Part shown: in pieces, positions 1 to 64,000 of the stretch
Layout of the letters: every line of letters starts with the position of its first letter
Position numbering within the stretch: the first letter of the stretch is position 1
Source: Escherichia coli
GTDB taxonomy: Bacteria > Pseudomonadota > Gammaproteobacteria > Enterobacterales > Enterobacteriaceae
DNA: 64,000 nt
Reading direction: 5' to 3' (one strand)
NCBI RefSeq assembly: GCF_001677475.2
Contig: NZ_CP015229.1
The notes under the pieces: generated by a model
What the model saw: the letters and a program-made list of their open reading frames with translations, nothing else
Database searches by the model: none
Told to the model about the DNA's origin: nothing
Position numbers and translations under genes: made by a program

Positions 1-15000: not shown

Positions 15001-17724
15001 GACGACACTACGCCGTTGCTGAACGGCGTGCTCTCCGGCCCGCTTGCCAGCGGTGAAGTGGTTTACCTCTACCGTAACGGCCTGCTGTTAGGTGCGGTGA
15101 CGATGGTAGGCGCACTGAACTGGACCTACAGCGACAGCGGGCTGGTGAGCGGTGCCTACACCTACAGTGCGCGAGTGGTGGATCTGGCGGGGAATATCAC
15201 CTCCTCCAGTGATTTTGTCCTGACGGTCGATACCTCTATTCCAACCACGCTGGCGCAAATTACCAGCCAGACCACGCGCGATACCACGCCGATTATCAGC
15301 GGGGTGATCACGGCGGCACTCGCCAGCGGGCAGTATGTTGAAGTGGTGATCAACGGCAAAACTTACACTTCGCAGCCAGGCGGCGCGGTGGTGGTCGATC
15401 CGGCGCACAACACCTGGTATGTGCAACTGCCGGATACCGACACGCTGGCGGCGTCTGCGACCGCCTATAACGTCACCGCGCAGGTAAAAAGCTCGGCGGG
15501 CAACGGCAACACCGCCAACGTCAGCACTGGCACGGTAACGGTCAACGCGGCGATTGATTACACTCCGACCTGGACCACCGCCAGCAAATCTACCGCCTGG
15601 GGGCTGACCTACGGCCTCGACACGCACGGGATGTGGACGGTGCTGGCAAACCAGCAGGTAATGCAATCGACTGACCCACTCACCTGGTCGAAGACCGCGC
15701 TGACGCTGTATCAGAGCGGCAACAACTACGCCACCAGCTCCATCGCCGATTACGACCGTAACGGCACGGGCGATCTGTTTATCACCCGTGATGACTACGG
15801 TACAGGCTATATCAACGGCTTTACCAATAACGGCGACGGCACCTTTTCCAGCGCTATTCAGGTCACCGTCGGCACGCTGACGTGGTACGGCTCGATTGTG
15901 GCATTTGATAAAGAGGGCGACGGCTATCTCGACTTCTGGATTGGCGACGCGGGCGGGCCGGACTCTAACACCTTCTTGTGGAATAACGCAGGCACGCTGG
16001 TAGGCAACTCCACCACGTCGAACAGCGGCGGTAGCGCTACGGTGGGCGGGACGGTGACGGGGTATCTTTCGCTTAACGAAGGTTCCGGCGTCGATCTTAA
16101 TAATGACGGCAGGATTGACCTGGTTCAGCACACCTTCAACCTGAACAACTATTACACGCTGTCGTCGCTCATCAACCAGGGGAATGGCACGTTTGTCTGG
16201 GGGCAGAACACCATTAACACCTTCCTCAGCACGGCGGGCAGCGGTGGTAACTCGACGTCTGTCTCCATGACCTGGGCCGATTTCGATGGTGATGGCGATA
16301 TGGATCTCTTCCTGCCAGCCAGCCAGGGAAGAGCTAACTACGGCTCCCTGTTATTCAACACCAACGGCGTGCTGGGCAGTCCGGTGGCGGTGGGGGCTAC
16401 GGCAACCACCTACGCCAGCCAGTTTAGCGTGGCGGTGGACTGGAACCACGACGGCCTGATGGATATCGCCCGTATCGCCCAGACCGGACAATCGTATCTT
16501 TACACCAACGTTGGTGGTGCCAGCAACTGGACGCAATCAACCCTCGGCGGTAGCCAGAGCGGCACCACCAGTGGCGTGGCGGCAATGGACTACGACTGGG
16601 ACGGCGCGGTGGATGTACTGGTAACCAAACAGTCGGGCAGCGTGTTCCTGATCCGCAACACCAACACGGTGAGCTACGGCACTTCGCTGCACCTGCGCAT
16701 CACCGATCCCAACGGCATTAACGTCTATTACGGCAATACCGTGAAGCTGTACAACTCGGCGGGGGTGCTGGTCGCCACGCAAATCATTAACCCGCAGTCG
16801 GGGATGGGGGTTAACGATACCTCGGCGCTGGTCAACTTCTACGGGCTGAATGCCGGGGAAACCTACAACGCGGTGCTGATCAAATCCACCGGCACCACAG
16901 CCAGCAATATCGACCAGACGGTCAACACCAGCTGGGGCGGCTTACAGGCCACCGATGCCACCCACGCTTACGATCTCAGCGCCGAAGCGGGTACCGCGAG
17001 CAACAACGGCAAGTTCGTCGGCACCGGTTATAACGACACCTTCTTTGCCACCGCAGGCACCGATACCTACGACGGTTCCGGCGGCTGGGTGTACAGCTCC
17101 GGCACCGGAACGTGGCTTGCGAACGGCGGTATGGACGTGGTTGATTTCCGCCTCTCGACGGTGGGCGTGACCGCGAACTTAAGCAGCACCGCCGCGCAGG
17201 CTACTGGCTTTAACACCTCGACATTTACCAATATCGAAGGCATTTCCGGCTCGAATTTTAACGACACTCTGACCGGCAGCAGCGGCGATAACCAACTGGA
17301 AGGGCGCGGCGGCAACGACACCCTTAACATCGGAAACGGCGGTCACGATACCTTGCTCTATAAACTGCTCAACGCCAGTGACGCTACCGGCGGCAACGGC
17401 TCAGACGTGGTGAATGGCTTTACGGTAGGGACATGGGAAGGCACCGCCGACACCGATCGCATTGATATCCGCGAGTTGTTACAGGGCAGCGGCTACACCG
17501 GCAACGGCAAAGCCAGCTACGTCAACGGCGTGGCAACGCTGGATGCGCAGGCCGGGAACATCGGTGATTTTGTCAAAGTCACCCAGAGCGGCAGCGACAC
17601 CATCGTGCAGATCGACCGCGACGGCACGGGCGGCACTTTTGCGGCAACTAACGTGGTCACGCTGACGGGCGTGCATACCGACCTCGCCACTTTGCTGGCG
17701 AATCATCAGTTGATGGTGGTGTAG
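1..17724 (+). CDS. Giant type I-secreted Ig-like repeat adhesin (SiiE/BapA/LapA-like), 5'-partial; at least 5907 aa in window
   Basis: Frame 1 is open from base 1 to TAG at 17722-17724, so the true start is upstream. About 100-aa Ig-like repeats with recurring xDDxINAxExG motifs; C-terminal FG-GAP/VCBS-like D-x-D-G-D repeats, RTX-type glycine-rich nonapeptides (GRGGNDTLN, GNGGHDTLL) and a D-V-V-N-G-F ... D-R-I-D-I tail typical of T1SS C-terminal secretion domains; T1SS ABC and MFP genes follow immediately. Confidence 0.9.
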   Translation, partial: TTVQAGLSWSVSVPEADIQALGNGDLTVNASVTNQNGNTGSGTRDITIDANLPGLRVDTVAGDDVVNIIEHGQALVITGSSSGLAEGTPLTVTINNVEYTTAVQADGSWSVGVTAAQVSTWPAGTVNIAVSGESSAGNSVSITHPVTVDLTPAAITINTIATDDVINAAEKGANLTLSGTTTNVEPGQTVTVTFGGKNYTASVASDGSWTATVPAADLAALPEGSASAQASVSNINGNSASAVHNYSVDSSAPTIIINTVASDNIVNASEADAGVTVSGSTTAEAGQIVTVTLNSPTVQTYQATVQADGSWSINIPAADLEALTDGSHTLTATVNDKAGNPASTTHNLAVDLTVPVLTINTIAGDDIINAAEHGQALVISGSSTGGEAGDVVTVTLNSKTYTTTLDASGNWSVGVPAADVTALGSGPQTVTATVTDAAGNNDSETHTVTVNLTAPTIGINTIATDDIINATEKGLDLQITGTSNQPAGTTITVTLNGQNYTATTDAAGNWSTTVPASAVGALGEASYTVTANVTDSAGNSNSASHNVQVNTALPGVTINPVASDDIINAAESGVAQTISGQVTGAAAGDTVTVTLGGKTYTATVQGNLSWSVDVPAADIQAIGNGDLTVNASVTNGVGNTGSGSRDITIDANLPGLRVDTVAGDDVVNSIEHGQALVITGSSNGLAAGAALTVVINNVTYGATVLADGTWSVGVPATNVGNWPAGTVNITVSGATSAGNPVTITHPVTVDLAAVAISINTVSGDDVINAAEKGADLTLSGSTSGVEAGQTVTVTFGGKTYTATVAGDGSWTTSVPAADLAALRDGDATVQASVSTINGNTASATHAYSVDATAPTLAINTIATDDILNAAEAGNPLTISGSSTAEAGQTVTVTLNGVTYSGTVQADGSWSVSVPTADLSNLTASQYTVSASVNDKAGNPASTTHGLAVDLTVPVLTINTVSGDDIINAAEHGQALVISGSSTGGEAGDVITVTLNSKTYTTTLDASGNWSVGVPLSDVTALGSGPHTITAAITDAAGNSDDASRTVTVNLTAPTIGINTIATDDVINATEKGADLQITGTSNQPAGTTITVTLNGQNYTATTDASGNWNATVPASAVSALGEANYTVTANVTDTAGNSNSASHNVLVNSALPAVTINAVATDDIINDAESGNAQTISGQVTGAAAGDTVTITLGGNTYTATVQANLSWSVSVPAADIQAIGNGSLTVNASVTNVVGNTGNGSRDITIDANLPGLRVDTVAGDDVINSIEHNQALVITGSSSGLTVGTALTVVINNVTYGATVLADGTWNLGVPAADVSNWPAGTVDIMVSGTNSAGTTSTITHPVTVDLAAVAITINTLSGDDVINAVEKGETLVVSGSTSGVEAGQTVTVTFGGKNYTTTVEANGSWTVNVPPADLAALPDGAGNVQASVSNINGNNAQADRAYSVDATAPLVTINTIASDDTLNVSEAGAGITISGTTTAQAGQTLTVTLNNNTYQTTVLADGTWSVNVPASDLSGLTASSYTVTATVSDKAGNPASADHALAVDVTAPDLTINTVAGDDIINAIEHGQALVVSGTSTGAAAGDVVTVNLNGKNYTTTLDASGNWSVGIPAADVTALATGSQTITASLSDRAGNSDSTTHDVIVDLSGPTLTINTVSGDDIINNTEKTQDLTISGGSSGLATGTTVTVMLNGLAYSATTDGSGNWSITVPASAVGALGEAVYSISASATDSAGNNGSTTHTVNVESLLPGVIINTVAGDDIINAAEIVVAQTISGQVTGTAVAGNTVIVTIGGNQYTATVQPDLSWSVSVPANVLQALGNGELTISASVTNGVGNTGTATHDIVIDANLPGLRVDTVAGDDVINSIEHTQALVVTGSSTGLAAGAALTVVINSVTYGATVLADGTWSVGVPAADVTNWPAGTVNIAVSGTNTAGTTTSITHPVTVDLAAVAITINTLSTDDVINAAEKGSDLQLSGTTSDVEAGQTITVIFGGKSYTTTVATGGTWGLTIPAADLATLPDGAANVQASVSSVAGNIAQATHVYSVDATAPSVTINTIASDDILNAAEAGSALTISGTSTAEAGQTVTVTLNGVNYSGNVQADGSWSVSVPTGDLANLTASPYTVSAAVSDKAGNPASATHNLTVDLAAPVVTINTVAGDDIINATEHGQAQIISGSATGATTGNTVSVTIGTTTYTTVLDANGNWSIGVPASVISALAQGDVTITATVTDSAGNSGTASHTVTVALGAPILSINTIAVDDIINATEKGADLAISGTSDQPAGTQVTVTLNGQNYTTTADASGNWSVTVPASRVSALGEASYTVTASATDTDGNSGSASHNVQVNTALPGVTISVVATDDIINAAEAGADQTISGQVTGAAAGDTVTVTLGGATYTATVQANFSWSVNVPASALQALGNGELTISASVTNSVGNTGNGTREITIDANLPGLRVDTVAGDDVVNIIEHGQALVITGSSSDLAAGSNVTLTINGQTYVAAVLADGSWSVGVPAADVSAWPAGTVTITASGNTTAGNPVSVTHPVTVDLTAVAVSINAITADDVINAAEKGAALTLSGSTSGVEAGQGVTVTFGGKTYTASVAANGYWSTTVPAADMAALRDGDASAQASVSNVNGNSATTTHAYSVDASAPTVTINTIAGDDILNAAEAGSALTITGSSTAEAGQTVTVTLNGENYTGTVQTDGSWSVSVPPADLSALTASNYTVNAAVSDKAGNPASVNHNLTVDTSVPVVTINTVAGDDVINATEHAQAQIISGSATGAATGSAVTVTIGTNTFTTVLDASGNWSVGVPASVVSALANGTVTINASVTDAAGNSGSATHQVTVNTGLPSITFNAISGDNVLNADEKGQPLTISGSSTGLATGAQVTVTLNGHNYSATTDAAGNWTLTVPVSDLAALGQANYTVSASATSAAGNTASSQANLLVDSGLPGVTINTVAGDDIINAAEAGADQTISGVVTRAAAGDTVTVTLGGNTYTTTVQGNLSWSISVPAADLQALGNGDLTINASVTNANGNTGSGTRDITIDANLPGLRVDTVAGDDIVNSIEHGQALVITGGSSGLNAGVPLTITINGTVYSATVQADGSWSVGIPAANVSAWPAGALTIDVTGQSSAGNSVSVSHPFTVDLTAVAISINTIASDDVINAAEKGTGLTLSGSTSGIESGQTVTVTFGGKTYTASVAANGSWSVTVPAADLATLPDGAANVQASVSSASGNSASATHAYSVDASVPTLTINTIASDDILNATEAGSPLTISGTSTAETGQTVTVTLNGAIYTGTVQADGSWSVSVPTSALGALSASNYTVSATVNDKAGNPGSASHNLAVDTTAPVLTINTVAGDDIINDAEHAQALVISGTSTGGEAGDVVSVVLNGKTYTTTLDASGNWSVGVPAADVAALGSGAQTITASVSDRAGNSDDASRTVTVSLSAPVISINTIAGDDVINATEKGSDLALSGTSDQPAGTAITVTLNGQNYSATTDASGNWSVTVPASAVSALGEATYSVTASVTNAQGNSSTASHNVQVNTALPGVTINPVATDDIINAAEAGSAQTLSGQVTGAAAGSTVTVELGGKTYTATVQADLSWNVSVPASDWQALGNGELTVNASVTNAVGNTGSGTRDITIDASLPGLRVDTVAGDDVVNIIEHSQAQVITGSSSGFAAGTALTVVINNQTYAATVLANGSWSVGVPATDVSNWPAGTLNITVSGANSAGTQTSITHPLTVDLTTVAISINAITPDDVINAAEKGAALTLSGSTSGVEAGQTVTITFGGKTYTTTVAANGSWSTTVPAADLAALRDGDASAQVRVTNVNGNSATATHEYSVDSAVPTVTINTIASDNIINASEAAAGVTVSGTSTAETGQTLTVTLNGTNYQTTVQADGSWSLTLPASDLTVLANNGYTLTATVSDQAGNPGSASKGVTVDTTAPVISFNTVAGDDVINNVEHTQAQIISGTATGAVAGDRLVVTIAGQQYVTSTDASGNWSVGVPASVISGLADGTVTISATVTDSAGNSSTQTHNVQVNTAAVSLSVSTISGDNLINAAEAGSALTLSGTGTNFATGTVVTVLLNGKGYSATIQSNGSWSVNVPAADVAALADGTSYTVSASAQDSAGNSATASRSVAVDLTAPVININTVSTDDRLNAAEQQQPLTLNGSTSAEVGQTVTVTFGGKTYTATVAANGTWALNVPAADLAALGQGAQTITASVNDRAGNPGQTTHALTVDTVAPTVTIATVAGDDIINNVEQLAGQIISGTTTAEVGQTVTVTFNGQSWTATVGSGGSWSVFIPAQQFAGLSDGSYTISASVSDQAGNPGSASRGVTLNGDVPTVTINTFAGDDVVNAAEHGSSLVISGTTTAPVGQTLTLTLNGKTYTTTVQTGGSWSYTLGSADVTALADGNAYVINASVSNAIGNTGSSNHTITVDLSAPAMGINIDSLQADTGLSASDFITSVSPVVVNGSLTAALASNETAQISIDGGVTWTTLTVTGTTWRYNDSRTLTDGNYLYQVRVIDAAGNVGATDSQNVVIDTTAPDPAVKTIAISAITTDTGLITNDFVTSDTTLAVSGTLGAALSAGEFAQISIDGGTTWQNLSVSGLTWTYLDGRTLSDGNYNYQVRVIDTAGNIGATASQIVTVDTTAPLASKTIVIAGISDDTGLSSSDFVTRDTTLTVRGTLGATLAADERAQISLDGGVTWTTLTVIGTSWSYADGRTLTDGTWNYTVRVVDLAGNIGQTATQNVVVDTTSPEAAKSITITGISDDTGASSSDFITSDTTLTVRGVLGAALGANEFAQISTDNGATWVNVTVAADGLNWSYVDGRTLTNGTTTWQVRVVDLAGNVGATGSQSAQIDTVNPAQVLTIASISTDTGSSATDFITSDTTLTLTGSLGAGLASGEVAQISLDGGATWITLTTNGTQWTYTDGRTLTDGSYVYQVRVLDQAGNIGPVVSKTVVVDTINPTATPTIVSYTDDVGQRQGTLSSSQATDDTTPLLNGVLSGPLASGEVVYLYRNGLLLGAVTMVGALNWTYSDSGLVSGAYTYSARVVDLAGNITSSSDFVLTVDTSIPTTLAQITSQTTRDTTPIISGVITAALASGQYVEVVINGKTYTSQPGGAVVVDPAHNTWYVQLPDTDTLAASATAYNVTAQVKSSAGNGNTANVSTGTVTVNAAIDYTPTWTTASKSTAWGLTYGLDTHGMWTVLANQQVMQSTDPLTWSKTALTLYQSGNNYATSSIADYDRNGTGDLFITRDDYGTGYINGFTNNGDGTFSSAIQVTVGTLTWYGSIVAFDKEGDGYLDFWIGDAGGPDSNTFLWNNAGTLVGNSTTSNSGGSATVGGTVTGYLSLNEGSGVDLNNDGRIDLVQHTFNLNNYYTLSSLINQGNGTFVWGQNTINTFLSTAGSGGNSTSVSMTWADFDGDGDMDLFLPASQGRANYGSLLFNTNGVLGSPVAVGATATTYASQFSVAVDWNHDGLMDIARIAQTGQSYLYTNVGGASNWTQSTLGGSQSGTTSGVAAMDYDWDGAVDVLVTKQSGSVFLIRNTNTVSYGTSLHLRITDPNGINVYYGNTVKLYNSAGVLVATQIINPQSGMGVNDTSALVNFYGLNAGETYNAVLIKSTGTTASNIDQTVNTSWGGLQATDATHAYDLSAEAGTASNNGKFVGTGYNDTFFATAGTDTYDGSGGWVYSSGTGTWLANGGMDVVDFRLSTVGVTANLSSTAAQATGFNTSTFTNIEGISGSNFNDTLTGSSGDNQLEGRGGNDTLNIGNGGHDTLLYKLLNASDATGGNGSDVVNGFTVGTWEGTADTDRIDIRELLQGSGYTGNGKASYVNGVATLDAQAGNIGDFVKVTQSGSDTIVQIDRDGTGGTFAATNVVTLTGVHTDLATLLANHQLMVV
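16..12600 (+). repeat. Tandem ~1.8 kb super-repeats (six Ig-like domains per unit) inside the adhesin gene, about 7 units in window
   Basis: The motif GLSWSVSVP...IQALGNG...LPGLRVDTVAGDDVVN recurs at nt ~19, 1820, 3614, 5414, 7208, 9003 and 10798 with high but imperfect nucleotide identity. Confidence 0.85.
13320..14900 (+). repeat. Second repeat class in the adhesin: ~105-aa domains (DTGxSxSDFxTSD...AQISxDGGxTW...YQVRVxDxAGN), 5 canonical copies plus 2 divergent ones up to ~15300
   Basis: Copies start near 13330, 13640, 13965, 14285 and 14600, period ~320 bp. Confidence 0.8.
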
Positions 17725-17727
17725 AGA

Positions 17728-19890
17728 ATGAAAAAAAATGCCCAGTCCGTGGAAGCCTGGCTGGAGGCGATGATCGCCGTGGCGCGTTATTACCGCCTTG
17801 ATTTTTCTCAGGAGAACGTGCGCGCAACCGTCAACTGGGAGCGCGACAGTAAGCGGGAAGAGTTGCTCACCGATATGGCGCGGCAACTGGGAATGGGGTT
17901 ACGGCTGGTGGAGTTTTCCGCCGATTCGCTTAACCCGTGGCGACTGCCGTTGATCGCCGTGTTTGATAATCAGCAGATTGGCGTGATCACCCGCCGCGAT
18001 AACCACGACAATATCAGCGTTCAGTTCAGCGGTGACGAAGGGCTGGAAACCACGCTTAACGTCGCGGATATTGAAGATAAAATCGTCGAACTGGCGCTAC
18101 TGCGCCCGCTCAGCGCCATCCCCGACGCGCGCGTGGATGACTATATTCGCCCGTATCAGGCGAACTGGTTCTGGAATCTGTCGCTGAAAGACTGGCGGCG
18201 CTATGGCGACATTATGCTGGCCTCGCTGGTGGCGAACGTGCTGGCGCTGGCGGCGATGATTTTCTCGATGCAGGTTTACGACCGCGTCGTTCCGGCGCAG
18301 TCGTACCCGACGCTATGGGTGCTGTTCGCCGGGGTGATGATGGCGATCCTGTTTGAGTTCTGTATGCGCATGGTGCGCACGCACCTTTCCGATGTGATCG
18401 GCAAGCGGGCGGATCTGCGCATTTCGGATCGCGTTTTTGGTCATGCGCTACGGCTGAAAAACAACGTGCGATCGAAATCCACCGGATCGTTTATCTCGCA
18501 GATCCGCGAGCTGGAATCGGTGCGGGAGCTTATTACTTCCACCACCATCGGCGCGGTGGCGGATCTGCCGTTCTTCCTGCTGTTTGTCTTTATTTTGTGG
18601 ATGATCGGCGGCTGGCTGGTGCTGGTTGTTTTGCTGGCGCTGCCGTTATTAGTGATCCCCGGCCTGCTGGTGCAACGCCCGCTGGCGCGGCTGGCGAACG
18701 AAGGAATGCGTGAGTCGGCGGTACGTAACGCGACGCTGGTGGAAGCCGTGCAGTCGATTGAAGACATTAAACTGCTGCGCGCTGAACAGCGTTTTCAGAA
18801 TCAGTGGAATCACACTAACGACGTGGCCTCGTCCATCAGCATGAAGCAACGTTTTCTCACCGGGCTACTGCTCACCTGGACCCAGGAAGTGCAATCCATC
18901 GTCTACGTGGTGGTGCTGTTGGTGGGCTGCTTTATGGTGATGAACGGCGACATGACCACCGGTGCGCTGGTCGGGACGACGATCCTGGCTTCGCGCACCA
19001 TCGCGCCGCTGTCGCAGATATCCGGCGTGCTCTCGCGCTGGCAGCAGGCGAAAGTGGCGCGTAACGGCCTCGATGAACTGATGAAGCGCCCGGTGGATCA
19101 ACCGGAACACGGCAAACTGGTGCATAAAGCAGTGCTGCACGGCAATTATCAGTTCAGCAACGCGGTGTTTTATTACGACGAAGAAGAGAAGATTGCCGAT
19201 GTGGCGATTGGCAAACTTAACATTCAGGCGGGTGAGAAAATCGCCATTCTTGGGCGCAACGGCGCGGGTAAATCGACGCTACTGCAAATGCTCGCCGGAA
19301 TGCGTATCGCCCAGCAGGGGCAGGTGCTGCTGGATAACATCAGCATCGGGCAGCTTGATCCGGCGGATCTGCGCCGCGACATGGGGCTGCTCAGCCAGAC
19401 CGGGCGACTGTTCTTCGGTTCGCTGCGGGAAAACCTCACTATGGGGATGCCGGAAGCCAGCGATGAAGATATCGAACGCGCATTAATCCTCAGCGGGGCG
19501 CTGCCCTTTGTGCAGAAGCAGAAAAACGGCCTCAACTACATGATTCAGGAAGGGGGATTTGGTCTTTCTGGCGGTCAGCGGCAAACGCTGCTGCTGGCGC
19601 GGCTACTTATCTCTCAACCCAATATCGTGCTGCTCGATGAACCCAGCGCCTCGCTGGATGAAATGGCAGAAGCGTATTTAATTGAACAACTAAAACAATG
19701 GGTTGGGCATCGCACGCTGGTCATCGCTACTCACCGCACGGCGATGCTGCAACTGGTGGACAGGATCATCGTGATGGATCAGGGGCGGATTGTGATGGAT
19801 GGCGCGAAAGAGGCCATTTTGCGTGAACAGGGCGAACCCACGACGCGACGGGTGGTGTTGCAGGAGAAGAATAAGGGGTCTGCCGCATGA
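17728..19890 (+). CDS. Type I secretion system ABC transporter, HlyB/LapB-like (ATPase plus permease, N-terminal C39-like domain)
   Basis: 720 aa; Walker A GRNGAGKST, ABC signature LSGGQRQ, Walker B LLDEPSASLD, hydrophobic TM segments in the middle. ATG lies 3 nt after the adhesin stop. Confidence 0.9.
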   Translation: MKKNAQSVEAWLEAMIAVARYYRLDFSQENVRATVNWERDSKREELLTDMARQLGMGLRLVEFSADSLNPWRLPLIAVFDNQQIGVITRRDNHDNISVQFSGDEGLETTLNVADIEDKIVELALLRPLSAIPDARVDDYIRPYQANWFWNLSLKDWRRYGDIMLASLVANVLALAAMIFSMQVYDRVVPAQSYPTLWVLFAGVMMAILFEFCMRMVRTHLSDVIGKRADLRISDRVFGHALRLKNNVRSKSTGSFISQIRELESVRELITSTTIGAVADLPFFLLFVFILWMIGGWLVLVVLLALPLLVIPGLLVQRPLARLANEGMRESAVRNATLVEAVQSIEDIKLLRAEQRFQNQWNHTNDVASSISMKQRFLTGLLLTWTQEVQSIVYVVVLLVGCFMVMNGDMTTGALVGTTILASRTIAPLSQISGVLSRWQQAKVARNGLDELMKRPVDQPEHGKLVHKAVLHGNYQFSNAVFYYDEEEKIADVAIGKLNIQAGEKIAILGRNGAGKSTLLQMLAGMRIAQQGQVLLDNISIGQLDPADLRRDMGLLSQTGRLFFGSLRENLTMGMPEASDEDIERALILSGALPFVQKQKNGLNYMIQEGGFGLSGGQRQTLLLARLLISQPNIVLLDEPSASLDEMAEAYLIEQLKQWVGHRTLVIATHRTAMLQLVDRIIVMDQGRIVMDGAKEAILREQGEPTTRRVVLQEKNKGSAA

Positions 19891-21062
19891 ATGGACAACT
19901 GCAATACAACCGTGGCCTGACTGAACCCCGCCTGCCGCGTTCGGCGCTGGCGGTACGCGTTACCGCTGTGATGCTGCTCTGTTTTCTCGGCTGGGCGTGG
20001 TACTTCCAGCTTGATGAAGTCACCACCGGCAGCGGCACGGTAGAACCTTCCGGGCGCGAACAGGTGGTGCAGTCGCTGGAAGGCGGAATTCTGTATCATC
20101 TCGACGTCAAGGTTGGCGATATTGTTGAACAGGGCCAGCCGCTGGCGCAGCTTAACCGCACCAAAACGGAATCCGACGTCCAGGAAGCAATGTCGCGGCT
20201 GTACGCGGCGCTGGCAACCTCGGCGCGGCTGCGGGCGGAAGTGAGTAATAAACCGCTGGTCTTCCCTGACGAACTGAATAAATTCCCCGAACTTATCGAG
20301 TCGGAAACGGCGTTGTACAACACTCGCCGCGATGGGCTGAACAAAGCCACCACCGGGCTGACGCAGGGGATTAGCCTGGTCAACCGCGAACTGGCGATGA
20401 CCCAGCCGCTGGTAAAACAGGGGGCGGCGAGCAGCGTCGAAGTGCTGCGCCTGCAACGCCAGGCCAATGAACTGGAAAACAAACTTAGCGACGTACGTAC
20501 GCAATATTACGTTCAGGCGCGCGAAGAGTTAGCGAAAGCCAATGCGGAAGTGGAAACCCAGCGTTCGGTGATCCGTGGACGGGAAGACTCCCTCACCAGG
20601 CTCAACTTTACTGCGCCAGTTCGTGGCATTGTTCAGGATATTGATGTCACCACAGTTGGCGGCGTCATTGCCCCCGGTGGTAAACTGATGACCATCGTGC
20701 CGCTGGATGAGCAACTGCTGATTGAGGCAAAAATCTCCCCGCGCGATGTGGCGTTTATCCATCCGGGGCAAAAATCGCTGGTGAAAATAACCGCTTACGA
20801 TTACTCCATTTATGGCGGTCTGCCGGGAGAAGTGGCGGTGATTTCACCAGATACCGTGCAGGATGAAGTGCGGCGCGATGTTTATTACTATCGGGTGTAC
20901 ATTCGCACTTTCAGCAACCATCTGGAAAACAAAAGCAAACAGCAGTTTCCGATATTTCCCGGTATGGTGGCGACGGTCGATATCCGCACCGGCAAAAAGA
21001 GCGTGCTGGATTATCTGTTGAAACCCTTTAATAAAGCACAGGAGGCGTTGCGCGAACGATGA
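19887..21062 (+). CDS. Type I secretion membrane fusion protein (HlyD family periplasmic adaptor)
   Basis: 391 aa; N-terminal TM segment, long coiled-coil region, C-terminal beta domain; 4-bp ATGA overlap with the ABC gene stop. Confidence 0.85.
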
Positions 21063-21466
21063 ACATTAGCGATGTAGCAAAAATTACCGGCCTGACCAGC
21101 AAAGCAATCCGCTTCTATGAAGAGAAGGGGCTGGTGACGCCGCCGATGCGCAGCGAAAATGGTTATCGCACCTACACGCAGCAGCATCTCAACGAACTGA
21201 CCTTACTGCGCCAGGCGCGCCAGGTGGGCTTTAACCTGGAAGAGAGCGGCGAACTGGTGAATCTGTTTAACGACCCGCAGCGCCACAGTGCTGATGTAAA
21301 ACGGCGCACGCTGGAGAAGGTGGCGGAGATCGAGCGACATATCGAAGAACTGCAATCCATGCGCAACCAGCTGTTGGCGCTGGCGAATGCCTGCCCTGGC
21401 GATGACAGCGCCGACTGCCCGATTATCGAAAATCTCTCCGGCTGCTGTCATCATCGGGCGGGGTGA
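21059..21466 (+). CDS. cueR: Copper-responsive MerR-family regulator CueR
   Basis: 135 aa; N-terminal MerR HTH ([25 protein letters not shown]) and C-terminal CxxxxxxxxC metal site ([10 protein letters not shown]); matches E. coli CueR as I recall it. ATG overlaps the HlyD-like stop (ATGA). Confidence 0.93.
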
Positions 21467-21469
21467 AAA

Positions 21470-21673
21470 TCAGTTAATCCCCGTTTGCACCGAAAGAATA
21501 TGCTGCAAACTTTCTACCATTATGCGCCCCGATTGAAATAAGCCTTCCTGGATTTCATTGTTAACATTCACAGCGTGAACCAGGGAGGCTAATAACACCA
21601 CTTGCAAGAAGGCAAAAATAAACGCACCGATAATCATAATATGCGTCAGGGGGATTTTCCTTTGCTCCTTCAT
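21470..21673 (-). CDS. Small hydrophobic membrane protein (67 aa), hypothetical
   Basis: One predicted TM helix (IMIIGAFIFAFLQVVLLASLV); start overlaps the upstream lipoprotein gene stop (ATGA); stop lies 3 nt from the convergent cueR stop. Confidence 0.45.
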   Translation of the reverse strand: MKEQRKIPLTHIMIIGAFIFAFLQVVLLASLVHAVNVNNEIQEGLFQSGRIMVESLQHILSVQTGIN

Positions 21674-22092
21674 TTTAAATAACCCACAAACTGACCTTCC
21701 TTCATTAAGGCGACTTTTCCCGTGTGGTGATAAACAATGACGTTATAAAGACCTGACTGATAAACAGTGGCATCTTTATTGTCTTCATCAATTGCACATA
21801 ATGAATCATTGAGATAAGCAAAGTTCTTACTGCTCATTCTAAAGGTCATGCCAAATCCTTTATAAATGGCTTTCTTTGCCGCCTGGGCATGTTGTGCGGC
21901 TTCTGCATTTTTAAATGCCTGCGCCTCGGATGCACTTAAAATAGCCGTCTGACGCTGTTGTTCTGCGAGATAACAGGTGTCATGGCTGACGCCCTGCGCC
22001 TGGCAATCTGCGATGCGGGAAGTGGGTGAACTACAGCCAGCCAGTAATATAACCGCCAGCAGGGAAAACGATTTAATGGAACTATTCATCAT
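21670..22092 (-). CDS. Putative lipoprotein (140 aa), hypothetical
   Basis: Signal peptide with lipobox LLAGC; co-directional with and downstream of the YadA-anchor gene. Confidence 0.6.
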   Translation of the reverse strand: MMNSSIKSFSLLAVILLAGCSSPTSRIADCQAQGVSHDTCYLAEQQRQTAILSASEAQAFKNAEAAQHAQAAKKAIYKGFGMTFRMSSKNFAYLNDSLCAIDEDNKDATVYQSGLYNVIVYHHTGKVALMKEGQFVGYLK

Positions 22093-22177
22093 TGTTAACC
22101 TTAAATAATGTACAAATTAATGAAGAGGTGAAACCCGGCAAGCTTCCTTGCTCTTATTTATATTGAGGATTGGAATA

Positions 22178-23194
22178 TTAGAAAGAATATCCCACGCCGA
22201 CACCCGCGCCGAAATCAGATTGCGTATCCGCAGAGACACCGGCTTTAATCACGGTATGCGTTCCGGCATTAAAAGATGTTCCTACAGACACCGCAGATTC
22301 ACCGTTGAACGTTCCCGCTCCCGCTGACACCATCATCAAGTCACCGGTTTTCACCTGTGGTTGTGAGGCGATAGCGATGGCAGATGCAGTTCCCGCATTG
22401 GCTTCTTTACGATTGTCCTCAACTTCGTTTTTCAGAGAATCGAAATGGTTATTGAGCGTGTTAATTTGTTGGCTGTTATCTGCGACCCGTTTTTGCGTGT
22501 TGGTTAACTGTTGCTGCGTTTGTGCGGAATCTTGTCTCAGACTTTCAATTTGCTCATGTGCCTGGACAGACTTCTGCGCCAGACTTTGCATTTGTTTATC
22601 GTATTGAGCCCTTTCTTTTTGCTGTTGTGCTGCCACATCGGTTGTCAGTGCATTCATTTTCTGCCCTTGTTCCGTGGTAGTGCGCTGAATAGCCTCATTT
22701 TGAGCCGCCAGTCTGGCATTAATCATCTCCTGATAATGCGCAGTATTTTGCGTATCTCCAGTCGCGGCGAGCGTTTTTTGTGTGGCTACGATCTGCGCCT
22801 GTTGCTCTGTAATTTGCGTTTGCTGGGCATCAGTTACCGCAGACTGTCGGGCGTTGATCATGCTCTGATAACGGGCTGGTGTCTGTGCATCACCTGTAGC
22901 GGCAACGGTTTTTTGTCCTGCGTCAGGATCTGTCTGGACAGTGGGAGTCTGAGTGGTATCAGGTGTTTCAGAAGGGATGTAGTGATGTTCAGTCAAATAG
23001 GTATACGCAGCGGGGCTGTTGTCTGTGCGTTCTAAAAAGCGGGTAATCTTCTGCTCAATCTCCGATTGCGACATGCCAGAGTTAATGGCTGAAAGCTCTG
23101 TTGCCGCCGCTTCAATGGTATCACCAGCTAAAACAACAGGGCTGGATGTTGCTGAAATTATGAGTGCCAGTAAAGCTACGTTTACAGTTTTCAT
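22178..23194 (-). CDS. Short trimeric-autotransporter-like protein with YadA-type C-terminal membrane anchor and Q-rich coiled-coil stalk, no recognisable head domain
   Basis: 338 aa; N-terminal signal peptide; last ~75 aa (AGTASAIAIASQPQVKTGDLMMVSAGAGTFNGESAVSVGTSFNAGTHTVIKAGVSADTQSDFGAGVGVGYSF) fit the YadA anchor pattern (G/A-rich entry helix, four beta strands, terminal aromatic); internal ~45-aa duplication in the stalk. Confidence 0.7.
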   Translation of the reverse strand: MKTVNVALLALIISATSSPVVLAGDTIEAAATELSAINSGMSQSEIEQKITRFLERTDNSPAAYTYLTEHHYIPSETPDTTQTPTVQTDPDAGQKTVAATGDAQTPARYQSMINARQSAVTDAQQTQITEQQAQIVATQKTLAATGDTQNTAHYQEMINARLAAQNEAIQRTTTEQGQKMNALTTDVAAQQQKERAQYDKQMQSLAQKSVQAHEQIESLRQDSAQTQQQLTNTQKRVADNSQQINTLNNHFDSLKNEVEDNRKEANAGTASAIAIASQPQVKTGDLMMVSAGAGTFNGESAVSVGTSFNAGTHTVIKAGVSADTQSDFGAGVGVGYSF

Positions 23195-23357
23195 TCATTT
23201 TCTCTTGTTCAAAATAAGTCGCACTAATGTTTCTATAAGAAACAAATAATATTATTTTAAGAAATAAACTACGTTGCAATTTAATCGAAATTTACGCCGC
23301 CATTTGTGTGATGTAAAGCGCATTTTTGTCTGGTGTAAGCGTAAACACCATCAATAA

Positions 23358-23382
23358 GAAACAAAAATGGTTTCTTATATAA
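23358..23382. promoter_or_regulatory. Perfect inverted repeat ATAAGAAAC-N7-GTTTCTTAT in the divergent promoter region; candidate operator
   Basis: Read directly from sequence; a partial copy TAAGAAACAAA occurs near 23236. Confidence 0.35.
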
Positions 23383-23560
23383 ATAAAAAAGGAAATCATT
23401 TCGTGCTCTTTCAATGTAAAAAAGAGTAAAGGCTTGTTTTGATAAGCGAAATAAATTCTGTTTCTGGACTAAACGTGAACCGGTTCCTGATGTGTGTTAA
23501 AATGCGTTTCTTTGATAAATCTCAATTTTTAAGAGGTTTACGCCAGGCAGGAAAATTTAA

Positions 23561-23923
23561 ATGAATGAATTTGAGAAGATTTTTAATGAAATGAATCTGG
23601 ACCGGGCATTGCTACCGATCCTTTTTCGTTCGAACCGGTCAACAGTGTGGAAATATTTAAGTGGCGATAGTACGGCTCCTGCCTCAGCTATGTCACTGAT
23701 TATGCTGTTGCAGTTAATCCAGAAACGAAACCCCGATCTGTTAGCCGAATGGTTAACGCTTTCTGATTTCACCATTCCGCCAGAAGTTTACCTGGACCAG
23801 CCTGATTACTGGAAAGGGTGGGTGTATACGCAACACAAGGTCAATAAAAACGTCCTGGAATATCTAAAAAAACATTATCCGGATGAAGACCAAAAAAACA
23901 TGAATAAAGGTAGTGACGAGTAA
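23561..23923 (+). CDS. Hypothetical protein (120 aa), possible small DNA-binding regulator
   Basis: ORF divergent from the YadA-anchor gene across a 366-bp AT-rich spacer; no confident family assignment from sequence alone. Confidence 0.4.
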   Translation: MNEFEKIFNEMNLDRALLPILFRSNRSTVWKYLSGDSTAPASAMSLIMLLQLIQKRNPDLLAEWLTLSDFTIPPEVYLDQPDYWKGWVYTQHKVNKNVLEYLKKHYPDEDQKNMNKGSDE

Positions 23924-23949
23924 TTTGCCAATGCCAGTTAATATAGCGG

Positions 23950-24107
<158 letters not shown>

Positions 24108-24115
<8 letters not shown>

Positions 24116-24566
24116 TGACCGCACGGATGATCAGCGTTATCCCTTCTATCGCAATTACTTCAACATGCGTACCTGCGCCGAGATCCTCGCTGGCGCTGAC
24201 AGGCCATGAACTGTCGCCGACGCGCATATGACCGCGCCCGTTGACCAGTGGAGATTCCAGCACAAAACGTCGGCCAATCAGCTGCTGCCCGCGCTGGTTT
24301 AAATGACTATCGCTGTGCTTTTGTTCGCGCACCCGCCGCGACAACCATTTCCACCACAGCCAGGCGGCGAGCAGCGTCAGGATGGCAAACATCACCCCTT
24401 GCCACTCCCAACCCAGCGGCACCAGCCAGACCACCAGGCCGGTAATCACCGCTGCCACGCCGCTCCAGAACAAATAACCATTTCCGCCCAACATCTCGGC
24501 TGCCAGCAGCAACCCGCCGAGACTGAGCCAGAAAATATGTGGATGAACGACCATTAACTCCATCAT
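24108..24566 (-). CDS. ybbJ: NfeD-family inner membrane protein
   Basis: 152 aa, hydrophobic N-terminal half; 4-bp overlap with the upstream SPFH-domain gene; conserved K-12 synteny. Confidence 0.85.
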
Positions 24567-25480
24567 GGCTGAGTCCGTTTGTTGGCGCTGTCTTTCACCA
24601 GCTCGGCAATCCCGGCAATCGACCCCATCAGGCTGCTGGCCTCTAATGGCATCATCACTACTTTGCTGTTACTGGAGGAACCGATCTGCTGTAACGCTTC
24701 GGTGTATTTCTGCGCTACGAAGTAGTTCACCGCCTGAATATCGCCGGAGGCAATGGCTTCAGACACCATTTTGGTGGCGCGGGCTTCTGCTTCAGCGGAA
24801 CGTTCACGCGCTTCAGCCTGTAAAAACGCCGACTGACGTTCACCTTCCGCTTTCAGGATTTGCGATTGTTTTTCACCTTCGGCTTTGAGGATTTCCGCCT
24901 GACGGATCCCTTCCGCTTCAAGGATGTAAGCGCGTTTGGTACGTTCCGCTTTCATCTGCGCGTTCATTGAAGAGATAAGCTCTGCCGGTGGGCGCACGTC
25001 GCGAATTTCAATACGGGTGACTTTAATCCCCCACGGGTTGGTGGCCTCATCGACAATACGCAGCAGGCGTGAGTTGATGCTGTCGCGCTGAGAGAGCATT
25101 TCATCAAGTTCCATTGAACCCAACACGGTACGGATGTTAGTCATGGTCAGGTTGATGATCGCCAGCTCCAGATTGCTGACTTCATAAGCGGCGCGCGGGG
25201 CATCAATCACCTGAATAAAGCACACGGCGTCGATGGTAACGTTGGCGTTATCTTTCGAGATAACTTCCTGGGAAGGGATGTCGAGAACTTGCTCCATCAT
25301 ATTGATCTTGCGACCAATGCGATCCATAAAGGGCACCACCAGGCTTAGACCTGGCTGTAACGTTTTGGTATAGCGACCAAAACGTTCTACTGTCCACTGA
25401 TAGCCCTGCGGCACGATTTTGACGCCCGCGCCAACAATGACCAGCGCGACAAAAATGAGAATCGGGATAAAGATAAGCAT
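24563..25480 (-). CDS. qmcA: SPFH/stomatin-family membrane protease QmcA
   Basis: 305 aa; N-terminal TM segment, SPFH domain, Lys/Glu/Ala-rich C-terminal coiled coil. Confidence 0.9.
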
Positions 25481-25625
25481 CGGAAAAACCTCCTGTTGTA
25501 CCGTCCATAATCAGCAAAATTGCTGCTTGATTAAACAAATTATACCTGATTACTGAAAGAGAGTTCCCCCTTATTCCTGCGAAGGATAAACTGTTTTTAG
25601 TAAAAATCAGAAAAAGGGAACAGCG

Positions 25626-26303
25626 ATGCAGGAAAATAGTCCTTTGCTTCAGCTACAAAACGTAGGATATCTGGTGGGTGATGCGAAGATTCTTAATAAC
25701 ATCAATTTTTCGCTGCGTGCTGGCGAATTTAAGTTAATTACCGGTCCTTCTGGTTGTGGCAAAAGTACGCTGCTAAAAATAGTTGCTTCATTGATCAGCC
25801 CAACCAGCGGAACGTTACTGTTTGAAGGTGAGGATGTCAGCACACTAAAGCCAGAAATCTACCGCCAGCAAGTCTCTTATTGCGCCCAGACGCCGACGCT
25901 GTTTGGCGATACGGTATACGATAATCTGATCTTTCCCTGGCAGATCCGTAACCAGCAGCCTGACCCGGCCATTTTTCTCGATTTTCTCGAACGCTTCGCT
26001 TTGCCGGACAGCATTTTGACGAAGAATATCGCCGAGCTATCTGGTGGTGAAAAACAACGCATCTCATTGATTCGTAACCTGCAATTTATGCCGAAGGTTT
26101 TATTGCTGGATGAAATCACCAGTGCGCTGGATGAAAGTAATAAACATAACGTTAATGAGATGATCCACCGGTATGTGCGCGAGCAAAATATTGCCGTGCT
26201 GTGGGTGACACACGATAAAGACGAAATTAATCATGCGGATAAGGTGATTACACTGCAACCGCATGCCGGAGAAATGCAGGAAGCACGCTATGAACTCGCA
26301 TAA
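25626..26303 (+). CDS. fetA: Iron export ABC transporter ATP-binding protein FetA (YbbL)
   Basis: 225 aa; Walker A GPSGCGKST, signature LSGGEKQR, Walker B LLLDEITSALD. Confidence 0.9.
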   Translation: MQENSPLLQLQNVGYLVGDAKILNNINFSLRAGEFKLITGPSGCGKSTLLKIVASLISPTSGTLLFEGEDVSTLKPEIYRQQVSYCAQTPTLFGDTVYDNLIFPWQIRNQQPDPAIFLDFLERFALPDSILTKNIAELSGGEKQRISLIRNLQFMPKVLLLDEITSALDESNKHNVNEMIHRYVREQNIAVLWVTHDKDEINHADKVITLQPHAGEMQEARYELA

Positions 26304-27069
26304 TATTACTAACGAATCATTGGCACTGGCATTAATGCTAGTGGTGGTGGCAATCTTAATTAGCCATAAAGAAAAACTGGCGCTGGAGAAAGATATTCTC
26401 TGGAGCGTCGGGCGCGCGATAATTCAGCTGATTATTGTCGGCTATGTGCTGAAGTATATTTTCAGCGTGGATGATGCCAGCCTGACATTATTGATGGTGT
26501 TATTTATCTGCTTTAATGCGGCGTGGAACGCGCAAAAACGCAGTAAATATATTGCTAAAGCTTTTATCTCATCGTTTATTGCCATTACGGTCGGGGCGGG
26601 AATTACCCTTGCGGTGCTGATTCTCTCAGGGTCGATTGAATTTATCCCGATGCAGGTGATCCCTATCGCCGGGATGATAGCCGGTAACGCCATGGTAGCG
26701 GTGGGGTTGTGTTACAACAATTTAGGGCAACGGGTCATTAGCGAACAGCAACAGATTCAGGAGAAACTGAGTCTTGGCGCGACGCCGAAGCAGGCTTCAG
26801 CGATATTGATTCGCGACAGTATTCGCGCGGCTTTAATTCCGACGGTCGATTCAGCAAAAACGGTTGGCTTAGTGAGTTTACCAGGAATGATGTCCGGGCT
26901 GATATTTGCCGGGATTGATCCGGTGAAGGCGATTAAATATCAGATTATGGTGACCTTTATGCTGCTCTCAACCGCCAGCTTGTCGACCATTATTGCCTGC
27001 TATTTAACCTATCGTAAGTTTTATAATTCGCGCCACCAGTTGGTGGTGACGCAATTGAAGAAGAAATGA
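26290..27069 (+). CDS. fetB: Iron export ABC transporter permease FetB (YbbM)
   Basis: Polytopic membrane protein; start set at the internal ATG (MNSHNITNE...) giving 259 aa as in K-12; the track ORF begins 27 nt upstream. Confidence 0.85.
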   Translation: MNSHNITNESLALALMLVVVAILISHKEKLALEKDILWSVGRAIIQLIIVGYVLKYIFSVDDASLTLLMVLFICFNAAWNAQKRSKYIAKAFISSFIAITVGAGITLAVLILSGSIEFIPMQVIPIAGMIAGNAMVAVGLCYNNLGQRVISEQQQIQEKLSLGATPKQASAILIRDSIRAALIPTVDSAKTVGLVSLPGMMSGLIFAGIDPVKAIKYQIMVTFMLLSTASLSTIIACYLTYRKFYNSRHQLVVTQLKKK

Positions 27070-27105
27070 TGCGATGCCGGATGCGCAGCATCGCATCCGG
27101 CGTTG
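27070..27105. terminator. Hairpin between convergent fetB and ybbN (REP-like)
   Basis: Inverted repeat GCCGGATGCG...CGCATCCGGC directly after the fetB stop. Confidence 0.5.
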
Positions 27106-27131
27106 TGGTTCATGTGCCGATCAACGGAATA

Positions 27132-28028
<897 letters not shown>

Positions 28029-28046
28029 TTAAGCGCGCGCTTCAAC

Positions 28047-28856
28047 TCACCCCTGCAATATTTTGTCCATCACGCGCCCCGGCAGCAGGCGCTTGAGCAC
28101 CATTACTGCCCAGGTCACCAGCGTTACCGGATAGCGCATCTTCGGTTTCTCGCTAATAAAAGCATGGCGCACTTTGTCGACCACCGCTTCCGGCCCCAAC
28201 GTAAAGCGGGCGGCGATGCCGGGATTTTCGACTGGTTTATCGCTTTGCGTCTGGTTGACGTTGTCGGTAAAGCGAGTACGAATGGGCCCCGGCTCAATCA
28301 GGCTGACTTTAATTCCGCTGTGGCGCAGCTCCATGCGCAGCGCGTCTGACCACGCCTCCAGCGCATATTTACTGGCCGCGTAAGCGCCGCGACCCGGTGT
28401 GGAGATTAATCCCATCACCGATGAGGTCATCACAATACGCCCTTCACCGTGCGGCAACATAGCGGGTAACAGGCGCATGGTGAGCTGATGCGCGCCGAAA
28501 AAGTTGGCGGAAAACTGCTGTTCCATCTGCGCGCGGCTGATGGTGGAAAGGGGGCCATACATGCCGAATCCGGCATTGTTAAAGATCCCATACAGACAAT
28601 TATCGGTCAGGGCGATCACTTCGTCGGCAGCGCGATCAACACTTTCTGGCGAATCAAGATCGATCAACACACCGGTGAATCCCATGCTGTTCATGCGCTC
28701 AACATCATCCGGCTTCCGGCAACCTGCCAGCACATGAAAACCCTGGCGTTTTAATTCGAGCGCGCTTTCCAGGCCAATTCCACTGGAACATCCGGTAATT
28801 AAGACCGATTTTTGCATAACTTTACCTGTCAGGATCTCCGTTGCTTTATGAGTCAT
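28047..28856 (-). CDS. ybbO: Short-chain dehydrogenase/reductase YbbO
   Basis: 269 aa; Rossmann motif TGCSSGIG near the N-terminus, catalytic YAASK. Confidence 0.9.
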   Translation of the reverse strand: MTHKATEILTGKVMQKSVLITGCSSGIGLESALELKRQGFHVLAGCRKPDDVERMNSMGFTGVLIDLDSPESVDRAADEVIALTDNCLYGIFNNAGFGMYGPLSTISRAQMEQQFSANFFGAHQLTMRLLPAMLPHGEGRIVMTSSVMGLISTPGRGAYAASKYALEAWSDALRMELRHSGIKVSLIEPGPIRTRFTDNVNQTQSDKPVENPGIAARFTLGPEAVVDKVRHAFISEKPKMRYPVTLVTWAVMVLKRLLPGRVMDKILQG

Positions 28857-29472
28857 GATTTACTAAAGGCTGCAACTGCTTCGCCATCCAGTCGGCAATA
28901 AACGGCTGGGCGTCGCGGTTGGGATGAATACCGTCATCCTGCATCCATTGTGGCTTGAGGTAGACCTCTTCCATAAAAAAGGGCAGCAGCGGAACATCAA
29001 ACTCTTTGGCGAGTTTAGGGTAAATGGCGCTAAAGGCTTCATTATAACGGCGACCATAGTTTGCAGGCAGACGTATTTGCATTAACAATGGTTCAGCGTT
29101 GGCGGCTTTGACATCCTGCAAAATCTGGCGCAGCGTTTGCTCGGTTTGTTGTAGCTGAAAACCACGCAAACCGTCATTGCCGCCCAGTTCAACCAGCACC
29201 CAGCGCGGCTGATGCTGTTTCAGCAGAGCCGGAAGTCGCGCCAGCCCTTGTTGTGAGGTGTCGCCGCTGATGCTGGCATTGACTACCGACGTTTTACTCT
29301 GCCACTTATCATTCAACAAGGCAGGCCAGGCCGCGCTGGCAGACATTCGATACCCGGCGCTCAGGCTATCACCCAGAATCAATAACGTGTCCGCTGCGGC
29401 GGCACGGAAGGTTAACAGAACCAGGAACAGGAAGGGCAAATGCCAGCGGAAAACATTGTTGAAGTTCATCAT
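28846..29472 (-). CDS. tesA: Acyl-CoA thioesterase I / lysophospholipase L1 (SGNH hydrolase)
   Basis: Signal peptide then GDSLSAGY active-site motif; start at MMNFNNVF (208 aa); 5' end overlaps the divergent ybbA. Confidence 0.9.
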   Translation of the reverse strand: MMNFNNVFRWHLPFLFLVLLTFRAAAADTLLILGDSLSAGYRMSASAAWPALLNDKWQSKTSVVNASISGDTSQQGLARLPALLKQHQPRWVLVELGGNDGLRGFQLQQTEQTLRQILQDVKAANAEPLLMQIRLPANYGRRYNEAFSAIYPKLAKEFDVPLLPFFMEEVYLKPQWMQDDGIHPNRDAQPFIADWMAKQLQPLVNHDS

Positions 29473-30126
29473 CTTAAGAAGTCCGTCGGTCAGGGGGAGC
29501 ATGAACTCTCCATCCTCACCGGAGTTGAGCTGGTTGTCAAACGTGGCGAGACCATCGCGCTGGTGGGCGAGTCGGGATCGGGTAAGTCAACCTTGCTGGC
29601 GATCCTCGCCGGGCTGGATGACGGCAGCAGTGGCGAAGTGAGTCTGGTGGGACAACCGCTACATAACATGGACGAAGAAGCGCGGGCAAAGTTGCGCGCG
29701 AAGCACGTCGGCTTTGTTTTTCAGTCATTTATGTTAATTCCTACCCTTAACGCGCTGGAAAACGTCGAACTCCCGGCGCTGCTGCGCGGTGAGAGTAGCG
29801 TGGAAAGTCGTAACGGGGCAAAAGCGTTGCTCGAACAGTTAGGACTGGGTAAACGTCTGGATCATCTTCCGGCACAGCTTTCCGGCGGCGAACAGCAACG
29901 AGTGGCGCTGGCGCGAGCTTTTAATGGTCGGCCTGATGTGCTGTTTGCCGACGAACCCACCGGCAACCTTGACCGCCAGACGGGCGATAAAATTGCCGAC
30001 CTGCTGTTTTCCCTCAACCGTGAACATGGCACCACGTTGATTATGGTGACCCACGACCTGCAACTGGCGGCACGCTGCGACCGCTGCTTACGGCTGGTGA
30101 ACGGGCAATTGCAGGAGGAAGCATGA
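29440..30126 (+). CDS. ybbA: ABC transporter ATP-binding protein YbbA (LolD-like)
   Basis: 228 aa; Walker A GESGSGKST, signature LSGGEQQR, Walker B LFADEPTGNLD. Confidence 0.9.
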   Translation: MPAENIVEVHHLKKSVGQGEHELSILTGVELVVKRGETIALVGESGSGKSTLLAILAGLDDGSSGEVSLVGQPLHNMDEEARAKLRAKHVGFVFQSFMLIPTLNALENVELPALLRGESSVESRNGAKALLEQLGLGKRLDHLPAQLSGGEQQRVALARAFNGRPDVLFADEPTGNLDRQTGDKIADLLFSLNREHGTTLIMVTHDLQLAARCDRCLRLVNGQLQEEA

Positions 30127-32537
30127 TTGCACGTTGGTTCTGGCGCGAATGGCGCTCGCCGTCGCTATTAATTGTCTGGCTGGCGCTAAGCCTGGCGGTG
30201 GCCTGCGTGCTGGCGCTGGGCAATATCAGCGATCGCATGGAGAAGGGCTTAAGCCAGCAAAGCCGGGAGTTTATGGCGGGCGATCGGGCGTTGCGCAGTT
30301 CACGCGAAGTGCCGCAAGCGTGGCTGGAGGAAGCGCAAAAGCGCGGCCTGAAAGTCGGCAAGCAGCTGACTTTCGCCACAATGACCTTTGCAGGCGACAC
30401 ACCGCAGCTGGCGAACGTCAAGGCGGTGGATGATATCTACCCGATGTATGGCGATCTGCAAACTAATCCCCCAGGCCTGAAACCGCAGGCGGGCAGCGTA
30501 TTGCTGGCCCCACGCCTGATGGCACTGCTTAACCTGAAAACGGGCGACACTATTGACGTGGGCGATGCCACCTTGCGGATTGCCGGAGAAGTGATTCAGG
30601 AGCCGGATTCCGGTTTTAATCCCTTCCAGATGGCTCCGCGTCTGATGATGAATCTGGCGGATGTCGATAAAACCGGAGCCGTGCAGCCGGGAAGTCGGGT
30701 CACCTGGCGCTATAAATTCGGCGGCAGCGAGAACCAGCTCGACGGCTATGAGAAATGGCTGTTACCTCAGCTTAAACCCGAACAACGCTGGTACGGTCTG
30801 GAACAGGACGAAGGCGCGCTGGGGCGATCGATGGAACGCTCGCAGCAGTTCCTGCTGCTTTCGGCGCTTCTGACCTTGCTGCTGGCAGTGGCAGCGGTGG
30901 CTGTGGCGATGAATCATTACTGTCGCAGTCGCTACGATCTGGTGGCGATCCTCAAAACGCTGGGGGCAGGGCGAGCGCAACTGCGTAAGCTAATCGTCGG
31001 TCAGTGGTTGATGGTGCTGACGCTTTCAGCCGTTACCGGTGGGGCGATAGGTCTGTTGTTCGAAAACGTGTTGATGGTGCTGCTCAAGCCCGTTCTGCCT
31101 GCTGCACTACCGCCAGCCAGCCTCTGGCCGTGGCTGTGGGCGCTCGGCACCATGACGGTCATCTCGCTGCTGGTGGGGCTACGACCGTACCGCTTGTTGC
31201 TGGCAACGCAGCCTTTACGCGTATTACGTAATGATGTGGTAGCGAACGTCTGGCCGCTGAAGTTTTATCTGCCGATTGTCAGTGTGGTGGTTGTGCTGCT
31301 GCTCGCCGGATTAATGGGTGGCAGTATGCTGCTCTGGGCGGTGCTGGCGGGCGCGGTAGTGCTGGCTTTGCTGTGCGGTGTGCTGGGCTGGATGCTGCTT
31401 AATGTATTACGCAGCATGACGCTAAAATCGCTACCTCTGCGTCTGGCAGTCAGCCGCCTGTTACGTCAGCCGTGGTCAACGTTAAGCCAGCTTTCGGCAT
31501 TTTCGCTCTCCTTTATGCTGCTGGCACTGCTGCTGGTGTTGCGTGGCGATCTGCTCGACCGCTGGCAACAGCAGCTACCGCCAGAAAGCCCGAACTACTT
31601 TTTAATCAACATCGCAACAGAACAGGTTACACCGCTAAAAGCGTTCCTTGCGGAACATCAGATAGTCCCGGAATCGTTTTATCCGGTAGTGCGGGCGCGG
31701 CTGACGGCGATTAACGGCAAGCCGACAGAAGGCAATGAAGATGAGGCGCTCAACCGCGAACTCAACCTCACCTGGCAAAATACGCGGCCCGATCATAACC
31801 CGATTGTCGCCGGTAACTGGCCGCCAAAAGCTGATGAAGTGTCGATGGAAGAGGGGCTGGCGAAACGCTTAAACGTTACCCTCGGCGATACCGTGACTTT
31901 TATGGGCGATACCCAGGAGTTCCGCGCTAAAGTGACCAGCCTGCGCAAAGTGGACTGGGAAAGTCTGCGGCCTAATTTCTATTTTATTTTCCCGGAAGGG
32001 GCATTAGACGGGCAACCGCAGAGCTGGCTTACCAGTTTCCGCTGGGAGAATGGCAACGGCATGTTGACGCAACTCAACCGCCAGTTCCCGACCATTAGCC
32101 TGTTAGACATTGGCGCGATTTTAAAACAGGTCGGTCAGGTGCTGGAGCAGGTAAGTCGGGCGCTGGAAGTGATGGTGGTGCTGGTCACCGCCTGCGGTAT
32201 GTTGCTGTTGCTGGCGCAGGTGCAGGTGGGAATGCGTCAGCGCCATCAGGAGCTGGTGGTGTGGCGCACTCTCGGTGCGGGCAAAAAACTGCTGCGCACC
32301 ACGTTGTGGTGTGAGTTCGCCATGCTCGGGTTTGTTTCTGGCCTGGTGGCCGCAATTGGTGCGGAAACGGCGCTGGCAGTGTTGCAGGCGAAAGTGTTTG
32401 ATTTCCCGTGGGAGCCAGACTGGCGATTGTGGATTGTTCTGCCGTGCAGCGGTGCGCTGCTGCTGTCGCTTTGCGGCGGATGGCTGGGCGCGCGACTGGT
32501 TAAGGGTAAGGCGCTGTTCAGGCAGTTTGCGGGATGA
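30123..32537 (+). CDS. ybbP: FtsX-like ABC transporter permease YbbP
   Basis: 804 aa; two FtsX-type TM bundles separated by large periplasmic domains; 4-bp overlap with ybbA. Confidence 0.9.
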   Translation: MIARWFWREWRSPSLLIVWLALSLAVACVLALGNISDRMEKGLSQQSREFMAGDRALRSSREVPQAWLEEAQKRGLKVGKQLTFATMTFAGDTPQLANVKAVDDIYPMYGDLQTNPPGLKPQAGSVLLAPRLMALLNLKTGDTIDVGDATLRIAGEVIQEPDSGFNPFQMAPRLMMNLADVDKTGAVQPGSRVTWRYKFGGSENQLDGYEKWLLPQLKPEQRWYGLEQDEGALGRSMERSQQFLLLSALLTLLLAVAAVAVAMNHYCRSRYDLVAILKTLGAGRAQLRKLIVGQWLMVLTLSAVTGGAIGLLFENVLMVLLKPVLPAALPPASLWPWLWALGTMTVISLLVGLRPYRLLLATQPLRVLRNDVVANVWPLKFYLPIVSVVVVLLLAGLMGGSMLLWAVLAGAVVLALLCGVLGWMLLNVLRSMTLKSLPLRLAVSRLLRQPWSTLSQLSAFSLSFMLLALLLVLRGDLLDRWQQQLPPESPNYFLINIATEQVTPLKAFLAEHQIVPESFYPVVRARLTAINGKPTEGNEDEALNRELNLTWQNTRPDHNPIVAGNWPPKADEVSMEEGLAKRLNVTLGDTVTFMGDTQEFRAKVTSLRKVDWESLRPNFYFIFPEGALDGQPQSWLTSFRWENGNGMLTQLNRQFPTISLLDIGAILKQVGQVLEQVSRALEVMVVLVTACGMLLLLAQVQVGMRQRHQELVVWRTLGAGKKLLRTTLWCEFAMLGFVSGLVAAIGAETALAVLQAKVFDFPWEPDWRLWIVLPCSGALLLSLCGGWLGARLVKGKALFRQFAG

Positions 32538-32554
32538 TGACAGGCGTTAGATTG

Positions 32555-32660
<106 letters not shown>

Positions 32661-32685
32661 GTGCATTTTGGCAATAAATATGAAA

Positions 32686-32741
32686 CCAACTGTCATGTCG
32701 GTTTTTTTAAAGGCCGAAGGTGGTAAACCTTCGGCCTTAGC
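32686..32741. terminator. Terminator module of repeat copy 1: stem CCAAC/GTCGG plus T-tract and adjacent GGCCGAAGG...CCTTCGGCC hairpin, immediately 3' of the minus-strand peptide ORF
   Basis: Palindromes read from sequence; the first hairpin is a one-mismatch copy of the terminator at 33162-33190. Confidence 0.5.
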
Positions 32742-32754
32742 TACGTTTCCTCAG

Positions 32755-32838
32755 TTATTCAATAAACTGACGGATCAGTTCCAGCAGCGCGATTAGCGCC
32801 TTAAGAACGATGAGAACTTTATCGAGAAAAGTTTTCAT
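32755..32838 (-). CDS. Candidate type I toxin: 27-aa hydrophobic single-helix peptide MKTFLDKVLIVLKALIALLELIRQFIE (DinQ/TisB-like)
   Basis: Hand-translated from the minus strand; not in the supplied ORF track. SD AAGGGAG 6 nt upstream lies inside the perfect palindrome CTCCCTTAAGGGAG (32845-32858); an in-frame upstream ATG at 32908-32910 would give 51 aa. Resembles E. coli DinQ (ALIALLELIR core) as I recall that sequence. Confidence 0.6.
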   Translation of the reverse strand: MKTFLDKVLIVLKALIALLELIRQFIE

Positions 32839-33063
32839 CCGTTGCTCCCTTAAGGGAGAAAGACAATCACAGCTTACCCTTACGTTGCCTGTAACTATGA
32901 TTTTCTTCATGTGCTAGATGAGGACTGCCTCTCTCCAAATTAGAGCACCAGAATCAGCACCACCTGTATCCTGACCAGGACTTAAAAGTACTTTTCCGCA
33001 CTGCGGTAATCCCTTGAGGCAGTATCACTACTAGCGTCGGGATTGTATCGCCAGCATAGCTGT

Positions 33064-33092
33064 TTGAATATGTAGGCATCCTGACTTATAAT
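33064..33092 (+). promoter_or_regulatory. Sigma70-type promoter TTGAAT-17 bp-TATAAT driving the candidate antisense sRNA
   Basis: -35 TTGAAT at 33064-33069, -10 TATAAT at 33087-33092, predicted start near 33099. Confidence 0.55.
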
Positions 33093-33098
33093 TCACTT

Positions 33099-33190
33099 GC
33101 TAGATGAGGACTGTTTCATTTCTGCCCGGAACCACCAAGTCTTGGGCGGAAAAAAAATAAAAAAACCGACTGTCATGTCGGTTTTTTTAT
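33099..33190 (+). ncRNA. Candidate ~90-nt antitoxin sRNA (AgrB-like), trans-complementary to the toxin mRNA leader
   Basis: Bounded by the promoter above and the intrinsic terminator AAAAAAACCGACTGTCATGTCGGTTTTTTT (33162-33190). Its 5' end GCTAGATGAGGACTG (33099-33113) is an exact direct repeat of 32913-32927, so the RNA is complementary to the minus-strand toxin leader. Confidence 0.5.
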
Positions 33191-33251
33191 ATCTGTATTC
33201 TGGTGCAACCATTCTGTTCTCACGACAATCGCCGTTTCAGAATACCGCCCA

Positions 33252-34361
<1,110 letters not shown>

Positions 34362-34414
34362 TCAAATCAGCTTGCGCGCTATTTTACGCGCCAACGCGCA
34401 AGGAAACTTGATTT

Positions 34415-35341
34415 TTAACTGCGTGGGTTGCCGAAAATTTCTAAAAATCCGCTGATTTCCGGCCTGCGCTGGGTAAACAAGGTCACAATATCTTCTACCG
34501 CTTTGCCGCTGCCAAATTTGCGCCATGCCAGACTCAATGGCGAAGGAGGGCGCATCGTTGGGATTACCCGGCTGACCAGTTGTTGATTATCGATCATTGA
34601 CTGGCAAAGTGATTTTGGCAAAAAACCAATGCCAACGCCCGCCAGATGGGCGGCGATTTTCGTTTCCATATCGGGAACAATAATCTCTTTTTGCCCCGGC
34701 AATCGCCAGGCAACGCGTTTGGTTAGTGTGCGGGCGCTGTCTTCAATATTGACCGCCGGAAAGCGCCGCAACTGCGCTTCTGTTAGCGGCTCTTCAATGT
34801 TCGCCAGCGGATGATCCGCCGCCATGACAAAGCGCCATTGCACCGATCCTAAGGGATCAAGACTAAAGGTATTTGCCAGCGCCTCGGTTCCCGTGACGCC
34901 GATAGCCAGTGAAAAACCTTCGTACAATAGCGAGTCCCAGACGCCCATATAGATTTGTCGGGAGATGTGAAACTGGGTAAAGGGGTAACGTTCATTCAGC
35001 CACGCCAGCAGTTGGGCGACGGCCTGGGGGTTGTAGAGCAGGTTGTTGATGACAATATTCACCTGGCGTTCCACGCCATCATTCACCTGTTGCAGCTCGC
35101 TGGGCATACTTTCCAGCCAGCTCAGCCAGTCTCTGGCCTGAGAAAGTAGATGCTCGCCAGCCGCTGTCAACGTCACGCTGCGAGTCGTGCGGAAAAACAG
35201 CGCCACTCCGGTATTCTCTTCCAGAAGTTTAATGCGATAACTGATCGTCGCCGTGGTTTTACATAATCGTTCTGCCGCTTTTGAAAAACTTCCTGTTTCA
35301 GCAACCGCAATGAAAGTCCGCAAGGTTTCTGGATCGAACAT
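34415..35341 (-). CDS. allS: LysR-family activator of allD, AllS
   Basis: 308 aa; N-terminal LysR HTH; divergent from allA as in K-12. Confidence 0.9.
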
Positions 35342-35438
35342 CTTCAGGTATCCCCTTTTAAATCAGCAAGTTGCGTGATTTTCTTATCCTCTGATTTATC
35401 AGTATTTTTACATGATAACCCTGTTCAATTTGTGGACT

Positions 35439-35455
35439 AAATCTAGTTTTGGAAA
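35439..35455. promoter_or_regulatory. AllR operator palindrome TTGGAAAAATATTCCAA (allS-allA intergenic)
   Basis: Perfect palindrome read from sequence; matches the known AllR site TTGGAAAA-N-TTTTCCAA. Confidence 0.7.
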
Positions 35456-35570
35456 AATATTCCAACTTTTGTGTTGATGTTGTTCTCTTAAGGTTTTAGA
35501 TTGCCTGTTATTGAAACCAAGCTGACCGGTCGGCGCTGGTTGAACGGAATTATGTTGCAAGGATAAAAAG

Positions 35571-36053
35571 ATGAAACTTCAGGTATTACCGTTAAGTCAG
35601 GAAGCCTTTAGTGCTTATGGCGATGTAATCGAAACGCAGCAACGGGATTTTTTCCATATTAACAATGGCCTGGTAGAGCGTTACCACGATTTGGCGCTGG
35701 TTGAGATTCTTGAGCAAGACCGTACGCTTATCAGCATTAACCGCGCGCAACCGGCGAATCTGCCGCTGACCATTCACGAACTCGAACGTCATCCGCTGGG
35801 CACTCAGGCCTTTATCCCGATGAAAGGTGAAGTGTTTGTGGTGGTCGTGGCGTTAGGTGACGACAAACCAGACCTGTCAACGCTGCGGGCGTTTATCACC
35901 AACGGTGAACAGGGGGTGAATTACCATCGTAACGTCTGGCATCACCCACTTTTCGCCTGGCAGCGCGTCACCGATTTTCTGACCATCGATCGCGGCGGCA
36001 GTGACAACTGTGATGTTGAAAGTATTCCTGAACAGGAACTCTGTTTTGCGTGA
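35571..36053 (+). CDS. allA: Ureidoglycolate lyase
   Basis: 160 aa; synteny and sequence match. Confidence 0.9.
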
Positions 36054-36130
36054 CGCCTGCAACCGACTTGCATAAGATAAACTAATTGTTCATTGTTTAT
36101 GCTCACTTGTAGGTCGGAGTTAACGTAGGT

Positions 36131-36946
36131 ATGACGGAAGTTAGACGGCGCGGCAGGCCAGGACAGGCGGAGCCTGTGGCACAGAAGGGCGCACAGGCGT
36201 TAGAGCGGGGAATTGCGATTCTGCAATATCTGGAAAAAAGTGGGGGAAGTTCGTCGGTTAGCGATATTTCTCTCAATCTGGATTTGCCGCTCTCCACGAC
36301 CTTTCGCTTGCTGAAGGTTTTACAGGCAGCGGATTTTGTCTATCAGGACAGTCAGTTAGGTTGGTGGCATATAGGATTAGGTGTTTTTAACGTCGGTGCG
36401 GCGTACATCCATAACCGCGATGTCCTCTCCGTCGCCGGGCCGTTTATGCGCCGCCTGATGTTACTTTCCGGCGAAACGGTCAATGTCGCGATTCGTAACG
36501 GCAATGAAGCAGTATTAATTGGTCAGTTAGAGTGTAAATCGATGGTCAGGATGTGTGCGCCGCTGGGCAGTCGTCTGCCGCTGCATGCTTCCGGTGCGGG
36601 CAAGGCGCTGCTTTATCCGCTGGCGGAAGAGGAGTTGATGAGCATCATTCTGCAAACCGGTTTGCAGCAGTTTACGCCAACGACGCTTGTGGATATGCCC
36701 ACCTTGCTGAAGGACCTGGAACAAGCGCGTGAACTGGGCTATACCGTAGATAAAGAAGAGCATGTTGTAGGCCTGAATTGCATAGCTTCAGCAATTTACG
36801 ATGATGTAGGTAGTGTTGTTGCCGCTATCTCCATCTCCGGGCCTTCATCAAGACTGACAGAAGATCGTTTTGTCAGTCAGGGTGAGCTGGTCAGAGACAC
36901 CGCCCGCGATATCAGCACGGCGTTGGGACTGAAAGCACATCCATAG
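36131..36946 (+). CDS. allR: IclR-family repressor of the allantoin regulon
   Basis: 271 aa; IclR-type N-terminal HTH and C-terminal effector domain. Confidence 0.9.
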
Positions 36947-36955
36947 TGTCTGTCG

Positions 36956-36987
36956 CATCCTGCTCTGCGGAGCGGGTTTTTTTGACA
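36956..36987 (+). terminator. Intrinsic terminator after allR
   Basis: Hairpin CCTGCTC-TGCG-GAGCGGG followed by T7. Confidence 0.55.
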
Positions 36988-36998
36988 AAATTTGAAAG

Positions 36999-37015
36999 TT
37001 GGAAAATTTTTCCAA
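36999..37015. promoter_or_regulatory. AllR operator palindrome TTGGAAAATTTTTCCAA upstream of gcl
   Basis: Perfect palindrome 21 nt upstream of the gcl ATG. Confidence 0.7.
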
Positions 37016-37035
37016 TTAATAGAGGTAGGAATAAA

Positions 37036-38817
37036 ATGGCAAAAATGAGAGCCGTTGACGCGGCAATGTATGTGCTGGAGAAAGAAGGTATCACCACCGC
37101 CTTCGGCGTTCCGGGAGCTGCAATCAATCCGTTCTACTCAGCGATGCGTAAGCACGGCGGTATTCGTCACATTCTGGCGCGTCATGTGGAAGGTGCTTCG
37201 CACATGGCGGAAGGTTATACCCGCGCAACGGCAGGGAATATCGGCGTATGTCTGGGAACCTCGGGACCAGCAGGCACTGACATGATCACCGCGCTCTATT
37301 CCGCTTCTGCTGATTCCATTCCTATTCTGTGCATTACCGGCCAGGCTCCGCGCGCCCGTCTGCATAAAGAAGATTTCCAGGCCGTTGATATTGAAGCAAT
37401 TGCTAAACCGGTCAGCAAAATGGCGGTTACAGTACGTGAAGCGGCGCTGGTGCCTCGTGTGCTGCAACAGGCATTTCACCTGATGCGTTCTGGTCGTCCG
37501 GGTCCGGTACTGGTGGATTTACCGTTCGACGTACAGGTTGCGGAAATCGAGTTTGATCCTGACATGTACGAACCGCTGCCGGTCTACAAACCTGCTGCCA
37601 GCCGTATGCAGATCGAAAAAGCTGTAGAAATGTTAATCCAGGCCGAACGTCCGGTGATTGTTGCCGGGGGCGGGGTAATCAATGCTGACGCAGCTGCACT
37701 GTTACAACAGTTTGCTGAACTGACCAGCGTTCCGGTGATCCCAACGCTGATGGGCTGGGGCTGTATCCCGGACGATCATGAACTGATGGCCGGGATGGTG
37801 GGTCTGCAAACCGCGCATCGTTACGGTAACGCAACGTTGCTGGCGTCCGACATGGTGTTTGGTATCGGTAACCGTTTTGCGAACCGTCATACCGGTTCGG
37901 TAGAGAAATACACCGAAGGGCGCAAAATCGTTCATATCGATATTGAGCCGACGCAAATTGGCCGCGTGCTGTGTCCGGATCTCGGCATTGTTTCTGATGC
38001 TAAAGCGGCGCTGACGCTGCTGGTTGAAGTGGCGCAGGAGATGCAAAAAGCGGGTCGTCTGCCGTGTCGTAAAGAATGGGTCGCCGACTGCCAGCAGCGC
38101 AAACGCACTTTGCTGCGCAAAACCCACTTCGACAATGTGCCGGTGAAACCGCAGCGCGTGTATGAAGAGATGAACAAAGCCTTTGGTCGCGATGTTTGTT
38201 ATGTCACCACCATTGGTCTGTCACAAATCGCTGCGGCACAAATGCTGCATGTCTTTAAAGACCGCCACTGGATCAACTGTGGGCAGGCAGGCCCGCTGGG
38301 CTGGACCATTCCGGCGGCGCTGGGCGTGTGTGCCGCTGATCCAGAGCGCAATGTGGTGGCGATTTCCGGTGACTTCGACTTCCAGTTCCTGATTGAAGAA
38401 TTAGCTGTTGGCGCACAGTTCAACATTCCGTACATCCATGTACTGGTCAATAACGCCTATCTGGGTCTGATTCGCCAGTCGCAGCGCGCGTTTGATATGG
38501 ATTACTGCGTACAGCTCGCGTTCGAAAATATTAACTCCAGCGAAGTGAACGGTTACGGCGTCGACCACGTAAAAGTAGCGGAAGGTTTAGGTTGTAAAGC
38601 GATTCGCGTTTTCAAACCGGAAGATATAGCACCAGCCTTTGAACAGGCGAAAGCCTTAATGGCGCAATATCGGGTACCGGTAGTCGTGGAAGTTATTCTC
38701 GAGCGTGTGACCAATATTTCGATGGGCAGCGAACTGGATAATGTAATGGAATTTGAAGATATCGCCGATAACGCAGTGGATGCACCGACTGAAACCTGCT
38801 TCATGCACTATGAATAG
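37036..38817 (+). CDS. gcl: Glyoxylate carboligase (tartronate-semialdehyde synthase), ThDP-dependent
   Basis: 593 aa from [13 protein letters not shown] with SD GAGGTAGGA upstream; the track ORF has a 30-codon 5' extension that I reject. Confidence 0.92.
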
Positions 38818-38829
38818 GGGAGATAAATA

Positions 38830-39606
38830 ATGTTACGTTTCTCTGCTAATTTATCAATGTTATTTGGTGAATATGATTTTCTCGCCCGTTTTGAGAAAGC
38901 TGCGCAGTGTGGTTTTCGCGGCGTTGAATTTATGTTTCCTTATGACTACGACATTGAAGAATTAAAACAGGTGCTGGCGAGTAATAAACTCGAGCATACG
39001 CTGCATAATTTACCTGCGGGTGACTGGGCGGCGGGCGAGCGGGGTATTGCCTGTATTCCTGGCCGTGAAGAAGAGTTTCGTGATGGCGTAGCAGCGGCGA
39101 TTCGTTATGCTCGTGCGCTGGGTAATAAAAAAATCAACTGTCTGGTCGGTAAAACGCCGGCGGGTTTCAGCAGTGAACTGATTCACGCAACGCTTGTGGA
39201 AAACCTGCGTTATGCCGCGAATATGTTGATGAAAGAAGATATTTTATTACTGATTGAACCTATCAACCATTTCGATATTCCTGGTTTCCATCTCACCGGA
39301 ACTCAGCAGGCGCTGAAACTGATTGATGATGTAGGCTGCTGCAATTTGAAAATTCAGTATGACATTTATCATATGCAGCGGATGGAAGGTGAATTAACCA
39401 ACACCATGATCCAATGGGTCGATAAAATTGGTCACCTGCAAATCGCCGATAATCCACATCGCGGCGAACCGGGAACCGGAGAAATTAATTACGATTATCT
39501 CTTTAAGGTAATTGAACATTCTGACTACAACGGTTGGGTTGGCTGTGAATATAAACCCAGAACCACCACGGAAGCCGGTTTAGGCTGGATGAAACCGTAC
39601 CGTTAA
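38830..39606 (+). CDS. hyi: Hydroxypyruvate isomerase
   Basis: 258 aa; TIM-barrel sugar-isomerase-like. Confidence 0.9.
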   Translation: MLRFSANLSMLFGEYDFLARFEKAAQCGFRGVEFMFPYDYDIEELKQVLASNKLEHTLHNLPAGDWAAGERGIACIPGREEEFRDGVAAAIRYARALGNKKINCLVGKTPAGFSSELIHATLVENLRYAANMLMKEDILLLIEPINHFDIPGFHLTGTQQALKLIDDVGCCNLKIQYDIYHMQRMEGELTNTMIQWVDKIGHLQIADNPHRGEPGTGEINYDYLFKVIEHSDYNGWVGCEYKPRTTTEAGLGWMKPYR

Positions 39607-39705
39607 AACGTAACGCTGTTCAGACAATGCTTTTTTAGGCCGCTACGTCGGCAGGGGATCGTGTTGTCTGAATTCAGGAAAAGCGACATTTAAAAGAGGC
39701 TAAAT

Positions 39706-40584
39706 ATGAAACTGGGATTTATTGGCTTAGGCATTATGGGTACTCCGATGGCCATTAATCTGGCGCGCGCCGGTCATCAACTGCATGTCACAACTATTGG
39801 TTCGGTTGCTGATGAATTACTGTCACTCGGTGCCGTCAGTGTTGAAACTGCGCGCCAGGTAACAGAAGCGTCAGACATCATTTTTATTATGGTGCCGGAT
39901 ACGCCACAGGTTGAAGAAGTTCTGTTTGGTGAAAATGGTTGTACCAAAGCCTCGCTGAAGGGCAAAACCATTGTTGATATGAGCTCCATTTCCCCGATTG
40001 AAACTAAACGTTTCGCTCGTCAGGTGAATGAACTAGGTGGCGATTATCTCGATGCGCCAGTCTCCGGCGGTGAAATCGGCGCGCGTGAAGGGACGTTGTC
40101 GATTATGGTTGGCGGTGACGAAGCGGTATTTGAACGTGTTAAACCGCTGTTTGAATTGCTCGGTAAAAATATCACCCTCGTGGGCGGTAACGGCGACGGT
40201 CAAACCTGCAAAGTGGCAAATCAGATTATCGTGGCGCTCAATATTGAAGCGGTTTCTGAAGCATTGTTGTTTGCTTCAAAAGCCGGTGCGGACCCGGTAC
40301 GTGTGCGCCAGGCGCTGATGGGCGGCTTTGCTTCCTCACGTATTCTGGAAGTTCACGGTGAGCGCATGATTAAACGCACCTTTAATCCAGGTTTCAAAAT
40401 TGCGCTGCACCAGAAAGATCTCAACCTGGCACTGCAAAGTGCGAAAGCACTGGCGCTGAACCTGCCAAACACTGCGACCTGCCAGGAGTTATTTAATACC
40501 TGTGCGGCAAACGGTGGCAGCCAGTTGGATCACTCTGCGTTAGTGCAGGCGCTGGAATTAATGGCTAACCATAAACTGGCCTGA
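39706..40584 (+). CDS. glxR: Tartronate semialdehyde reductase (2-hydroxy-3-oxopropionate reductase)
   Basis: 292 aa; N-terminal NAD-binding GxGxxG (GLGIMGTPMA). Confidence 0.9.
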   Translation: MKLGFIGLGIMGTPMAINLARAGHQLHVTTIGSVADELLSLGAVSVETARQVTEASDIIFIMVPDTPQVEEVLFGENGCTKASLKGKTIVDMSSISPIETKRFARQVNELGGDYLDAPVSGGEIGAREGTLSIMVGGDEAVFERVKPLFELLGKNITLVGGNGDGQTCKVANQIIVALNIEAVSEALLFASKAGADPVRVRQALMGGFASSRILEVHGERMIKRTFNPGFKIALHQKDLNLALQSAKALALNLPNTATCQELFNTCAANGGSQLDHSALVQALELMANHKLA

Positions 40585-40752
40585 TACCCGCAATAAAAAT
40601 GGCCGATATCAGAAAATGAATCGGCCAGCAATATTAAAAAAGAAAGCAGCCAAAGATGTTGCTTCAGTATTAAAAATAATATTTTTATTTTATTTGTTCC
40701 TCATAGCTAGATTAAAACAGCGTTATTCGATACGTGAAATTAAGAGGGATTT

Positions 40753-42207
40753 ATGGAACATCAGAGAAAACTATTCCAGCAACGCGGCTATAGCGAAGAT
40801 CTACTGCCGAAAACGCAAAGTCAGCGGACCTGGAAAACATTTAACTATTTTACCTTATGGATGGGTTCGGTTCATAACGTTCCCAATTATGTGATGGTTG
40901 GCGGCTTTTTTATCCTCGGCTTGTCTACCTTTAGTATTATGCTGGCAATTATCCTCAGTGCCTTTTTCATTGCCGCGGTAATGGTATTAAACGGTGCTGC
41001 GGGCAGTAAATACGGCGTACCGTTTGCCATGATCCTGCGTGCTTCTTACGGCGTACGTGGCGCACTGTTTCCCGGATTATTAAGAGGCGGTATTGCTGCC
41101 ATTATGTGGTTTGGCCTGCAATGTTACGCGGGGTCACTGGCCTGCTTGATTCTGATTGGCAAAATCTGGCCGGGATTTTTGACTCTCGGTGGTGATTTCA
41201 CTCTGTTAGGCCTTTCTCTACCGGGCTTAATTACTTTCTTACTCTTCTGGCTGGTCAACGTTGGTATTGGTTTTGGCGGTGGCAAAGTTTTAAATAAATT
41301 CACTGCCATTCTTAACCCGTGCATCTATATCGTTTTCGGCGGTATGGCGATTTGGGCGATTTCGCTGGTCGGGCTCGGTCCAATCTTTGACTACATTCCG
41401 AGCGGTATTCAGAAAGCAGAAAACAGTGGCTTCCTGTTCCTGGTGGTGATTAACGCGGTAGTTGCGGTCTGGGCGGCACCGGCGGTGAGCGCATCCGACT
41501 TTACGCAAAACGCCCACTCGTTTCGTGAGCAAGCGCTGGGGCAAACGCTGGGTTTAGTTGTGGCCTATATTCTGTTTGCGGTCGCCGGGGTATGTATTAT
41601 TGCCGGAGCCAGTATTCACTACGGCGCTGACACCTGGAACGTGCTGGATATTGTTCAGCGTTGGGACAGCCTGTTTGCCTCGTTCTTTGCGGTACTGGTT
41701 ATTCTGATGACGACTATCTCCACTAACGCCACCGGTAATATTATTCCGGCCGGTTATCAGATTGCCGCTATTGCACCGACGAAACTGACCTATAAAAACG
41801 GCGTACTGATTGCCAGTATTATCAGCCTGCTGATCTGCCCGTGGAAATTAATGGAAAATCAGGACAGTATTTATCTGTTCCTCGATATTATCGGCGGAAT
41901 GCTGGGTCCGGTAATTGGTGTAATGATGGCTCATTATTTTGTGGTGATGCGTGGGCAAATTAACCTTGATGAACTATACACCGCACCTGGCGATTATAAA
42001 TATTACGATAACGGTTTTAACCTCACCGCGTTTTCAGTAACTCTGGTGGCCGTTATTTTATCTCTTGGCGGTAAGTTTATTCACTTTATGGAACCGTTAT
42101 CGCGTGTTTCATGGTTTGTCGGCGTCATCGTCGCCTTTGCGGCCTACGCCTTATTAAAGAAACGTACAACAGCAGAAAAAACAGGAGAGCAAAAAACCAT
42201 AGGTTAA
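40753..42207 (+). CDS. ybbW: NCS1-family allantoin permease
   Basis: 484 aa; 12-TM transporter; synteny. Confidence 0.85.
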   Translation: MEHQRKLFQQRGYSEDLLPKTQSQRTWKTFNYFTLWMGSVHNVPNYVMVGGFFILGLSTFSIMLAIILSAFFIAAVMVLNGAAGSKYGVPFAMILRASYGVRGALFPGLLRGGIAAIMWFGLQCYAGSLACLILIGKIWPGFLTLGGDFTLLGLSLPGLITFLLFWLVNVGIGFGGGKVLNKFTAILNPCIYIVFGGMAIWAISLVGLGPIFDYIPSGIQKAENSGFLFLVVINAVVAVWAAPAVSASDFTQNAHSFREQALGQTLGLVVAYILFAVAGVCIIAGASIHYGADTWNVLDIVQRWDSLFASFFAVLVILMTTISTNATGNIIPAGYQIAAIAPTKLTYKNGVLIASIISLLICPWKLMENQDSIYLFLDIIGGMLGPVIGVMMAHYFVVMRGQINLDELYTAPGDYKYYDNGFNLTAFSVTLVAVILSLGGKFIHFMEPLSRVSWFVGVIVAFAAYALLKKRTTAEKTGEQKTIG

Positions 42208-42266
42208 TTAATCCCGATATTGAACATTGAGTTAAAAACCAATCTGTATTTTACAAGGAGTTTGTT

Positions 42267-43628
42267 ATGTCTTTTGATTTAATCATTAAAAACGGCACCG
42301 TTATTTTAGAAAACGAAGCTCGCGTTGTAGATATCGCCGTTAAAGGCGGAAAAATTGCTGCTATCGGTCAGGATCTGGGTGATGCAAAAGAAGTTATGGA
42401 TGCGTCTGGTCTGGTGGTTTCGCCGGGCATGGTTGATGCGCACACCCATATTTCTGAACCGGGTCGTAGCCACTGGGAAGGTTATGAAACCGGTACTCGC
42501 GCAGCAGCAAAAGGTGGTATCACCACCATGATCGAAATGCCGCTCAACCAACTGCCTGCAACGGTTGACCGCGCTTCAATTGAACTGAAGTTCGATGCCG
42601 CTAAAGGCAAGCTGACTATCGATGCGGCACAACTCGGTGGCCTGGTGTCTTACAACATTGATCGTCTGCATGAGTTGGATGAAGTGGGCGTTGTCGGCTT
42701 CAAATGCTTCGTTGCGACCTGTGGCGATCGCGGTATCGACAACGACTTCCGTGATGTAAATGACTGGCAGTTCTTCAAAGGCGCGCAGAAGCTGGGCGAA
42801 CTGGGGCAGCCGGTGCTGGTGCACTGCGAAAACGCACTGATCTGTGACGCACTGGGCGAAGAAGCGAAACGTGAAGGTCGCGTAACTGCCCATGACTATG
42901 TGGCTTCGCGTCCGGTATTTACCGAAGTGGAAGCGATTCGCCGCGTACTGTACCTGGCGAAAGTTGCCGGTTGCCGTCTGCACATTTGCCATATCAGCAG
43001 CCCGGAAGGTGTTGAAGAAGTGACTCGTGCACGTCAGGAAGGTCAGGACGTTACCTGTGAATCCTGCCCGCATTACTTTGTACTGGATACCGATCAGTTC
43101 GAAGAAATCGGTACTCTGGCGAAGTGTTCACCGCCGATCCGCGATCTGGAAAACCAGAAAGGCATGTGGGAAAAACTGTTTAACGGTGAAATCGACTGCC
43201 TGGTTTCCGACCACTCACCATGCCCTCCGGAAATGAAAGCCGGCAACATCATGGAAGCATGGGGCGGTATTGCCGGTCTGCAAAACTGTATGGACGTGAT
43301 GTTCGATGAAGCGGTACAGAAACGCGGAATGTCTCTGCCAATGTTCGGCAAATTAATGGCGACTAACGCAGCAGATATTTTCGGTCTGCAGCAAAAAGGC
43401 CGTATCGCCCCAGGAAAAGATGCCGACTTCGTCTTCATTCAGCCGAATAGCAGCTATGTTCTTACCAATGACGATCTGGAATATCGCCACAAAGTCAGCC
43501 CGTATGTTGGCCGTACCATTGGCGCGCGTATCACGAAAACCATCTTACGTGGTGATGTGATTTACGACATTGAACAGGGCTTCCCTGTTGCGCCGAAAGG
43601 TCAATTTATCCTTAAACATCAGCAGTAA
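42267..43628 (+). CDS. allB: Allantoinase (cyclic amidohydrolase)
   Basis: 453 aa; metal-binding DAHTH motif near the N-terminus. Confidence 0.92.
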
Positions 43629-43678
43629 TCTGGCCCCTGCAATGCCCGTCCTTGCGGCGGGCATTCTCCGGTTAAGGT

Positions 43679-44986
43679 GTGTTTATGTTCAATTTTGCAG
43701 TCAGCCGCGAAAGCCTGTTATCAGGATTTCAGTGGTTTTTCTTTATTTTTTGCAACACGGTTGTGGTTCCTCCTACGCTACTTTCTGCTTTTCAGTTGCC
43801 GCAAAGTAGCCTGCTTACGCTCACGCAATATGCTTTTCTTGCTACCGCACTGGCCTGCTTCGCTCAGGTGTTTTGCGGTCATCGTCGCGCTATTATGGAA
43901 GGGCCAGGTGGCCTGTGGTGGGGAACCATCCTTACTATCACCCTTGGCGAAGCATCGCGCGGGACACCGATCAACGATATCGCTACCAGTCTGGCGGTGG
44001 GGATTGCACTCTCCGGCGTGCTGACGATGTTGATTGGTTTTAGCGGATTAGGCCATCGCCTGGCACGGTTATTTACGCCGTCGGTGATGGTCCTGTTTAT
44101 GTTGATGCTGGGCGCGCAGCTGACCACTATCTTTTTCAAAGGTATGCTCGGGCTGCCGTTTGGCATAGCCGACCCAAATTTTAAAATTCAGTTACCGCCG
44201 TTCGCGCTCTCGGTGGCGGTGATGTGCCTGGTACTGGGGATGATTATCTTCCTGCCGCAACGTTTTGCCCGTTATGGCCTGCTGGTCGGCACCATAACCG
44301 GCTGGTTGTTGTGGTACTTTTGCTTTCCTGCTTCGCACTCGCTCTCCGGTGAGTTGCACTGGCAGTGGTTCCCGCTCGGCAGTGGCGGTGCGTTGTCGCC
44401 GGGAATTATTCTGACGGCGGTGATTACAGGTCTGGTAAATATCAGCAATACCTACGGTGCGATTCGGGGCACGGATGTTTTTTATCCGCAGCAGGGCGCG
44501 GGGAATACGCGTTATCGTCGTAGCTTTGTGGCGACCGGATTTATGACGCTGATAACCGTACCGCTGGCGGTAATTCCATTTTCACCGTTTGTTTCATCCA
44601 TTGGTTTATTAACCCAGACTGGCGATTACACGCGACGTTCGTTTATTTATGGCAGCGTTATTTGCCTGCTGGTTGCGCTGGTTCCGGCACTCACGCGACT
44701 ATTTTGCAGTATCCCTTTACCAGTGAGTAGCGCGGTCATGCTGGTTTCTTATCTGCCTTTACTCTTTTCCGCGCTGGTGTTTAGCCAGCAAATAACCTTT
44801 ACCGCTCGCAATATTTATCGACTCGCATTGCCGTTATTTGTCGGCATATTTTTAATGGCATTACCGCCTGTGTATCTGCAAGACCTTCCATTAACGCTTC
44901 GTCCTCTGCTCAGTAACGGCTTACTGGTCGGAATTTTACTGGCTGTTCTTATGGATAATCTTATTCCGTGGGAACGCATCGAATAA
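43679..44986 (+). CDS. ybbY: Putative purine/xanthine permease (NCS2 family) YbbY
   Basis: 435 aa polytopic membrane protein; an alternative ATG lies 6 nt downstream. Confidence 0.8.
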   Translation: MFMFNFAVSRESLLSGFQWFFFIFCNTVVVPPTLLSAFQLPQSSLLTLTQYAFLATALACFAQVFCGHRRAIMEGPGGLWWGTILTITLGEASRGTPINDIATSLAVGIALSGVLTMLIGFSGLGHRLARLFTPSVMVLFMLMLGAQLTTIFFKGMLGLPFGIADPNFKIQLPPFALSVAVMCLVLGMIIFLPQRFARYGLLVGTITGWLLWYFCFPASHSLSGELHWQWFPLGSGGALSPGIILTAVITGLVNISNTYGAIRGTDVFYPQQGAGNTRYRRSFVATGFMTLITVPLAVIPFSPFVSSIGLLTQTGDYTRRSFIYGSVICLLVALVPALTRLFCSIPLPVSSAVMLVSYLPLLFSALVFSQQITFTARNIYRLALPLFVGIFLMALPPVYLQDLPLTLRPLLSNGLLVGILLAVLMDNLIPWERIE

Positions 44987-45007
44987 TTTGTTGAAAAAGG
45001 ATTGATA

Positions 45008-46153
45008 ATGAAGATTGTCATTGCGCCAGACTCTTTTAAAGAGAGCTTAAGTGCAGAAAAATGTTGTCAGGCAATTAAAGCCGGGTTTTCGACCCTCTTT
45101 CCCGATGCGCACTATATCTGTTTGCCGATAGCGGATGGCGGCGAAGGGACGGTGGATGCGATGGTCGCCGCGACGGGCGGCAACATCGTGAAGCTTGAAG
45201 TCTGCGGGCCGATGGGCGAAAAAGTGAATGCTTTTTATGGCCTTACCGGCGACGGGAAAACAGCGGTGATTGAGATGGCGGCAGCAAGTGGCCTGATGCT
45301 GGTCGCGCCTGAAAAGCGTAATCCGTTGCTGGCCTCCAGTTTTGGTACGGGGGAGTTAATTCGTCATGCGCTGGATAACGGCATTCGCCATATTATTCTC
45401 GGCATTGGCGGTAGTGCGACGGTCGACGGCGGTATGGGCATGGCGCAGGCGCTTGGTGTGCGTTTCCTTGATGCCGACGGTCAGGTGCTGGTGGCTAACG
45501 GCGGCAATTTAGCGCGCGTGGCAAGCATTGAGATGGATGAATGCGATCCGCGTCTGGCGAACTGCCATATTGAAGTAGCATGTGACGTTGATAACCCGCT
45601 GGTAGGGGCACGCGGCGCGGCGGCGGTGTTTGGCCCGCAAAAAGGGGCAACGCCGGAGATGGTCGAAGAACTGGAACAGGGGCTGCAAAATTACGCCCGT
45701 GTTTTACAACAGCAAACTGAAATGAATGTCTGCCAGATGGCGGGCGGCGGCGCGGCGGGCGGTATGGGTATTGCGGCGGCGGTATTCCTCAATGCGGATA
45801 TTAAACCGGGCATTGAGATTGTGTTGAATGCGGTCAATCTTGCGCAGGCGGTGCAGGGCGCAGCACTGGTGATCACCGGGGAAGGGCGCATCGACTCGCA
45901 AACGGCAGGCGGTAAAGCTCCGCTGGGCGTTGCGTCGGTGGCGAAGCAGTTTAATGTACCGGTGATTGGGATTGCTGGCGTATTGGGTGATGGCGTGGAA
46001 GTGGTGCACCAGTACGGCATTGATGCGGTATTCAGCATTTTGCCACGTCTGGCACCTTTAACCGAAGTGCTCGCCAGCGGTGAAACCAATCTCTTCAACA
46101 GTGCGCGAAATATTGCCTGCGCCATTAAAATAGGTCAGGGAATTAAAAACTGA
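45008..46153 (+). CDS. glxK: Glycerate kinase II
   Basis: 381 aa from [16 protein letters not shown]; the track ORF begins 2 codons upstream. Confidence 0.9.
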
Positions 46154-46199
46154 CTCTTACCTTTAAAGTGGATGCGATTTATTTCGTATAAGAGCGCAG

Positions 46200-46310
46200 T
46201 GCTCATGCCGGATGCGGCATGAGTACTATATCCTTCCTGAAAATCGCGCAAATTCTATATATTGTAGAGATCATGTAGGCCTGATAAGCGAAGCGCATCA
46301 GGCAATGTTA
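46200..46310. repeat. REP-like palindromic elements between glxK and allE
   Basis: Palindrome GCTCATGCCGGATGCGGCATGAG and REP unit GTAGGCCTGATAAGCGAAGCGCATCAGGCA. Confidence 0.6.
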
Positions 46311-46311
46311 C

Positions 46312-46345
46312 AAAAAAAGCCACGGTATAAACCGTGGCAAAATCC
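46312..46345 (-). terminator. Intrinsic terminator downstream of allE
   Basis: Minus-strand hairpin GCCACGG-TTTATA-CCGTGGC followed by T7. Confidence 0.6.
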
Positions 46346-46380
46346 AACATAGCTAAAAATAATCAGGCGAGTGGTATGAC

Positions 46381-47166
46381 TTAAATCTCTACGTCGCGGT
46401 TGCAATCTTTCGAGTAAATATAGCTGAACGCTTCACCACGCCCTACGCCATAACCAGCCTGTAAAGAATAAGCGCCCATAAAGATGTAATCGCCTTTTTT
46501 CACCGGAATCCAGTTATTGTCAAGGTTATAAACCCCCTGACCGGAAAGAATATAGGCACCGTGTTCCTGAACATGTGTTTCGATATAACCGTGGCTGGCA
46601 CCTGGCGCAAAAGAGAGGATATGCATGTTCATATCAAAACCTAACTCTTTGGGCAGAAAATCCAGCAGGATCACATCATCCATACCTTCATAATGAATGC
46701 GTTCCAGTTCGCTGGCATTGCCAGAAACCAGCCACGGCGCATGACCTTCTACCGGAACATAGCGACGCTTATATAAAAAGATTTGGCTGTCTTCGGCCTG
46801 GGCGTTAACAAAAGTCATTAAGGAGCCTGGCGGGCAATAAAGATAGCCACCTTCACTTAAGGTAAATGTTTTCCCTTCGGCTTTGGCAGTGATATTTCCA
46901 GAGATCACATACAGGAACGTTTCAATGCCTTCGCCACCGAAGCCCTGTTGGTTGCCGCCGTTTTGATGCAGTGTGACCAGATAATCAACAAAAGAGGCAC
47001 CCAGCTTTGGCGTGGAGAGGATTGTCGCGTCACAATTTTCAAAGCCCGGAATAATATTTTTTACCAGACCGTCTGGTGTTAACAGTGCGAAATTACCGTG
47101 TTTAACAATCGCACGGTTAGCCAGTAAATCATCGCGGTAACCGGTGACGTTATTTAAATATCCCAT
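46381..47166 (-). CDS. allE: (S)-ureidoglycine aminohydrolase (cupin)
   Basis: 261 aa; synteny. Confidence 0.9.
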   Translation of the reverse strand: MGYLNNVTGYRDDLLANRAIVKHGNFALLTPDGLVKNIIPGFENCDATILSTPKLGASFVDYLVTLHQNGGNQQGFGGEGIETFLYVISGNITAKAEGKTFTLSEGGYLYCPPGSLMTFVNAQAEDSQIFLYKRRYVPVEGHAPWLVSGNASELERIHYEGMDDVILLDFLPKELGFDMNMHILSFAPGASHGYIETHVQEHGAYILSGQGVYNLDNNWIPVKKGDYIFMGAYSLQAGYGVGRGEAFSYIYSKDCNRDVEI

Positions 47167-47176
47167 TTATGACTCC

Positions 47177-48412
47177 TTATTTCTGCCAGGCAAGTTGATA
47201 AAGCATGAGTGCCAACGTTTTGACCCCTTCGGCAAGGTCGGTAATATTGGTGCGTTCCGCCGGGTTATGGCTGATCCCGTTGATGCTGGGGATAAAAATC
47301 ATACAGGTTGGTACGCGAGGCGCGAAAATTTGCGCGTCGTGCCCGGCACCACTGTGCATCACCCGGTAATTCAGTTTTTCGCTTTCACACAATTCTGTCA
47401 GGGTGGCGACCAGGTCCTTATTCATCGGCACGGGTTCTTCGTCCATCCATAAATCAATATCAATACCAATGTCCATTTCATCGCAAATCGCCCGCATGTC
47501 GTTTTCTAACTGCTGGGTGAAATCGCGCAGCACGGCAGCGTCGGTATGACGACAATCAATGGTGAACGTGGTTTTACCTGGTACCACATTCACCGTATTC
47601 GGACGCGGCTCCACCTTGCCAAAGGTAAGCACCAGCGGGTCGCCCATCTTTTTCGCTTTTTCGATCGACTGATGGCAAATGCGACTGAAAGCGTAAACCG
47701 TATCACGACGATAACCCATCGGCGTGGTGCCTGCATGGTTTGATTCGCCGTTCAGCGTCACCGTATAGCGACGTTGCCCGACAATTGCATTCACCACGCC
47801 AATTGACTGCCCGTTACTTTCCAGCACACAGCCCTGTTCGATATGCAGTTCGACAAAGGCTTTAATATCCTGACGCGGAGTTAGCGGGGCGTCCGGCAGA
47901 GTAAATCCGCAAGCCTTCATCGCATCGACAAACCTATTTCCTTTGGCATCACAGATATTCCGTACGTCGTCAGGATTCGCCAGCCCAAAGATATTTTTAC
48001 TGCCCCAGAAGACATACGGGAAGCGGCTGCCTTCTTCTTCTGCCATCGCCACCACTTCGACCGTACGTAGCGGCGCGCCGTATTGCGTTTTCAGCCAGTC
48101 AATTGCCAGCCAGGCCGCCAGCGCGCCGAATTGCCCGTCGAGGTTACCGCCGTTAACCACGGTATCGATATGCGAACCGCTCAGAACCACTTCCTGTGGA
48201 TATTCGGTGCCATTCAGGCGACCGTATAAATTTCCCACTTCATCGAAATGTGTTTCCAGCCCGCTTGCTGCCATTCTTTTTTTAAATTGCTGTTGGGTTT
48301 CCAGCCATTCCGGCGAATAAAGTAAACGGGTCATCCCACCCGTAGGGTCAGCGCCAAAAGAGGAAAGCCAGGGCAGCGTTTCTTCTATGGCTTGACGGAA
48401 ATGTGTAATCAT
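47177..48412 (-). CDS. allC: Allantoate amidohydrolase (M20 peptidase family)
   Basis: 411 aa from MITHFRQAIEE; the track ORF begins 6 codons upstream. Confidence 0.9.
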   Translation of the reverse strand: MITHFRQAIEETLPWLSSFGADPTGGMTRLLYSPEWLETQQQFKKRMAASGLETHFDEVGNLYGRLNGTEYPQEVVLSGSHIDTVVNGGNLDGQFGALAAWLAIDWLKTQYGAPLRTVEVVAMAEEEGSRFPYVFWGSKNIFGLANPDDVRNICDAKGNRFVDAMKACGFTLPDAPLTPRQDIKAFVELHIEQGCVLESNGQSIGVVNAIVGQRRYTVTLNGESNHAGTTPMGYRRDTVYAFSRICHQSIEKAKKMGDPLVLTFGKVEPRPNTVNVVPGKTTFTIDCRHTDAAVLRDFTQQLENDMRAICDEMDIGIDIDLWMDEEPVPMNKDLVATLTELCESEKLNYRVMHSGAGHDAQIFAPRVPTCMIFIPSINGISHNPAERTNITDLAEGVKTLALMLYQLAWQK

Positions 48413-48433
48413 AAGAAAGTCCTGTCTCAATAA

Positions 48434-49483
48434 TTATTGCGCAAAGGGATTTTTCGTTTCGTATGACGTGTTATAAAGCGCGTCGGAAATTAAATACTGG
48501 TAAATATCATCAACAATTTCGATGCCTTCGACGGCGGCTTTGCGTTGTTTAATATCCTGATCCTGTCCGGGATAATAAACCTGATTAAAACCGGGCGCGG
48601 GGGTAATGGCATTTAATTCGCGCATGGTCTGGCTAAGATGTTGACGGAATAATTCGCTGGAGGAGAAAAAGTTCGGATTAATAACTATATGTAATTGCCC
48701 CAAATTACGCCCGGCGTGTAAATCGTCATACATCGAACTAACCTGTCGCCCGAACGGTAAGCCGAGTAAGACGCCTGAGAGGACGTCAATCATCATCATC
48801 AGGCCATACCCTTTCGGCCCAGCGGCGGGGAGCAGAGCATGTACCGCGAACGGATCGGTTGTTGGTGCACCGTTTTTATCGACCGCCCAGGTATCCGGGA
48901 TAGACATATTACGCGAGCGGGCGTCGAGCACTTTTCCCCATGCCTGTACGGTAGTCGCCATATCAAAGGTAAGGATCTCGTTGCCTTCTCCCGGCGCGGC
49001 AAAGGCCAGTGGGTTAGTACCGTAGTAAATTTCCGCGCCGCCAAACGGCACCACCATTGGATCGGACTGGCACATCGAAATACCAATTAATCCGGCGCGG
49101 GCTGCCTGCTGCACAAAATAAGAGATTGCGCCGCTGTGACCCATCCGGCTGATACCGACCACCGCAACGCCATTTTGCTGGGCGGTTTTGATGGCATGTT
49201 CCATACCCATTTTCGCCGCGACCTGTCCGGCGGCATTGTCGGCATGTAAAATTGCCGAGCACGGCCCGGTTTCCTCAAGACGAAACTCCGGTTCGCGGTT
49301 GGTGCCGCCTTTTGAGATGCGTTCCGCGTAGTATTCCACGCGCACCGCGCCATGAGAGTGGATCCCTCTGGCATCGGCGTAAACCAATACTTCAGCCACG
49401 GTTGCAGCGTGCTCACGTTTTAACCCAGCCTGGTAGAGTTTATTCTCGATTAGCTGGTGGAGTGTTTCCCGACTGATTTTCAT
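48434..49483 (-). CDS. allD: Ureidoglycolate dehydrogenase
   Basis: 349 aa; synteny. Confidence 0.9.
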   Translation of the reverse strand: MKISRETLHQLIENKLYQAGLKREHAATVAEVLVYADARGIHSHGAVRVEYYAERISKGGTNREPEFRLEETGPCSAILHADNAAGQVAAKMGMEHAIKTAQQNGVAVVGISRMGHSGAISYFVQQAARAGLIGISMCQSDPMVVPFGGAEIYYGTNPLAFAAPGEGNEILTFDMATTVQAWGKVLDARSRNMSIPDTWAVDKNGAPTTDPFAVHALLPAAGPKGYGLMMMIDVLSGVLLGLPFGRQVSSMYDDLHAGRNLGQLHIVINPNFFSSSELFRQHLSQTMRELNAITPAPGFNQVYYPGQDQDIKQRKAAVEGIEIVDDIYQYLISDALYNTSYETKNPFAQ

Positions 49484-49799
49484 CTGTCTTCCTTTTTAAC
49501 GACGGTGTGAAGCATGACTGCAATTAACATACAGGGAAAATATCTGGATTATGTGATCCAGACAGGCAAAAAAATATAGTTAGAATTTATTTGATAATCC
49601 GCTCGCTTTTAACCTGGTTTTTAAAACAACCACGCTTATTAAAAAATAACGCGTAATAGCCTGGCGGTTATTTGAATTCTTTTGTTAATAATCCCTGTGT
49701 GATATTCATCACCTTATTTACTCGTTGTCATCGATACCGTAATCGCCACATTAACACTGCTCGTGCAATTGCCATGGGTGCAATTTTTAAGGAGTTGTT

Positions 49800-51467
49800 A
49801 TGATCCACGCCTTTATTAAAAAAGGGTGTTTTCAGGATTCGGTCAGTTTAATGATTATTTCACGAAAACTCAGCGAATCAGAAAATGTTGATGATGTTTC
49901 CGTAATGATGGGTACGCCCGCCAATAAAGCGTTATTAGATACCACAGGTTTCTGGCATGACGATTTTAATAACGCCACGCCGAACGATATTTGCGTGGCA
50001 ATTCGTAGCGAAGCGGCGGATGCGGGGATCGCGCAGGCGATTATGCAGCAGCTTGAAGAGGCGCTAAAACAACTGGCGCAGGGTTCAGGCAGCAGCCAGG
50101 CGTTGACGCAGGTGCGTCGCTGGGACAGTGCCTGTCAGAAATTACCCGATGCCAATCTGGCGCTGATTTCAGTGGCTGGTGAGTATGCGGCGGAGCTGGC
50201 GAACCAGGCGCTGGATCGTAACCTCAACGTGATGATGTTCTCCGATAACGTTACGCTGGAAGATGAAATCCAACTTAAAACCCGCGCGCGGGAAAAAGGC
50301 TTGCTGGTGATGGGACCAGACTGCGGTACGTCGATGATTGCCGCCACGCCGCTGGCTTTTGCTAACGTGATGCCGGAAGGCAACATTGGCGTCATTGGCG
50401 CTTCCGGTACCGGGATTCAGGAGCTGTGCTCACAGATTGCGCTGGCAGGGGAGGGAATTACTCACGCGATTGGTCTTGGCGGGCGCGACCTCAGCCGTGA
50501 AGTGGGCGGCATCAGTGCGCTAACAGCGCTGGAAATGCTCAGTGCAGACGAGAAAAGCGAAGTGCTGGCATTTGTTTCAAAACCACCTGCCGATGCTGTG
50601 CGTCTGAAAATTGTTAATGCCATGAAAGCAACCGGCAAACCGACGGTGGCGCTGTTTTTAGGTTATACCCCGGCGGTGGCCCGCGACGAGAATGTCTGGT
50701 TTGCCTCCTCGCTGGATGAGGCCGCACGCCTGGCTTGCCTGCTTTCACGCGTCACGGCGCGACGTAACGCAATAGCACCTGTCAGCAGCGGATTTATTTG
50801 CGGTTTGTATACCGGCGGTACGCTGGCTGCCGAAGCGGCGGGATTACTTGCCGGACACCTTGGCGTGGAAGCCGATGATGCCCATCATCACGGCATGATG
50901 CTCGACGCCGATGGTCACCAGATTATTGACCTCGGCGATGATTTCTACACAGTCGGGCGTCCCCATCCGATGATCGACCCAACCTTACGCAACCAGTTAA
51001 TTGCCGATCTCGGCGCTAAACCGTCAGTGCGCGTATTGCTACTTGATGTCGTGATTGGCTTCGGCGCGACCGCCGATCCTGCCGCCTCGCTGGTGAGCGC
51101 CTGGCAAAAAGCCTGTGCCGCGCGTTCAGACAACCAACCGCTGTATGCCATTGCCACGGTGACAGGTACCGAACGTGACCCGCAATGCCGCTCGCAGCAA
51201 ATCGCCACGCTGGAAGATGCGGGGATTGCGGTCGTGAGTTCGCTACCGGAAGCCACCTTGCTGGCGGCAGCGTTAATTCATCCGCTCTCGCCTGCCGCAC
51301 AGCAACACACATCGTCATTACTGGAAAACGTCGCCGTGATTAACATCGGATTACGCAACTTTGCGCTGGAGCTACAAAGCGCCAGCAAACCGGTTGTGCA
51401 TTACCAATGGTCGCCAGTCGCCGGCGGCAATAAAAAACTGGCTCGTTTATTAGAACGTTTGCAATAA
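49800..51467 (+). CDS. fdrA: FdrA (CoA-ligase-like fold; proposed oxamate carbamoyltransferase component)
   Basis: 555 aa; synteny. Confidence 0.85.
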   Translation: MIHAFIKKGCFQDSVSLMIISRKLSESENVDDVSVMMGTPANKALLDTTGFWHDDFNNATPNDICVAIRSEAADAGIAQAIMQQLEEALKQLAQGSGSSQALTQVRRWDSACQKLPDANLALISVAGEYAAELANQALDRNLNVMMFSDNVTLEDEIQLKTRAREKGLLVMGPDCGTSMIAATPLAFANVMPEGNIGVIGASGTGIQELCSQIALAGEGITHAIGLGGRDLSREVGGISALTALEMLSADEKSEVLAFVSKPPADAVRLKIVNAMKATGKPTVALFLGYTPAVARDENVWFASSLDEAARLACLLSRVTARRNAIAPVSSGFICGLYTGGTLAAEAAGLLAGHLGVEADDAHHHGMMLDADGHQIIDLGDDFYTVGRPHPMIDPTLRNQLIADLGAKPSVRVLLLDVVIGFGATADPAASLVSAWQKACAARSDNQPLYAIATVTGTERDPQCRSQQIATLEDAGIAVVSSLPEATLLAAALIHPLSPAAQQHTSSLLENVAVINIGLRNFALELQSASKPVVHYQWSPVAGGNKKLARLLERLQ

Positions 51468-51476
51468 GGGGTTCCC

Positions 51477-52736
51477 ATGTTTACATCAGTGGCGCAAGCC
51501 AATGCTGCGGTTATCGAACAAATTCGTCGCGCTCGTCCACACTGGCTGGATGTGCAACCGGCTTCTTCACTTATCAGCGAACTAAACGAGGGCAAAACAC
51601 TGCTTCACGCCGGGCCGCCAATGCGCTGGCAGGAGATGACCGGACCCATGAAAGGGGCGTGCGTGGGCGCATGTCTGTTTGAAGGCTGGGCGAAAGATGA
51701 AGCGCAGGCGCTGGCAATACTGGAGCTGGGGGAAGTGAACTTCATTCCTTGTCACCATGTGAATGCCGTCGGGCCAATGGGCGGCATTACTTCTGCCAGT
51801 ATGCCGATGCTGGTGGTCGAGAACGTGACCGACGGCAACCGGGCGTACTGCAACCTCAATGAAGGTATCGGCAAAGTGATGCGTTTTGGCGCTTACGGCG
51901 AAGATGTCCTGACTCGCCATCGCTGGATGCGCGATGTGTTAATGCCAGTATTAAGTGCGGCGCTGGGGCGCATGGAGCGCGGTATCGATCTCACCGCGAT
52001 GATGGCGCAGGGCATTACGATGGGCGATGAGTTCCATCAACGCAATATTGCTTCCTCAGCATTGTTAATGTGTGCGCTGGCCCCACAAATTGCCCGACTC
52101 GATCATGATAAACAGCACATCGCCGAAGTGATGGATTTCCTCAGCGTGACCGATCAGTTCTTCCTCAACCTCGCGATGGCTTACTGCAAGGCGGCGATGG
52201 ATGCTGGCGCGATGATCCGCGCAGGCAGCATCGTTACGGCTATGACCCGCAACGGCAATATGTTCGGGATTCGGGTAAGCGGGCTGGGTGAACGCTGGTT
52301 TACTGCGCCTGTAAACACTCCGCAAGGTCTGTTTTTCACCGGCTTCTCGCAGGAGCAGGCGAACCCGGATATGGGCGATAGCGCGATTACCGAAACCTTT
52401 GGTATTGGCGGAGCCGCAATGATCGCAGCGCCTGGCGTAACGCGCTTTGTCGGTGCGGGTGGCATGGAAGCGGCCAGAGCGGTATCTGAAGAGATGGCGG
52501 AAATTTACCTTGAACGCAATATGCAGTTGCAGATCCCAAGCTGGGATTTTCAGGGCGCGTGTCTGGGACTGGACATTCGTCGCGTGGTAGAAACCGGCAT
52601 TACGCCACTCATCAATACCGGTATCGCCCATAAAGAGGCGGGGATCGGGCAGATTGGCGCAGGCACTGTGCGGGCACCGCTGGCGTGTTTTGAACAGGCG
52701 CTGGAAGCACTGGCTGAAAGCATGGGGATTGGTTGA
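51477..52736 (+). CDS. ylbE: DUF1116 protein YlbE, intact
   Basis: Uninterrupted 419-aa ORF. Confidence 0.85.
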
Positions 52737-52746
52737 GGAACGTGCA

Positions 52747-64000: not shown

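Follow-up and report, generated by a model that had tools for sequence, protein, structure and literature searches.

An apparently channel-less type I secretion locus of Escherichia coli is the O-island 28 (siiEA) adhesin island cut by a window boundary

The window, the whole 64 kb (64,000-nt) stretch of Escherichia coli DNA analysed here, covers five-sixths, counted from the 3′ end, of a type I secretion (T1SS) island of four genes, O-island 28 or siiEA, whose own TolC-family gene would come first and lie just outside the window. We assign this reading a probability of about 0.93. In EHEC O157:H7 this locus is O-island 28, and NCBI annotation names it siiEA. As already published and annotated, this island for E. 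coli colonisation is a complete, dedicated T1SS adhesin island. The channel gene that appeared to be missing from it is an artefact of the window boundary. Within the window, the adhesin open reading frame is followed by an ABC gene, an HlyD-type adaptor gene and cueR:

1–17724, plus strand: siiEA (rtxA28/rtxB28 of O-island 28), the 3′ 5,907 codons of a giant T1SS adhesin, identified from a reading frame open from base 1 and from alignment
17404–17712, plus strand: type I secretion target domain at the adhesin C terminus, the secretion signal region (TIGR03661 T1SS_VCA0849)
17728–19890, plus strand: T1SS ABC permease/ATPase of 720 aa, the hlyB28 equivalent (TIGR03375, ABC_membrane, ABC_tran)
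19887–21062, plus strand: HlyD-family periplasmic adaptor (MFP) of 391 aa, the hlyD28 equivalent (TIGR01843, HlyD_3, HlyD_D23)
21059–21466, plus strand: cueR, Cu(I)-responsive MerR-family regulator (NF007590, 308 bits, above the cut-off)

A preliminary description of this DNA held that only ABC and MFP genes follow the adhesin, and the gene order agrees (17728–19890 and 19887–21062, then cueR). The ABC gene starts 3 nt past the adhesin stop at 17724, the ABC and adaptor genes share a 4-nt overlap (ATGA), and the junction sequence places the adaptor stop and the cueR start in a second 4-nt overlap (ATGA). cueR itself is a flanking core gene outside the secretion system. At the other end, the adhesin frame is open from the first base of the window, so that the gene is cut by the window start. 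When aligned to siiEA on the E. coli O158:H23 chromosome NZ_CP076709.1, base 1 of the window falls on nt 3055 of the gene, which is 20,778 nt long; this leaves about 1,018 N-terminal adhesin codons, the BapA_N domain included, outside the window. With its first base inside the adhesin gene, the window cannot hold the whole locus, which extends past it.

Downstream of the adhesin, positions 20457–64000 are collinear with NZ_CP076709.1 at 96.5–97.5% identity and free of insertions. In the NCBI annotation, the matching stretch begins with cueR and ends with the sfm fimbrial genes; it takes in a small YadA-like island, ybbJ, qmcA, fetAB, cnoX, ybbO, tesA, ybbAP and mnmH, and also includes the all/gcl/glx cluster, purKE, lpxH, ppiB, cysS and folD. 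No gene for an outer-membrane channel, a C93 protease or a GGDEF/EAL protein is annotated there, which confirms the literal observation made on the window, and across the whole 64 kb we found no gene for an outer-membrane channel, LapG or LapD.

The sequence upstream of the adhesin in relatives tells how the locus begins. On NZ_CP076709.1 the order is ybaT, a TolC-family outer membrane protein (OMP) gene, siiEA, ABC, HlyD adaptor and cueR, with a gap of 108 nt between the TolC-family gene and the gene for the 6,925-aa SiiEA; across every relative examined, the TolC-family gene lies 108–161 nt upstream of the adhesin start. Its product in NZ_CP076709.1 contains two Pfam OEP domains and scores 417 bits on TIGR01844 (cut-off 225), the model for TolC-family proteins of type I secretion. 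We rejected the possibility that it is a copy of housekeeping tolC, since NF007002, the model for housekeeping TolC, gives it just 68 bits against a cut-off of 495, and this marks it as a dedicated channel.

A query that joined the TolC gene to the 5′ end of the adhesin matched 958 of 5,426 complete E. coli genomes, O157:H7 genomes among them, once per genome, and every match is annotated as a TolC family OMP and, next in order, siiEA or an Ig-like protein. The adhesin is matched in 958 complete genomes and the ABC/MFP segment in 957–959 (coverage of at least 80%); with the three counts nearly equal, co-occurrence is essentially complete. The same adjacency of TolC and adhesin genes was recovered in all 14 further contigs found through two TolC protein variants, in one Escherichia whose flanks are only about 87% identical to those of E. 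coli, and in Enterobacter ludwigii. The suggestion of a T1SS locus without a channel gene is thus true of the window and is refuted for the locus, where an OMP gene directly adjoins the adhesin gene in all relatives (958/958 genomes and two distant relatives). The companion suggestion, that missing components lie upstream of the window, holds in relatives for the outer-membrane channel. LapG and LapD genes are lacking from the 19 kb that precede the TolC-family gene in NZ_CP076709.1.

We then considered the window's own lineage. The window itself is absent from the complete-genome collection, where identity to it reaches at best 96.6% for the locus and 97.9% for the gcl region. Positions 16500–21600 match E. 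coli siiEA, the T1SS permease/ATPase and the HlyD adaptor at 96.6% identity, as expected of orthologues, and the adhesin reading frame is 94.8% identical to siiEA of NZ_CP076709.1 in an alignment of about 22 kb. Within the repeat region, the allele has diverged by roughly 6–7% from common E. coli alleles. The right junction is that of O-island 28, with the MFP gene overlapping cueR and the downstream sequence collinear with E. coli. The exact ABC protein of the window occurs in two NCBI assemblies that are 99.98–99.995% identical to the window over 22 kb, and one of the two has an adhesin call of 6,925 aa, the length found in NZ_CP076709.1, with its BapA_N domain; a full-length adhesin with its N-terminal domain means that in that assembly the island is intact at its 5′ end. 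The look-ups with TolC variants returned lineages other than that of the window. From the 958/958 co-occurrence and the full-length adhesin call, we strongly infer that the window's own genome carries tolC28.

A different account would have this lineage lose tolC28, leaving a system that lacks a dedicated channel to recruit housekeeping TolC in the manner of HlyBD. Such a loss would fit a 64 kb window that holds no OMP gene, and HlyBD–TolC is an established E. coli precedent (PMC8277102); moreover, the channel gene of this lineage is reached by inference, as an exact 50-mer from the window start has no match in genome_contigs or metagenome_contigs. We nevertheless regard this account as very unlikely. 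TolC28 and the adhesin are found together in all 958 complete genomes, in every additional contig and in another genus, and the near-identical assembly with its 6,925-aa adhesin keeps the 5′ end of the island. Genetic data from O157:H7 bear on the same point: each single deletion of an O-island 28 gene, tolC28 included, reportedly reduces epithelial adherence and mouse colonisation, and complementation with the OMP, ABC and MFP genes restores the phenotype (PMC12758282). That deletion of tolC28 has a phenotype despite the presence of housekeeping tolC, and that complementation reverses it, leaves the idea of a borrowed chromosomal TolC, also raised in the preliminary description, unsupported (PMC12758282).

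The comparison with HlyBD is informative for the exporter as well. Like the siiEA locus, E. coli HlyBD–TolC combines an ABC protein bearing a non-catalytic C39-like domain, an HlyD-family adaptor, an uncleaved C-terminal signal and an RTX-type substrate. HlyBD, however, has no channel gene of its own and relies on housekeeping TolC, whereas the siiEA island has its own TIGR01844 channel gene, which heads the operon in all relatives. The exporters also differ, as the ABC protein of the siiEA locus is of the LssB type and falls below the cut-off of the HlyB model (TIGR01846, 387 bits against 726). It scores 835 bits on TIGR03375, the LssB-type T1SS permease/ATPase model (cut-off 693), and contains Pfam ABC_membrane and ABC_tran domains, as a T1SS-type exporter should. 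The first ~150 residues give a weak match to Peptidase_C39, below the cut-off, and show no evident match to the cysteine motif that C39 peptidases conserve. We read this region as a probable non-catalytic C39-like domain, such as HlyB-type exporters carry. The adaptor belongs to the HlyD family (TIGR01843 type_I_hlyD, 328 bits against a cut-off of 209).

The substrate carries the corresponding C-terminal features. TIGR03661 is matched at 33.9 bits (cut-off 17.6) over residues 1469–1571 of the translation of window positions 13000–17724, the extreme C terminus of the adhesin, and a HemolysinCabind repeat lies just upstream. With this domain and an RTX repeat, SiiEA has the makeup of a T1SS substrate with a C-terminal secretion domain. 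NCBI annotates the protein of about 6,925 aa as "BapA-related adhesin SiiEA" (NF047714). Its length is built from Big_13/Ca_tandemer Ig-like repeats together with FG-GAP_3 and the RTX repeat, and the repeats are homologous to the extender domains of MpAFP region II (PDB 4p99).

O-island 28 has been characterised genetically, with its genes named tolC28 (z0608), rtxA28 (z0609), rtxB28 (z0615), hlyB28 (z0634) and hlyD28 (z0635) (PMC12758282, 2025). RstA binds upstream of tolC28 and activates transcription, and extracellular Ca2+ raises expression of the island from the region upstream of tolC28 (PMC12758282). The window agrees with O-island 28 at the cueR side of its ybaT/cueR site, in gene order and in protein families, and the DNA is 94–97% identical to E. 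coli copies of the locus. Three differences are apparent. The adhesin is one unbroken frame in the window and two annotated genes (z0609 and z0615) in EDL933, the repeat region has diverged from common alleles as given above, and tolC28 and the 5′-most 3 kb of the adhesin gene, which belong to O-island 28, are outside the window.

These comparisons suggest a model for the complete island, in which the order would be ybaT, tolC28, siiEA (~6,925 aa), ABC, MFP and cueR. tolC28 would start the island about 3.2 kb to the left of the first base of the window, with the RstA-bound regulatory region upstream of it. Judging from the protein families, the ABC protein, which has a non-catalytic C39-like domain, would recognise the uncleaved C-terminal signal of the adhesin, while the HlyD adaptor would bridge to the dedicated TolC28 channel. 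The adhesin would then be threaded outward C terminus first, and its Ca2+-binding Ig-like repeats would fold outside the cell. It is probably held at the cell, as its beta-rich BapA_N domain and a conserved hydrophobic Gly-rich segment may be unable to pass the channel. The locus would encode no LapG/LapD proteolytic release module.

To our knowledge, no Lap system is known in E. coli. Neither the window nor the 19 kb (recR to ybaT) that lead up to the TolC-family gene of NZ_CP076709.1 contain a PF06035 or PF16448 gene, so that the reported absence of LapG and LapD extends past the window in this relative. The adhesin itself bears some resemblance to LapA. A published screen for LapA-like adhesins takes proteins of more than 1,000 aa with a [T/A/P]AA[G/V] motif within residues 70–150 and an RTX motif, and the accompanying definition also takes LapG (PF06035) and LapD (PF16448) in the genome (10.1101/2020.05.11.089839). 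On the adhesin side, the E. coli orthologue formally passes this screen, with 6,925 aa, TAAG at residues 97–100 and an RTX repeat. SiiEA could accordingly be proposed as a LapA-type adhesin in which a LapG-like periplasmic protease would control surface retention by cutting at TAAG, with the protease and a c-di-GMP receptor encoded elsewhere. This proposal draws on the formal screen (10.1101/2020.05.11.089839), on the fact that TAAG occurs only once in the 6,925 residues, and on a position similar to that of LapA 108AA109 and DvhA 106AA107 (PMC10990149).

The details of the site argue against cleavage by a LapG-like protease, and we consider this reading very unlikely. TAAG is absent from the Enterobacter, BFo2 symbiont and Apirhabdus homologues, and only 13 of 95 N termini in the family have a [T/A/P]AA[G/V] motif within residues 70–150, at scattered positions, which is roughly the rate expected from composition (~0.09 per protein). 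An AlphaFold model of the N terminus (pLDDT 83, with residues 1–120 mostly above 90) predicts a beta domain and places TAAG in a loop between strands 89–94 and 105–114, inside the folded domain and not after it. Known LapG substrates have a conserved cleavage site that follows the retention domain and is preceded by a targeting helix and a DP motif (PMC13090378). SiiEA shows no such arrangement: no targeting helix or DP motif precedes TAAG, where a strand, LTHVTFAD, is found instead. Since it is unconserved, occurs at a composition-level rate, sits in an in-domain loop and lacks the helix and DP motif, the SiiEA TAAG looks like chance. Nor did the window or the relative's 19 kb yield a PF06035 or PF16448 gene.

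How SiiEA would be retained and released without a Lap-type protease circuit is a matter on which the 2025 O-island 28 paper is silent, and it concerns the N terminus, which is outside the window. In the relative, this region is assigned to Pfam BapA_N and NCBIfam BapA prefix-like (PF22783/NF033677), and no solved structure gives a detectable match to the BapA_N sequence. Close homologues share an invariant PWGW..AGAAxGGGAxGALL segment, and more than 60 distant homologues contain a comparable hydrophobic Gly-rich segment; that of SiiEA spans residues 131–153. By analogy, plug-type retention as proposed for LapA is plausible for SiiEA, in sequence that falls outside the window. A broader proposal, which we find improbable as it stands, is that BapA_N-type giant adhesins are held by a non-Lap device, in which a beta-roll-like N-terminal plug and a strongly conserved hydrophobic PWGW-AGAAVGGGALGALLASGG Gly/Ala-rich segment would lodge in TolC28 or a membrane; release would proceed by a route other than LapG/LapD, possibly with a novel protease targeting the E. 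coli-specific TAAG. For a regulated release step there is evidence neither for nor against, and the relevant sequence is all outside the window.

The siiEA island can finally be placed among other giant-adhesin systems. Pseudomonas fluorescens LapA/LapEBC resembles it in having a dedicated TolC-like channel, a C39-like ABC protein and a giant repeat adhesin; the likeness of LapA to SiiEA is one of published description. In both adhesins a beta-rich N-terminal domain precedes a Gly-rich stretch, the layout expected of a channel-plugging retention module (PMC10990149). Unlike the Lap system, the siiEA locus lacks LapG/LapD genes, a conserved dialanine, a targeting helix and a DP motif.

The bapABCD T1SS locus of Salmonella enterica (SPI-9), which serves a biofilm adhesin, is also similar by domain models and description. 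The adhesin gene opens bapABCD and the OMP gene follows, whereas at the siiEA locus the OMP gene precedes the adhesin. We know of no LapG/LapD described for Salmonella bapABCD, and there is likewise none at the siiEA locus. Common to both are a TolC-like gene that adjoins the adhesin gene (PMC12153261) and an adhesin of giant size, built of Ig repeats, whose N-terminal domain is BapA prefix-like.

Salmonella SPI-4 (siiABCDEF), which shares the "sii" name, likewise encodes a giant Ca2+-binding Ig-repeat T1SS adhesin, SiiE, in an enteric bacterium and with a dedicated OMP, SiiC. SPI-4 differs in its SiiA/SiiB proton-channel accessory genes, which have no counterpart at the siiEA locus of NZ_CP076709.1. 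The N termini differ as well: that of SiiE is described as a coiled-coil plus a beta-sheet (PMC6272769), while SiiEA begins with BapA_N and is termed BapA-related by NCBI.

Escherichia coli genomes that lack the T1SS island (O-island 28/siiEA) carry a trace of it. Their match to the window begins at position 20963, within the 3′ end of the gene for the HlyD-family adaptor (MFP), and continues rightward. In the locus of one such genome (L025), a remnant of the same gene end is annotated as a pseudogene next to cueR.

Window 20963–21062, + strand: 3′ end of the MFP gene, matched in sequence by island-negative genomes.
L025 1502–1599: annotated MFP 3′-end pseudogene remnant, 98 nt, between ybaT and cueR.
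Window 21059–21466, + strand: cueR.
Window 21470–24100: low-GC mini-island (~43.5% GC), between cueR and ybbJ.
Window 22178–23194, minus strand: YadA-anchor trimeric autotransporter, 338 aa, within the mini-island.
Window ~32700–32900: predicted position of a dinQ-like type I toxin gene, by collinearity with an annotated E. coli record (L024).

Together, the 98-nt remnant and the match from 20963 suggest deletion as the origin of the island-negative, K-12-like state. They also suggest that the sequence upstream of cueR comes from the MFP gene. cueR itself is ~94% identical to the window in island-negative genomes, versus 96–97% in island-positive ones. In the window, the MFP stop codon and the cueR start codon overlap in an ATGA (21059–21062), and a search of the + strand found no promoter-like site just upstream of cueR. 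Given the start/stop overlap, this copper regulator could share a transcript with the adhesin operon, for which RstA and Ca2+ are the reported activators, or be coupled to it in translation.

The adhesin gene (siiEA, window 1–17724) has a GC content of 59–62%, versus ~50% in the flanking core genes, and its repeats are ~72–77% identical among themselves at the DNA level, as seen in secondary alignment matches. Whereas EDL933 has been described with two RTX genes, z0609 and z0615 (PMC12758282), the adhesin in the window is a single uninterrupted frame. The gene is fragmented in several assemblies, and the two adhesins of that report may be one split gene.

Beyond cueR, the mini-island holds three or four small hypothetical genes in addition to the autotransporter. 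It was not present in the one island-negative genome inspected. At ≥80% coverage it occurs in 1,386 complete genomes and is thus commoner than the T1SS island; judged by these counts, the two vary independently. A short element upstream of ybbJ (~23950–24090), with a median of 25 matches per E. coli genome, looks like a dispersed repeat of the REP/BIME type. Further along, the annotation of the collinear record places the dinQ-like gene (L024 12267–12422) between ybbP and mnmH.

Among 5,426 complete RefSeq E. coli genomes, the best identity to the core genes of the window is only 97.5–97.9%, which on sequence grounds places the source of the window in an Escherichia lineage without a representative in that set. 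Two draft assemblies, GCA_016118615.1 and GCA_018682865.1, are near-identical to the window.

Follow-up and report, generated by a model that had tools for sequence, protein, structure and literature searches.

Giant-adhesin type I secretion (T1SS) clusters, such as Salmonella SPI-4 (siiABCDEF) and bapABCD and Pseudomonas lapA/lapBCE, combine a giant adhesin rich in repeats with an ABC transporter, an adaptor and a TolC-like protein of its own, as the Escherichia coli locus described here probably does. A cluster of this kind is carried by island OI-28 of EHEC O157:H7, which comprises tolC28, rtxA28/rtxB28, hlyB28 and hlyD28 (Z0608–Z0635; ecs0540–ecs0544) and is activated by RstA and Ca2+ (PMC12758282). 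The five island genes of O157:H7 respond jointly to RstA and Ca2+ via the region upstream of the TolC-like gene, and the paper reporting this contains no mention of cueR, the gene that follows the island's last gene (PMC12758282). The OI-28 cluster is also reported to be PhoB-regulated (Yoshida 2010, cited in PMC3978041). For cueR itself the reference arrangement is that of Salmonella, where copA and cueR form a divergent pair (2006 comparative study, PMC1526738).

The window analyzed here is a 64,000-nucleotide stretch of E. coli contig NZ_CP015229.1 (assembly GCF_001677475.2). A giant repetitive adhesin gene (SiiEA/BapA-related, counterpart of rtxA28/rtxB28; 7–17724, plus strand, GC content 0.609) runs past the left window end, and its 5905-aa ORF is accordingly a fragment of a protein longer than 5905 aa; the homologue is labelled "BapA-related adhesin SiiEA" in E. 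coli MEI003, Ec-U14-1 and O157:H7. Starting 3 nt past the adhesin stop, and on the same strand, is a T1SS ABC permease/ATPase gene (hlyB28 counterpart; 17728–19890; TIGR03375, 834.9 bits against a cut-off of 693.1), followed by the gene for a 391-aa HlyD-family T1SS periplasmic adaptor, or membrane-fusion protein (hlyD28 counterpart; 19887–21062, plus strand). The adaptor matches TIGR01843 up to its last residue with 327.7 bits (cut-off 208.65), and this score, together with the adjoining T1SS ABC permease/ATPase, assigns it to type I secretion. The adaptor protein is 100% identical to that of E. coli MEI003, which has the same protein accession in O157:H7. The adhesin substrate gene of the cluster is represented in the window; a TolC-like gene would be located to the left of it, as one is seen upstream of siiEA in MEI003. 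The next gene, cueR (21059–21466, plus strand), encodes a 135-aa Cu(I)-responsive MerR-family regulator that scores 308 bits with NF007590 (cut-off 244; residues 1–135 on profile positions 1–135) and 206.6 bits with TIGR02044 (cut-off 147.4). Its translation contains ...LALANAC(112)PGDDSADC(120)PII..., and so has Cys112 and Cys120, the two Cu(I)-ligand cysteines of E. coli CueR.

The sequence from 21035 to 21074 is GCACAGGAGGCGTTGCGCGAACGATGAACATTAGCGATGT, and the adaptor/cueR junction reads ...GAACGATGAAC. The adaptor ORF closes with CGA TGA, its TGA stop at 21060–21062, and the cueR ATG at 21059 is made of the final A of CGA and the TG of the stop codon, giving an ATGA at 21059–21062 on the plus strand. 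The proposal of the sequence-only reading that the cueR start overlaps the stop of the T1SS adaptor gene is borne out by this sequence and by both ORFs. The two genes lie on one strand with start and stop overlapping, no terminator lies between them, and no promoter was found there by scan. Annotations of E. coli MEI003, O157:H7 E32511, Ec-U14-1 and 366_BP0076 carry the same junction; RefSeq annotations of island-bearing strains all show the overlap, which as a datum is not new. A 4-nt overlap is in itself ordinary: the ABC/adaptor junction at 19887–19890 is also ATGA, and at least five further pairs of ORFs on one strand of the window share 4 nt. What goes beyond chance is the pairing of an adaptor with cueR, not the four-base motif. 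The commonness of ATGA overlaps, and the fact that any ATG followed by A closes one upstream frame, would fit an overlap that is a product of chance or annotation, with the true cueR start elsewhere. We give this next to no credence, because CueR matches its equivalog model from residue 1, because the adaptor attains the full-length C-terminus of its family exactly at the stop at 21060–21062, and because outgroup cueR genes begin at the same codon. The start assigned here is the right one, since the cueR genes of Klebsiella and Pseudescherichia open with the same ATGAA(T/C)ATTAGCGA as that of the window.

In O157:H7 E32511 the order siiEA (a pseudogene), ABC, HlyD, cueR, two small ORFs, YadA-type adhesin and ybbJ corresponds to window positions 7–24566, which places the window locus with OI-28. 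Directly 3' of cueR lies a second variable segment (21467–24107), which K-12 lacks, its ybbJ being the immediate neighbour of cueR. The segment is AT-rich (GC content 0.439), contains minus-strand ORFs including a YadA-type adhesin, gave only weak family matches, and is annotated in MEI003, O157:H7 and Ec-U14-1. Homology to K-12 picks up again at window position 24117. The window adaptor is 100% identical to that of Escherichia sp. E1V33, and the core genes are about 97–98% identical to K-12; by these values the window probably derives from an Escherichia outside E. coli, and its source is probably close to E1V33.

To place the junction among E. coli genomes, a 1-kb query centered on it was searched by megablast against 5426 complete E. 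coli genomes. It matched 5424 of them, with the adaptor half covered in 959 only, and K-12-type matches began at query position 404, equivalent to window position 20963, 96 bp before the cueR ATG. A junction-spanning K-12 query was matched with at least 80% coverage in 4458 of the 5426 genomes, which belong to several lineages, including K-12, UTI89, ST131 and O111:H8; intact island genes are present in about 960, O157:H7 among them. The 96 bp retained in K-12-type genomes are the last 96 bp of the adaptor gene (20963–21058, plus strand; codons 360–391), which act as the cueR leader in both genome types and in K-12-type genomes form the spacer. The K-12 ybaT-cueR spacer is 124 bp long, and 95 of its 124 bases are those of the adaptor 3' end, closing in ATGA; a tblastn search recovered adaptor residues 369–391 from the K-12-type spacer. 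In a K-12-type genome, UTI89 and EA7, PGAP annotates the 96-bp stretch as a pseudogene ("frameshifted; incomplete; missing N-terminus") that ends 4 nt inside cueR, the ATGA overlap being kept, and the curated MG1655 record has no feature at this remnant.

An alignment of four island-free genomes (K-12, UTI89, EA7 and GCA_016586575) revealed one common breakpoint, one 1-bp deletion and the same substitutions. The left side of the event can be read from MEI003, in which the order is ybaT, a hairpin, a TolC-family gene, siiEA, ABC, adaptor and cueR. The MEI003 ybaT hairpin (-16.4 kcal/mol, z = -4.83) has a 10-bp GC stem and a U-rich tail. Its loop is where the left breakpoint of the K-12 type falls; there the 3' arm and U-tract are lost, and no significant structure remains at the former hairpin (z = +0.63). 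The breakpoints carry no long direct repeats, with microhomology of at most 2–4 nt (GTA/TAT). The deletion measures about 25.8 kb in MEI003 coordinates. The comparison shows a single deletion of this size, reaching from the ybaT terminator loop to adaptor codon 359, which left the 96-bp fossil in most E. coli. Since the 96 bp encode the adaptor C-terminus, the K-12 spacer is to be read as a gene remnant and the island-free state as a deletion; the state of most E. coli is then a loss and not an ancestral empty site. The sequence-only reading proposed a comparison with the K-12 ybaT-cueR junction; the premise that K-12 represents the uninserted state is wrong, because the frameshifted adaptor remnant lies there with its ATGA overlap kept.

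That a K-12-like ancestor recently received the island at its cueR start, in particular strains only, would accord with the presence of the island in only the minority of E. coli genomes counted above and with its description as acquired (PMC12758282). This explanation is, in our judgment, extremely improbable: the 96 bp in K-12-type genomes, although frameshifted, encode a C-terminus conserved in the adaptor family, the ybaT terminator is truncated in the same genomes, a fossil and a cut terminator are signatures of deletion and not of an empty site, and the same junction occurs in E. whittamii, Escherichia sp. E1V33 and a lineage with a 92%-identical adaptor. Separately, cueR identities of 94.9% versus 98.3% had raised the suspicion of two cueR haplotypes tied to island presence. 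This candidate was rejected, as pairwise differences of 2–6% are mosaic throughout, including between K-12 and UTI89, both of the deletion type.

To what extent the junction is particular to Escherichia was assessed with 80 adaptor homologues that had a readable end (3 from Escherichia and 77 from other genera). All 80 stop after a conserved ...EALRER, and alignments with the 77 non-Escherichia homologues, which are 56–73% identical and drawn from genera such as Enterobacter, Cedecea, Lelliottia, Rahnella and Acinetobacter, extend to the final residue. In only the 3 Escherichia homologues of the 80 does cueR start in the adaptor stop codon, and cueR lay within 4 kb of the adaptor in none of the 77 from other genera. 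The third Escherichia species representative (L006) failed the end filter, yet has cueR directly downstream. The closest non-Escherichia adaptors are followed immediately 3' by a GC/terminator hairpin, not by cueR. Pseudocitrobacter carries an 84–85% identical cassette at another locus, where the adaptor stop overlaps the convergent cho stop. The adjacency was found in Escherichia sp. E1V33, E. whittamii and E. coli, and a further contig, probably from Escherichia (L095), has a 92% identical adaptor and the same junction, ending ...GCGCGAACGATGAACATTA. The named members of the protein cluster were all labelled E. coli, with no E. albertii or E. fergusonii among them. By these comparisons the adaptor-cueR adjacency is specific to Escherichia, and the junction is old, being present in every Escherichia examined.

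The arrangement in other genera suggests how the junction arose. In Pseudescherichia and Klebsiella the order is copA (minus strand), about 100 bp, cueR (plus), nfeD/ybbJ (minus) and qmcA (minus), and the CueR box and copA -35 element end about 9 nt before the cueR ATG. The Klebsiella sequence reads ...TTAAACCTTCCAGCAAGGGGAAGGTCAAGGGGGAAAG and continues directly as ATGAATATTAGCGAT. E. coli keeps ...AAACCTTCCAGCAAGGGGAAGGTCAAG beside copA, beyond which its sequence departs and becomes that upstream of glsA. In island-bearing MEI003 the CueR box ACCTTCCAGCAAGGGGAAGGT adjoins copA, which lies to the left of our window. The copA-side homology of E. coli stops right after ...GGAAGGTCAAG, the cueR-side homology starts at the ATG, and everything from the glsA upstream region to the last sense codon of the adaptor now stands between the copA -35/CueR box and cueR, which were formerly about 9 nt apart. 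The native ribosome-binding stretch GGGGGAAAG is gone in Escherichia, and adaptor codons stand in its place. These breakpoints indicate that the ancestral enterobacterial layout was a divergent copA/cueR pair in which the CueR operator lay within a few bases of the cueR ATG, and that in the Escherichia lineage a block consisting of glsA-ybaT and the secretion island came between the copA -35 element and that ATG. By the same evidence, cueR lost its own promoter and ribosome-binding region, and the last codons of the adaptor (AGGAGG...GAACG) became its leader. The block could have arrived as one composite insertion, by sequential insertions, or by an insertion followed by a trimming deletion. 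The earlier suggestion that the island was inserted exactly at the cueR start, displacing the native promoter, holds in that it describes an old, Escherichia-wide event recorded in the outgroup homology breakpoints; it fails as a recent change, since K-12 carries a scar and not an empty site. It does not compete with the other reading offered, co-transcription with the secretion genes, and each is right in part.

The new leader is well conserved at its 3' end. The 35 nt preceding the cueR ATG, including AGGAGG, do not vary among 10 Escherichia sequences drawn from the two genome types, and the 11th, more divergent sequence (L095) keeps AGGAGG with one change within the 35 nt (GCA to GCT). In the roughly 75 nt upstream of the invariant stretch there are nine variable sites among island-bearing sequences. 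The Shine-Dalgarno-like AGGAGG (21040–21045, plus strand) lies 13 nt before the cueR ATG, within adaptor codons CAG GAG GCG (Q-E-A), and is probably the translation start signal of cueR. No significant stable RNA structure masking the cueR start was predicted in the window (z = 0.29), K-12 or Klebsiella. Termination-reinitiation at AUGA may possibly aid cueR translation. In K-12, where the adaptor frame is a fossil that cannot be translated, cueR has the same AGGAGG leader; this and the lack of structure over the start codon speak indirectly against strict dependence, and translational coupling appears not to be required for CueR synthesis.

The transcription of cueR was considered next to published start sites. 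A 5'-triphosphate-enriched map of MG1655 holds one cueR start (NC_000913.2:512,925, 31 reads), and no start within the ybaT-cueR spacer (Kim et al. 2012, PMC3415461). By our placement (NC_000913.3:513,701) this start falls within ybaT, 292 nt upstream of the cueR ATG. It comes from a single TSS dataset and is assigned to cueR by position. The part of the Klebsiella TSS table of the same study that was available to us lists no cueR start, and the RegulonDB paper has nothing on cueR. The sequence-only reading had held that a dedicated cueR promoter and start mapped inside the 3' end of the upstream gene would, if no read-through transcript were present, speak against its interpretation. Such a start exists in K-12, where it concerns ybaT only and lies 292 nt away; that part of the argument does not extend to the adaptor gene.

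In the window, no sigma-70-like site above the scan threshold was found on the plus strand between 19800 and 21800. The best score of a position weight matrix (PWM) within the adaptor gene was 7.85, below the median best score of shuffled sequences (8.98), with a promoter matrix that is rough. The overlap leaves no room for a terminator, so that any complete adaptor transcript includes the cueR start, and since there is also no promoter-like site above chance, cueR is most likely read through. Island-bearing genomes would thus probably supply cueR mRNA mainly by read-through of the secretion operon or from weak internal starts. By its physical position, cueR is the last cistron of a putative OI-28-type operon consisting of TolC-like gene (which would lie left of the window), giant adhesin, ABC, adaptor and cueR. 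Counting against read-through, a 26-kb operon is an awkward supply for a housekeeping sensor, and a weak promoter missed by consensus scans could lie in the last few hundred bases of the adaptor gene.

Such a promoter would make the overlap a relic. A dedicated cueR promoter in the adaptor 3' end, in or just upstream of the 96 bp and with little read-through, could account for the K-12-type deletion having spared exactly this stretch and for the invariance of the proximal 35 nt; a -10-like TTTAAT is present at 21027–21032, and three fossil-specific substitutions in the K-12 type yield TTCGCA-17-TTGAAT. We nonetheless consider it unlikely, although it deserves far more weight than the other alternatives: the scan and shuffle comparison above yielded nothing above threshold or chance, TTTAAT varies to TTTAAC, in island-bearing genomes as well, the K-12 start lies at -292 with none in the spacer, and conservation of the last 35 nt is equally explained by a ribosome-binding function. 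We return to supply of cueR by read-through. In the K-12 type, loss of the ybaT terminator would allow the ybaT-internal start to read through the fossil into cueR. In island-bearing genomes the ybaT route would be closed by the intact terminator and the 26 kb of island, and read-through of the operon would lead to initiation at AGGAGG, perhaps with reinitiation at AUGA. Taken as a whole, an old junction, a later deletion and a supply of cueR by read-through is an account that we think rather likely to be correct.

In the literature searched, there was no statement that the last gene of the island survives as a fossil in the K-12 ybaT-cueR spacer, that genomes without the island share one deletion which also removed the ybaT terminator, or that the cueR leader is built from adaptor codons. 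What is new here consists of details of known kinds of event, namely the fusion of operons through a 4-nt overlap and the scar left by loss of an island, and involves no new mechanism. A much-used reference locus is nevertheless to be reread, since in the K-12 ybaT-cueR spacer the 3' end of a type I secretion gene is preserved as a fossil. Absence of OI-28 is thus a loss, whereas the recent paper takes the island as acquired (PMC12758282). The history also explains why cueR of E. coli is detached from the copA control region when its orthologues in Salmonella and Klebsiella are not. The expression of cueR may hang on different upstream operons in island-bearing and island-free strains. As a practical warning, the cueR leader is lost or changed when OI-28, or just the final gene of the island, is deleted. 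More tentatively, island gain and loss may have rewired the input to CueR, from an operon under RstA/Ca2+/PhoB on the one hand to a promoter in the acid-resistance gene ybaT on the other, with copper homeostasis differing between the two types of strain. We regard this as doubtful, though worth keeping in mind: if true, engineered OI-28 or hlyD28 deletions carry unrecognized polar effects on cueR.

The locus can finally be set against the systems that it most resembles. The gene order of SPI-4 differs from that of the window cluster, and we know of no SPI-4, bap or lap cluster that ends in a metal-sensor gene. OI-28 of O157:H7 E32511 shares with the window its gene order, its chromosomal position and the 4-nt adaptor/cueR overlap, and differs in that its adhesin is broken, whereas in the window the adhesin frame runs without a break for more than 5905 aa. 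In the K-12 spacer the junction is as in the window but is non-coding, with a 1-bp deletion and no N-terminus. The copA-cueR pair of Salmonella, Klebsiella and Pseudescherichia has an orthologous cueR followed by the same ybbJ (nfeD) and qmcA, and its CueR box is kept beside copA in E. coli. In that pair the cueR leader and promoter lie within the copA control region, with the ATG about 9 nt from the operator, whereas in Escherichia about 28 kb, or about 2.6 kb in the K-12 type, separate the operator from the cueR ATG.

Directly 3' of cueR (21059..21466, + strand) lies a second variable segment, an AT-rich stretch at 21467-24107 with a GC content of 0.44. It contains ORFs of 67, 140, and 338 aa on the minus strand, the last of which encodes a YadA-type adhesin, and an ORF of 120 aa on the + strand. 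The segment is carried by O157:H7, MEI003, and Ec-U14-1, and is missing in K-12, where cueR adjoins ybbJ. Variable segments thus flank cueR, a small core gene, on both sides, the other one being the OI-28-type island. Part of the downstream segment is apparently kept by some island-free B2 strains.

The nucleotide diversity of cueR itself is high, amounting to 2-6% across the first 324 nt (the window and compared loci L002, L005, and L089-L094), despite CueR protein identity of ~99%. The differences are mosaic in all pairwise comparisons, including that of two deletion-type E. coli, K-12 and UTI89, whose cueR genes differ at 18 positions. In the flanking genes glsA and ybaT, divergence is just 2-3%, and the comparison of these sequences suggests that recombination around cueR is frequent.

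Promoter-like sites were found on both strands near cueR. The adaptor gene fossil of the K-12-type sequence (L001) has three fossil-specific substitutions at 2521-2549, corresponding to window 20983-21012, which change ATCCGC to ATTCGC and CTGGATTAT to CTTGAATAT. In every deletion-type sequence examined, these yield a promoter-like TTCGCA-17-TTGAAT ~40 nt before the cueR start codon. In the K-12-type fossil its score does not exceed chance, and one published K-12 TSS table (PMC3415461) lists no start at this position. Within the 3' end of cueR, and antisense to it, is a promoter-like ATGACA-18-GATAAT (21451-21422, minus strand; 10/12 matches, a consensus match only), which is kept in the K-12 type (L001 2988-2959). 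Further upstream, a sigma-54 ChIP-seq peak has been reported inside E. coli K-12 ybaT (site IS02; PMC4591121, Table 2), with a strong, sense-oriented motif, CTGGCACTGGTTTTGCT, 679 nt upstream of cueR.

Clustering at 90% identity in the protein collection places CueR (135 aa) in one cluster with the HlyD-family adaptor (391 aa), which represents it. The two are probably linked by ORFs wrongly called as fusions or extensions over the ATGA junction, such as a 200-aa protein containing CueR (P0001). In the E. coli species representative SCPM-O-B-8794, tblastn aligns the adaptor only as far as residue 374 (L006, ~5068-5121) though cueR is present at the expected place after it, which suggests a small lesion near the 3' end of the adaptor gene.

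A copy of the adhesin/ABC/adaptor cassette, 84-85% identical, was found at a different locus in Pseudocitrobacter (L096 and L098), with cho, ymgB-like genes, and a BLUF-EAL gene as neighbors. Here cho is convergent with the adaptor gene, and the two stop codons overlap in TTAA (6173-6176 in both loci). The right edge of the cassette falls at the adaptor stop codon at two unrelated loci, Escherichia cueR and Pseudocitrobacter cho.

Follow-up and report, generated by a model that had tools for sequence, protein, structure and literature searches.

Does the open reading frame (ORF) found between cueR and ybbJ in Escherichia coli encode a surface protein whose stalk contains a genuine internal repeat, and if so, does the length of that stalk change by repeat gain or loss? 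The question arose from a stretch of 64,000 nucleotides of E. coli DNA (GCF_001677475.2, NZ_CP015229.1; hereafter the window, with positions counted from its first letter). A sequence-only reading of the window had proposed that a YadA-anchor protein encoded there carries a tandem duplication of ~45 aa in its coiled-coil stalk, that the two copies are direct repeats at both the protein and the DNA level, and that the stalk may vary in length between strains as copies are gained or lost. The same ORF turned out to have been described in the literature as a transcriptional activator, which adds a second question about what kind of protein the repeat belongs to.

Results

A short, head-less protein predicted to reside in the outer membrane

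The sequence evidence that this gene encodes an exported outer-membrane protein is strong. A Pfam scan identified YadA_anchor (PF03895), a membrane anchor to which each chain contributes four beta-strands, at aa 279-338 (E=6.1e-12, 45.9 bits against a cut-off of 22.7). In the PDB, the last ~90 residues matched, by sequence, the anchor structures of AtaA (9vnj, E=2.7e-7), Hia (2gr7, 3emo), and YadA (2lme). At the other end, a lysine at position 2, a hydrophobic core, and V-L-A preceding G24 are features of a signal peptide, as judged by eye from the sequence, and the signal-peptide sequence is kept in all alleles compared. The features of the gene and its surroundings are collected in Table 1.

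Table 1. Features of the ORF and of the neighbouring DNA, in window coordinates (aa numbers refer to the 338-aa protein).
Feature	Position	Strand	Basis
ORF, 338 aa, YadA-type anchor	22178..23194	-	ORF list; Pfam; PDB anchor matches; gmrA deletion arms
Probable Sec signal peptide, aa 1-23, MKTVNVALLALIISATSSPVVLA, followed by GD	23126..23194	-	Read from sequence
Small N-terminal domain, aa 24-75, three short helices	22970..23125	-	AlphaFold2; invariant columns
Pro/Thr-rich linker, aa 76-93	22916..22969	-	AlphaFold2 pLDDT <50; allele comparison
Repeat unit A, aa 94-138, QKTVAATGDAQTPARYQSMINARQSAV...	22781..22915	-	Repeat statistics
Repeat unit B, aa 139-183, QKTLAATGDTQNTAHYQEMINARLAAQ...	22646..22780	-	Repeat statistics
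Heptad-periodic coiled-coil stalk adjoining the anchor, aa 184-278	22361..22645	-	Period-3.5 power; AlphaFold2
Predicted YadA-like membrane anchor, aa 279-338, C-terminus ...GVGYSF	22181..22360	-	Pfam PF03895; PDB matches
140-aa lipoprotein z0638, downstream, probably co-transcribed	21670..22092	-	Lipobox LLAGC; z0638 deletion arm ends at 21670
67-aa hydrophobic small ORF; start overlaps the lipoprotein stop	21470..21673	-	
120-aa ORF z0640, divergent, third island gene	23561..23923	+	z0640 deletion arm matches 23523-23561
Sigma-70-like candidate promoter, TTGCAA-17-AATAAT, 57 nt upstream of the start codon	23251..23279	-	Consensus scan

We modelled the 338-aa protein as a monomer with AlphaFold2, using an alignment of 48 homologues. 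In this model, aa 1-24 have a pLDDT <50, and the small N-terminal domain folds into helices at aa 27-34, 43-56, and 61-69 (pLDDT ~78). Many alignment columns within aa 24-75 are invariant across alleles, and this domain is predicted to form the distal tip of the passenger. It is followed by an unstructured Pro/Thr-rich linker (aa 76-102, pLDDT <50) and by two predicted helices (aa 104-145 and aa 148-276) that are separated by a break at G146-D147; aa 201-260, within the continuous second helix, reach a pLDDT of 92-97. The anchor was left unmodelled (pLDDT ~27), which is to be expected when a single chain out of a trimeric barrel is predicted.

YadA_anchor was the sole Pfam family above cut-off in the 338-, 436-, 480-, 497-, and 703-aa alleles of the gene, with no head or neck domain in any of these. 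A single anchor family, the lack of head and neck domains, and the helical model together point to a short, head-less outer-membrane protein of the trimeric-autotransporter type. A search against Rfam gave no RNA family within the gene. We also noted two antisense ORFs (22305-22607 and 22511-23035), which face a conserved coding frame.

Two 45-aa units arose by tandem duplication

Unit B directly follows unit A, in the same frame and collinear with it, which gives a period of 45 aa; both fall inside the interval (22300-23000) where the tandem duplication had been proposed. Their best local alignment is ungapped over 38 aa, with 23 of the 38 residues identical and a BLOSUM62 score of 106; shuffles of the whole protein scored 39 ± 6.8, with a maximum of 81. 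Could a helix rich in Gln, Ala, and Thr have come to resemble itself by convergence or compositional bias, without common descent of the two units? The stalk does consist of 19% Q, 16% A, and 11% T, and weak coiled-coil noise matches to SMC, AAA_13, and other families lend this idea some credit. However, shuffles that preserved the Q/A/T-rich composition of the stalk scored 33.7 ± 5.7 (maximum 60) and none of 3000 reached 106, which effectively refutes convergence as an explanation. Moreover, the units bear no resemblance to the remaining stalk (scores of 32 and 26), and a profile of the unit matched just 11 proteins among 1.84 billion representatives, most of them with exactly two matched stretches. 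We therefore regard convergence as having next to no likelihood: the A/B similarity is a real tandem duplication, far beyond chance. Judging by the profile matches, the unit is specific to this small family; more distant YadA-anchor proteins contain one unit (P0180, P0181) or two (P0178).

The duplication is far less conspicuous in the DNA. In codon alignment, A and B are 61% identical over 114 nt, which ranks first among the 34,453 in-frame pairs of segments that the gene contains (background 27.6 ± 4.6%); at codon positions 1, 2, and 3, identity is 74%, 74%, and 37%. The longest exact run is 8 nt, and synonymous sites are close to saturated. Neither Tandem Repeats Finder (TRF) nor a seed-based repeat finder, both applied to window positions 20000-26000, detected the A/B repeat, hence a codon-aligned comparison was needed to show it. 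The description of A and B as direct repeats thus stands for the protein; for the DNA, given this identity, the short run, and the failure of TRF, it holds only weakly and in codon alignment.

A predicted helical stalk precedes the coiled coil

The duplication had been assigned to a coiled-coil stalk. Over aa 184-278, hydrophobicity power at a period of 3.5 residues was 67.6, compared with 44.7 for the 99th percentile of shuffles, and significant heptad periodicity was located at aa 185-270. The period-3.5 signal in aa 94-183, that is in units A and B, was not significant, either globally or within the helices at 104-145 and 148-183; consequently, we do not describe the units as a canonical heptad coiled coil. 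Helix is predicted there, with moderate confidence, by the monomer AlphaFold2 model (pLDDT of about 70-84). We therefore term the repeat region (aa 94-183) a helical stalk and limit the canonical coiled coil to the anchor-proximal half, so that the original label is verified for the latter half and only in part for the units themselves.

Each unit opens with a conserved [VL]-A-A-T-G-D hexad, and AlphaFold2 places a helix break at each G-D. Units of 38, 45, and 52 aa occur at the locus (see below); these lengths differ by steps of one heptad and are all 3 modulo 7, as a run of heptads with a single 3-residue insertion would give. Beta-layers in the stalks of trimeric autotransporter adhesins (TAAs) follow the consensus [aliphatic]-A-T-K-[polar]-[DE] (Hartmann et al., 2016, PMC4786415). 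The unit hexad is loosely similar: of its six positions, three agree, namely the aliphatic residue at the start, the A in second place, and the D at the end. The predicted helix break lies at this very place. We take the similarity between the hexad and a beta-layer or stammer discontinuity as a resemblance, and as a lead only.

The allele in the window belongs to a lineage of constant length

The gene is present in 1412 of 5426 complete E. coli genomes. Matches cover at least 80% of the gene in 1027 genomes, and 1028 genomes fall in the 95-99% identity band. Every one of the 29 sampled full-length rows, O157:H7 and E2348/69 included, spans exactly 1017 nt; the uniformity of the 338-aa allele is read from these 29 rows plus summary counts and not from a full enumeration. 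The O157:H7 allele is 95.2% identical to that of the window, and the nearest complete E. coli genomes are 97.6-97.9% identical to the window over 5.6 kb. Consistent in size, the main protein cluster (P0001) has 1187 members and a length of 338 aa, the shortest form at the locus. Rare metagenome singletons of this lineage differ by indels of 2-13 aa, never by a whole unit; one protein of 345 aa has a 7-aa insertion in unit A. These 2-13-aa indels may be real or may be assembly errors.

Modules and units are gained in other alleles at the locus

In the remaining positive complete genomes (~385), the syntenic position is occupied by diverged alleles. When read from their true start, syntenic alleles of complete E. 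coli genomes encode proteins of 436, 471, 594, 703, and 840 aa. In RefSeq, the long alleles start at an internal codon, so pan-genome or adhesin surveys that use these annotations under-measure the protein and miss its signal peptide. The size differences come from a 369-nt (123-aa) module, the copies of which are 93-96% identical and number from zero to four across alleles. In the longer alleles, one to four copies are placed after the Pro/Thr-rich linker (aa 76-93). TRF on long alleles returned a period of 369 nt with 1.9 and 2.7 copies and 93-96% matches, motif counts gave up to four modules in strain VCSW7, and sampling with the 703-aa allele as query yielded spans of 1416, 1785, and 2112 nt. 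Most of the length variation at the locus stems from this 123-aa module, of which the window allele carries zero copies.

All five of the long alleles (436, 471, 594, 703, and 840 aa) keep two units (QKT units), the 436-aa allele with an internal 20-aa deletion in unit A. Over the first 30 residues, A-type units (..ARYQSMI[ND]ARQ..) are 73-96% identical between alleles and B-type units (..AHYQEM[IV]NARL..) are 60-100% identical, while A-type and B-type units are 50-70% identical to each other. Across alleles, A-type units are orthologous to one another and so are B-type units, which makes the A/B duplication older than the split of the Escherichia allele families.

Alleles with three units take three forms, the first two of which were confirmed to be syntenic. 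A 480-aa allele of E. ruysiae has 52-aa units, copies 1 and 2 of which are 93% identical in DNA (TRF period of 156 nt, 91%). A 497-aa allele, from Escherichia sp. and from a GenBank assembly labelled E. coli, has 38-aa units with 89% DNA identity (TRF period of 114 nt, 88%); its best match in the 5426 complete E. coli genomes is 87% identical. The third form is a 577-aa E. coli protein (P0017) in which a 121-aa segment that includes unit A is duplicated, such that two A units, 100% identical in protein, lie 121 aa apart. Apart from P0017, the re-duplicated A units are 84-92% identical in protein and 89-93% identical in DNA. In complete E. coli genomes, two-unit alleles only were seen, and the three-unit ones were found in draft assemblies or in those of other Escherichia. 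The longest identical run in recent duplicates of these other alleles is 41-132 nt, compared with 8 nt in the window pair.

The proposal that stalk length varies through repeat gain or loss consequently needs to be divided. For the locus it is right: orthologs of constant length that all carry exactly two copies were to speak against it, and what we found instead are alleles of 338-840 aa, some of them with three units. For the allele in the window it is not, as two units are fixed in the sampled lineage. One might still suppose that the 45-aa repeat in the window allele is actively variable in the manner of a contingency locus, with ongoing recombination or slippage tuning the stalk; units or modules are indeed gained in other alleles, and such behaviour has been described for repetitive surface proteins, the 'Periscope proteins' (PMC8201768). 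Against this supposition stand the single length of the sampled rows and of the dominant cluster, indels that never add or remove a unit, and the divergence of the two copies down to an 8-nt common run. We consider active variability of the window allele very improbable.

The gene lies in an island together with a lipoprotein gene

The ORF is part of O-island 29, which extends in the window from about 21470 to 23950 and has a GC content of 30-50%, versus 55-59% in the flanks. Promoter-like sites were found in numbers not above those in shuffles, so the sigma-70-like site in Table 1 is listed as a candidate; the intergenic region is 30-37% GC. In each of the fetched Escherichia loci with a gene table at this site, the adhesin gene is followed by the lipoprotein gene and the 67-aa ORF. 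In Enterobacter asburiae and Pseudocitrobacter faecalis, homologues of the lipoprotein likewise adjoin YadA_anchor genes, at sites unrelated to this one, and a third Enterobacter contig carries a lipoprotein homologue with no adjoining YadA_anchor gene. No NCBIfam or Pfam family scored above cut-off for the lipoprotein, the 67-aa ORF, or the 120-aa ORF, the last of which has only a very weak MqsA-antitoxin-like match (E=0.081).

SadB was considered as a homologue of the downstream lipoprotein and, on present evidence, rejected. By sequence, the lipoprotein has no PDB match at E <0.39. By fold, using an AlphaFold2 model with a mean pLDDT of 71, Foldseek returned nothing at E ≤0.001, and the 50 matches listed did not include SadB. 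SadB and this lipoprotein have in common only a general layout (lipobox, long helix, and beta domain) and their adjacency to a TAA gene.

The same ORF has been published as GmrA

The lambda-Red arms published for deletion of gmrA (PMC5826968, supplementary Table S2) match 22140-22177 and 23195-23233 with 1-2 mismatches. They flank 22178-23194 exactly, and the ORF is therefore Z0639/gmrA of O-island 29 in E. coli O157:H7. In strain EDL933 of that serotype, gmrA (Z0639) was reported to encode a cytoplasmic transcriptional activator of fliA (Yang et al., 2018, PMC5826968). In this study, the sole experimental paper on gmrA, deletion of the gene reduced motility and flagellation, and complementation was reported; binding of GmrA to the fliA promoter was reported from EMSA and ChIP-qPCR; a 'putative DNA-binding domain' was taken from a CDD search; and deletion of the island in O157:H7 caused no defect in adherence to HeLa or Caco-2 cells.

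If GmrA is indeed a cytoplasmic activator at the fliA promoter, the role of the repeated helical units would lie in oligomerisation or DNA binding, and they would not form a surface stalk. The reduced motility and flagellation, the complementation, the two binding assays, and the unchanged adherence all favour such a protein. What the sequence predicts is another architecture. The gene deleted in that study is this very ORF, with its signal-peptide-like N-terminus and a C-terminal YadA_anchor that scores well above the Pfam cut-off and ends in an aromatic residue. It belongs to a conserved unit with genes for a lipoprotein and a small membrane protein. No helix-turn-helix or other DNA-binding family was found in the ORF with Pfam or NCBIfam. 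Matches outside the anchor are sub-threshold ones to coiled coils (for example SMC_prok_B, 24 bits against a cut-off of 567), and we infer that the published CDD match to a DNA-binding domain may be a coiled-coil false positive of the SMC kind. A cytoplasmic activator with non-surface repeats thus seems to us improbable. The gene is the same in both accounts; in ours it has a predicted exported outer-membrane architecture in place of a DNA-binding one. The published phenotype stays undisputed, and the mechanism deserves re-examination.

We somewhat favour a different account, namely that 'GmrA' is really a head-less outer-membrane trimeric autotransporter, encoded in an operon alongside a dedicated lipoprotein and another small protein of the membrane, that the length of its rod (338-840 aa) ranks among the most polymorphic features of the locus, that its effect on motility is indirect, and that xAATGD...RYQxMxNA is an uncatalogued stalk element with a helix discontinuity. 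Were this correct, the rod would be built of heptad-stepped units of 38, 45, and 52 aa plus the 123-aa module, and the reported motility effect would be indirect, for example via envelope signalling. A search of the literature returned no description of a TAA at the cueR locus; literature on GmrA together with autotransporters consisted of reviews only, and one later review repeats the regulator description. The conflict between the sole functional paper, which describes a transcription factor, and the predicted exported outer-membrane architecture matters for models of flagellar regulation that use GmrA.

Discussion

How did the two units arise, and why do they no longer change in number? We hold it highly probable that the 45-aa units are an old tandem duplication in the membrane-distal helical half of the passenger of a short, head-less protein of the trimeric-autotransporter type, and that the duplication is frozen in this allele. 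A single ancient event gave rise to units A and B before the Escherichia allele families split. Each unit would add ~40 helical residues, or ~6-7 nm, to the part of the rod that joins the anchor-proximal coiled coil to the tip; the duplication would thereby have lengthened the stalk once and then become fixed, setting the distance from the N-terminal tip domain to the outer membrane.

Elsewhere at the locus, unit A was later re-duplicated independently, giving rise to younger copies; the separate 369-nt module expanded and contracted in other alleles; and heptad-sized indels inside units changed the unit length. Identical tracts of 41-132 nt suffice for unequal homologous exchange or slippage (RecA-dependent recombination). 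The young copies share tracts of this size, which would explain why their copy number varies. Units A and B share at most 8 nt, and unequal recombination or slippage between them would no longer be possible in the window allele. Since the two copies are too diverged to recombine, gain or loss of a unit is not expected in this allele. One orthologous locus thus presents a clean example of the life cycle of a stalk repeat, from young copies (93-100% identical, in one to four copies) to an old, frozen pair (61%).

The closest known systems are the type Vc trimeric autotransporter adhesins such as YadA, Hia, AtaA, SadA, and UpaG/EhaG. The 338-aa protein has the same C-terminal YadA-like anchor and, like these adhesins, a predicted heptad coiled coil that runs into the anchor, a predicted N-terminal signal peptide, and a modular, repetitive passenger whose length differs between alleles. 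Of the features by which a TAA is recognised, the anchor, the signal peptide (judged by eye), and a coiled-coil stalk continuous with the anchor were all identified at the level of prediction; recognised head or neck domains, which are typical but not obligatory, occur in none of the alleles. The protein also differs from these adhesins in being very short and in having no catalogued head, neck, or passenger domain, its tip instead being a predicted three-helix domain of ~50 aa; it is not known to be adhesive, and adherence to HeLa or Caco-2 cells was unchanged in the published O157:H7 island deletion. Internal repeats are common in autotransporter stalks, hence the duplication itself changes little in this picture.

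Surface proteins of variable length and repetitive sequence are known as Periscope proteins (PMC8201768), and repetitive TAA stalks are known from Bartonella BadA (PMC9602544). As in those systems, whole numbers of near-identical DNA repeats distinguish the alleles at this locus (369 nt in one to four copies, and repeats of 156 and 114 nt), and the differences in repeat number would project the tip domain to different distances. Tandem-repeat length variation is well known for surface proteins and TAA passengers, and the locus is therefore a further example of it. Unlike in Periscope proteins, the repeats here are predicted helical segments and not globular domains. Near-identical, recombinable DNA repeats are absent from the window pair and present elsewhere at the locus (88-96% identity, identical runs of 41-132 nt); likewise, copy number does not vary in the sampled lineage of the window and does vary at the locus (zero to four modules, two or three QKT units). 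Compared with Periscope proteins, the diverged and invariant A/B pair of the window therefore looks like a fossil of the process rather than an active example of it.

Annotated starts and stalk repeats of other alleles

RefSeq annotates each of the five long alleles that we examined, which are syntenic E. coli versions carrying copies of a 123-aa module, as a 349-aa 'YadA-like family protein' with an internal start codon, so that the annotated product lacks the signal peptide. Upstream of the annotated start, the open frame in all five reaches the conserved signal peptide M[KN]TVKLSLL..., hence the true lengths listed in the table. The truncation conceals the tandem 123-aa modules.

The anchor-proximal coiled coil of the long alleles contains a 42-nt (14-aa, two-heptad) tandem pair with 78% matches, encoding EQIxSLTQDxTQTH twice; it is just faintly discernible in the window allele, at about aa 211-238. 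In the three-unit E. ruysiae allele, the first half of unit 3 resembles stalk unit A (QKTVAATGDVQTAARYQSMVNA) and the second half unit B (KLAAENEA...), a mixture suggestive of gene conversion between units.

Coordinates of features in the window and at loci from other genomes (L numbers, own coordinates)
Feature	Locus	Coordinates	Strand	True length (aa)
RefSeq 349-aa long-allele CDS	L001	2590-3639		471
RefSeq 349-aa long-allele CDS	L003	2512-3561		594
RefSeq 349-aa long-allele CDS	L004	2332-3381		703
RefSeq 349-aa long-allele CDS	L011	3939-4988		594
RefSeq 349-aa long-allele CDS	L012	4227-5276		840
42-nt tandem pair	L003	3142-3225
42-nt tandem pair	L004	2962-3045
E. ruysiae allele	L005	4001-5443
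HlyD-family type I secretion adaptor gene	window	19887-21062	plus
140-aa lipoprotein (z0638) and 67-aa hydrophobic ORF, after adhesin gene	window	21470-22092	minus
z0638 homologues with YadA_anchor genes	L008	2960-4471
z0638 homologues with YadA_anchor genes	L009	1-4707
YadA-anchor ORF	window	22178-23194	minus
Span of gmrA deletion primers	window	22140-23233
Adhesin-z0640 intergenic repeats	window	23225-23268 and 23232-23387
REP/BIME-type repeats, z0640-ybbJ	window	23953-24114
naRNA4 match	window	23981-24058	minus
qmcA	window	24563-25480	minus
qmcA 33-nt copies	window	24830-24928

Surroundings of the adhesin gene

The AT-rich stretch (30% GC) that separates the adhesin gene from the divergently transcribed z0640 holds two copies of a 22-nt tandem repeat with 77% matches, together with a 37-nt direct repeat at 119-nt spacing; these may be regulatory sites. 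The direct repeats in the REP/BIME region measure 35 nt (94% identity) and 17 nt, with a spacing of about 100 nt, and the z0640-ybbJ gap also yields an Rfam naRNA4 match (RF02564, 74.4 bits). Beyond it, a 33-nt sequence occurs three times in tandem within qmcA, at 73-79% identity with the reference copy; these copies encode an 11-aa repeat in the C-terminal region of QmcA, an SPFH protein.

On the other side, the 3' end of the HlyD-family gene overlaps the start of cueR (21059) by 4 nt, and in related genomes a T1SS permease/ATPase precedes this gene. An RTX-type locus occupies the site in EAEC 042 and O157:H7 (PMC2808357); it is absent from some strains that retain the adhesin island (L001, L006).

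In Enterobacter asburiae and Pseudocitrobacter faecalis, homologues of the z0638 lipoprotein adjoin YadA_anchor genes although the loci are unrelated, an arrangement that suggests a dedicated partner. Neither sequence comparison nor Foldseek found similarity between the lipoprotein and the known helper SadB.

Identity with gmrA

The published 'gmrA' deletion primers bracket the YadA-anchor ORF exactly, and the two are one gene (Z0639, O-island 29), whose product is a transcriptional activator of fliA according to PMC5826968. Yet no DNA-binding domain was detectable in the ORF, which has the architecture of a protein exported to the outer membrane.

What the first reader, a model, noticed from the sequence alone, without database searches (positions are those of the whole stretch)
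29440..29472. Divergent tesA and ybbA coding regions overlap at their 5' ends
The first 33 nt of ybbA and the first 33 nt of tesA are encoded on opposite strands of the same DNA, so the two promoters must lie inside each other's coding sequence. This is conserved backbone but an unusual arrangement.
Basis: seen in the sequence. Interest (0 to 1): 0.15.

Follow-up and report, generated by a model that had tools for sequence, protein, structure and literature searches.

The report
Head-to-head overlap of tesA and ybbA
Two neighbouring E. coli genes that point away from each other share their first 30-33 bases on opposite strands; this rare arrangement is real, conserved in related bacteria, and already annotated and published, so it is not a new discovery.

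Summary
ybbA starts at ATG 29440 (+). tesA starts at ATG 29472 (-) in the K-12 annotation, or at 29469 in NCBI's PGAP annotation. The two reading frames therefore share 33 (or 30) nt, aligned codon on codon in antisense.

The overlap cannot be annotated away:
- ybbA has only one usable start codon.
- TesA needs its N-terminal MMNFNNVFR segment to have a normal signal peptide.

The arrangement is already known. It is in the reference annotation, it is mentioned in the 2025 YbbAP-TesA structure paper, and tesA-ybbA is listed as a "divergent excludon" in a 2025 RNA-seq survey. It is rare: one study counted only 2 divergent overlaps among 663 overlapping pairs in E. coli.

What I add comes from 80 related loci:
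- All keep the divergent tesA / ybbA-ybbP order.
- Enterobacterales keep a 30-33 nt overlap (longer in a few). Many other Gammaproteobacteria share a CATG palindrome as both start codons (2-nt overlap). Most of the rest have gaps under 60 nt.
- ybbA codons 12-35 show strongly reduced synonymous change.
- An antisense TTGACA-17-(A/G)AGGAT motif in ybbA codons 25-34 is maintained by codon choice. I predict it is the tesA promoter, but no transcription start data were available to confirm it.
- The ybbA promoter is unresolved.

The parts
29440..29472 (.). Shared segment: ybbA codons 1-11 (+) and tesA codons 1-11 (-), codon on codon in antisense register
   Evidence: Synonymous codon difference here is 0.03-0.06, against about 0.5 elsewhere, in 13 Enterobacteriaceae.
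28846..29472 (-). tesA coding sequence (208 codons; signal peptide = codons 1-26). NCBI's PGAP pipeline starts it at 29469.
   Evidence: PDB chains start at Ala27. One difference from K-12, P107L.
29440..30126 (+). ybbA coding sequence (228 codons; ATP-binding subunit of the YbbAP transporter)
   Evidence: It matches the YbbA chains of PDB 9GE6-9GE8 from Met1. ATG 29440 is the only usable start.
30123..32537 (+). ybbP coding sequence (permease), overlapping the end of ybbA by 4 nt (ATGA)
28047..28856 (-). ybbO coding sequence, downstream of tesA on the same strand; its start overlaps the tesA 3' end by 11 nt
   Evidence: PMC12646458 treats tesA-ybbO as a putative operon.
29429..29436 (+). ybbA Shine-Dalgarno sequence AGGAAGGG, the antisense of tesA signal-peptide codons Pro13-Phe14-Leu15
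   Evidence: Predicted pairing energy with the 16S rRNA anti-Shine-Dalgarno sequence is -7.0 kcal/mol. The AGGA core is conserved in 17 of 18 Enterobacterales sequences. tesA codons 12-20 show reduced synonymous change.
29535..29540 (-). Predicted tesA promoter -35 hexamer TTGACA (antisense of ybbA codons 32-34)
   Evidence: Best promoter score in the region, 10.05. Invariant in 15 of 18 Enterobacterales sequences (TCGACA in Photorhabdus and Providencia) although ybbA codon 32 varies between Val, Leu and Ile. Val33 is GTC in 39 of 46 genes against 12 expected. Prediction only; no TSS data.
29512..29517 (-). Predicted tesA promoter -10 hexamer GAGGAT (AAGGAT in most relatives), 17 nt downstream of the -35 hexamer; antisense of ybbA Ile25-Leu26
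   Evidence: Codon bias at Ile25 (ATC) and Leu26 (CTT). The match to the consensus is weak (3 of 6), though the key A2 and T6 positions are present.
29473..29544 (.). ybbA codons 12-35: block of suppressed synonymous change lying upstream of the tesA start (inferred tesA 5' UTR plus core promoter)
   Evidence: Synonymous codon difference is 0.209, against 0.507 for codons 36-228. None of 170 later 24-codon windows falls below 0.41.
29500..29502 (-). Alternative in-frame tesA ATG, 10 codons upstream, preceded by an SD-like GGAG; it would give a 63-nt overlap
   Evidence: Replaced by CTG in two and by GTG in one of the 12 other Enterobacteriaceae, and absent outside the family.
29098..29098 (+). 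Position equivalent to the nearest published + strand TSS upstream of ybbA (-342), inside tesA; a candidate promoter is TTGCAG 29061-29066 / AACAAT 29084-29089
   Evidence: Cappable-seq TSS at 518615 in U00096.2 coordinates, relative read score 2.45. Remapped with the +776 offset. The promoter is not conserved outside Escherichia.

Best explanation
This is a genuine head-to-head overlap of two real genes. tesA encodes a periplasmic lipid hydrolase. ybbA encodes the ATPase of the YbbAP transporter, which binds TesA.

Origin. The overlap is the enterobacterial form of an older design in which tesA and ybbA-ybbP diverge with essentially no spacer. In many Gammaproteobacteria the two start codons share one CATG palindrome. 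In Enterobacterales the tesA start moved about 8-9 codons upstream into what had been its 5' leader, which is also the first codons of ybbA. This gave a longer signal-peptide N-terminus (MMNFNNVFRWH) and a 30-33 nt coding overlap.

Consequence. Because there is no intergenic DNA, each gene's 5' signals are written in the partner's codons.
- Shown: the ybbA Shine-Dalgarno sequence lies in tesA codons 13-15.
- Inferred from conservation: tesA's leader and a sigma-70-type promoter (TTGACA, 17 nt, G/AAGGAT) lie in ybbA codons 12-35, with a predicted start near 29505.
- Reported by others from RNA-seq: the two mRNAs start face to face and carry complementary 5' ends. These would span roughly 29098-29505 if the weak -342 ybbA start is the one used.

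Function. I infer, without evidence, that the main effects are tight co-inheritance of the genes and some mutual damping of two weak promoters. I do not think it acts as an on/off switch.
For: Both coding sequences are real and the overlap is forced:
- ORF structure and start options.
- Reference annotations.
- Solved structures of TesA from Ala27 and of YbbA from Met1.
- LolD and MacB ATPases align to YbbA from residue 5-9, so little can be trimmed from its N-terminus.

Conservation:
- Divergent tesA / ybbA-ybbP order in all 80 loci.
- Overlap of 30-33 nt in nearly all Enterobacterales examined, with at least 39-51 nt in Pectobacterium and one metagenome-assembled genome. A 2-nt CATG overlap in at least 16 loci from Vibrionaceae to Janthinobacterium. 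62 of 77 loci fall between a 30-nt gap and a 51-nt overlap.

Embedded tesA signals:
- Best promoter score in the region, 10.05.
- ybbA synonymous difference is 0.056 in codons 1-11, 0.209 in codons 12-35 and 0.507 in the rest.
- The same motif sits at the same codons in 32 loci.
- Of 171 ybbA alignment columns, the strongest codon bias is at Val33 (GTC). Gly28, Leu26, Ile25 and Val29 rank 2nd, 3rd, 7th and 9th. GTC and CTT are not preferred E. coli codons (my own knowledge), so translational selection is an unlikely cause.

Literature:
- The operon overlap and the TesA-YbbAP complex (PMC12646458).
- tesA-ybbA is one of 16 divergent excludons found in at least 50% of 58 RNA-seq samples (PMC12288877).
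- Weak + strand TSSs inside tesA and ybbO.
Against: - I obtained no experimental tesA TSS. The minus-strand half of the Cappable-seq file is not held, and other supplements were missing or did not mention the genes.
- The -10 hexamer matches the consensus at only 3 of 6 positions, and the stricter consensus scan reported no promoter.
- Part of the motif is forced by the conserved ATPase residues Ile-Leu...Val-Lys.
- Species are not independent samples, so the z-scores are inflated.
- The codon bias also covers the promoter spacer (Gly28, Val29), which a sigma-70 promoter does not need.
- The ybbA promoter is unresolved. Only weak starts at -342, -569 and -789 are known, and they are not conserved.
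- No data here show any regulatory effect. Mutual exclusion would be odd for proteins that work as one complex.
Confidence: 0.8

Rival explanations
1. Annotation artefact: TesA really starts at TTG 29439 (codon 12). The two genes would then abut (CAA|ATG) without overlapping.
For: TTG 29439 is in frame and lies immediately next to the ybbA ATG. Back-to-back starts with zero overlap do exist in Pseudoalteromonas. A TTG or GTG is present at this codon in most Enterobacteriaceae.
Against: - The resulting 15-residue leader MPFLFLVLLTFRAAA has no basic N-terminal residue.
- It has no Shine-Dalgarno pairing (-0.9 kcal/mol).
- The codon is TGG in Citrobacter werkmanii.
- The upstream peptide M(M)NF.N.FRWH is conserved across Enterobacterales.
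- Both reference annotations use the ATG.
Confidence: 0.04
2. TesA mainly starts at the upstream ATG 29502, giving a 218-residue precursor and a 63-nt overlap.
For: - It has the strongest Shine-Dalgarno-like pairing of any candidate (GGAG, -8.4 kcal/mol).
- The ATG is present in 10 of 13 Enterobacteriaceae sequences.
- Several gene callers output 218-220 residue versions.
- Conservation of ybbA codons 12-21 would also fit dual coding.
Against: - The codon is CTG in two genera and GTG in one, and it is absent outside Enterobacteriaceae.
- The GGAG itself varies between species.
- Conservation continues about 40 nt beyond 29502, up to the predicted -35 hexamer.
- The predicted start near 29505 would leave no leader for this ATG.
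- A 36-residue leader containing Asp would be atypical.
Confidence: 0.1
3. The conserved block in ybbA codons 12-35 is not the tesA promoter and leader. It serves something else, such as ybbA mRNA structure or early-codon effects on translation, a regulator binding site, or a small antisense RNA.
For: The first codons of genes are often under extra nucleotide-level selection (my own knowledge). The bias extends to the spacer codons Gly28 (GGA) and Val29 (GTT), which a sigma-70 promoter does not require. There is no TSS evidence for tesA.
Against: - The block ends at the -35 hexamer.
- The two most biased sites build TTGAC and AAGGAT at a 17-nt spacing.
- tesA must have a promoter somewhere upstream of 29472, and no better candidate exists within 270 nt.
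- No Rfam family matches the region.
Confidence: 0.2

Closest known systems
Divergent (head-to-head) overlapping gene pairs in prokaryotes
   Same: The genes lie on opposite strands with their 5' coding ends overlapping. Such overlaps arise when a start codon moves upstream into the neighbour (PMC2716372, PMC4161906).
   Different: Many annotated long overlaps are start-codon mispredictions (my own knowledge). Here both starts are constrained, and the overlap is conserved across an order. The broader zero-spacer design is conserved across Gammaproteobacteria.
Divergent excludons (overlapping 5' transcripts of neighbouring genes; ExcludonFinder, PMC12288877)
   Same: tesA-ybbA is listed among the 16 divergent excludons of E. 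coli MG1655. Its two transcripts must be complementary at their 5' ends.
   Different: Classical excludons pair genes that are expressed alternately, and the overlap is in untranslated regions. Here the coding regions themselves overlap, and the products form one complex. Reciprocal expression has not been shown.
Face-to-face (convergent) promoter pairs with transcriptional interference, e.g. pR/pL of coliphage 186 (my own knowledge)
   Same: Two promoters fire towards each other across a short shared segment.
   Different: In the phage one strong promoter suppresses a weak one as a switch. Here both promoters appear weak. No interference has been measured, and one of the two promoters has not been located.
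Other Type VII ABC transporter systems of E. coli (MacAB-TolC, LolCDE-LolA, FtsEX-EnvC; PMC12646458)
   Same: An ATPase and permease pair works with a periplasmic partner protein. YbbA aligns closely with LolD and MacB.
   Different: I know of no comparable head-to-head start overlap between transporter and partner genes in those systems. I did not check this here.

Membership tests
Head-to-head (divergent) overlapping protein-coding gene pair | Two ORFs on opposite strands whose 5' ends share nucleotides | tested here: met
   ybbA 29440..30126 (+) and tesA 28846..29472 (-), sharing 33 nt.
Head-to-head (divergent) overlapping protein-coding gene pair | Both ORFs encode real proteins | tested here: met
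   Solved structures exist for TesA (1IVN and others) and for YbbA (9GE6-9GE8).
Head-to-head (divergent) overlapping protein-coding gene pair | The overlap does not disappear when alternative start codons are considered | tested here: met
   ybbA has a single possible start. The only non-overlapping tesA start (TTG 29439) lacks a Shine-Dalgarno sequence and an N-terminal basic residue, and it is not conserved. Direct start-codon mapping data were not available.
Head-to-head (divergent) overlapping protein-coding gene pair | Conserved in orthologous loci | tested here: met
   Overlap of 30-33 nt, or more, across Enterobacterales. A 2-nt CATG overlap in at least 16 further loci.
Excludon | Overlapping, complementary transcripts from the two neighbouring genes | not testable with these tools
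   Reported from RNA-seq coverage in at least 50% of 58 samples (PMC12288877). It also follows logically from the coding overlap if both genes are expressed.
Excludon | Reciprocal (mutually exclusive) expression of the two genes | not tested
   No expression data were available here.
Excludon | The overlap lies in untranslated regions of genes with alternative or opposed roles | tested here: not met
   The coding regions themselves overlap. The products assemble into one YbbAP-TesA complex (PMC12646458).
Sigma-70 promoter (predicted tesA promoter) | -35 and -10 hexamers close to TTGACA / TATAAT with a 16-18 nt spacer | tested here: inconclusive
   TTGACA (6 of 6), 17 nt, GAGGAT (3 of 6, with A2 and T6 present); score 10.05. 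It fails the stricter scan, which needs at least 4 of 6 in each hexamer. Conservation supports it.
Sigma-70 promoter (predicted tesA promoter) | A primary transcript 5' end about 7 nt downstream of the -10 hexamer | not testable with these tools
   The minus-strand Cappable-seq records are not held, and no other TSS table could be read.
Sec-type signal peptide (TesA residues 1-26) | Basic N-terminal region, hydrophobic core, small residues before the cleavage site, and the mature N-terminus observed | tested here: met
   MMNFNNVFR(+)WH-LPFLFLVLLTF-RAAA|ADTLL. PDB chains start at Ala27.

The most novel reading that the evidence does not exclude
ybbA codons 25-34 double as the tesA promoter, and codon choice has kept this antisense promoter in place across much of the Gammaproteobacteria. 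On this reading the zero-spacer, face-to-face layout (shared CATG, or the 30-33 nt enterobacterial overlap) is a dedicated device. It would tie the amount of TesA hydrolase to the amount of its YbbAP transporter through promoter interference or pairing of the complementary 5' ends of the two mRNAs.
Probability: 0.3. Interest if true: 0.45.

Novelty: already known. Interest (0 to 1): 0.2.

Why it matters
The finding as given adds little. The overlap is in the K-12 annotation and in two 2025 papers.

It still has some value as a clean, well-constrained example of a rare class, since only about 2 divergent overlaps are known in E. coli. Both starts are pinned down and the history can be read: a shared CATG start, then migration of the tesA start into ybbA.

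The comparative results suggest that a coding sequence can carry a conserved antisense promoter maintained by codon choice. TesA and YbbAP were recently shown to form one complex. A test of whether this layout balances their expression would therefore be a sensible follow-up for people studying that system. It also matters to anyone recoding or deleting either gene: 'TesA constructs and tesA or ybbA knockouts will disturb the neighbour's start, ribosome-binding site or promoter.

Tried and rejected
1. Consensus promoter scan of 28700-30300. It found 0 sites. I replaced it with a weight-matrix scan.

2. Experimental TSS for tesA.
- The Cappable-seq GTF is held only for the + strand.
- Conway 2014, the Rend-seq annotation, the ExcludonFinder supplements and the Ribo-RET preprint supplements are not held.
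- The ROSE, Romero 2014 and TRAINSPOTTER supplements do not mention the genes.
- Thomason 2015 is not in the library.

3. A coordinate error of my own. I first mapped the Cappable-seq coordinates with a remembered offset of +1002, which placed a ybbA TSS at -116. Checking against adk showed the offset is +776. The nearest TSS is at -342, and the -116 reading is withdrawn.

4. A conserved ybbA promoter inside tesA. None was found. Synonymous change is normal in tesA codons 21-186, and the -342 promoter is specific to Escherichia.

5. A sigma-E-type reading of the conserved ybbA block, checked by eye. The match was poor, so I did not pursue it.

6. Rfam search of 28800-30200. No match at E-value up to 1.

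7. Literature search for tesA together with TSS and antisense terms. Nothing further turned up.

Full report
**Observation.**
The + strand at 29440-29472 reads ATGCCAGCGGAAAACATTGTTGAAGTTCATCAT. Read forwards, it opens a 228-codon ORF (29440..30126, MPAENIVEVHHL...). Read backwards from 29472, it opens tesA (28846..29472, MMNFNNVFRWH...). The mechanical ORF on the minus strand extends to a further in-frame ATG at 29502.

The stretch matches 5418 of 5426 complete E. coli genomes. In those genomes the genes are annotated ybbO-tesA on one strand and ybbA-ybbP on the other.
- K-12 MG1655 annotates tesA 519139..519765 (-) and ybbA 519733..520419 (+), a 33-nt overlap.
- A PGAP-annotated strain starts tesA at the second ATG, giving 30 nt.
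- The window is identical to K-12 from 29440 to 29558.
- The two frames are in exact antisense register. ybbA's ATG is the complement of tesA His11. tesA's ATG ATG is the complement of ybbA His10-His11. A synonymous third-position change in one gene therefore hits the first codon position of the other.

**Is the overlap forced?**
It is.
- ybbA has an in-frame TAA nine codons upstream with no start codon in between. Its next in-frame start is GTG at codon 42, directly before the Walker A glycine.
- Solved LolD, MacB and MJ0796 ATPases align with YbbA from residue 5-9, near their own N-termini. The YbbA chains of 9GE6-9GE8 begin at Met1 after a tag.
- TesA's crystal and cryo-EM chains start at Ala27, so residues 1-26 are a cleaved leader.
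- The only tesA start that would avoid overlap is TTG 29439. It would leave a 15-residue leader without a basic residue, it has no Shine-Dalgarno pairing, and it is TGG in Citrobacter werkmanii.
- The upstream ATG 29502 has a strong GGAG in front. However, it is CTG in two genera and GTG in one of the 12 other Enterobacteriaceae, and it is absent outside the family.

**What is already known.**
[quoted passage not shown] It uses this linkage as support for the protein interaction (PMC12646458).
- ExcludonFinder lists tesA-ybbA among 16 divergent excludons present in at least half of 58 MG1655 RNA-seq samples (PMC12288877).
- Huvet and Stumpf counted 663 overlapping adjacent pairs in E. coli, of which only 2 are divergent (PMC4161906). 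The arrangement is rare, but it has been described.

**Comparative analysis.**
I aligned diverse TesA homologues and used the alignment to fetch 80 loci, one genome per species. They span Enterobacterales, Vibrionales, Aeromonadales, Alteromonadales, Pseudomonadales, Oceanospirillales, Xanthomonadales and two Burkholderiales.
- All 80 have a ybbA homologue on the opposite strand immediately upstream of tesA. In most, a ybbP homologue follows it.
- I anchored on the GDS motif of TesA and the Walker A motif of YbbA and listed every candidate start.
- With conservative (most downstream plausible) starts, 38 of 77 loci overlap, 24 have gaps of 0-30 nt, 13 have gaps of 31-100 nt and 2 have larger gaps.
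- Enterobacterales keep 30-33 nt. Pectobacterium has at least 51 nt because both N-termini are extended.
- At least 16 loci share the palindrome CATG as both start codons (2-nt overlap): Vibrio, Photobacterium, Psychromonas, Rheinheimera, Marinobacterium, Nitrincola, Dokdonella and Janthinobacterium. Halomonas also does when the best-Shine-Dalgarno starts are chosen.
- Pseudoalteromonas has CATATG (zero spacer), Pseudomonas a 10-nt gap, and Aeromonas about 60 nt. Only Salinicola has a long spacer (445 nt).
- The distance from the YbbA start to Walker A is constant (41-42 codons). The TesA leader is 8-9 codons longer in Enterobacterales.

The simplest history is that the tesA start moved upstream into its own 5' leader, which is also ybbA's first codons.

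**Where the control signals are.**
The ybbA Shine-Dalgarno sequence (AGGAAGGG, 29429-29436) is the antisense of tesA codons 13-15. Its AGGA core is conserved in 17 of 18 Enterobacterales sequences.

For tesA:
- A weight-matrix scan gives one outstanding site on the minus strand: TTGACA (29540..29535), 17 nt, GAGGAT (29517..29512), score 10.05. Scores of 8 or more occur 0.55 times per kb per strand in the window.
- The site predicts a start near 29505 and a 33-nt leader.
- In 13 Enterobacteriaceae the synonymous codon difference in ybbA is 0.056 in codons 1-11, 0.209 in codons 12-35 and 0.507 in codons 36-228. None of 170 later 24-codon windows is below 0.41.
- The conserved block ends at the -35 hexamer. 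The third position of ybbA codon 32 stays T although the amino acid varies between Val, Leu and Ile.
- The motif TTGAC(A/T)-17-(A/G)AGGAT occurs at the same codons in 32 loci, including Aeromonas, Vibrio, Shewanella and Alteromonas.
- A codon-choice scan used 75 genes and 171 alignment columns, so the gene's other columns, which share the same phylogeny, serve as the control. Val33 GTC ranks first (39 of 46 against 12 expected). Gly28 GGA, Leu26 CTT, Ile25 ATC and Val29 GTT rank 2nd, 3rd, 7th and 9th.

This is good indirect evidence for a nucleotide-level element on this DNA. That it is the tesA promoter is my inference. I could not obtain a minus-strand TSS.

For ybbA the picture is weaker.
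- The Cappable-seq table is in U00096.2 coordinates and only its + strand is held. It has starts at 518615, 518388 and 518168, all near the detection threshold.
- I first mis-mapped these with a remembered offset. Checking against adk gives +776. The starts therefore lie at -342, -569 and -789 from the ybbA ATG (window 29098, 28871 and 28651), inside tesA and ybbO.
- The -342 start fits TTGCAG-17-AACAAT, but that promoter is not conserved outside Escherichia.
- tesA shows suppressed synonymous change only in codons 1-20 and at its 3' junction with ybbO.
- The tesA codon-choice scan shows only a weak cluster at codons 66-72.

The real ybbA-ybbP promoter is therefore unresolved.

**Mechanism and rivals.**
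Shown:
- The coding overlap.
- Its conservation.
- The ybbA ribosome-binding site lying inside tesA.

Taken from the literature:
- The overlapping transcripts.
- The TesA-YbbAP complex.

Inferred:
- The location of the tesA promoter and leader.
- Start-codon migration as the origin of the overlap.
- Any regulatory effect.

I think the layout mainly reflects long-standing compaction of a functionally linked gene pair. The N-terminal parts of both proteins tolerate dual use: the TesA signal peptide and the YbbA N-terminal tail. Some mutual damping of two weak face-to-face promoters is possible. An alternating excludon switch is unlikely, because the products act together.

Rivals:
- tesA starts at TTG 29439, so there is no overlap (about 4%).
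- tesA starts at ATG 29502, giving a 63-nt overlap (about 10%).
- The conserved ybbA block serves another purpose (about 20%).

No Rfam family matches the region.

**Verdict.**
The feature is already known and of low interest as given. The comparative findings are modest additions that would need TSS and reporter experiments: the shared CATG starts, the start migration, and the antisense promoter-like element maintained by codon choice.

Noticed in passing
window 30123-30126 and 28846-28856: There are two more short overlaps in the same cluster, both between genes on the same strand. ybbA and ybbP share ATGA (4 nt). The ybbO start overlaps the tesA 3' end by 11 nt. tesA codons 187-200 show reduced synonymous change there.
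   Followed up: partly
window 28047-32537: The window differs from K-12 at 107 of 4491 positions (2.4%) across ybbO-ybbP. For the 28800-30200 segment, its best match among 5418 complete E. coli genomes is only 98.9%. It encodes TesA P107L and YbbA A121V relative to K-12. The strain or lineage was not identified.
   Followed up: partly
window 29500-29502 (-): An in-frame ATG lies 10 codons upstream of the annotated tesA start and is preceded by GGAG. Gene callers often choose it or even longer extensions. Database TesA homologues of 218-347 residues are probably such over-extensions into the antisense frame of ybbA.
   Followed up: partly
window 29521-29526 (ybbA codons Gly28-Val29): Codon choice is strongly non-random (GGA, GTT) inside the spacer of the predicted tesA promoter, across 75 genes. 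A sigma-70 spacer does not explain this. It could be a regulator site or an RNA element.
   Followed up: no
window 29257-29277 (tesA codons 66-72): There is a weak cluster of biased codon choice (Ala66 GCC, Ser69 AGC, Thr72 ACC) in the conserved NASISGDT block. Its antisense strand contains a TTGACT. A possible link to ybbA transcription was not resolved.
   Followed up: partly
L021 (Candidatus Pantoea persica), about 1897-2995: Only short fragments of ybbA and ybbP lie next to a truncated tesA match. This looks like decay of the whole cluster in a symbiont genome.
   Followed up: no
L015 and L016 (Pectobacterium), around 2450-2580: Both N-termini are extended (YbbA by 15 residues, TesA by about 16). 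The head-to-head overlap is therefore 51-99 nt, the longest in the sample.
   Followed up: partly
L080 (Salinicola tamaricis), 1893-2501: This is the only locus where the divergent tesA and ybbA starts are separated by a long spacer (about 445 nt).
   Followed up: no

Follow-up and report, generated by a model that had tools for sequence, protein, structure and literature searches.

A probable second chromosomal member of the DinQ/AgrB type I toxin-antitoxin family between ybbP and mnmH in Escherichia coli

The analysed window, a 64-kb stretch of Escherichia coli DNA, contains a short ORF on the minus strand of the gap between ybbP and mnmH (positions 32755-32838), and an AgrB-like RNA gene on the plus strand upstream of it. 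The ORF, which had been pointed out in the original prediction, encodes a hydrophobic peptide of 27 amino acids (MKTFLDKVLIVLKALIALLELIRQFIE) with GRAVY of 1.23. The peptide belongs to the DinQ family, as it scores 40.9 bits against the NCBIfam profile toxin_DinQ (NF041472; cutoff 30, E 1.8e-10), and 15 of the 24 residues overlapping with K-12 DinQ are identical. Its score against the DqlB model (NF041473) is 24.5 bits, below the cutoff of 35. Hence the suggested resemblance to DinQ has been borne out. The suggested link to TisB has not, as the TisB model does not match the peptide at E up to 10, the Rfam scan yields no IstR match at E up to 1, and a LexA box is missing (see below); the only matching toxin models are those of DinQ and DqlB.

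The toxin had also been described as unannotated. This is incorrect: at the ybbP-mnmH position in other genomes, RefSeq already names the CDS 'dinQ' with the product 'damage-inducible type I toxin DinQ', and an NCBI MULTISPECIES protein of the same name, identical to the 27-aa peptide, occurs on at least 1000 contigs. Deposited DinQ sequences also include an over-extended 51-aa version. The locus has an open 51-aa ORF from an in-frame ATG further upstream (32908-32910, minus strand), also noted earlier, and the true product could be this longer protein, as in some NCBI records. We consider this extremely unlikely. The leader contains no Shine-Dalgarno (SD) sequence before this ATG, which directly adjoins the sRNA target, and the DinQ profile covers only residues 29-50 of the 51-aa form. 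Moreover, a motif consisting of an SD hairpin, ACGG, and the start codon is conserved at the 27-aa start in all six loci of a six-way family alignment, and therefore we take the 27-aa start to be the real one. Spurious N-terminal extensions have been reported to be frequent in the annotation of Dql peptides (Kristiansen 2016, PMC5066626).

The toxin transcription unit is homologous to K-12 dinQ from the promoter to the terminator, as seen in a pairwise alignment with the arsR-gor region. The putative -10 box of the toxin promoter, TACAAT (33042-33047, minus strand), aligns with the -10 boxes of K-12 dinQ and four other family loci. Transcription would start at about 33035, yielding an mRNA of ~330 nt with a 5′ UTR of ~197 nt. 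The toxin terminator hairpin (AAGGCCGAAGGU...ACCUUCGGCCUU, 32710-32738, minus strand) is a 12-bp perfect inverted repeat in the same position as the K-12 dinQ terminator. Just past it, at 32683-32709 (plus strand), there is a second, slightly degraded (26/27) copy of the sRNA terminator, a direct repeat at the spacing of 480 bp; this copy, which is terminator-like on the minus strand, and the segment 33163-33189 bracket the module. The six-way alignment, which comprises Serratia, Pantoea, and plasmid loci, demonstrates conservation of the -10 box, the mRNA 5′ end, and the target region as well as of the SD hairpin-ACGG-start motif.

In agreement with the original prediction, the SD sequence is buried in a hairpin (CUCCCUUAAGGGAG, 32845-32858, minus strand). 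The SD, GGGAG, lies 6 nt ahead of the ATG and forms the 3′ arm of the CUCCC/GGGAG palindrome CTCCCTTAAGGGAG, whose stem positions co-vary in six family members. This hairpin is the 3:4 pairing of the dinQ model, in which the K-12 leader contains four elements with mutually exclusive pairings: in the full-length (+1) mRNA, elements 1:2 and 3:4 are paired and the SD is closed, while in the processed +44 mRNA, elements 2:3 are paired and the SD is open (Kristiansen 2016, PMC5066626). At the ybbP-mnmH locus, the energy of the 3:4 pairing is -10.2 kcal/mol, compared to -9.7 in K-12. At the 5′ end of the mRNA, element 1 (GCUAGUAGUGAUACUGCCUC, 33016-33035, minus strand) is complementary to the target region, a pairing that would keep the full-length transcript locked. 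The 1:2 duplex has the computed energy of -27.9 kcal/mol, compared to -26.0 in K-12, and is present in the MFE fold of the full leader. Within it, the 5′ GCUAG/CUAGC pair, formed by the mRNA 5′ end and the 3′ edge of the target, co-varies with GUUAG/CUAAC in K-12. Element 3, the anti-SD strand (32855-32868, minus strand), has two alternative partners, the SD (element 4) and element 2 in the target region; the 2:3 duplex, formed by mRNA positions 101-114 and 169-182, has the energy of -22.2 kcal/mol, compared to -19.3 in K-12. Since all three mutually exclusive pairings (1:2, 2:3, and 3:4) are present, and their computed energies are equal to or better than those in K-12, we infer that the locus employs the same switch as K-12 dinQ.

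In the proposed mechanism, the minus-strand mRNA would encode a membrane peptide with a single helix, while the plus strand would yield the AgrB-like sRNA. In the full-length mRNA, element 1 would pair with element 2, leaving element 3 free to close the CUCCC/GGGAG stem over the SD, so that no translation would occur. Once the 5′ end was processed, element 2 would become available to element 3, and the SD would be exposed. Our folding and SD-accessibility calculations did not show this opening upon 5′ truncation; the same calculation fails for K-12 dinQ, where processing is known from experiments to activate the mRNA, and the outcome was therefore given no weight.

The promoter of the sRNA, TTGAAT-17-TATAAT (33064-33092, plus strand), was recovered in a promoter scan with 10 of 12 consensus positions and, in the alignment, occupies the position of the agrA and agrB promoters. 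It is divergent from the putative toxin promoter, the distance between the two being ~64 bp. The distance from the -10 box and the alignment to agrB place the sRNA start most likely at 33099/33100. The predicted sRNA of ~91 nt (33099-33190, plus strand) consists of a 5′ seed, an internal stem-loop with the CCACCAA loop, and an intrinsic terminator with a 14-bp stem followed by a T run. Both the near-consensus promoter and the canonical terminator had been predicted; the terminator boundaries are now refined to 33157-33190. The region 33100-33190 matches the full length of the Rfam AgrB model (RF02891; 50.3 bits, gathering score 40), and the sRNA is homologous to both agrA and agrB of K-12 over its entire length, including the CCACCAA loop and the terminator. 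A consensus fold is common to ten sRNAs of the family. The one RefSeq record that we inspected carries no annotation of the sRNA gene, which the Rfam AgrB model does find. Other Rfam matches in the region, among them STnc370, RNAI, rimP, and mir-509, were below the respective gathering scores, fell on terminators, and were discarded.

The sRNA gene begins with a direct repeat of a part of the toxin leader, as had been proposed: 20 of 22 positions are identical between 32906-32927 and 33092-33113. The repeat includes an exact 16-mer, TGCTAGATGAGGACTG, which has only these two copies in the 64 kb, compared to the chance expectation of 0.03 matches; none of 100 shuffles gave two. The first few bases of the repeat are upstream of the likely sRNA start, and therefore, of the perfect complement of 14-16 nt, the transcribed part should be 14-15 nt. 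The target site in the toxin 5′ UTR spans 32912-32937 (minus strand), with the perfect core at 32912-32927 and a G·U-rich extension to 32937 that overlaps element 2. Counting this extension, the helix has ~24 bp, four of its pairs being G·U, and contains a single mismatch; its energy of -35 to -40 kcal/mol was not reached by any of 1000 shuffled sRNA 5′ ends (mean -16.6). Thus, the original claim of perfect pairing with the leader holds for 14-16 nt, whereas the rest of the helix contains G·U pairs and a mismatch, and the pairing does not involve the whole sRNA. In K-12, binding of AgrB at element 2 closes the SD hairpin again and leads to cleavage by RNase III (PMC5066626). By analogy, the single-stranded 5′ end of the sRNA would bind the target overlapping element 2 and keep the SD hairpin closed, and the resulting duplex would probably be marked for RNase III.

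The pairing was compared at nine family loci: besides the ybbP-mnmH locus, these were the loci of K-12, MS20653, and Pantoea stewartii, two from Serratia, and three from plasmids. The distance between the end of the target and the start codon is 75 nt both here and in K-12, and 72-78 nt across the nine loci. The first 14 nt of the sRNA differ from AgrB at four positions (TTAGATAAGAACTC vs. CTAGATGAGGACTG), and pairwise alignments reveal a complementary change in the leader at each of the four (GAGTTCTTATCTAA vs. CAGTCCTCATCTAG). In each row of the comparison of nine distinct loci, the cognate pair of sRNA and leader forms the most stable duplex. The ybbP-mnmH pair forms the weakest cognate duplex of the nine, -50.8 kcal/mol over the first 40 nt, and the same sRNA pairs with the S. 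oryzae leader at -50.2. Its perfect match of 14-16 nt is the shortest among the compared loci aside from plasmid p1356d (11 nt), K-12 and the dqlB plasmids having 15-23 nt. As the cognate duplex barely exceeds the cross-pairings and the perfect run is short, the distal half of the duplex has decayed, while the seed is still perfect.

The cross-pairing bears on the possibility that the main role of the sRNA is elsewhere, be it the canonical dinQ mRNA or unrelated targets, and that the adjacent toxin is incidental. We deem this very unlikely, even though the duplex with the MS20653-type dinQ leader (-49.4) is close to the cognate one, and though alleles lacking the toxin start (see below) keep the sRNA promoter, seed, and terminator intact, which hints at such a role. 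The perfect matches of the sRNA to non-cognate leaders do not exceed 6-7 nt, compared to 14-16 nt in the cognate pair, and the sRNA pairs weakly (-37.4) with the canonical dinQ leader of Escherichia sp. E1V33, in which both loci are present. Finally, K-12 AgrA, which has a comparable imperfect match (-47.2), does not repress dinQ in vivo (PMC5066626).

The two loci differ in the expected SOS control. No LexA box (CTGT-N8-ACAG, at most one mismatch) was found in 32500-33300. K-12 dinQ has TACTGTATGATTATCCAGTT over the -10 box, and the canonical dinQ of Escherichia sp. E1V33 has TACTGTGTGATTATCCAGTT at the LexA-box position, compared to CTGGCGATACAATCCCGACG in the same position of the ybbP-mnmH locus. 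A LexA-like candidate in the leader (CTGTATCCTGACCAGG, 32966-32981) was rejected: its ACAG half-site has three mismatches, it is part of the transcribed region, and it fails the one-mismatch search. Expression of the toxin is therefore probably outside SOS control. For the same reason, the product name 'damage-inducible', probably propagated by RefSeq to a paralogue without the LexA box, is likely a misnomer here.

Of 5426 complete E. coli genomes, 1332 carry the module, in each case chromosomally, and 5415 have a match to canonical dinQ; in every carrier record among those listed, there were two matching places. The ybbP-mnmH position was also seen in one RefSeq carrier record with listed features, and likewise in Escherichia sp. 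E1V33, where the module is 99% identical and accompanied by canonical dinQ. In K-12 and O157:H7, the same gap is occupied by an RHS element; homology of these genomes to the window ends at the ybbP stop codon, and that of O157:H7 resumes near 33203. No true plasmid with the module at high identity was found: three near-identical matches labeled as plasmids are records of 1.2-4.9 Mb, evidently chromosomes, and a plasmid origin was dismissed. Relatives at 60-80% identity are present on ~1670 plasmids, mostly conjugative. A 20-nt coding motif, scanned against a single genome for each species, gave 70 matches, of which ~60 were chance matches in unrelated GC-rich genomes and eight were real DinQ-family loci; the latter were used in the comparisons.

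In ~180 of 1314 carriers, a 108-bp deletion between short repeats GATGAGA and GATGAGG has removed the first codons of the toxin, the SD hairpin, and the target, leaving the sRNA gene intact. Hence the toxin is dispensable. One genome has an IS200C insertion inside the module. The deletion (~14% of carriers), the insertion, the absence of the module from three quarters of E. coli genomes, and the sRNA-target duplex that is shorter than in the relatives would all fit a decaying non-functional relic, either silent or with a toxin no longer under, or in need of, control by the sRNA, that is retained as neutral. However, the ORF is intact, both promoters and both terminators have been kept, as have the SD hairpin and elements 1-4, and the seed and the target are compensated relative to canonical dinQ. 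Further, the segment containing the start codon, SD, and target is kept in 1135 genomes and is at least 99% identical in 1130 of them, although this could be partly explained by recent common ancestry. Altogether, we consider decay improbable, if less so than a role of the sRNA elsewhere.

The ybbP-mnmH module, then, is very probably a second chromosomal member of the DinQ/AgrB (dinQ-dql) family of type I toxin-antitoxin systems. In this family, toxicity or membrane depolarisation by the peptide with rescue by the sRNA, 5′ processing to an active mRNA, and RNase III cleavage of the duplex have been demonstrated only for K-12 DinQ (PMC3567139, PMC5066626) and for DqlB of pOXA-48 (PMC12365149), and the module would be expected to behave likewise. 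A more specific version, in which it is a functional SOS-independent DinQ paralogue whose seed has been re-coded to spare the canonical dinQ mRNA in the same cell, is conceivable, but we would put its chances somewhat below even. If it were true, the two circuits would run separately and answer different signals, and in the alleles with the sRNA but without the toxin, the sRNA would be on its way to becoming an orphan regulatory RNA or an anti-addiction element.

The family, the mechanism, and the peptide are already known from the literature and databases, and the module is an ordinary catalogued member. According to Kristiansen 2016 (PMC5066626), the dql family is 'widespread in Enterobacteriaceae', and dql genes coexist with dinQ in 'some strains'. 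A search of the running text of papers revealed none explicitly treating the ybbP-mnmH locus. Of use for annotation, though hardly surprising to a specialist, are the missing LexA box, the lack of an annotation for the antitoxin, the short seed with its re-coded sequence, the alleles that have lost the toxin, and the RHS element that takes the place of the module in other strains. Still, studies of DinQ in E. coli other than K-12, such as those of SOS toxicity, persistence, or knock-outs, need to reckon with a second DinQ-type toxin, equipped with its own antitoxin, in about a quarter of strains. In addition, the natural co-varying alleles of the seed and the target could serve work on the specificity of type I antitoxins.

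Among known systems, zorO-orzO of E. coli O157:H7 (PMC5397157) has a similar organization. Its toxin, too, is a small membrane protein; the long 5′ UTR of zorO inhibits its own translation until it is processed, and a divergent trans-acting sRNA pairs with this UTR over ~18 nt. However, this is a separate sequence family: the Rfam OrzO-P model (RF02083) scores 24.1 bits, compared to the gathering score of 60, and the match is on the wrong (minus) strand and covers only a terminator.

Another close system is dinQ-agrAB of K-12 (Weel-Sneve 2013, PMC3567139; Kristiansen 2016, PMC5066626). As the original prediction had it, the leader and sRNA alignments and the ybbP-mnmH context demonstrate a dinQ-agrAB-like arrangement away from arsR-gor. 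Both loci encode a 27-aa hydrophobic peptide with the common core IVL.ALIALLELIR, and share a 5′ UTR of ~195 nt with four pairing elements and the SD hairpin. In both, part of the leader recurs as a direct DNA repeat in the gene of a divergent AgrB-type sRNA, and the 5′ end of this sRNA is complementary to a site 75 nt upstream of the start codon. Unlike the K-12 locus (gor-arsR), the module is at the ybbP-mnmH site, has one sRNA gene rather than two, lacks the LexA box, and starts with ATG instead of GTG. The termini of its peptide (MKTFLDK... and ...RQFIE) differ from those of K-12 DinQ, and the seed and the target are re-coded, with a perfect duplex of 14-16 nt, compared to 23 nt in K-12. 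The DNA identity between the module and canonical E. coli dinQ is 68-69% (blastn).

With the dql genes, dqlA and dqlB, the module shares the family, the leader architecture, and, probably, a sigma-70 promoter without SOS control. Similar to DqlB of pOXA-48, it has an AgrB-type antitoxin predicted to act by base pairing; for DqlB-AgrB, this was validated with compensatory seed mutants in 2025 (PMC12365149). The C terminus is LELIRQFIE here and LELIRQFID in DqlB. On the other hand, DqlB is a 31-aa plasmid-borne toxin of an addiction module with a 35-nt duplex, and the ybbP-mnmH peptide does not reach the DqlB cutoff, yet exceeds that of DinQ.

The nearest relatives at the DNA level are the chromosomal loci of Serratia oryzae and Serratia sp. 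H1w, with 75-76% identity over ~300 nt. The Serratia peptides (VKTLIDKVLIVLKALVALLELIRQFID and METFIDKVLIVLKALVALLELIRRFIDR), with the pattern KT(L/F)IDKVLIVLKALVALLELIR(Q/R)FID, belong to the subtype of the ybbP-mnmH peptide, and an AgrB-like sRNA is encoded divergently upstream. Unlike the ybbP-mnmH module, these loci are in another genomic context, and their duplexes are long and near-perfect, with energies from -59 to -69 kcal/mol. As the module is closer to the Serratia loci than to canonical dinQ, it is a separate lineage of the family rather than a recent duplicate of dinQ.

The gap between ybbP and mnmH occurs in two versions in E. coli. One contains an RHS element, which is rhsD in K-12; the other contains REP elements together with the DinQ-family module, that is, the toxin gene (32755-32838, minus strand) and the AgrB-like sRNA (33099-33190, plus strand). 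When window positions 32540-33203 were compared with the corresponding regions of O157:H7 (L004) and K-12 (L006 and L007), homology between the two gap types ended exactly at the ybbP stop codon. Downstream of ybbP, at 32545-32660, lie two REP-type palindromes, which partially match the Rfam families naRNA4 and ES036, both below the gathering scores. The module itself is bracketed by a 27-nt direct repeat (26/27 identical positions): the sRNA terminator at 33163-33189 has a second copy 480 bp away at 32683-32709, directly past the toxin terminator. This repeat may be a leftover of a neighbouring unit or a trace of the module's arrival.

A 108-bp deletion delimited by the microhomologies GATGAGA and GATGAGG is present in ∼180 of the 1314 carrier genomes; in the window, compared with sequences L002 and L005, it corresponds to approximately 32817-32924. 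Lost with it are the start codon of the toxin, the hairpin sequestering the Shine-Dalgarno sequence, and the sRNA target, but the sRNA gene is retained; the product is an orphan antitoxin allele. Separately, one E. coli genome carries IS200C inserted inside the module (NZ_CM129848.1, 3473689-3474896). The module was also found on three PLSDB records of 1.2-4.9 Mb, which are evidently chromosomes filed as plasmids.

At the canonical dinQ locus of K-12, AgrA (agrA, positions 1564-1647 of the arsR-gor region, L003) has been reported as inactive against the dinQ mRNA (PMC5066626). Other E. coli lineages, however, have a dinQ leader allele to which the AgrA seed, the 5' end of the sRNA, does fit. 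One of them is MS20653, in which the single agr gene adjoining dinQ (L010, 1185-1269) has this very seed. The computed energy of the AgrA-type seed duplex is -59.4 kcal/mol with the MS20653 leader, compared to -47.2 kcal/mol on K-12 dinQ. A third co-varied seed/target allele is present in Escherichia sp. E1V33 (L064). AgrA may represent the remnant of another allele instead of a defunct AgrB duplicate.

At 33042-33092, the sRNA promoter and the inferred promoter of the toxin gene point away from each other in a back-to-back arrangement. The -35 regions, TTCAAA for the toxin and TTGAAT for the sRNA, overlap on opposite strands, and the inferred start sites of the two transcripts are ∼64 bp apart. 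The DinQ-family locus of S. oryzae has TTCAAA at the same position.

Follow-up and report, generated by a model that had tools for sequence, protein, structure and literature searches.

The locus considered here raises the question of how a very small protein comes to be translated, and from which start codon. The DNA analysed is a 64,000-nt stretch of the Escherichia coli chromosome (contig NZ_CP015229.1; hereafter, the window), and the protein is a DinQ-like peptide of 27 amino acids (MKTFLDKVLIVLKALIALLELIRQFIE), encoded on the minus strand by an open reading frame (ORF) at 32755..32838 that begins with the ATG at 32838-36. The initial annotation had pointed to two features upstream of this ORF, i.e., a Shine–Dalgarno (SD) sequence lying within a palindrome and a further ATG in the same frame, and had suggested that translation of the peptide is gated. 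The reading favoured by homology, to which we assign a probability of about 0.85, is that the region is the leader of a dinQ-like type I toxin mRNA with a known RNA switch, and that the upstream ATG is unused.

The ORF is situated in the spacer of 611 bp between ybbP (30123-32537, plus strand) and mnmH (33252-34346, minus strand), both identified from the ORF list together with the annotation. This spacer is present in 1,332 of 5,426 complete E. coli genomes, and in approximately 1,100-1,300 of the 5,426 the locus is called DinQ by RefSeq. The PGAP annotation of the window corresponds to exactly the 27-residue ORF, which is named dinQ and has the RefSeq product name “damage-inducible type I toxin DinQ”. 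As the spacer differs from the arsR-gor spacer, and as the carrier genomes hold the canonical dinQ too (two places per record), the locus represents a dql paralogue rather than the arsR-gor gene. Judged from its sequence, it is a paralogous dinQ-like (dql) type I toxin–antitoxin module with an AgrB-like antisense RNA. Strains that carry dql genes alongside dinQ are mentioned in a passage of Kristiansen et al. (2016, PMC5066626).

The leaders compared with that of the window were those of K-12 dinQ-agrAB, of plasmid dql loci, and of chromosomal relatives (Photorhabdus, Hafnia, Pantoea, and Cedecea) from a scan of a genome collection with the pattern AAGTCCTGG-N(8-11)-RGGTGGTGC. Among the matches listed (120 loci), about 100 belonged to unrelated phyla and had matched by chance; only about 20 were members of the family. 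The nearest relative among the matches listed is a locus of Photorhabdus khanii (L074), which is 76.5% identical over 281 nt and encodes the peptide VKAFLDKVLIVLKALVALLELIRQFID.

Identification of the 27-residue ORF is based on NCBIfam, PGAP, and the pattern of its substitutions. The peptide matches the NCBIfam profile toxin_DinQ (NF041472) over residues 5-26 with 40.9 bits (cut-off 30), and does not pass the DqlB profile NF041473 (24.5 bits; cut-off 35). Compared with L074, the ORF has 4/0/7 differences at the first, second and third codon positions, i.e., the purifying pattern of a coding sequence. The toxicity of the peptide and its location in the inner membrane are putative, and follow from its similarity to DinQ alone. 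Downstream of the ORF is the hairpin of the predicted toxin mRNA terminator (32710..32738, minus strand; inverted repeat I3), the 12-nt arms of which are 100% complementary and which is conserved in the family alignment.

The other component of the module is an AgrB-like antitoxin RNA of about 90 nt (33099..33190, plus strand), recognized by an Rfam match together with an intrinsic terminator, and transcribed divergently from a position 64 bp upstream of the predicted start (+1) of the toxin mRNA. Rfam family AgrB (RF02891) matches 33100-33190 on the plus strand with 50.3 bits (gathering score, 40), and the terminator, located by a repeat search and by a scan for promoters and terminators, occupies 33157-33190 on the same strand. 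The sigma-70 promoter of this small RNA (sRNA), TTGAAT-17-nt-TATAAT (33064..33092, plus strand), agrees with the consensus at 10 of 12 positions and precedes the Rfam match by 7-8 nt; 32600-33300 contains no other strong promoter match.

The 5′ end of the sRNA is complementary to the toxin leader. Positions 32906-32927 and 33092-33113 form a direct repeat (D2) of 22 nt that is 91% identical and has a perfect core of 16 nt, CAGTCCTCATCTAGCA at 32927-32912; in the mRNA, this core is the perfect sRNA target CAGUCCUCAUCUAGCA (32912..32927, minus strand). As had been predicted, the pairing site adjoins the upstream ATG: a single base separates the core from the ATG at 32910. The copy of the target is the longest copy of leader sequence found upstream of the gene and lies 78 nt upstream of +1, which is typical for the family, since most loci have a copy of their own, 13-25 nt long, of leader positions ~95-135, situated 76-134 nt upstream of +1. 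The sequence of the copy differs at each locus and therefore the sRNA–target pairs co-evolve. For the first 40 nt of the sRNA in duplex with the leader, the predicted energy is -55.9 kcal/mol, compared with -26.2 +/- 3.2 kcal/mol for shuffled sequences.

The alignment of the leader with those of K-12 dinQ and of the plasmid and Photorhabdus dql genes begins at the -10 box and runs to the start codon, and by blastn 218 nt were 69.7% identical to K-12 (E = 1e-12). The -10 box, TACAAT (33042..33047, minus strand), aligns with TATAAT/TATGAT, conserved in all members and constant in its spacing to the GTTAG start; the -35 box is weak, and the promoter was not called by a consensus scan. The predicted +1 is at 33035, where the leader aligns with the mapped +1 of K-12 dinQ (GUUAG; PMC5066626); with the +1 predicted by homology, the 5′ untranslated region is 197 nt long, against 194 nt in K-12. 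The suggestion of gating had depended on a transcript that does not begin downstream of 32908, and the predicted start at 33035 lies upstream of that position. The conserved blocks that characterize a leader of the dinQ type, to which that of the window is homologous, are the -10 box, the GUUAG start, AAGUCCUGG...GGUGGUGC, GUGCUCU, ACAGGCA, and ACGG-start.

Several segments can be distinguished within this leader, all on the minus strand and given here from 5′ to 3′. Element a, GCUAG (33031..33035), begins at the predicted +1 and is the 5′ arm of a lock stem. Element 1, ACUGCCUCAAGGGAUUA (33007..33023), is predicted to pair with element 2 in the primary transcript (1:2 duplex, -15.4 kcal/mol). 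The counterpart of the +44 processing site of dinQ, as placed by the alignment with K-12 (UUUCAAAGUCCUGG vs UUUUAAGUCCUGG), would be at ~32987, i.e., at about +49 here. Element 2, UAAUUUGGAGAGAGGCAG (32925..32942), has element 1 or element 3 as its partner, and its duplex with element 3 (2:3) comprises 14 bp (-22.2 kcal/mol). Element a′, CUAGC (32917-32913), lies inside the sRNA target and pairs with the GCUAG of element a. A stem-loop, SL4 (UCAUAG...CUGUGA, 32867..32900), follows; it corresponds to the RNAalifold helix of columns 157-163:184-190, in which 1-14 (mostly 7-14) of 23 sequences are compensated per pair. Element 3 (32852..32866) includes the anti-SD sequence CUCCC (32858-32854), and is predicted to pair with element 2 in a truncated leader, or with the SD in a leader that is full-length or bound by the sRNA. 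Finally, element 4 (32851-32845), assigned by homology to K-12 dinQ, contains the SD.

The palindrome noticed at the outset is the hairpin formed by elements 3 and 4. The SD, GGGAG (32849-32845), is located 6 nt before the ATG at 32838 and is the 3′ arm of a perfect palindrome of 14 nt, CTCCCTTAAGGGAG (32858-32845), which folds as CUCCC-UUAA-GGGAG (32845..32858, minus strand; inverted repeat I4; -6.5 kcal/mol). An SD-sequestering hairpin that ends 5-7 nt before the start codon is found in 25 of 26 leaders of the family. The hairpins were tabulated sequence by sequence because a MAFFT alignment does not hold them in register, and they covary: on the apical side of the CUCC/GGAG core the pair may be C-G, A-U or U-A, and at the base G-C, A-U and G-U pairs occur. 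Chance falls far short of accounting for either the SD hairpin or the sRNA target.

For K-12 dinQ, the function of such a leader has been described. Only the 5′-processed +44 transcript of dinQ is translated (Weel-Sneve 2013, PMC3567139), and four elements of its leader pair in a mutually exclusive manner, as established by SHAPE, mutagenesis, and in vitro translation (Kristiansen 2016, PMC5066626). In the primary transcript the pairings are 1:2 and 3:4, the latter being the SD hairpin; in the +44 RNA the pairing is 2:3 and the SD is open; the binding of AgrB to element 2 re-closes 3:4 and triggers cleavage by RNase III; and a conserved a/a′ stem locks the 5′ end (PMC5066626).

All elements of this switch (the a/a′ lock, 1:2, 2:3, and 3:4) are present in the window, and the corresponding course of events can be set out. 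The primary transcript would start at ~33035, and its 5′ end (element a and element 1) would pair with a′ and element 2, burying the sRNA target. Element 3 would thereby be left free to pair with the SD (CUCCC/GGGAG), rendering the mRNA stable but untranslatable. Loss of the first 20-50 nt, for which the site homologous to dinQ +44 is at ~32987, would free element 2, which would then take element 3 into the 14-bp duplex and release the SD, such that the 27-residue peptide could be translated from the AUG at 32838. The sRNA would bind the exposed target (32927-32912) and spread over element 2, returning element 3 to the SD, and the duplex of sRNA and target would probably create a substrate for RNase III. 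The suggestion that translation is gated by the SD hairpin, with processing or unfolding required, thus appears to be borne out, given the homology of the leader to that of dinQ, the presence of all switch elements, and covariation in the family. This gating mechanism is already known: it has been published, in an annotated gene family, and is rediscovered here.

The prediction of leader folds, which had been proposed as a check, is in agreement with the switch: SD closed in the full-length leader, and a shift to 2:3 on 5′ truncation. In the full-length fold, 1:2 contributes 7.3 bp and 3:4 contributes 3.6-4.9 bp, 2:3 is absent (0 bp), and the SD is 1% unpaired; with at least 20 nt removed from the 5′ end, there are 8-10 bp of 2:3 and less than 1 bp of 3:4, with the SD just ~17% unpaired; these numbers are indicative and supportive only, because the K-12 control missed the opening at +44. 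For K-12 dinQ, the closed fold at +1 was reproduced (11.5 bp of 1:2 and 5.3 bp of 3:4), and the published open state at +44 was not reproduced by ViennaRNA, which gave 0.3 bp of 2:3 at a cut of 43. When the truncated leader of the window was folded together with the sRNA, the 5′ end of the sRNA was placed on the target and across element 2, and the 5-bp SD hairpin returned.

Comparison between the leaders provides a second view of the pairings. In a set of 14 non-redundant leaders, the mean energy of 1:2 duplexes is -20.5 kcal/mol for cognate and -13.2 kcal/mol for non-cognate partners, and the cognate partner ranks first in 9 of the 14; for 2:3, the corresponding means are -18.1 and -13.1 kcal/mol. 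The 2:3 duplex of the window (-22.2 kcal/mol) is the second most stable of the 14, that of Sal_pl_L004 being -22.4 kcal/mol. In the RNAalifold analysis, the a/a′ helix (columns 1-5:138-142) is broken in none of 23 sequences, and it contains compensatory changes from U-A to C-G (in the window only) and from A-U to G-C (in three relatives). The evidence from covariation is independent of the energy model.

The locus could in principle be a decaying relic, with little or no expression in this strain, the hairpin and the ATG having been inherited without current function. Four observations point in this direction. An allele exists that has lost 108 bp, including the target, the SD and the start codon, and coverage counts suggest that it may occur in roughly 190 of ~1,325 carriers; variants of the peptide with polar substitutions in the membrane helix occur in tens to hundreds of contigs; the -35 box of the mRNA promoter, as described above, is weak; and the LexA box has been lost. 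With regard to the last, a LexA core (CTGT-N8-ACAG) with at most one mismatch was not found in 32600-33300, the 20-mer consensus with at most three mismatches was not found in the window, and the position homologous to the LexA box of dinQ has 4 core mismatches, against 1 in K-12. The intact allele, however, is more than 99% identical across ~1,130 genomes and all of its switch elements are intact; the sRNA promoter retains its 10 of 12 consensus matches, the 2:3 duplex ranks second of 14 in stability, the double change in a/a′ is compensatory and specific to this lineage, and the ORF has a purifying, coding pattern in comparison with its relatives. Decay is thus regarded as distinctly improbable. 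As there is no LexA box, “damage-inducible” is probably a misnomer for the copy between ybbP and mnmH, and what is added to the family is a chromosomal, SOS-independent paralogue of dinQ (i.e., one with no LexA operator), carried by about one in four complete E. coli genomes.

A live locus might instead have drifted from the logic of dinQ, given its lack of a LexA box and an antitoxin with perfect pairing confined to the 16 nt immediately 3′ of element 2, so that the sRNA acts mainly through cleavage by RNase III, or by blocking a standby site or an alternative start, rather than by sequestering element 2, and the 51-residue isoform is made under some condition. A comparison with K-12 dinQ-agrB, located in the arsR-gor spacer, reveals both likenesses and differences. 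Both loci encode a single-helix peptide of 27 residues with the shared core IVLxALIALLELIR, and both have a leader of ~195 nt with the same conserved blocks, an a/a′ lock and elements 1-4, an SD hairpin that precedes the start codon by 6-7 nt, a divergent sRNA of the AgrB type that pairs through its 5′ end around element 2, and in-frame upstream ATGs that produce a spurious longer ORF (49 residues in K-12, 51 in the window). They differ in that the window copy is at ybbP-mnmH, starts with ATG rather than GTG, has no LexA box, and is accompanied by one sRNA gene rather than two (agrA and agrB); the leaders are ~70% identical; and perfect complementarity between sRNA and leader extends over 16 nt in the window, against ~34 nt in K-12, with element 2 covered in the window by means of G-U wobbles and one mismatch. 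These differences do not change the mechanism that homology suggests, and drift of this kind is considered quite unlikely. The locus could serve as a natural variant for asking how much sRNA complementarity the switch needs, in a family whose RNA switch has so far been dissected only for K-12 dinQ.

The remaining feature is the upstream ATG itself. The observation that it is in frame was correct: the ATG at 32910-32908 (minus strand) lies 72 nt 5′ of the ATG at 32838-36, with no stop codon between them, and defines a 51-residue ORF (32755-32910) in the ORF list. Ribosomes might then also initiate at this ATG to produce a 51-residue isoform, and the sRNA would block it directly, because its duplex with the target ends one base upstream. 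Apart from the genuine ATG, the open frame, and the adjoining sRNA target, some further points are consistent with such a second start: the surroundings of the ATG are A-rich and, in the truncated fold, only weakly paired; N-terminally extended forms of DinQ (II-IV) are toxic when translated from a vector ribosome-binding site (PMC3567139), which implies that a long form could be active; and many database records call the 51-residue ORF.

These points are outweighed by others. No SD is present within 5-12 nt upstream of the ATG at 32910, the closest purine-rich run, GGAGAGAGG, being ~18-26 nt upstream. An in-frame upstream ATG without an intervening stop is present in 6 of 26 leaders of the family (the window, two of the K-12 type of dinQ, L009, L129, and L039), which is about the chance rate, the probability of reaching an in-frame ATG before a stop being ~25% by our own estimate (uniform codons, scanning upstream). 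It is absent from the other 20, including L074, the nearest relative among the matches listed, and in many leaders a stop codon shuts the frame 4-14 codons upstream. The 72-nt extension differs from that of L074 at 9/6/9 sites by codon position, an even spread unlike that of the ORF, and seven further comparisons gave a similar contrast: the extension is not depleted of differences at position 2, whereas the ORF is depleted there in 6 of 7. Variants of the 51-residue ORF within the species have rare changes in the extension and in the toxin part alike, and so point in neither direction. Against profile NF041472, the 51-residue form scores 38.4 bits, below the score of the 27-residue peptide; the 24 additional residues contribute nothing.

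The canonical dinQ has an ORF of 49 residues with several ATGs, yet its actual product is a 27-residue peptide that starts from the SD-proximal GTG (PMC3567139); the in-frame upstream ATGs are experimentally unused, and only a product of 27-residue size arises from natural transcripts (PMC3567139). A habit of annotating longer N termini is noted in a passage of Kristiansen (2016, PMC5066626). In public databases, both the 51-residue and the 27-residue sequences are recorded as DinQ, and the longer one corresponds to a start call at the longest ORF. The 51-residue form that had been proposed therefore finds little favour, as it has no SD, an ATG shared by 6 of 26 leaders, no codon-position signature, and homologous ATGs in dinQ that are unused. 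The upstream ATG looks incidental, i.e., a by-product of the leader sequence rather than a used start, and initiation at both ATGs is very unlikely. For annotation, the correct product would be the 27-residue peptide, not the 51-residue ORF of many records; the value of the locus is mostly in such annotation, and it opens no new question.

The last alternative, that the region of the upstream AUG is a standby or entry site at which loading or translating ribosomes melt the SD hairpin, as in the standby mechanism of tisB or in translational coupling, could draw on an SD predicted to be ~17% open even after truncation, on an sRNA duplex that would cover this region, and on the statement of Kristiansen et al. 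that a standby mechanism for dinQ cannot be excluded (PMC5066626), but is most improbable, as SHAPE and in vitro translation of dinQ fit the opening of the SD by 2:3 without standby (PMC5066626), the 2:3 pairing is backed by covariation, and the AUG is not conserved, such that any standby function cannot depend on it.

With a dinQ-type switch as the preferred reading, the locus can be placed among other small-toxin systems. The dql genes (dqlA and dqlB, on Enterobacteriaceae chromosomes and plasmids) are likewise dinQ homologues outside arsR-gor, with a conserved leader and often a longer annotated N terminus; the peptide of the window differs from plasmid DqlB (31 residues) in lacking its 9-residue insertion and in falling below the DqlB cut-off. 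Less closely comparable is hok-sok, in which a fold-back lock similarly renders the full-length mRNA untranslatable and refractory to its antisense RNA until processing; there, the lock is a 5′–3′ pairing lifted by trimming at the 3′ end, the toxin is coupled to an upstream frame (mok), and the systems are not homologous. In the tisB-istR-1 system, too, the leader of a type I toxin is long, the primary transcript is inert, a form processed at the 5′ end (+42) is active, and the sRNA, whose binding site lies far upstream of the SD, induces cleavage by RNase III. This system differs in using a standby site, the SD remaining closed after processing, in being regulated by LexA, and in having no sequence homology to the locus in the window.

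The zorO-orzO system was the first guess from the peptide, and was rejected: OrzO-P (RF02083) reached 24.1 bits where the gathering score is 60, whereas the AgrB and DinQ models pass. This sub-threshold match to an OrzO-type sRNA is on the minus strand, which is the wrong strand, and covers the terminator only, and the family matched by the peptide is DinQ rather than ZorO. In organization the two systems are alike, with a small helical toxin, a divergent sRNA, a short complementarity (18 nt for zorO-orzO), and a leader, of 174 nt in zorO, that inhibits translation and, once processed, enhances it. Part of the zor leader is 71-74% identical to the leaders of plasmid dinQ genes (2024 survey, PMC11264685).

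The whole module in the ybbP–mnmH spacer, i.e., the dinQ-like (dql) toxin gene and the divergent AgrB-like sRNA gene, is bracketed by a 27-nt direct repeat (96% identity between copies). The bidirectional terminator shared by mnmH and the sRNA is the right copy (33163–33189), of which the left copy (32683–32709) is a degenerate version; the pair looks like a duplication resulting from insertion of the module. The ybbP–mnmH locus is accessory: roughly three of every four complete E. coli genomes lack it, and in O157:H7 TR01 there is a match to the mnmH end of the locus only. On the ybbP side of the module there are REP-like palindromic elements (32575–32657), where the Rfam models naRNA4 (40.4 bits) and ES036 (35.0 bits) both scored below their gathering scores.

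Among the loci compared, that of E. coli strain 550 (L003) has a 108-bp deletion allele, corresponding to 32926–32819 of the window. Missing from this allele are the sRNA target, the upstream ATG, the Shine–Dalgarno (SD) hairpin, the start codon, and six codons of the toxin gene; the sRNA gene is left as an intact orphan. The deletion is flanked by the imperfect repeats AGTCCTCATC and AGTTCTCATC. Coverage counts, with one case (L003) inspected, suggest that the toxin region is shortened in roughly 190 of the approximately 1,325 carrier genomes. In the population, four members of the 51-aa ORF cluster (P0003, P0004, P0005, and P0012) have membrane-helix substitutions that introduce a polar residue or alter the charge: L42Q (57 contigs), L43Q, E44K, and Q23L with R47L (144 contigs), in the numbering of the 51-aa form. 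These variants may be attenuated toxin alleles. At the RNA level, Q23L corresponds to the spacer between the SD and the start codon.

The −35 element of the sRNA promoter (TTGAAT, 33064–33069, plus strand) overlaps the weak −35 region of the toxin promoter (33063–33070, minus strand), and the predicted starts of the two RNAs are 64 bp apart; thus, the divergent promoters may compete for RNA polymerase. Within the toxin mRNA leader, directly upstream of pairing element 2, the sequence TGcTCTAAT (32947–32939, minus strand) resembles an extended −10 element. Its AAT is lineage-specific, as the family consensus at this position is GTGCTCTGG. Transcription initiated some 7 nt further downstream would give an RNA without element 1 and with only half of element 2, and in predicted folds of leaders truncated in this way the SD stays closed.

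Photorhabdus genomes contain several dql copies (L006, L021–L023, L049, L072–L074, and L079–L080), with P. khanii and P. thracensis having three or more each. For most of them, no duplicate of leader sequence measuring at least 9 nt was detected upstream; therefore, their antitoxin, if there is one, lies outside the usual place. Among the matches listed, the one most closely related to the E. coli ybbP–mnmH copy is P. khanii L074, a hint of horizontal transfer. A leader like that of dqlB, the plasmid gene class, with a truncated peptide, was found on a 1,319-nt contig attributed to Haemophilus sputorum (L009). Here the SD arm has mutated to CUAGAG, leaving the leader without an SD hairpin. The contig probably represents either contamination or a piece of a plasmid, with a dql copy in decay.

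Follow-up and report, generated by a model that had tools for sequence, protein, structure and literature searches.

Two sites with the features of AllR operators on either side of allR in the allantoin/glyoxylate cluster of an Escherichia coli chromosome

The Escherichia coli contig NZ_CP015229.1 (assembly GCF_001677475.2) carries two short palindromic sequences close to the gene of the repressor AllR, one in the allS-allA intergenic region and the other upstream of gcl, and the question that they raise is whether these are the operators through which AllR controls the neighbouring allantoin and glyoxylate genes. The original prediction described them as two perfect AllR operator palindromes, intact and at the expected positions, and took them to indicate a functional allantoin regulon. 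By the window we mean throughout the whole stretch of DNA that was analysed (64,000 nucleotides, 64 kb). We are highly confident that both 17-bp sites are AllR operators, with AllR encoded between them, and that the DNA is ordinary E. coli chromosome. A 1.8-kb stretch of this locus is matched in 5404 of 5426 complete E. coli genomes, with identities of up to 99.4%, and the RefSeq annotation of the matching genomes names the genes as allS, allA, allR, and gcl. The genes and sites concerned are the following.

34415–35341, minus strand: allS, LysR-type activator (99.7% to K-12 AllS; Pfam HTH_1 and LysR_substrate), predicted to be repressed via operator 1.
35449–35465: AllR operator 1, common to the divergent allS and allA promoters (exact match; equals K-12).
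35571–36053, plus strand: allA, ureidoglycolate lyase (open reading frame; Pfam Ureidogly_lyase), predicted to be repressed via operator 1.
36131–36946, plus strand: allR, IclR-family repressor (100% to K-12 AllR; Pfam HTH_IclR and IclR_C).
36999–37015: AllR operator 2, belonging to the gcl operon (exact match; aligned to K-12).
37036–46153, plus strand: the gcl operon, gcl-hyi-glxR-allW-allB-ybbY-glxK, predicted to be repressed via operator 2.

The C-terminal domain of AllR matches the PDB entry 1tf1 (E = 2e-110). The gcl operon, as defined in PMC12535856, has all of its seven genes full length and 96.5–99.7% identical to K-12, and along the entire cluster, from allS through allK, 17 of 17 genes have their full length, uninterrupted by stop codons. 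The start of gcl is the ATG at 37036, as in the K-12 annotation; a 623-aa open reading frame beginning with the GTG at 36946 was discarded as an artefact of the ORF finder. Operators alone are insufficient to establish a functional regulon as had been originally proposed, but the identity of AllR and the 17 intact genes agree with it, and what can be read from the DNA is consistent with a functional AllR regulon.

Site 1 (TTGGAAAAATATTCCAA) and site 2 (TTGGAAAATTTTTCCAA) each have a single exact match in the whole 64-kb window. The former almost exactly halves the 229 bp between allS and allA, and the latter, 20 nt 5' of the gcl ATG, follows the allR terminator and precedes the gcl Shine-Dalgarno sequence. 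The description as two perfect palindromes is right for site 2, which is a perfect 8+1+8 palindrome, and has to be corrected for site 1, in which seven of the eight symmetric pairs are formed, positions 7 and 11 being A/A within the arms TTGGAA and TTCCAA. There are exactly two occurrences of the frame TTGGAA-N5-TTCCAA in the 64 kb, against 0.0026 expected from base composition, and it was absent from 100 out of 100 dinucleotide-preserving shuffles of the window. When a weight matrix trained on 43 orthologous AllR sites was scanned over the full window, the two sites scored 32.6 and 31.0 bits, while the next-best position reached 6.0 bits. Tetrameric regulators of the IclR family often use tandem sites ca. 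20 bp apart; the search for further or tandem AllR sites, including the allD-allF control region, gave nothing above 6 bits in the window. Both sites are genuine and without duplicates, and chance falls far short of explaining them.

The next point is how these sites compare with those already published for AllR. The motif given in Table 1 of PMC8222616, where it is credited to Rintoul 2002 and to that study itself, is KTTGGAAWAWTWTTCCAAC. Site 1 has no mismatches to this 19-nt motif (35448–35466), and site 2 has one, at a flanking position, whichever strand is used. For K-12, Supplementary Table 1 of the same paper (PMC8222616) places AllR sites at -124 for allA (TTTGGAAAAATaTTCCAAc), at -124 for allS (gTTGGAAtATTTTTCCAAA, which is the other strand of the allA site), and at -39 for gcl (gTTGGAAAAATTTTCCAAt). 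In the window, the distance from the first base of the corresponding 19-mer to the ATG is 123 nt for allA and 38 nt for gcl, and these are the same positions as the published ones, given an off-by-one convention that is consistent in that table. The sites are thus where the original prediction expected them, at 35449–35465 in the middle of allS-allA and at 36999–37015 before gcl, in agreement with the K-12 table. In addition, a 37-nt “AllR recognition site” (AAATCTAGTTTTGGAAAAATATTCCAACTTTTGTATT) is quoted from Rintoul 2002 in PMC13300388, the only paper in which a full-text literature search matched the operator strings. Its counterpart in the window is one further feature.

35439–35475: 37-nt AllR recognition stretch, centred on the site 1 17-mer, with one mismatch to the sequence in PMC13300388.

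The mismatch is a G for A at 35473, outside the core, and the first base of this stretch, 35439, is also the one from which the original prediction started. In so far as these sources quote the earlier work, the motif, the K-12 positions, and the 37-nt sequence all coincide with our sites, so that the published AllR sites are found here and not elsewhere.

The resemblance to the K-12 operators covers the gene context, the distances to the start codons, the motif, and the repressor protein. The site 1 17-mer and the 8-bp arms of the gcl site are identical to K-12, whereas the window differs at 37007 (T vs. A), at 37017 (a SNP), and at 35473 (a SNP in the flank of site 1). In K-12 coordinates, which are those of the window plus 496,880, the two sites correspond to 532,329–532,345 and 533,879–533,895. 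The original description holds in other respects; what had to be amended was the perfect symmetry of site 1 and, in site 2, the centre base, T here and A in K-12. The sites predicted for Klebsiella pneumoniae NTUH-K2044 and Salmonella (PMC8222616, Supplementary Table 1) have the same three targets, i.e., the allS homolog, allA, and gcl, at -37 to -39 for gcl and -120 to -123 for allA, but use other central 5-mers, e.g., AATTA and ACTTT, as do the 21 loci considered below. As summarized from Rintoul 2002 and Walker 2006 in PMC12535856 and PMC11323563, AllR has its binding targets in the DNA between allS and allA and at the gcl promoter, with glyoxylate as inducer and allantoin as co-repressor, and loss of AllR derepresses allS, allA, and gcl. 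The binding, the response to glyoxylate, and the derepression in allR mutants, as these summaries give them, belong to K-12, with its centre-A gcl site. The basis for recognizing AllR operators in the window is the presence of the sites, their uniqueness, the match in motif and position, the conservation across genera, the identical repressor, and the intact targets.

To follow the sites through the Enterobacterales, species-representative genomes were searched with AllR, which gave 22 enterobacterial loci (AllR identity down to 66%) from the genera Escherichia, Citrobacter, Klebsiella, Raoultella, Superficieibacter, Buttiauxella, Izhakiella, Atlantibacter, and Providencia; conservation was counted over the loci covering each position (21 per site). 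Both sites appear at the same places in 21 loci, with 0–1 mismatches per 12 arm positions. Site 1 is kept in 21 of 21, with all 12 arm bases exact in 18 of them, and site 2 likewise in 21 of 21, with exact arms in 20. In each intergenic alignment no block is better conserved than the operator, and the surrounding DNA diverges. The mean majority fraction is 0.99–1.00 in the arms (0.996 for the gcl site) vs. 0.58–0.68 elsewhere in the intergenic regions; for site 1 the contrast is between 0.99 in the arms and 0.58 in the remaining allS-allA intergenic region. The central 5 bp do vary (AAATA, AATTA, AATTT, AAATT, TATTT, AGTTT, and others), being always 95–100% A/T. Arms that are fixed around a centre free to change within A/T would be the pattern expected of a dimer that reads two half-sites across a deformable spacer. 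A separate observation concerns one of the database records (L011, CACSKA010000001.1), which is titled “Chryseobacterium sp. 18061” and bears an enterobacterial allS-allA-allR-gcl locus with an AllR 86% identical to that of E. coli. This locus is nearly equal to that of Citrobacter sp. 18056 (L023), and a wrong label or a contaminated assembly is the probable explanation.

There are other ways in which such sites might be explained. One would be that they are mainly targets of the paralog IclR, with AllR playing a secondary role. The IclR box (TGGAAATNATTTCCA, Table 1 of PMC8222616) has the same TGGAA-N5-TTCCA frame, with the arms and spacing of both sites, and a count by hand over the inner 15 nt finds agreement at 12 of the 14 specified positions for site 2 and at 11 of 14 for site 1. 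Furthermore, AllR and IclR are close paralogs (1td5/2o99 at E ~1e-44), both responsive to glyoxylate, and the box of aceBAK and iclR shares with the AllR sites an A/T-rich centre and repression by overlap with the promoter. However, the sites stay with allR in 21 of 21 orthologous loci, the outer T/A of TTGGAA...TTCCAA, which is specific to AllR in the published motif, is nearly invariant, there are no iclR or aceBAK genes nearby, and the summaries in PMC12535856 and PMC11323563 name AllR as the protein that binds these promoters and whose loss derepresses them. The AllR sites differ from the IclR box in having this extra outer pair, in being without its AT-N-AT centre, and in adjoining allR; with 2–3 of 14 specified positions different (hand count), and placed in an allantoin cluster and not at an aceB or iclR promoter, they are not members of the IclR box. 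We find it very improbable that IclR is their main ligand.

The 17-mers could also be seen primarily as core promoter elements, their halves TGGAAAAAT and TGGAATATT being like an extended -10 and conserved for RNA polymerase. Indeed, -10 candidates exist within both operators (AAAAAT at 35453–35458, after a TG, and AATTTT or AAAATT within 37003–37010), and a conserved TGTGG (35431–35435) is found ca. 17 bp upstream of site 1. Yet a promoter needs no dyad symmetry, and here the two arms are equally conserved with invariant symmetric G/C pairs, whereas the centre, where the -10 would fall, is the most variable part. The two roles are in any case compatible, as overlap of promoter and operator is the expected mechanism of repression, and a purely promoter function has in our opinion as little probability as the IclR alternative. 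Finally, the sites could be A/T-rich palindromes without function that arose by chance. The general abundance of A/T-rich intergenic sequence is all that speaks for this, against two exact matches where 0.0026 would be expected, a next-best site 25 bits lower, the retention of the sites in at least nine genera while their flanks diverge, and the match with the published sites, which together leave chance with a practically negligible probability. The reading of both sites as AllR operators is the one that we retain.

Where the operator stands with respect to the gcl promoter depends on two features immediately downstream of allR.

36959–36983, plus strand: allR intrinsic terminator, stem-loop (36959–36976) and T-run, from a terminator scan.
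36982–37010, plus strand: predicted gcl promoter, with -35 TTGACA (36982–36987), a 17-bp spacer, and -10 AATTTT (37005–37010) inside the operator.

The stem and T-run of the terminator are conserved across genera, and the T-run extends into the predicted gcl -35 hexamer, at whose position a TTGnnn hexamer is also conserved in other genera. The predicted promoter is the best sigma-70 candidate in a custom weight-matrix scan and would start transcription at ca. 37017 (range 37015–37018). Its -10 is weak, with 3/6 consensus positions, and it was absent from the output of the built-in consensus promoter scan; a candidate that the built-in scan did propose, at 37009–37037, was rejected as the gcl promoter because its -10 overlaps the start codon. 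A literature search found no open descriptions of the allS, allA, and gcl start sites. There is, nevertheless, a Pgcl-lux reporter repressed by AllR that was cloned from a fragment equal to 36948–37028 of the window (primers in PMC13300388), and the promoter must therefore lie in the ca. 50 bp that separate the terminator from the ribosome-binding site. Any promoter there would have its spacer and -10 inside the operator, which makes the exclusion of RNA polymerase likely. It is in this way that AllR likely represses gcl, a step that we infer together with the exact overlap with the -10 and -35.

The same DNA holds another element. In K-12, the sRNA AllZ (b4831) is annotated over the 3' end of allR through the terminator (ca. 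36749–36983 of the window), and it has been detected by RIL-seq and northern blot (PMC8175672). The 3' end of AllZ, the allR terminator, and the next promoter, as predicted, share ca. 30 bp, with the T-run supplying a perfect TTGACA -35.

For the allS-allA control region, one promoter was predicted on the allA side.

35474–35502, plus strand: predicted allA promoter, with -35 TTGATG (35474–35479) and -10 TAGATT (35497–35502).

This is the top sigma-70 candidate of the intergenic region and both of its hexamers are in blocks conserved across genera. Two arrangements fit the sequence about equally well. In one of them (model A), the operator would sit between back-to-back promoters, the predicted allA promoter and an allS promoter with its -10 near 35417–35412, all in conserved blocks, and the 37-nt protected stretch would reach as far as the -35 region on each side; allA transcription would then start near 35509. 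In the other (model B), extended -10-like elements (TGGAAAAAT and TGGAATATT) would be inside operator 1 itself, with starts near 35465 and 35449. The built-in promoter scan gave no candidate near site 1. The intergenic region has two more conserved blocks, TGATTTAT..GTATTTTT.CAT across genera at 35392–35416, and the near-invariant TGTGG (35431–35435) to the left of operator 1. Both may be allS promoter elements or the site of another regulator; allS is also regulated by nitrogen, via a factor not yet named (PMC12535856).

The difference from K-12 inside the gcl operator deserves separate consideration. The dyad centre at 37007 is T in the window and A in K-12 (TTGGAAAAATTTTCCAA), and as a consequence the gcl site of the window is the exact reverse complement of the K-12 site, with the 8-bp arms unchanged. 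The second SNP, at 37017, is linked to it and located 10 nt 3' of the centre. In complete E. coli genomes, the 66-mer comprising the gcl operator has 1991 exact copies with the allele of the window and 1984 with that of K-12, and these near-equal numbers indicate that the flip of the centre and the SNP at 37017 are a common two-allele polymorphism (ca. 50:50). The centre base is also position 3 of the predicted gcl -10, which reads AATTTT here and AAATTT in K-12. As the AllR half-sites are untouched and this position of the -10 is changed, the alleles could differ in promoter strength. That they set different basal or induced strengths of the gcl-operon promoter in different lineages, with repression unchanged, is a possibility that we consider rather unlikely.

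The regulation that would result from these elements can be put as follows. Each half-site, TTGGAA or TTCCAA, would be contacted by one AllR subunit through its helix-turn-helix, on either side of the A/T-rich 5-bp centre. At gcl, AllR bound over the spacer and -10 of the only plausible promoter would exclude RNA polymerase from the whole gcl-hyi-glxR-allW-allB-ybbY-glxK operon, while in the allS-allA region a single site in the middle would repress both divergent genes. Upon induction, glyoxylate would free AllR from the DNA, allantoin being the reported co-repressor. The derepressed AllS would then activate allDCE and allFGHK, both of them without an AllR site. In the literature, an allR deletion left allF'-'lacZ unchanged and these operons depend on AllS (PMC12535856); the lack of an AllR-like site at allD-allF agrees with this insensitivity.

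Some observations were made in other parts of the window. Collinearity with K-12 stops just upstream of selU/mnmH, where K-12 has an Rhs element and ylbG, and the window has instead a short ybbP-mnmH spacer with a dinQ-like type I toxin gene, annotated in matching genomes. The same spacer region (30500–33250) carries an AgrB-like antisense RNA (Rfam RF02891, 50.3 bits) at 33100–33190 on the plus strand. For the 2.8-kb stretch at 30500–33260, 1293 complete E. coli genomes have a match at a single place that covers at least 80% of it. SelU/MnmH (33252–34346) and Hyi (38830–39606) are 95.6 and 96.5% identical to K-12, respectively, with their neighbours at 98–100%, and this divergence hints at a mosaic ancestry of the region, to judge from protein identities. 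Two other RNAs matched at the Rfam gathering score: STnc480, located between glxK and allE at 46308–46374 (plus strand), and naRNA4, at 23981–24058 (minus strand), a nucleoid-associated RNA derived from REP sequences.

The two AllR operators were already known and, in this sense, the finding is correct but ordinary, with little significance beyond annotation. The allantoin/glyoxylate cluster of this strain is complete and apparently open to regulation, its AllR control sites being those of the textbooks. Across genera, the footprint shows neatly how an operator is conserved, with arms that are invariant and a centre that may vary as long as it is A/T, and the polymorphism at the centre base of the gcl site is a small detail that may be relevant to natural variation in gcl expression.

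Follow-up and report, generated by a model that had tools for sequence, protein, structure and literature searches.

An intact allG (ylbE) gene in the allantoin region of an Escherichia coli genome and the probable origin of the K-12 ylbE pseudogene annotation

The window analyzed here, a 64,000-nucleotide stretch of E. coli DNA, carries ylbE at 51477..52736 on the plus strand as an uninterrupted reading frame that opens with ATG, encodes 419 amino acids, and contains no stop codon other than the terminal one, as seen in the ORF listing and its translation. This agrees with an initial annotation of the same DNA, in which the gene was described as intact and its product as 419 residues long. 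The start codon lies 9 nt beyond the fdrA stop and is preceded, 7 nt upstream, by a Shine-Dalgarno-like AAGGGG. The encoded protein belongs to the AllG/YlbE family (Pfam PF06545, formerly DUF1116), the profile of which it matches over positions 1-215 of 215 with E = 7.7e-97 and a score of 323.5 bits, against a Pfam gathering cut-off of 27. Because of this match, and because only 2 of the 26 codons changed relative to K-12 alter the amino acid, the frame is far from a chance one. Antisense ORFs within ylbE, such as the 230-aa frame at 52065..52757 on the minus strand, were considered as genes and rejected on the grounds of the family match and the synonymous bias of the substitutions in the sense frame.

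The gene lies within a run of four adjacent, co-oriented genes, allF, allG, allH, and allK (fdrA, ylbE, ylbF, and ybcF in the older nomenclature), downstream of the divergent allECD operon (Table 1). All four are full length, stop-free, and gaplessly collinear with K-12, which bears out the further statement in the initial annotation that the fdrA-ylbE-ylbF-ybcF cluster is complete. At the protein level fdrA is 98.4% and ylbF 97.8% identical to the K-12 counterpart, both without gaps, and ybcF is 99.7% identical. The spacing is tight throughout, with 10 nt between the allG stop and the ylbF ATG, a GAGGA Shine-Dalgarno sequence upstream of ylbF, and a 4-nt overlap between the allH stop and the allK start; the automatic ORF call for ylbF reaches an upstream TTG at 52654, and the ATG equivalent to that of K-12 is at 52747. 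In tblastn searches the products of allE, allC, and allD are 98.1-98.9% identical to the K-12 proteins, gapless and stop-free, and the same full-length, stop-free state relative to the K-12 proteins is seen for allS, allA, allR, gcl, hyi, glxR, allW, allB, ybbY, and glxK. In K-12 the allF operon promoter depends on AllS and ArcA, which switch it on when allantoin is present under anaerobic conditions (PMC12535856); the intergenic region in which it is predicted to lie in the window aligns with that of MG1655 without gaps (Table 1).

Table 1. Features of the allF-allG-allH-allK region, in window coordinates
Feature	Coordinates	Strand	Description
allE-allC-allD operon	46381..49483	-	ureidoglycine aminohydrolase, allantoate amidohydrolase, ureidoglycolate dehydrogenase; full-length tblastn matches
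allD-allF intergenic region	49484..49799		predicted allF operon promoter; gapless, 309/316 identical to MG1655
fdrA = allF	49800..51467	+	555 aa; succinyl-CoA-synthetase-alpha-like subunit; Pfam CoA_binding and Ligase_CoA; NCBIfam NF004760 full length
ylbE = allG	51477..52736	+	AllG subunit of oxamic transcarbamylase (oxamate carbamoyltransferase); PF06545, MG1655 b4572 identity, PDB 3clq
ORF nt 114	51590	+	G in window and MG1655.3, A in W3110 record; the other, silent change in the old K-12 record
G5 homopolymer	51728..51732	+	ORF nt 252-256; site of the obsolete K-12 'frameshift'; G4 in W3110 and old MG1655 records
ylbF = allH	52747..53562	+	271 aa; third subunit; Pfam PF11392 AllH
ybcF = allK	53559..54452	+	297 aa; catabolic carbamate kinase; NCBIfam NF006926, E = 2.9e-187

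The initial annotation also described ylbE as annotated in K-12 as a frameshifted pseudogene, so that the intact gene would distinguish the window from that strain, and it proposed an alignment with the K-12 region. When this alignment was made, the MG1655 frame proved to be uninterrupted as well, and the implied contrast did not hold. The current MG1655 RefSeq record, NC_000913.3 (hereafter MG1655.3), lists ylbE (b4572, YP_009029994.1) as an intact CDS of 1260 bp at 548357..549616. The two genes align without a gap and differ at 26 nucleotides (97.9% identity), which fall into 24 synonymous and 2 non-synonymous codon changes, and the proteins, each of 419 residues, are identical at 417 positions (99.5%), the K-12 to window changes being Q84L and R199C. 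The window gene is thus a gapless, full-length orthologue of the experimentally characterized AllG of MG1655 (UniProt P77129; AllFGH, EC 2.1.3.5), which shares its length and its place in an operon of the order allF-allG-allH-allK downstream of allECD. The differences come down to L84 for Q, C199 for R, and the silent changes, with no structural difference between the genes.

What this operon does is known from K-12 MG1655, in which Kim and colleagues (2024) showed that fdrA, ylbE, and ylbF, renamed allF, allG, and allH, encode the oxamic transcarbamylase (PMC11326118). In that work the conversion of allantoin to oxamate was abolished or nearly so by each single deletion, and completely by that of allG; a triple mutant provided with all three genes returned to the wild-type oxamate level, whereas the pairs allFG and allGH gave 7-16%; and with the MG1655 proteins the reaction oxalurate + Pi <-> oxamate + carbamoyl phosphate needed all three subunits (PMC11326118). 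A 46-kDa AllG co-purified in active AllFGH and had been expressed from a gene amplified out of MG1655 genomic DNA (PMC11326118), which itself speaks for a full-length allG in MG1655. Since the current MG1655 record has the same frame and a functional full-length AllG is made by MG1655, an intact ylbE does not set the window apart. Published docking of AllFGH is only suggestive as to how labor is divided among the subunits. The fourth gene, ybcF (allK), encodes a catabolic carbamate kinase (PMC9843812). The link of the cluster to anaerobic allantoin/oxamate metabolism that the initial annotation had mentioned is correct and has since been proven (PMC11326118).

[quoted passage not shown] The steps themselves were shown in K-12, and protein identities of 97.8-99.7% suggest that they also take place in the window strain. 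Likewise, an identity of 99.5% leads us to expect that the allele with L84 and C199 is active and catalyzes the oxalurate/oxamate reaction. We consider it very probable that 51477..52736 is an ordinary functional allG, the second gene of the allF-allG-allH-allK operon.

K-12 has a DUF1116 paralogue, YahG (b0321), which shares 45% identity over 415 residues with the window AllG and is encoded in the yahE-yahF-yahG-yahI cluster, where a DUF2877 protein, an FdrA-like protein, and a carbamate-kinase-like protein are likewise encoded. YahG differs, however, in its separate locus, in an N-terminal extension (472 aa in all), and in the order of the surrounding genes, and the window gene is the orthologue of ylbE, not of yahG. 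The fold of the AllG family is known, because a solved DUF1116/AllG-family structure, PDB 3clq, matches residues 2-414 of the window protein with E = 2.4e-111; this entry, deposited as an 'uncharacterized protein' of 421 aa, is without functional annotation and does not show the AllFGH complex.

A K-12 ylbE pseudogene is nonetheless historically accurate as an annotation, for the gene was so described in NC_000913.2 (PMC5460176, PMC3045373) and still is in NC_007779.1, the RefSeq record of the sister strain W3110, which lists it as a 1259-bp 'frameshifted' pseudogene (2582..3840 of the extracted locus). An alignment of the window, MG1655.3, W3110, and DH10B places the old frameshift in the homopolymer at ORF nt 252-256, which reads G5 in the window, MG1655.3, and DH10B and, in this four-way comparison, G4 in the W3110 record only. 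The W3110 record differs from MG1655.3 over ylbE in exactly two respects, namely A for G at nt 114 and one G fewer in this run. The NC_000913.2 and W3110 records have the same gene at the same position as the window, but with G4 and A114, whereas the window has G5 and G114 like MG1655.3; the pseudogene state of the old K-12 records, G4 with a stop at codon 87, is thus absent from the window. When one G is removed in silico from the K-12 ylbE, the frame is closed by a stop at codon 87 and a stretch of 344 codons stays open in another frame, which reproduces the old annotation of ylbE as two fragments.

Resequencing of MG1655 derivatives against NC_000913.2 gave 547,694 A->G and an additional G at 547,831, reported in gene numbering as changes at 'position 114' and 'base 253' (nt 253) of ylbE (PMC5460176, PMC4404585), and these are exactly the two differences between the W3110 record and MG1655.3; the resequenced MG1655 stocks all read G5 (PMC5460176, PMC4404585). 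Both changes were put down to known variations of MG1655 stock cultures in one of these studies (PMC4404585), and EcoGene 3.0 treated both as sequence errors, for correction in U00096.3 (PMC3531124). A 2011 paper took the MG1655 frameshift as real and described the state in NCM3722 as a restored, intact ancestral gene (PMC3045373). In all likelihood the 'frameshifted pseudogene' of K-12 is a miscount of G4 for G5 in the deposited sequence, accompanied by one silent base call, rather than a biological difference.

Among 5,426 complete E. coli genomes, 5,420 have a ylbE match, and in 5,417 of the 5,426 the match covers at least 80% of the gene. The exact 1260-bp span was found in 39 of 40 genomes sampled over the whole match ranking, and ylbE is annotated as an intact CDS in O157:H7 ATCC 35150, in strain 536, and in the most divergent strain sampled. 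When the W3110 allele was searched against the same 5,426 genomes, it was found at 100% identity in four records only, W3110, CIT, LIM, and CAR, and all other K-12 derivatives in the best 60 matches, which include resequenced MG1655 isolates, DH5alpha, DH1, DH10B, C600, J53, NCM3722, AG100, and NEB 5-alpha, have a ylbE of 1260 bp. In CIT, LIM, and CAR (CP026026-28) the gene stands at the coordinates of the W3110 record, 547581..548839, with an offset of 1 bp in LIM, and the CIT chromosome, the only one of the three checked, is 4,639,673 bp long, which differs in length from the old MG1655 reference by no more than a few bases. These coordinates and this chromosome size point to reference-guided assembly as the likely source of the three copies, and the A114/G4 ylbE in the W3110 record and in CP026026-28 is probably an uncorrected or inherited record error. 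Genuine disruption of ylbE does exist but is rare: AR_0085, among very few such cases in complete genomes, has a true deletion by which the 5' 1,230 bp of fdrA are fused with the 3'-terminal 444 bp of ylbE (2774..4439 of the extracted locus).

These data bear on the alternative that the frameshift truly arose by mutation somewhere in the K-12 pedigree, in the lineage of W3110 or in the clone that was first sequenced, and is hence a true polymorphism for which the window has the ancestral state. Two co-occurring differences are unusual for random base-calling errors, and the presence of the identical two 'errors' in the Sanger records of both MG1655 and W3110 is an odd coincidence that the data do not explain; yet the allele is confined to four of 5,420 genomes, three of which carry ylbE at the coordinates of the W3110 record, as would be expected of reference-guided builds. 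The W3110 RefSeq annotation as 'frameshifted', with G4 and A114, and the description of NCM3722 as restoring an intact ancestral gene (PMC3045373) are countered by the G5 reading in resequenced MG1655 stocks (PMC5460176, PMC4404585), by the judgment of curators that the frameshift was an error and its correction (PMC3531124; NC_000913.3), and by the functional requirement for allG in MG1655 (PMC11326118). We therefore regard a real mutation as improbable and, even if it were true for W3110, the state seen in the window would still be the norm of the species. It is just as improbable that the G5 run is a genuine slippage hotspot and that certain K-12 laboratory lineages, W3110 for one, really carry a G4 allele; if this were so, the G4 lineages would be without the oxamate branch of anaerobic allantoin use, and the window would represent the wild-type state. 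Whether the W3110 stock reads G4 has no bearing on the status of ylbE in the window.

With regard to the two substitutions, residue 84 of other E. coli YlbE proteins is either Q or L, and YahG has S there; residue 199 is R in all five other E. coli YlbE proteins used for comparison, none of which has C199, and Q in YahG; a protein identical to the window AllG is present on 21 public E. coli contigs. Because both positions vary, Q84L and R199C are most likely neutral. That the window allele is in frame but functionally altered, the two lineage-specific changes affecting AllG activity or complex assembly, is very unlikely indeed, for although C199 is missing from the five sequences compared and the identity of the ylbE locus to complete RefSeq E. 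coli genomes does not rise above 98.4%, the two sites vary among K-12, other E. coli, and YahG (Q, L, or S at 84; R, C, or Q at 199), the 24:2 ratio of synonymous to non-synonymous changes indicates purifying selection, and the identical protein recurs on those 21 contigs.

Returning to the reading that we favor, a miscounted homopolymer in the old K-12 records, an intact ylbE is with high probability what is normal for E. coli, and for K-12 MG1655 as well. Both the gene and the function of AllG are established, as is the fact that ylbE is intact in K-12 and in nearly every E. coli, and the biological weight of an intact ylbE in the window is accordingly small. The practical caution is of more use: the 'ylbE pseudogene' goes back to NC_000913.2 and lives on in the RefSeq record of W3110 and in some assemblies that are probably reference-guided. 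It has repeatedly been misread as a strain difference or an 'evolved reversion' (e.g. PMC5460176), and flagging it averts a false lead.

The rest of the window differs from K-12 in several places. At its left end a giant ORF (7..17724), of which the 3' 5,900+ codons are present, runs off the window as part of a feature spanning 1..21062. Genes for a type I secretion permease/ATPase (17728..19890) and for an HlyD adaptor (19887..21062) come next, the latter abutting cueR. The counterpart of 1..21062 in E. coli 4621 is annotated as the BapA-related adhesin SiiEA with its secretion system; this adhesin/secretion region is absent from K-12 at the cueR-side position, and 839 of the 5,426 complete genomes contain at least 80% of it, none at an identity above 95.1%. 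The genes cueR and ybbJ are adjacent in K-12, whereas in the window a YadA-family autotransporter adhesin (ORF 22178..23194, minus strand) and small hypothetical genes lie between them (21464..24110). Conversely, the window lacks the rhsD-ybbC-ylbH-ybbD-ylbI-ylbG block that separates ybbP from selU in K-12 (∼7.3 kb) and has only ∼700 bp (32540..33250) in its place.

The closest complete RefSeq E. coli genomes reach at most 98.4% identity over ylbE and at most 97.9% over 14 kb (44000..58000), and the lineage of the window strain is poorly represented, or unrepresented, among complete genomes. A draft assembly, GCA_043014985.2, is identical to the window over 7,260 bp, and public databases hold the exact window proteins on 21-27 contigs, all under the name of E. 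coli. Divergence from K-12 is even along the window, at 94-99.5% identity per kb and mostly 96-99%, which is typical of the distance between phylogroups. The 98.4% ceiling over ylbE had raised Shigella or a cryptic Escherichia clade as a possible source of the window, an assumption that was rejected as unnecessary in view of those contigs and of this even divergence. The hyi protein is 96.5% identical to that of K-12, and over 38001..40000, which covers the 3' end of gcl, hyi, and the start of glxR, nucleotide identity dips to ∼94.4%, compared with 96-99% elsewhere, possibly marking a small recombination patch.
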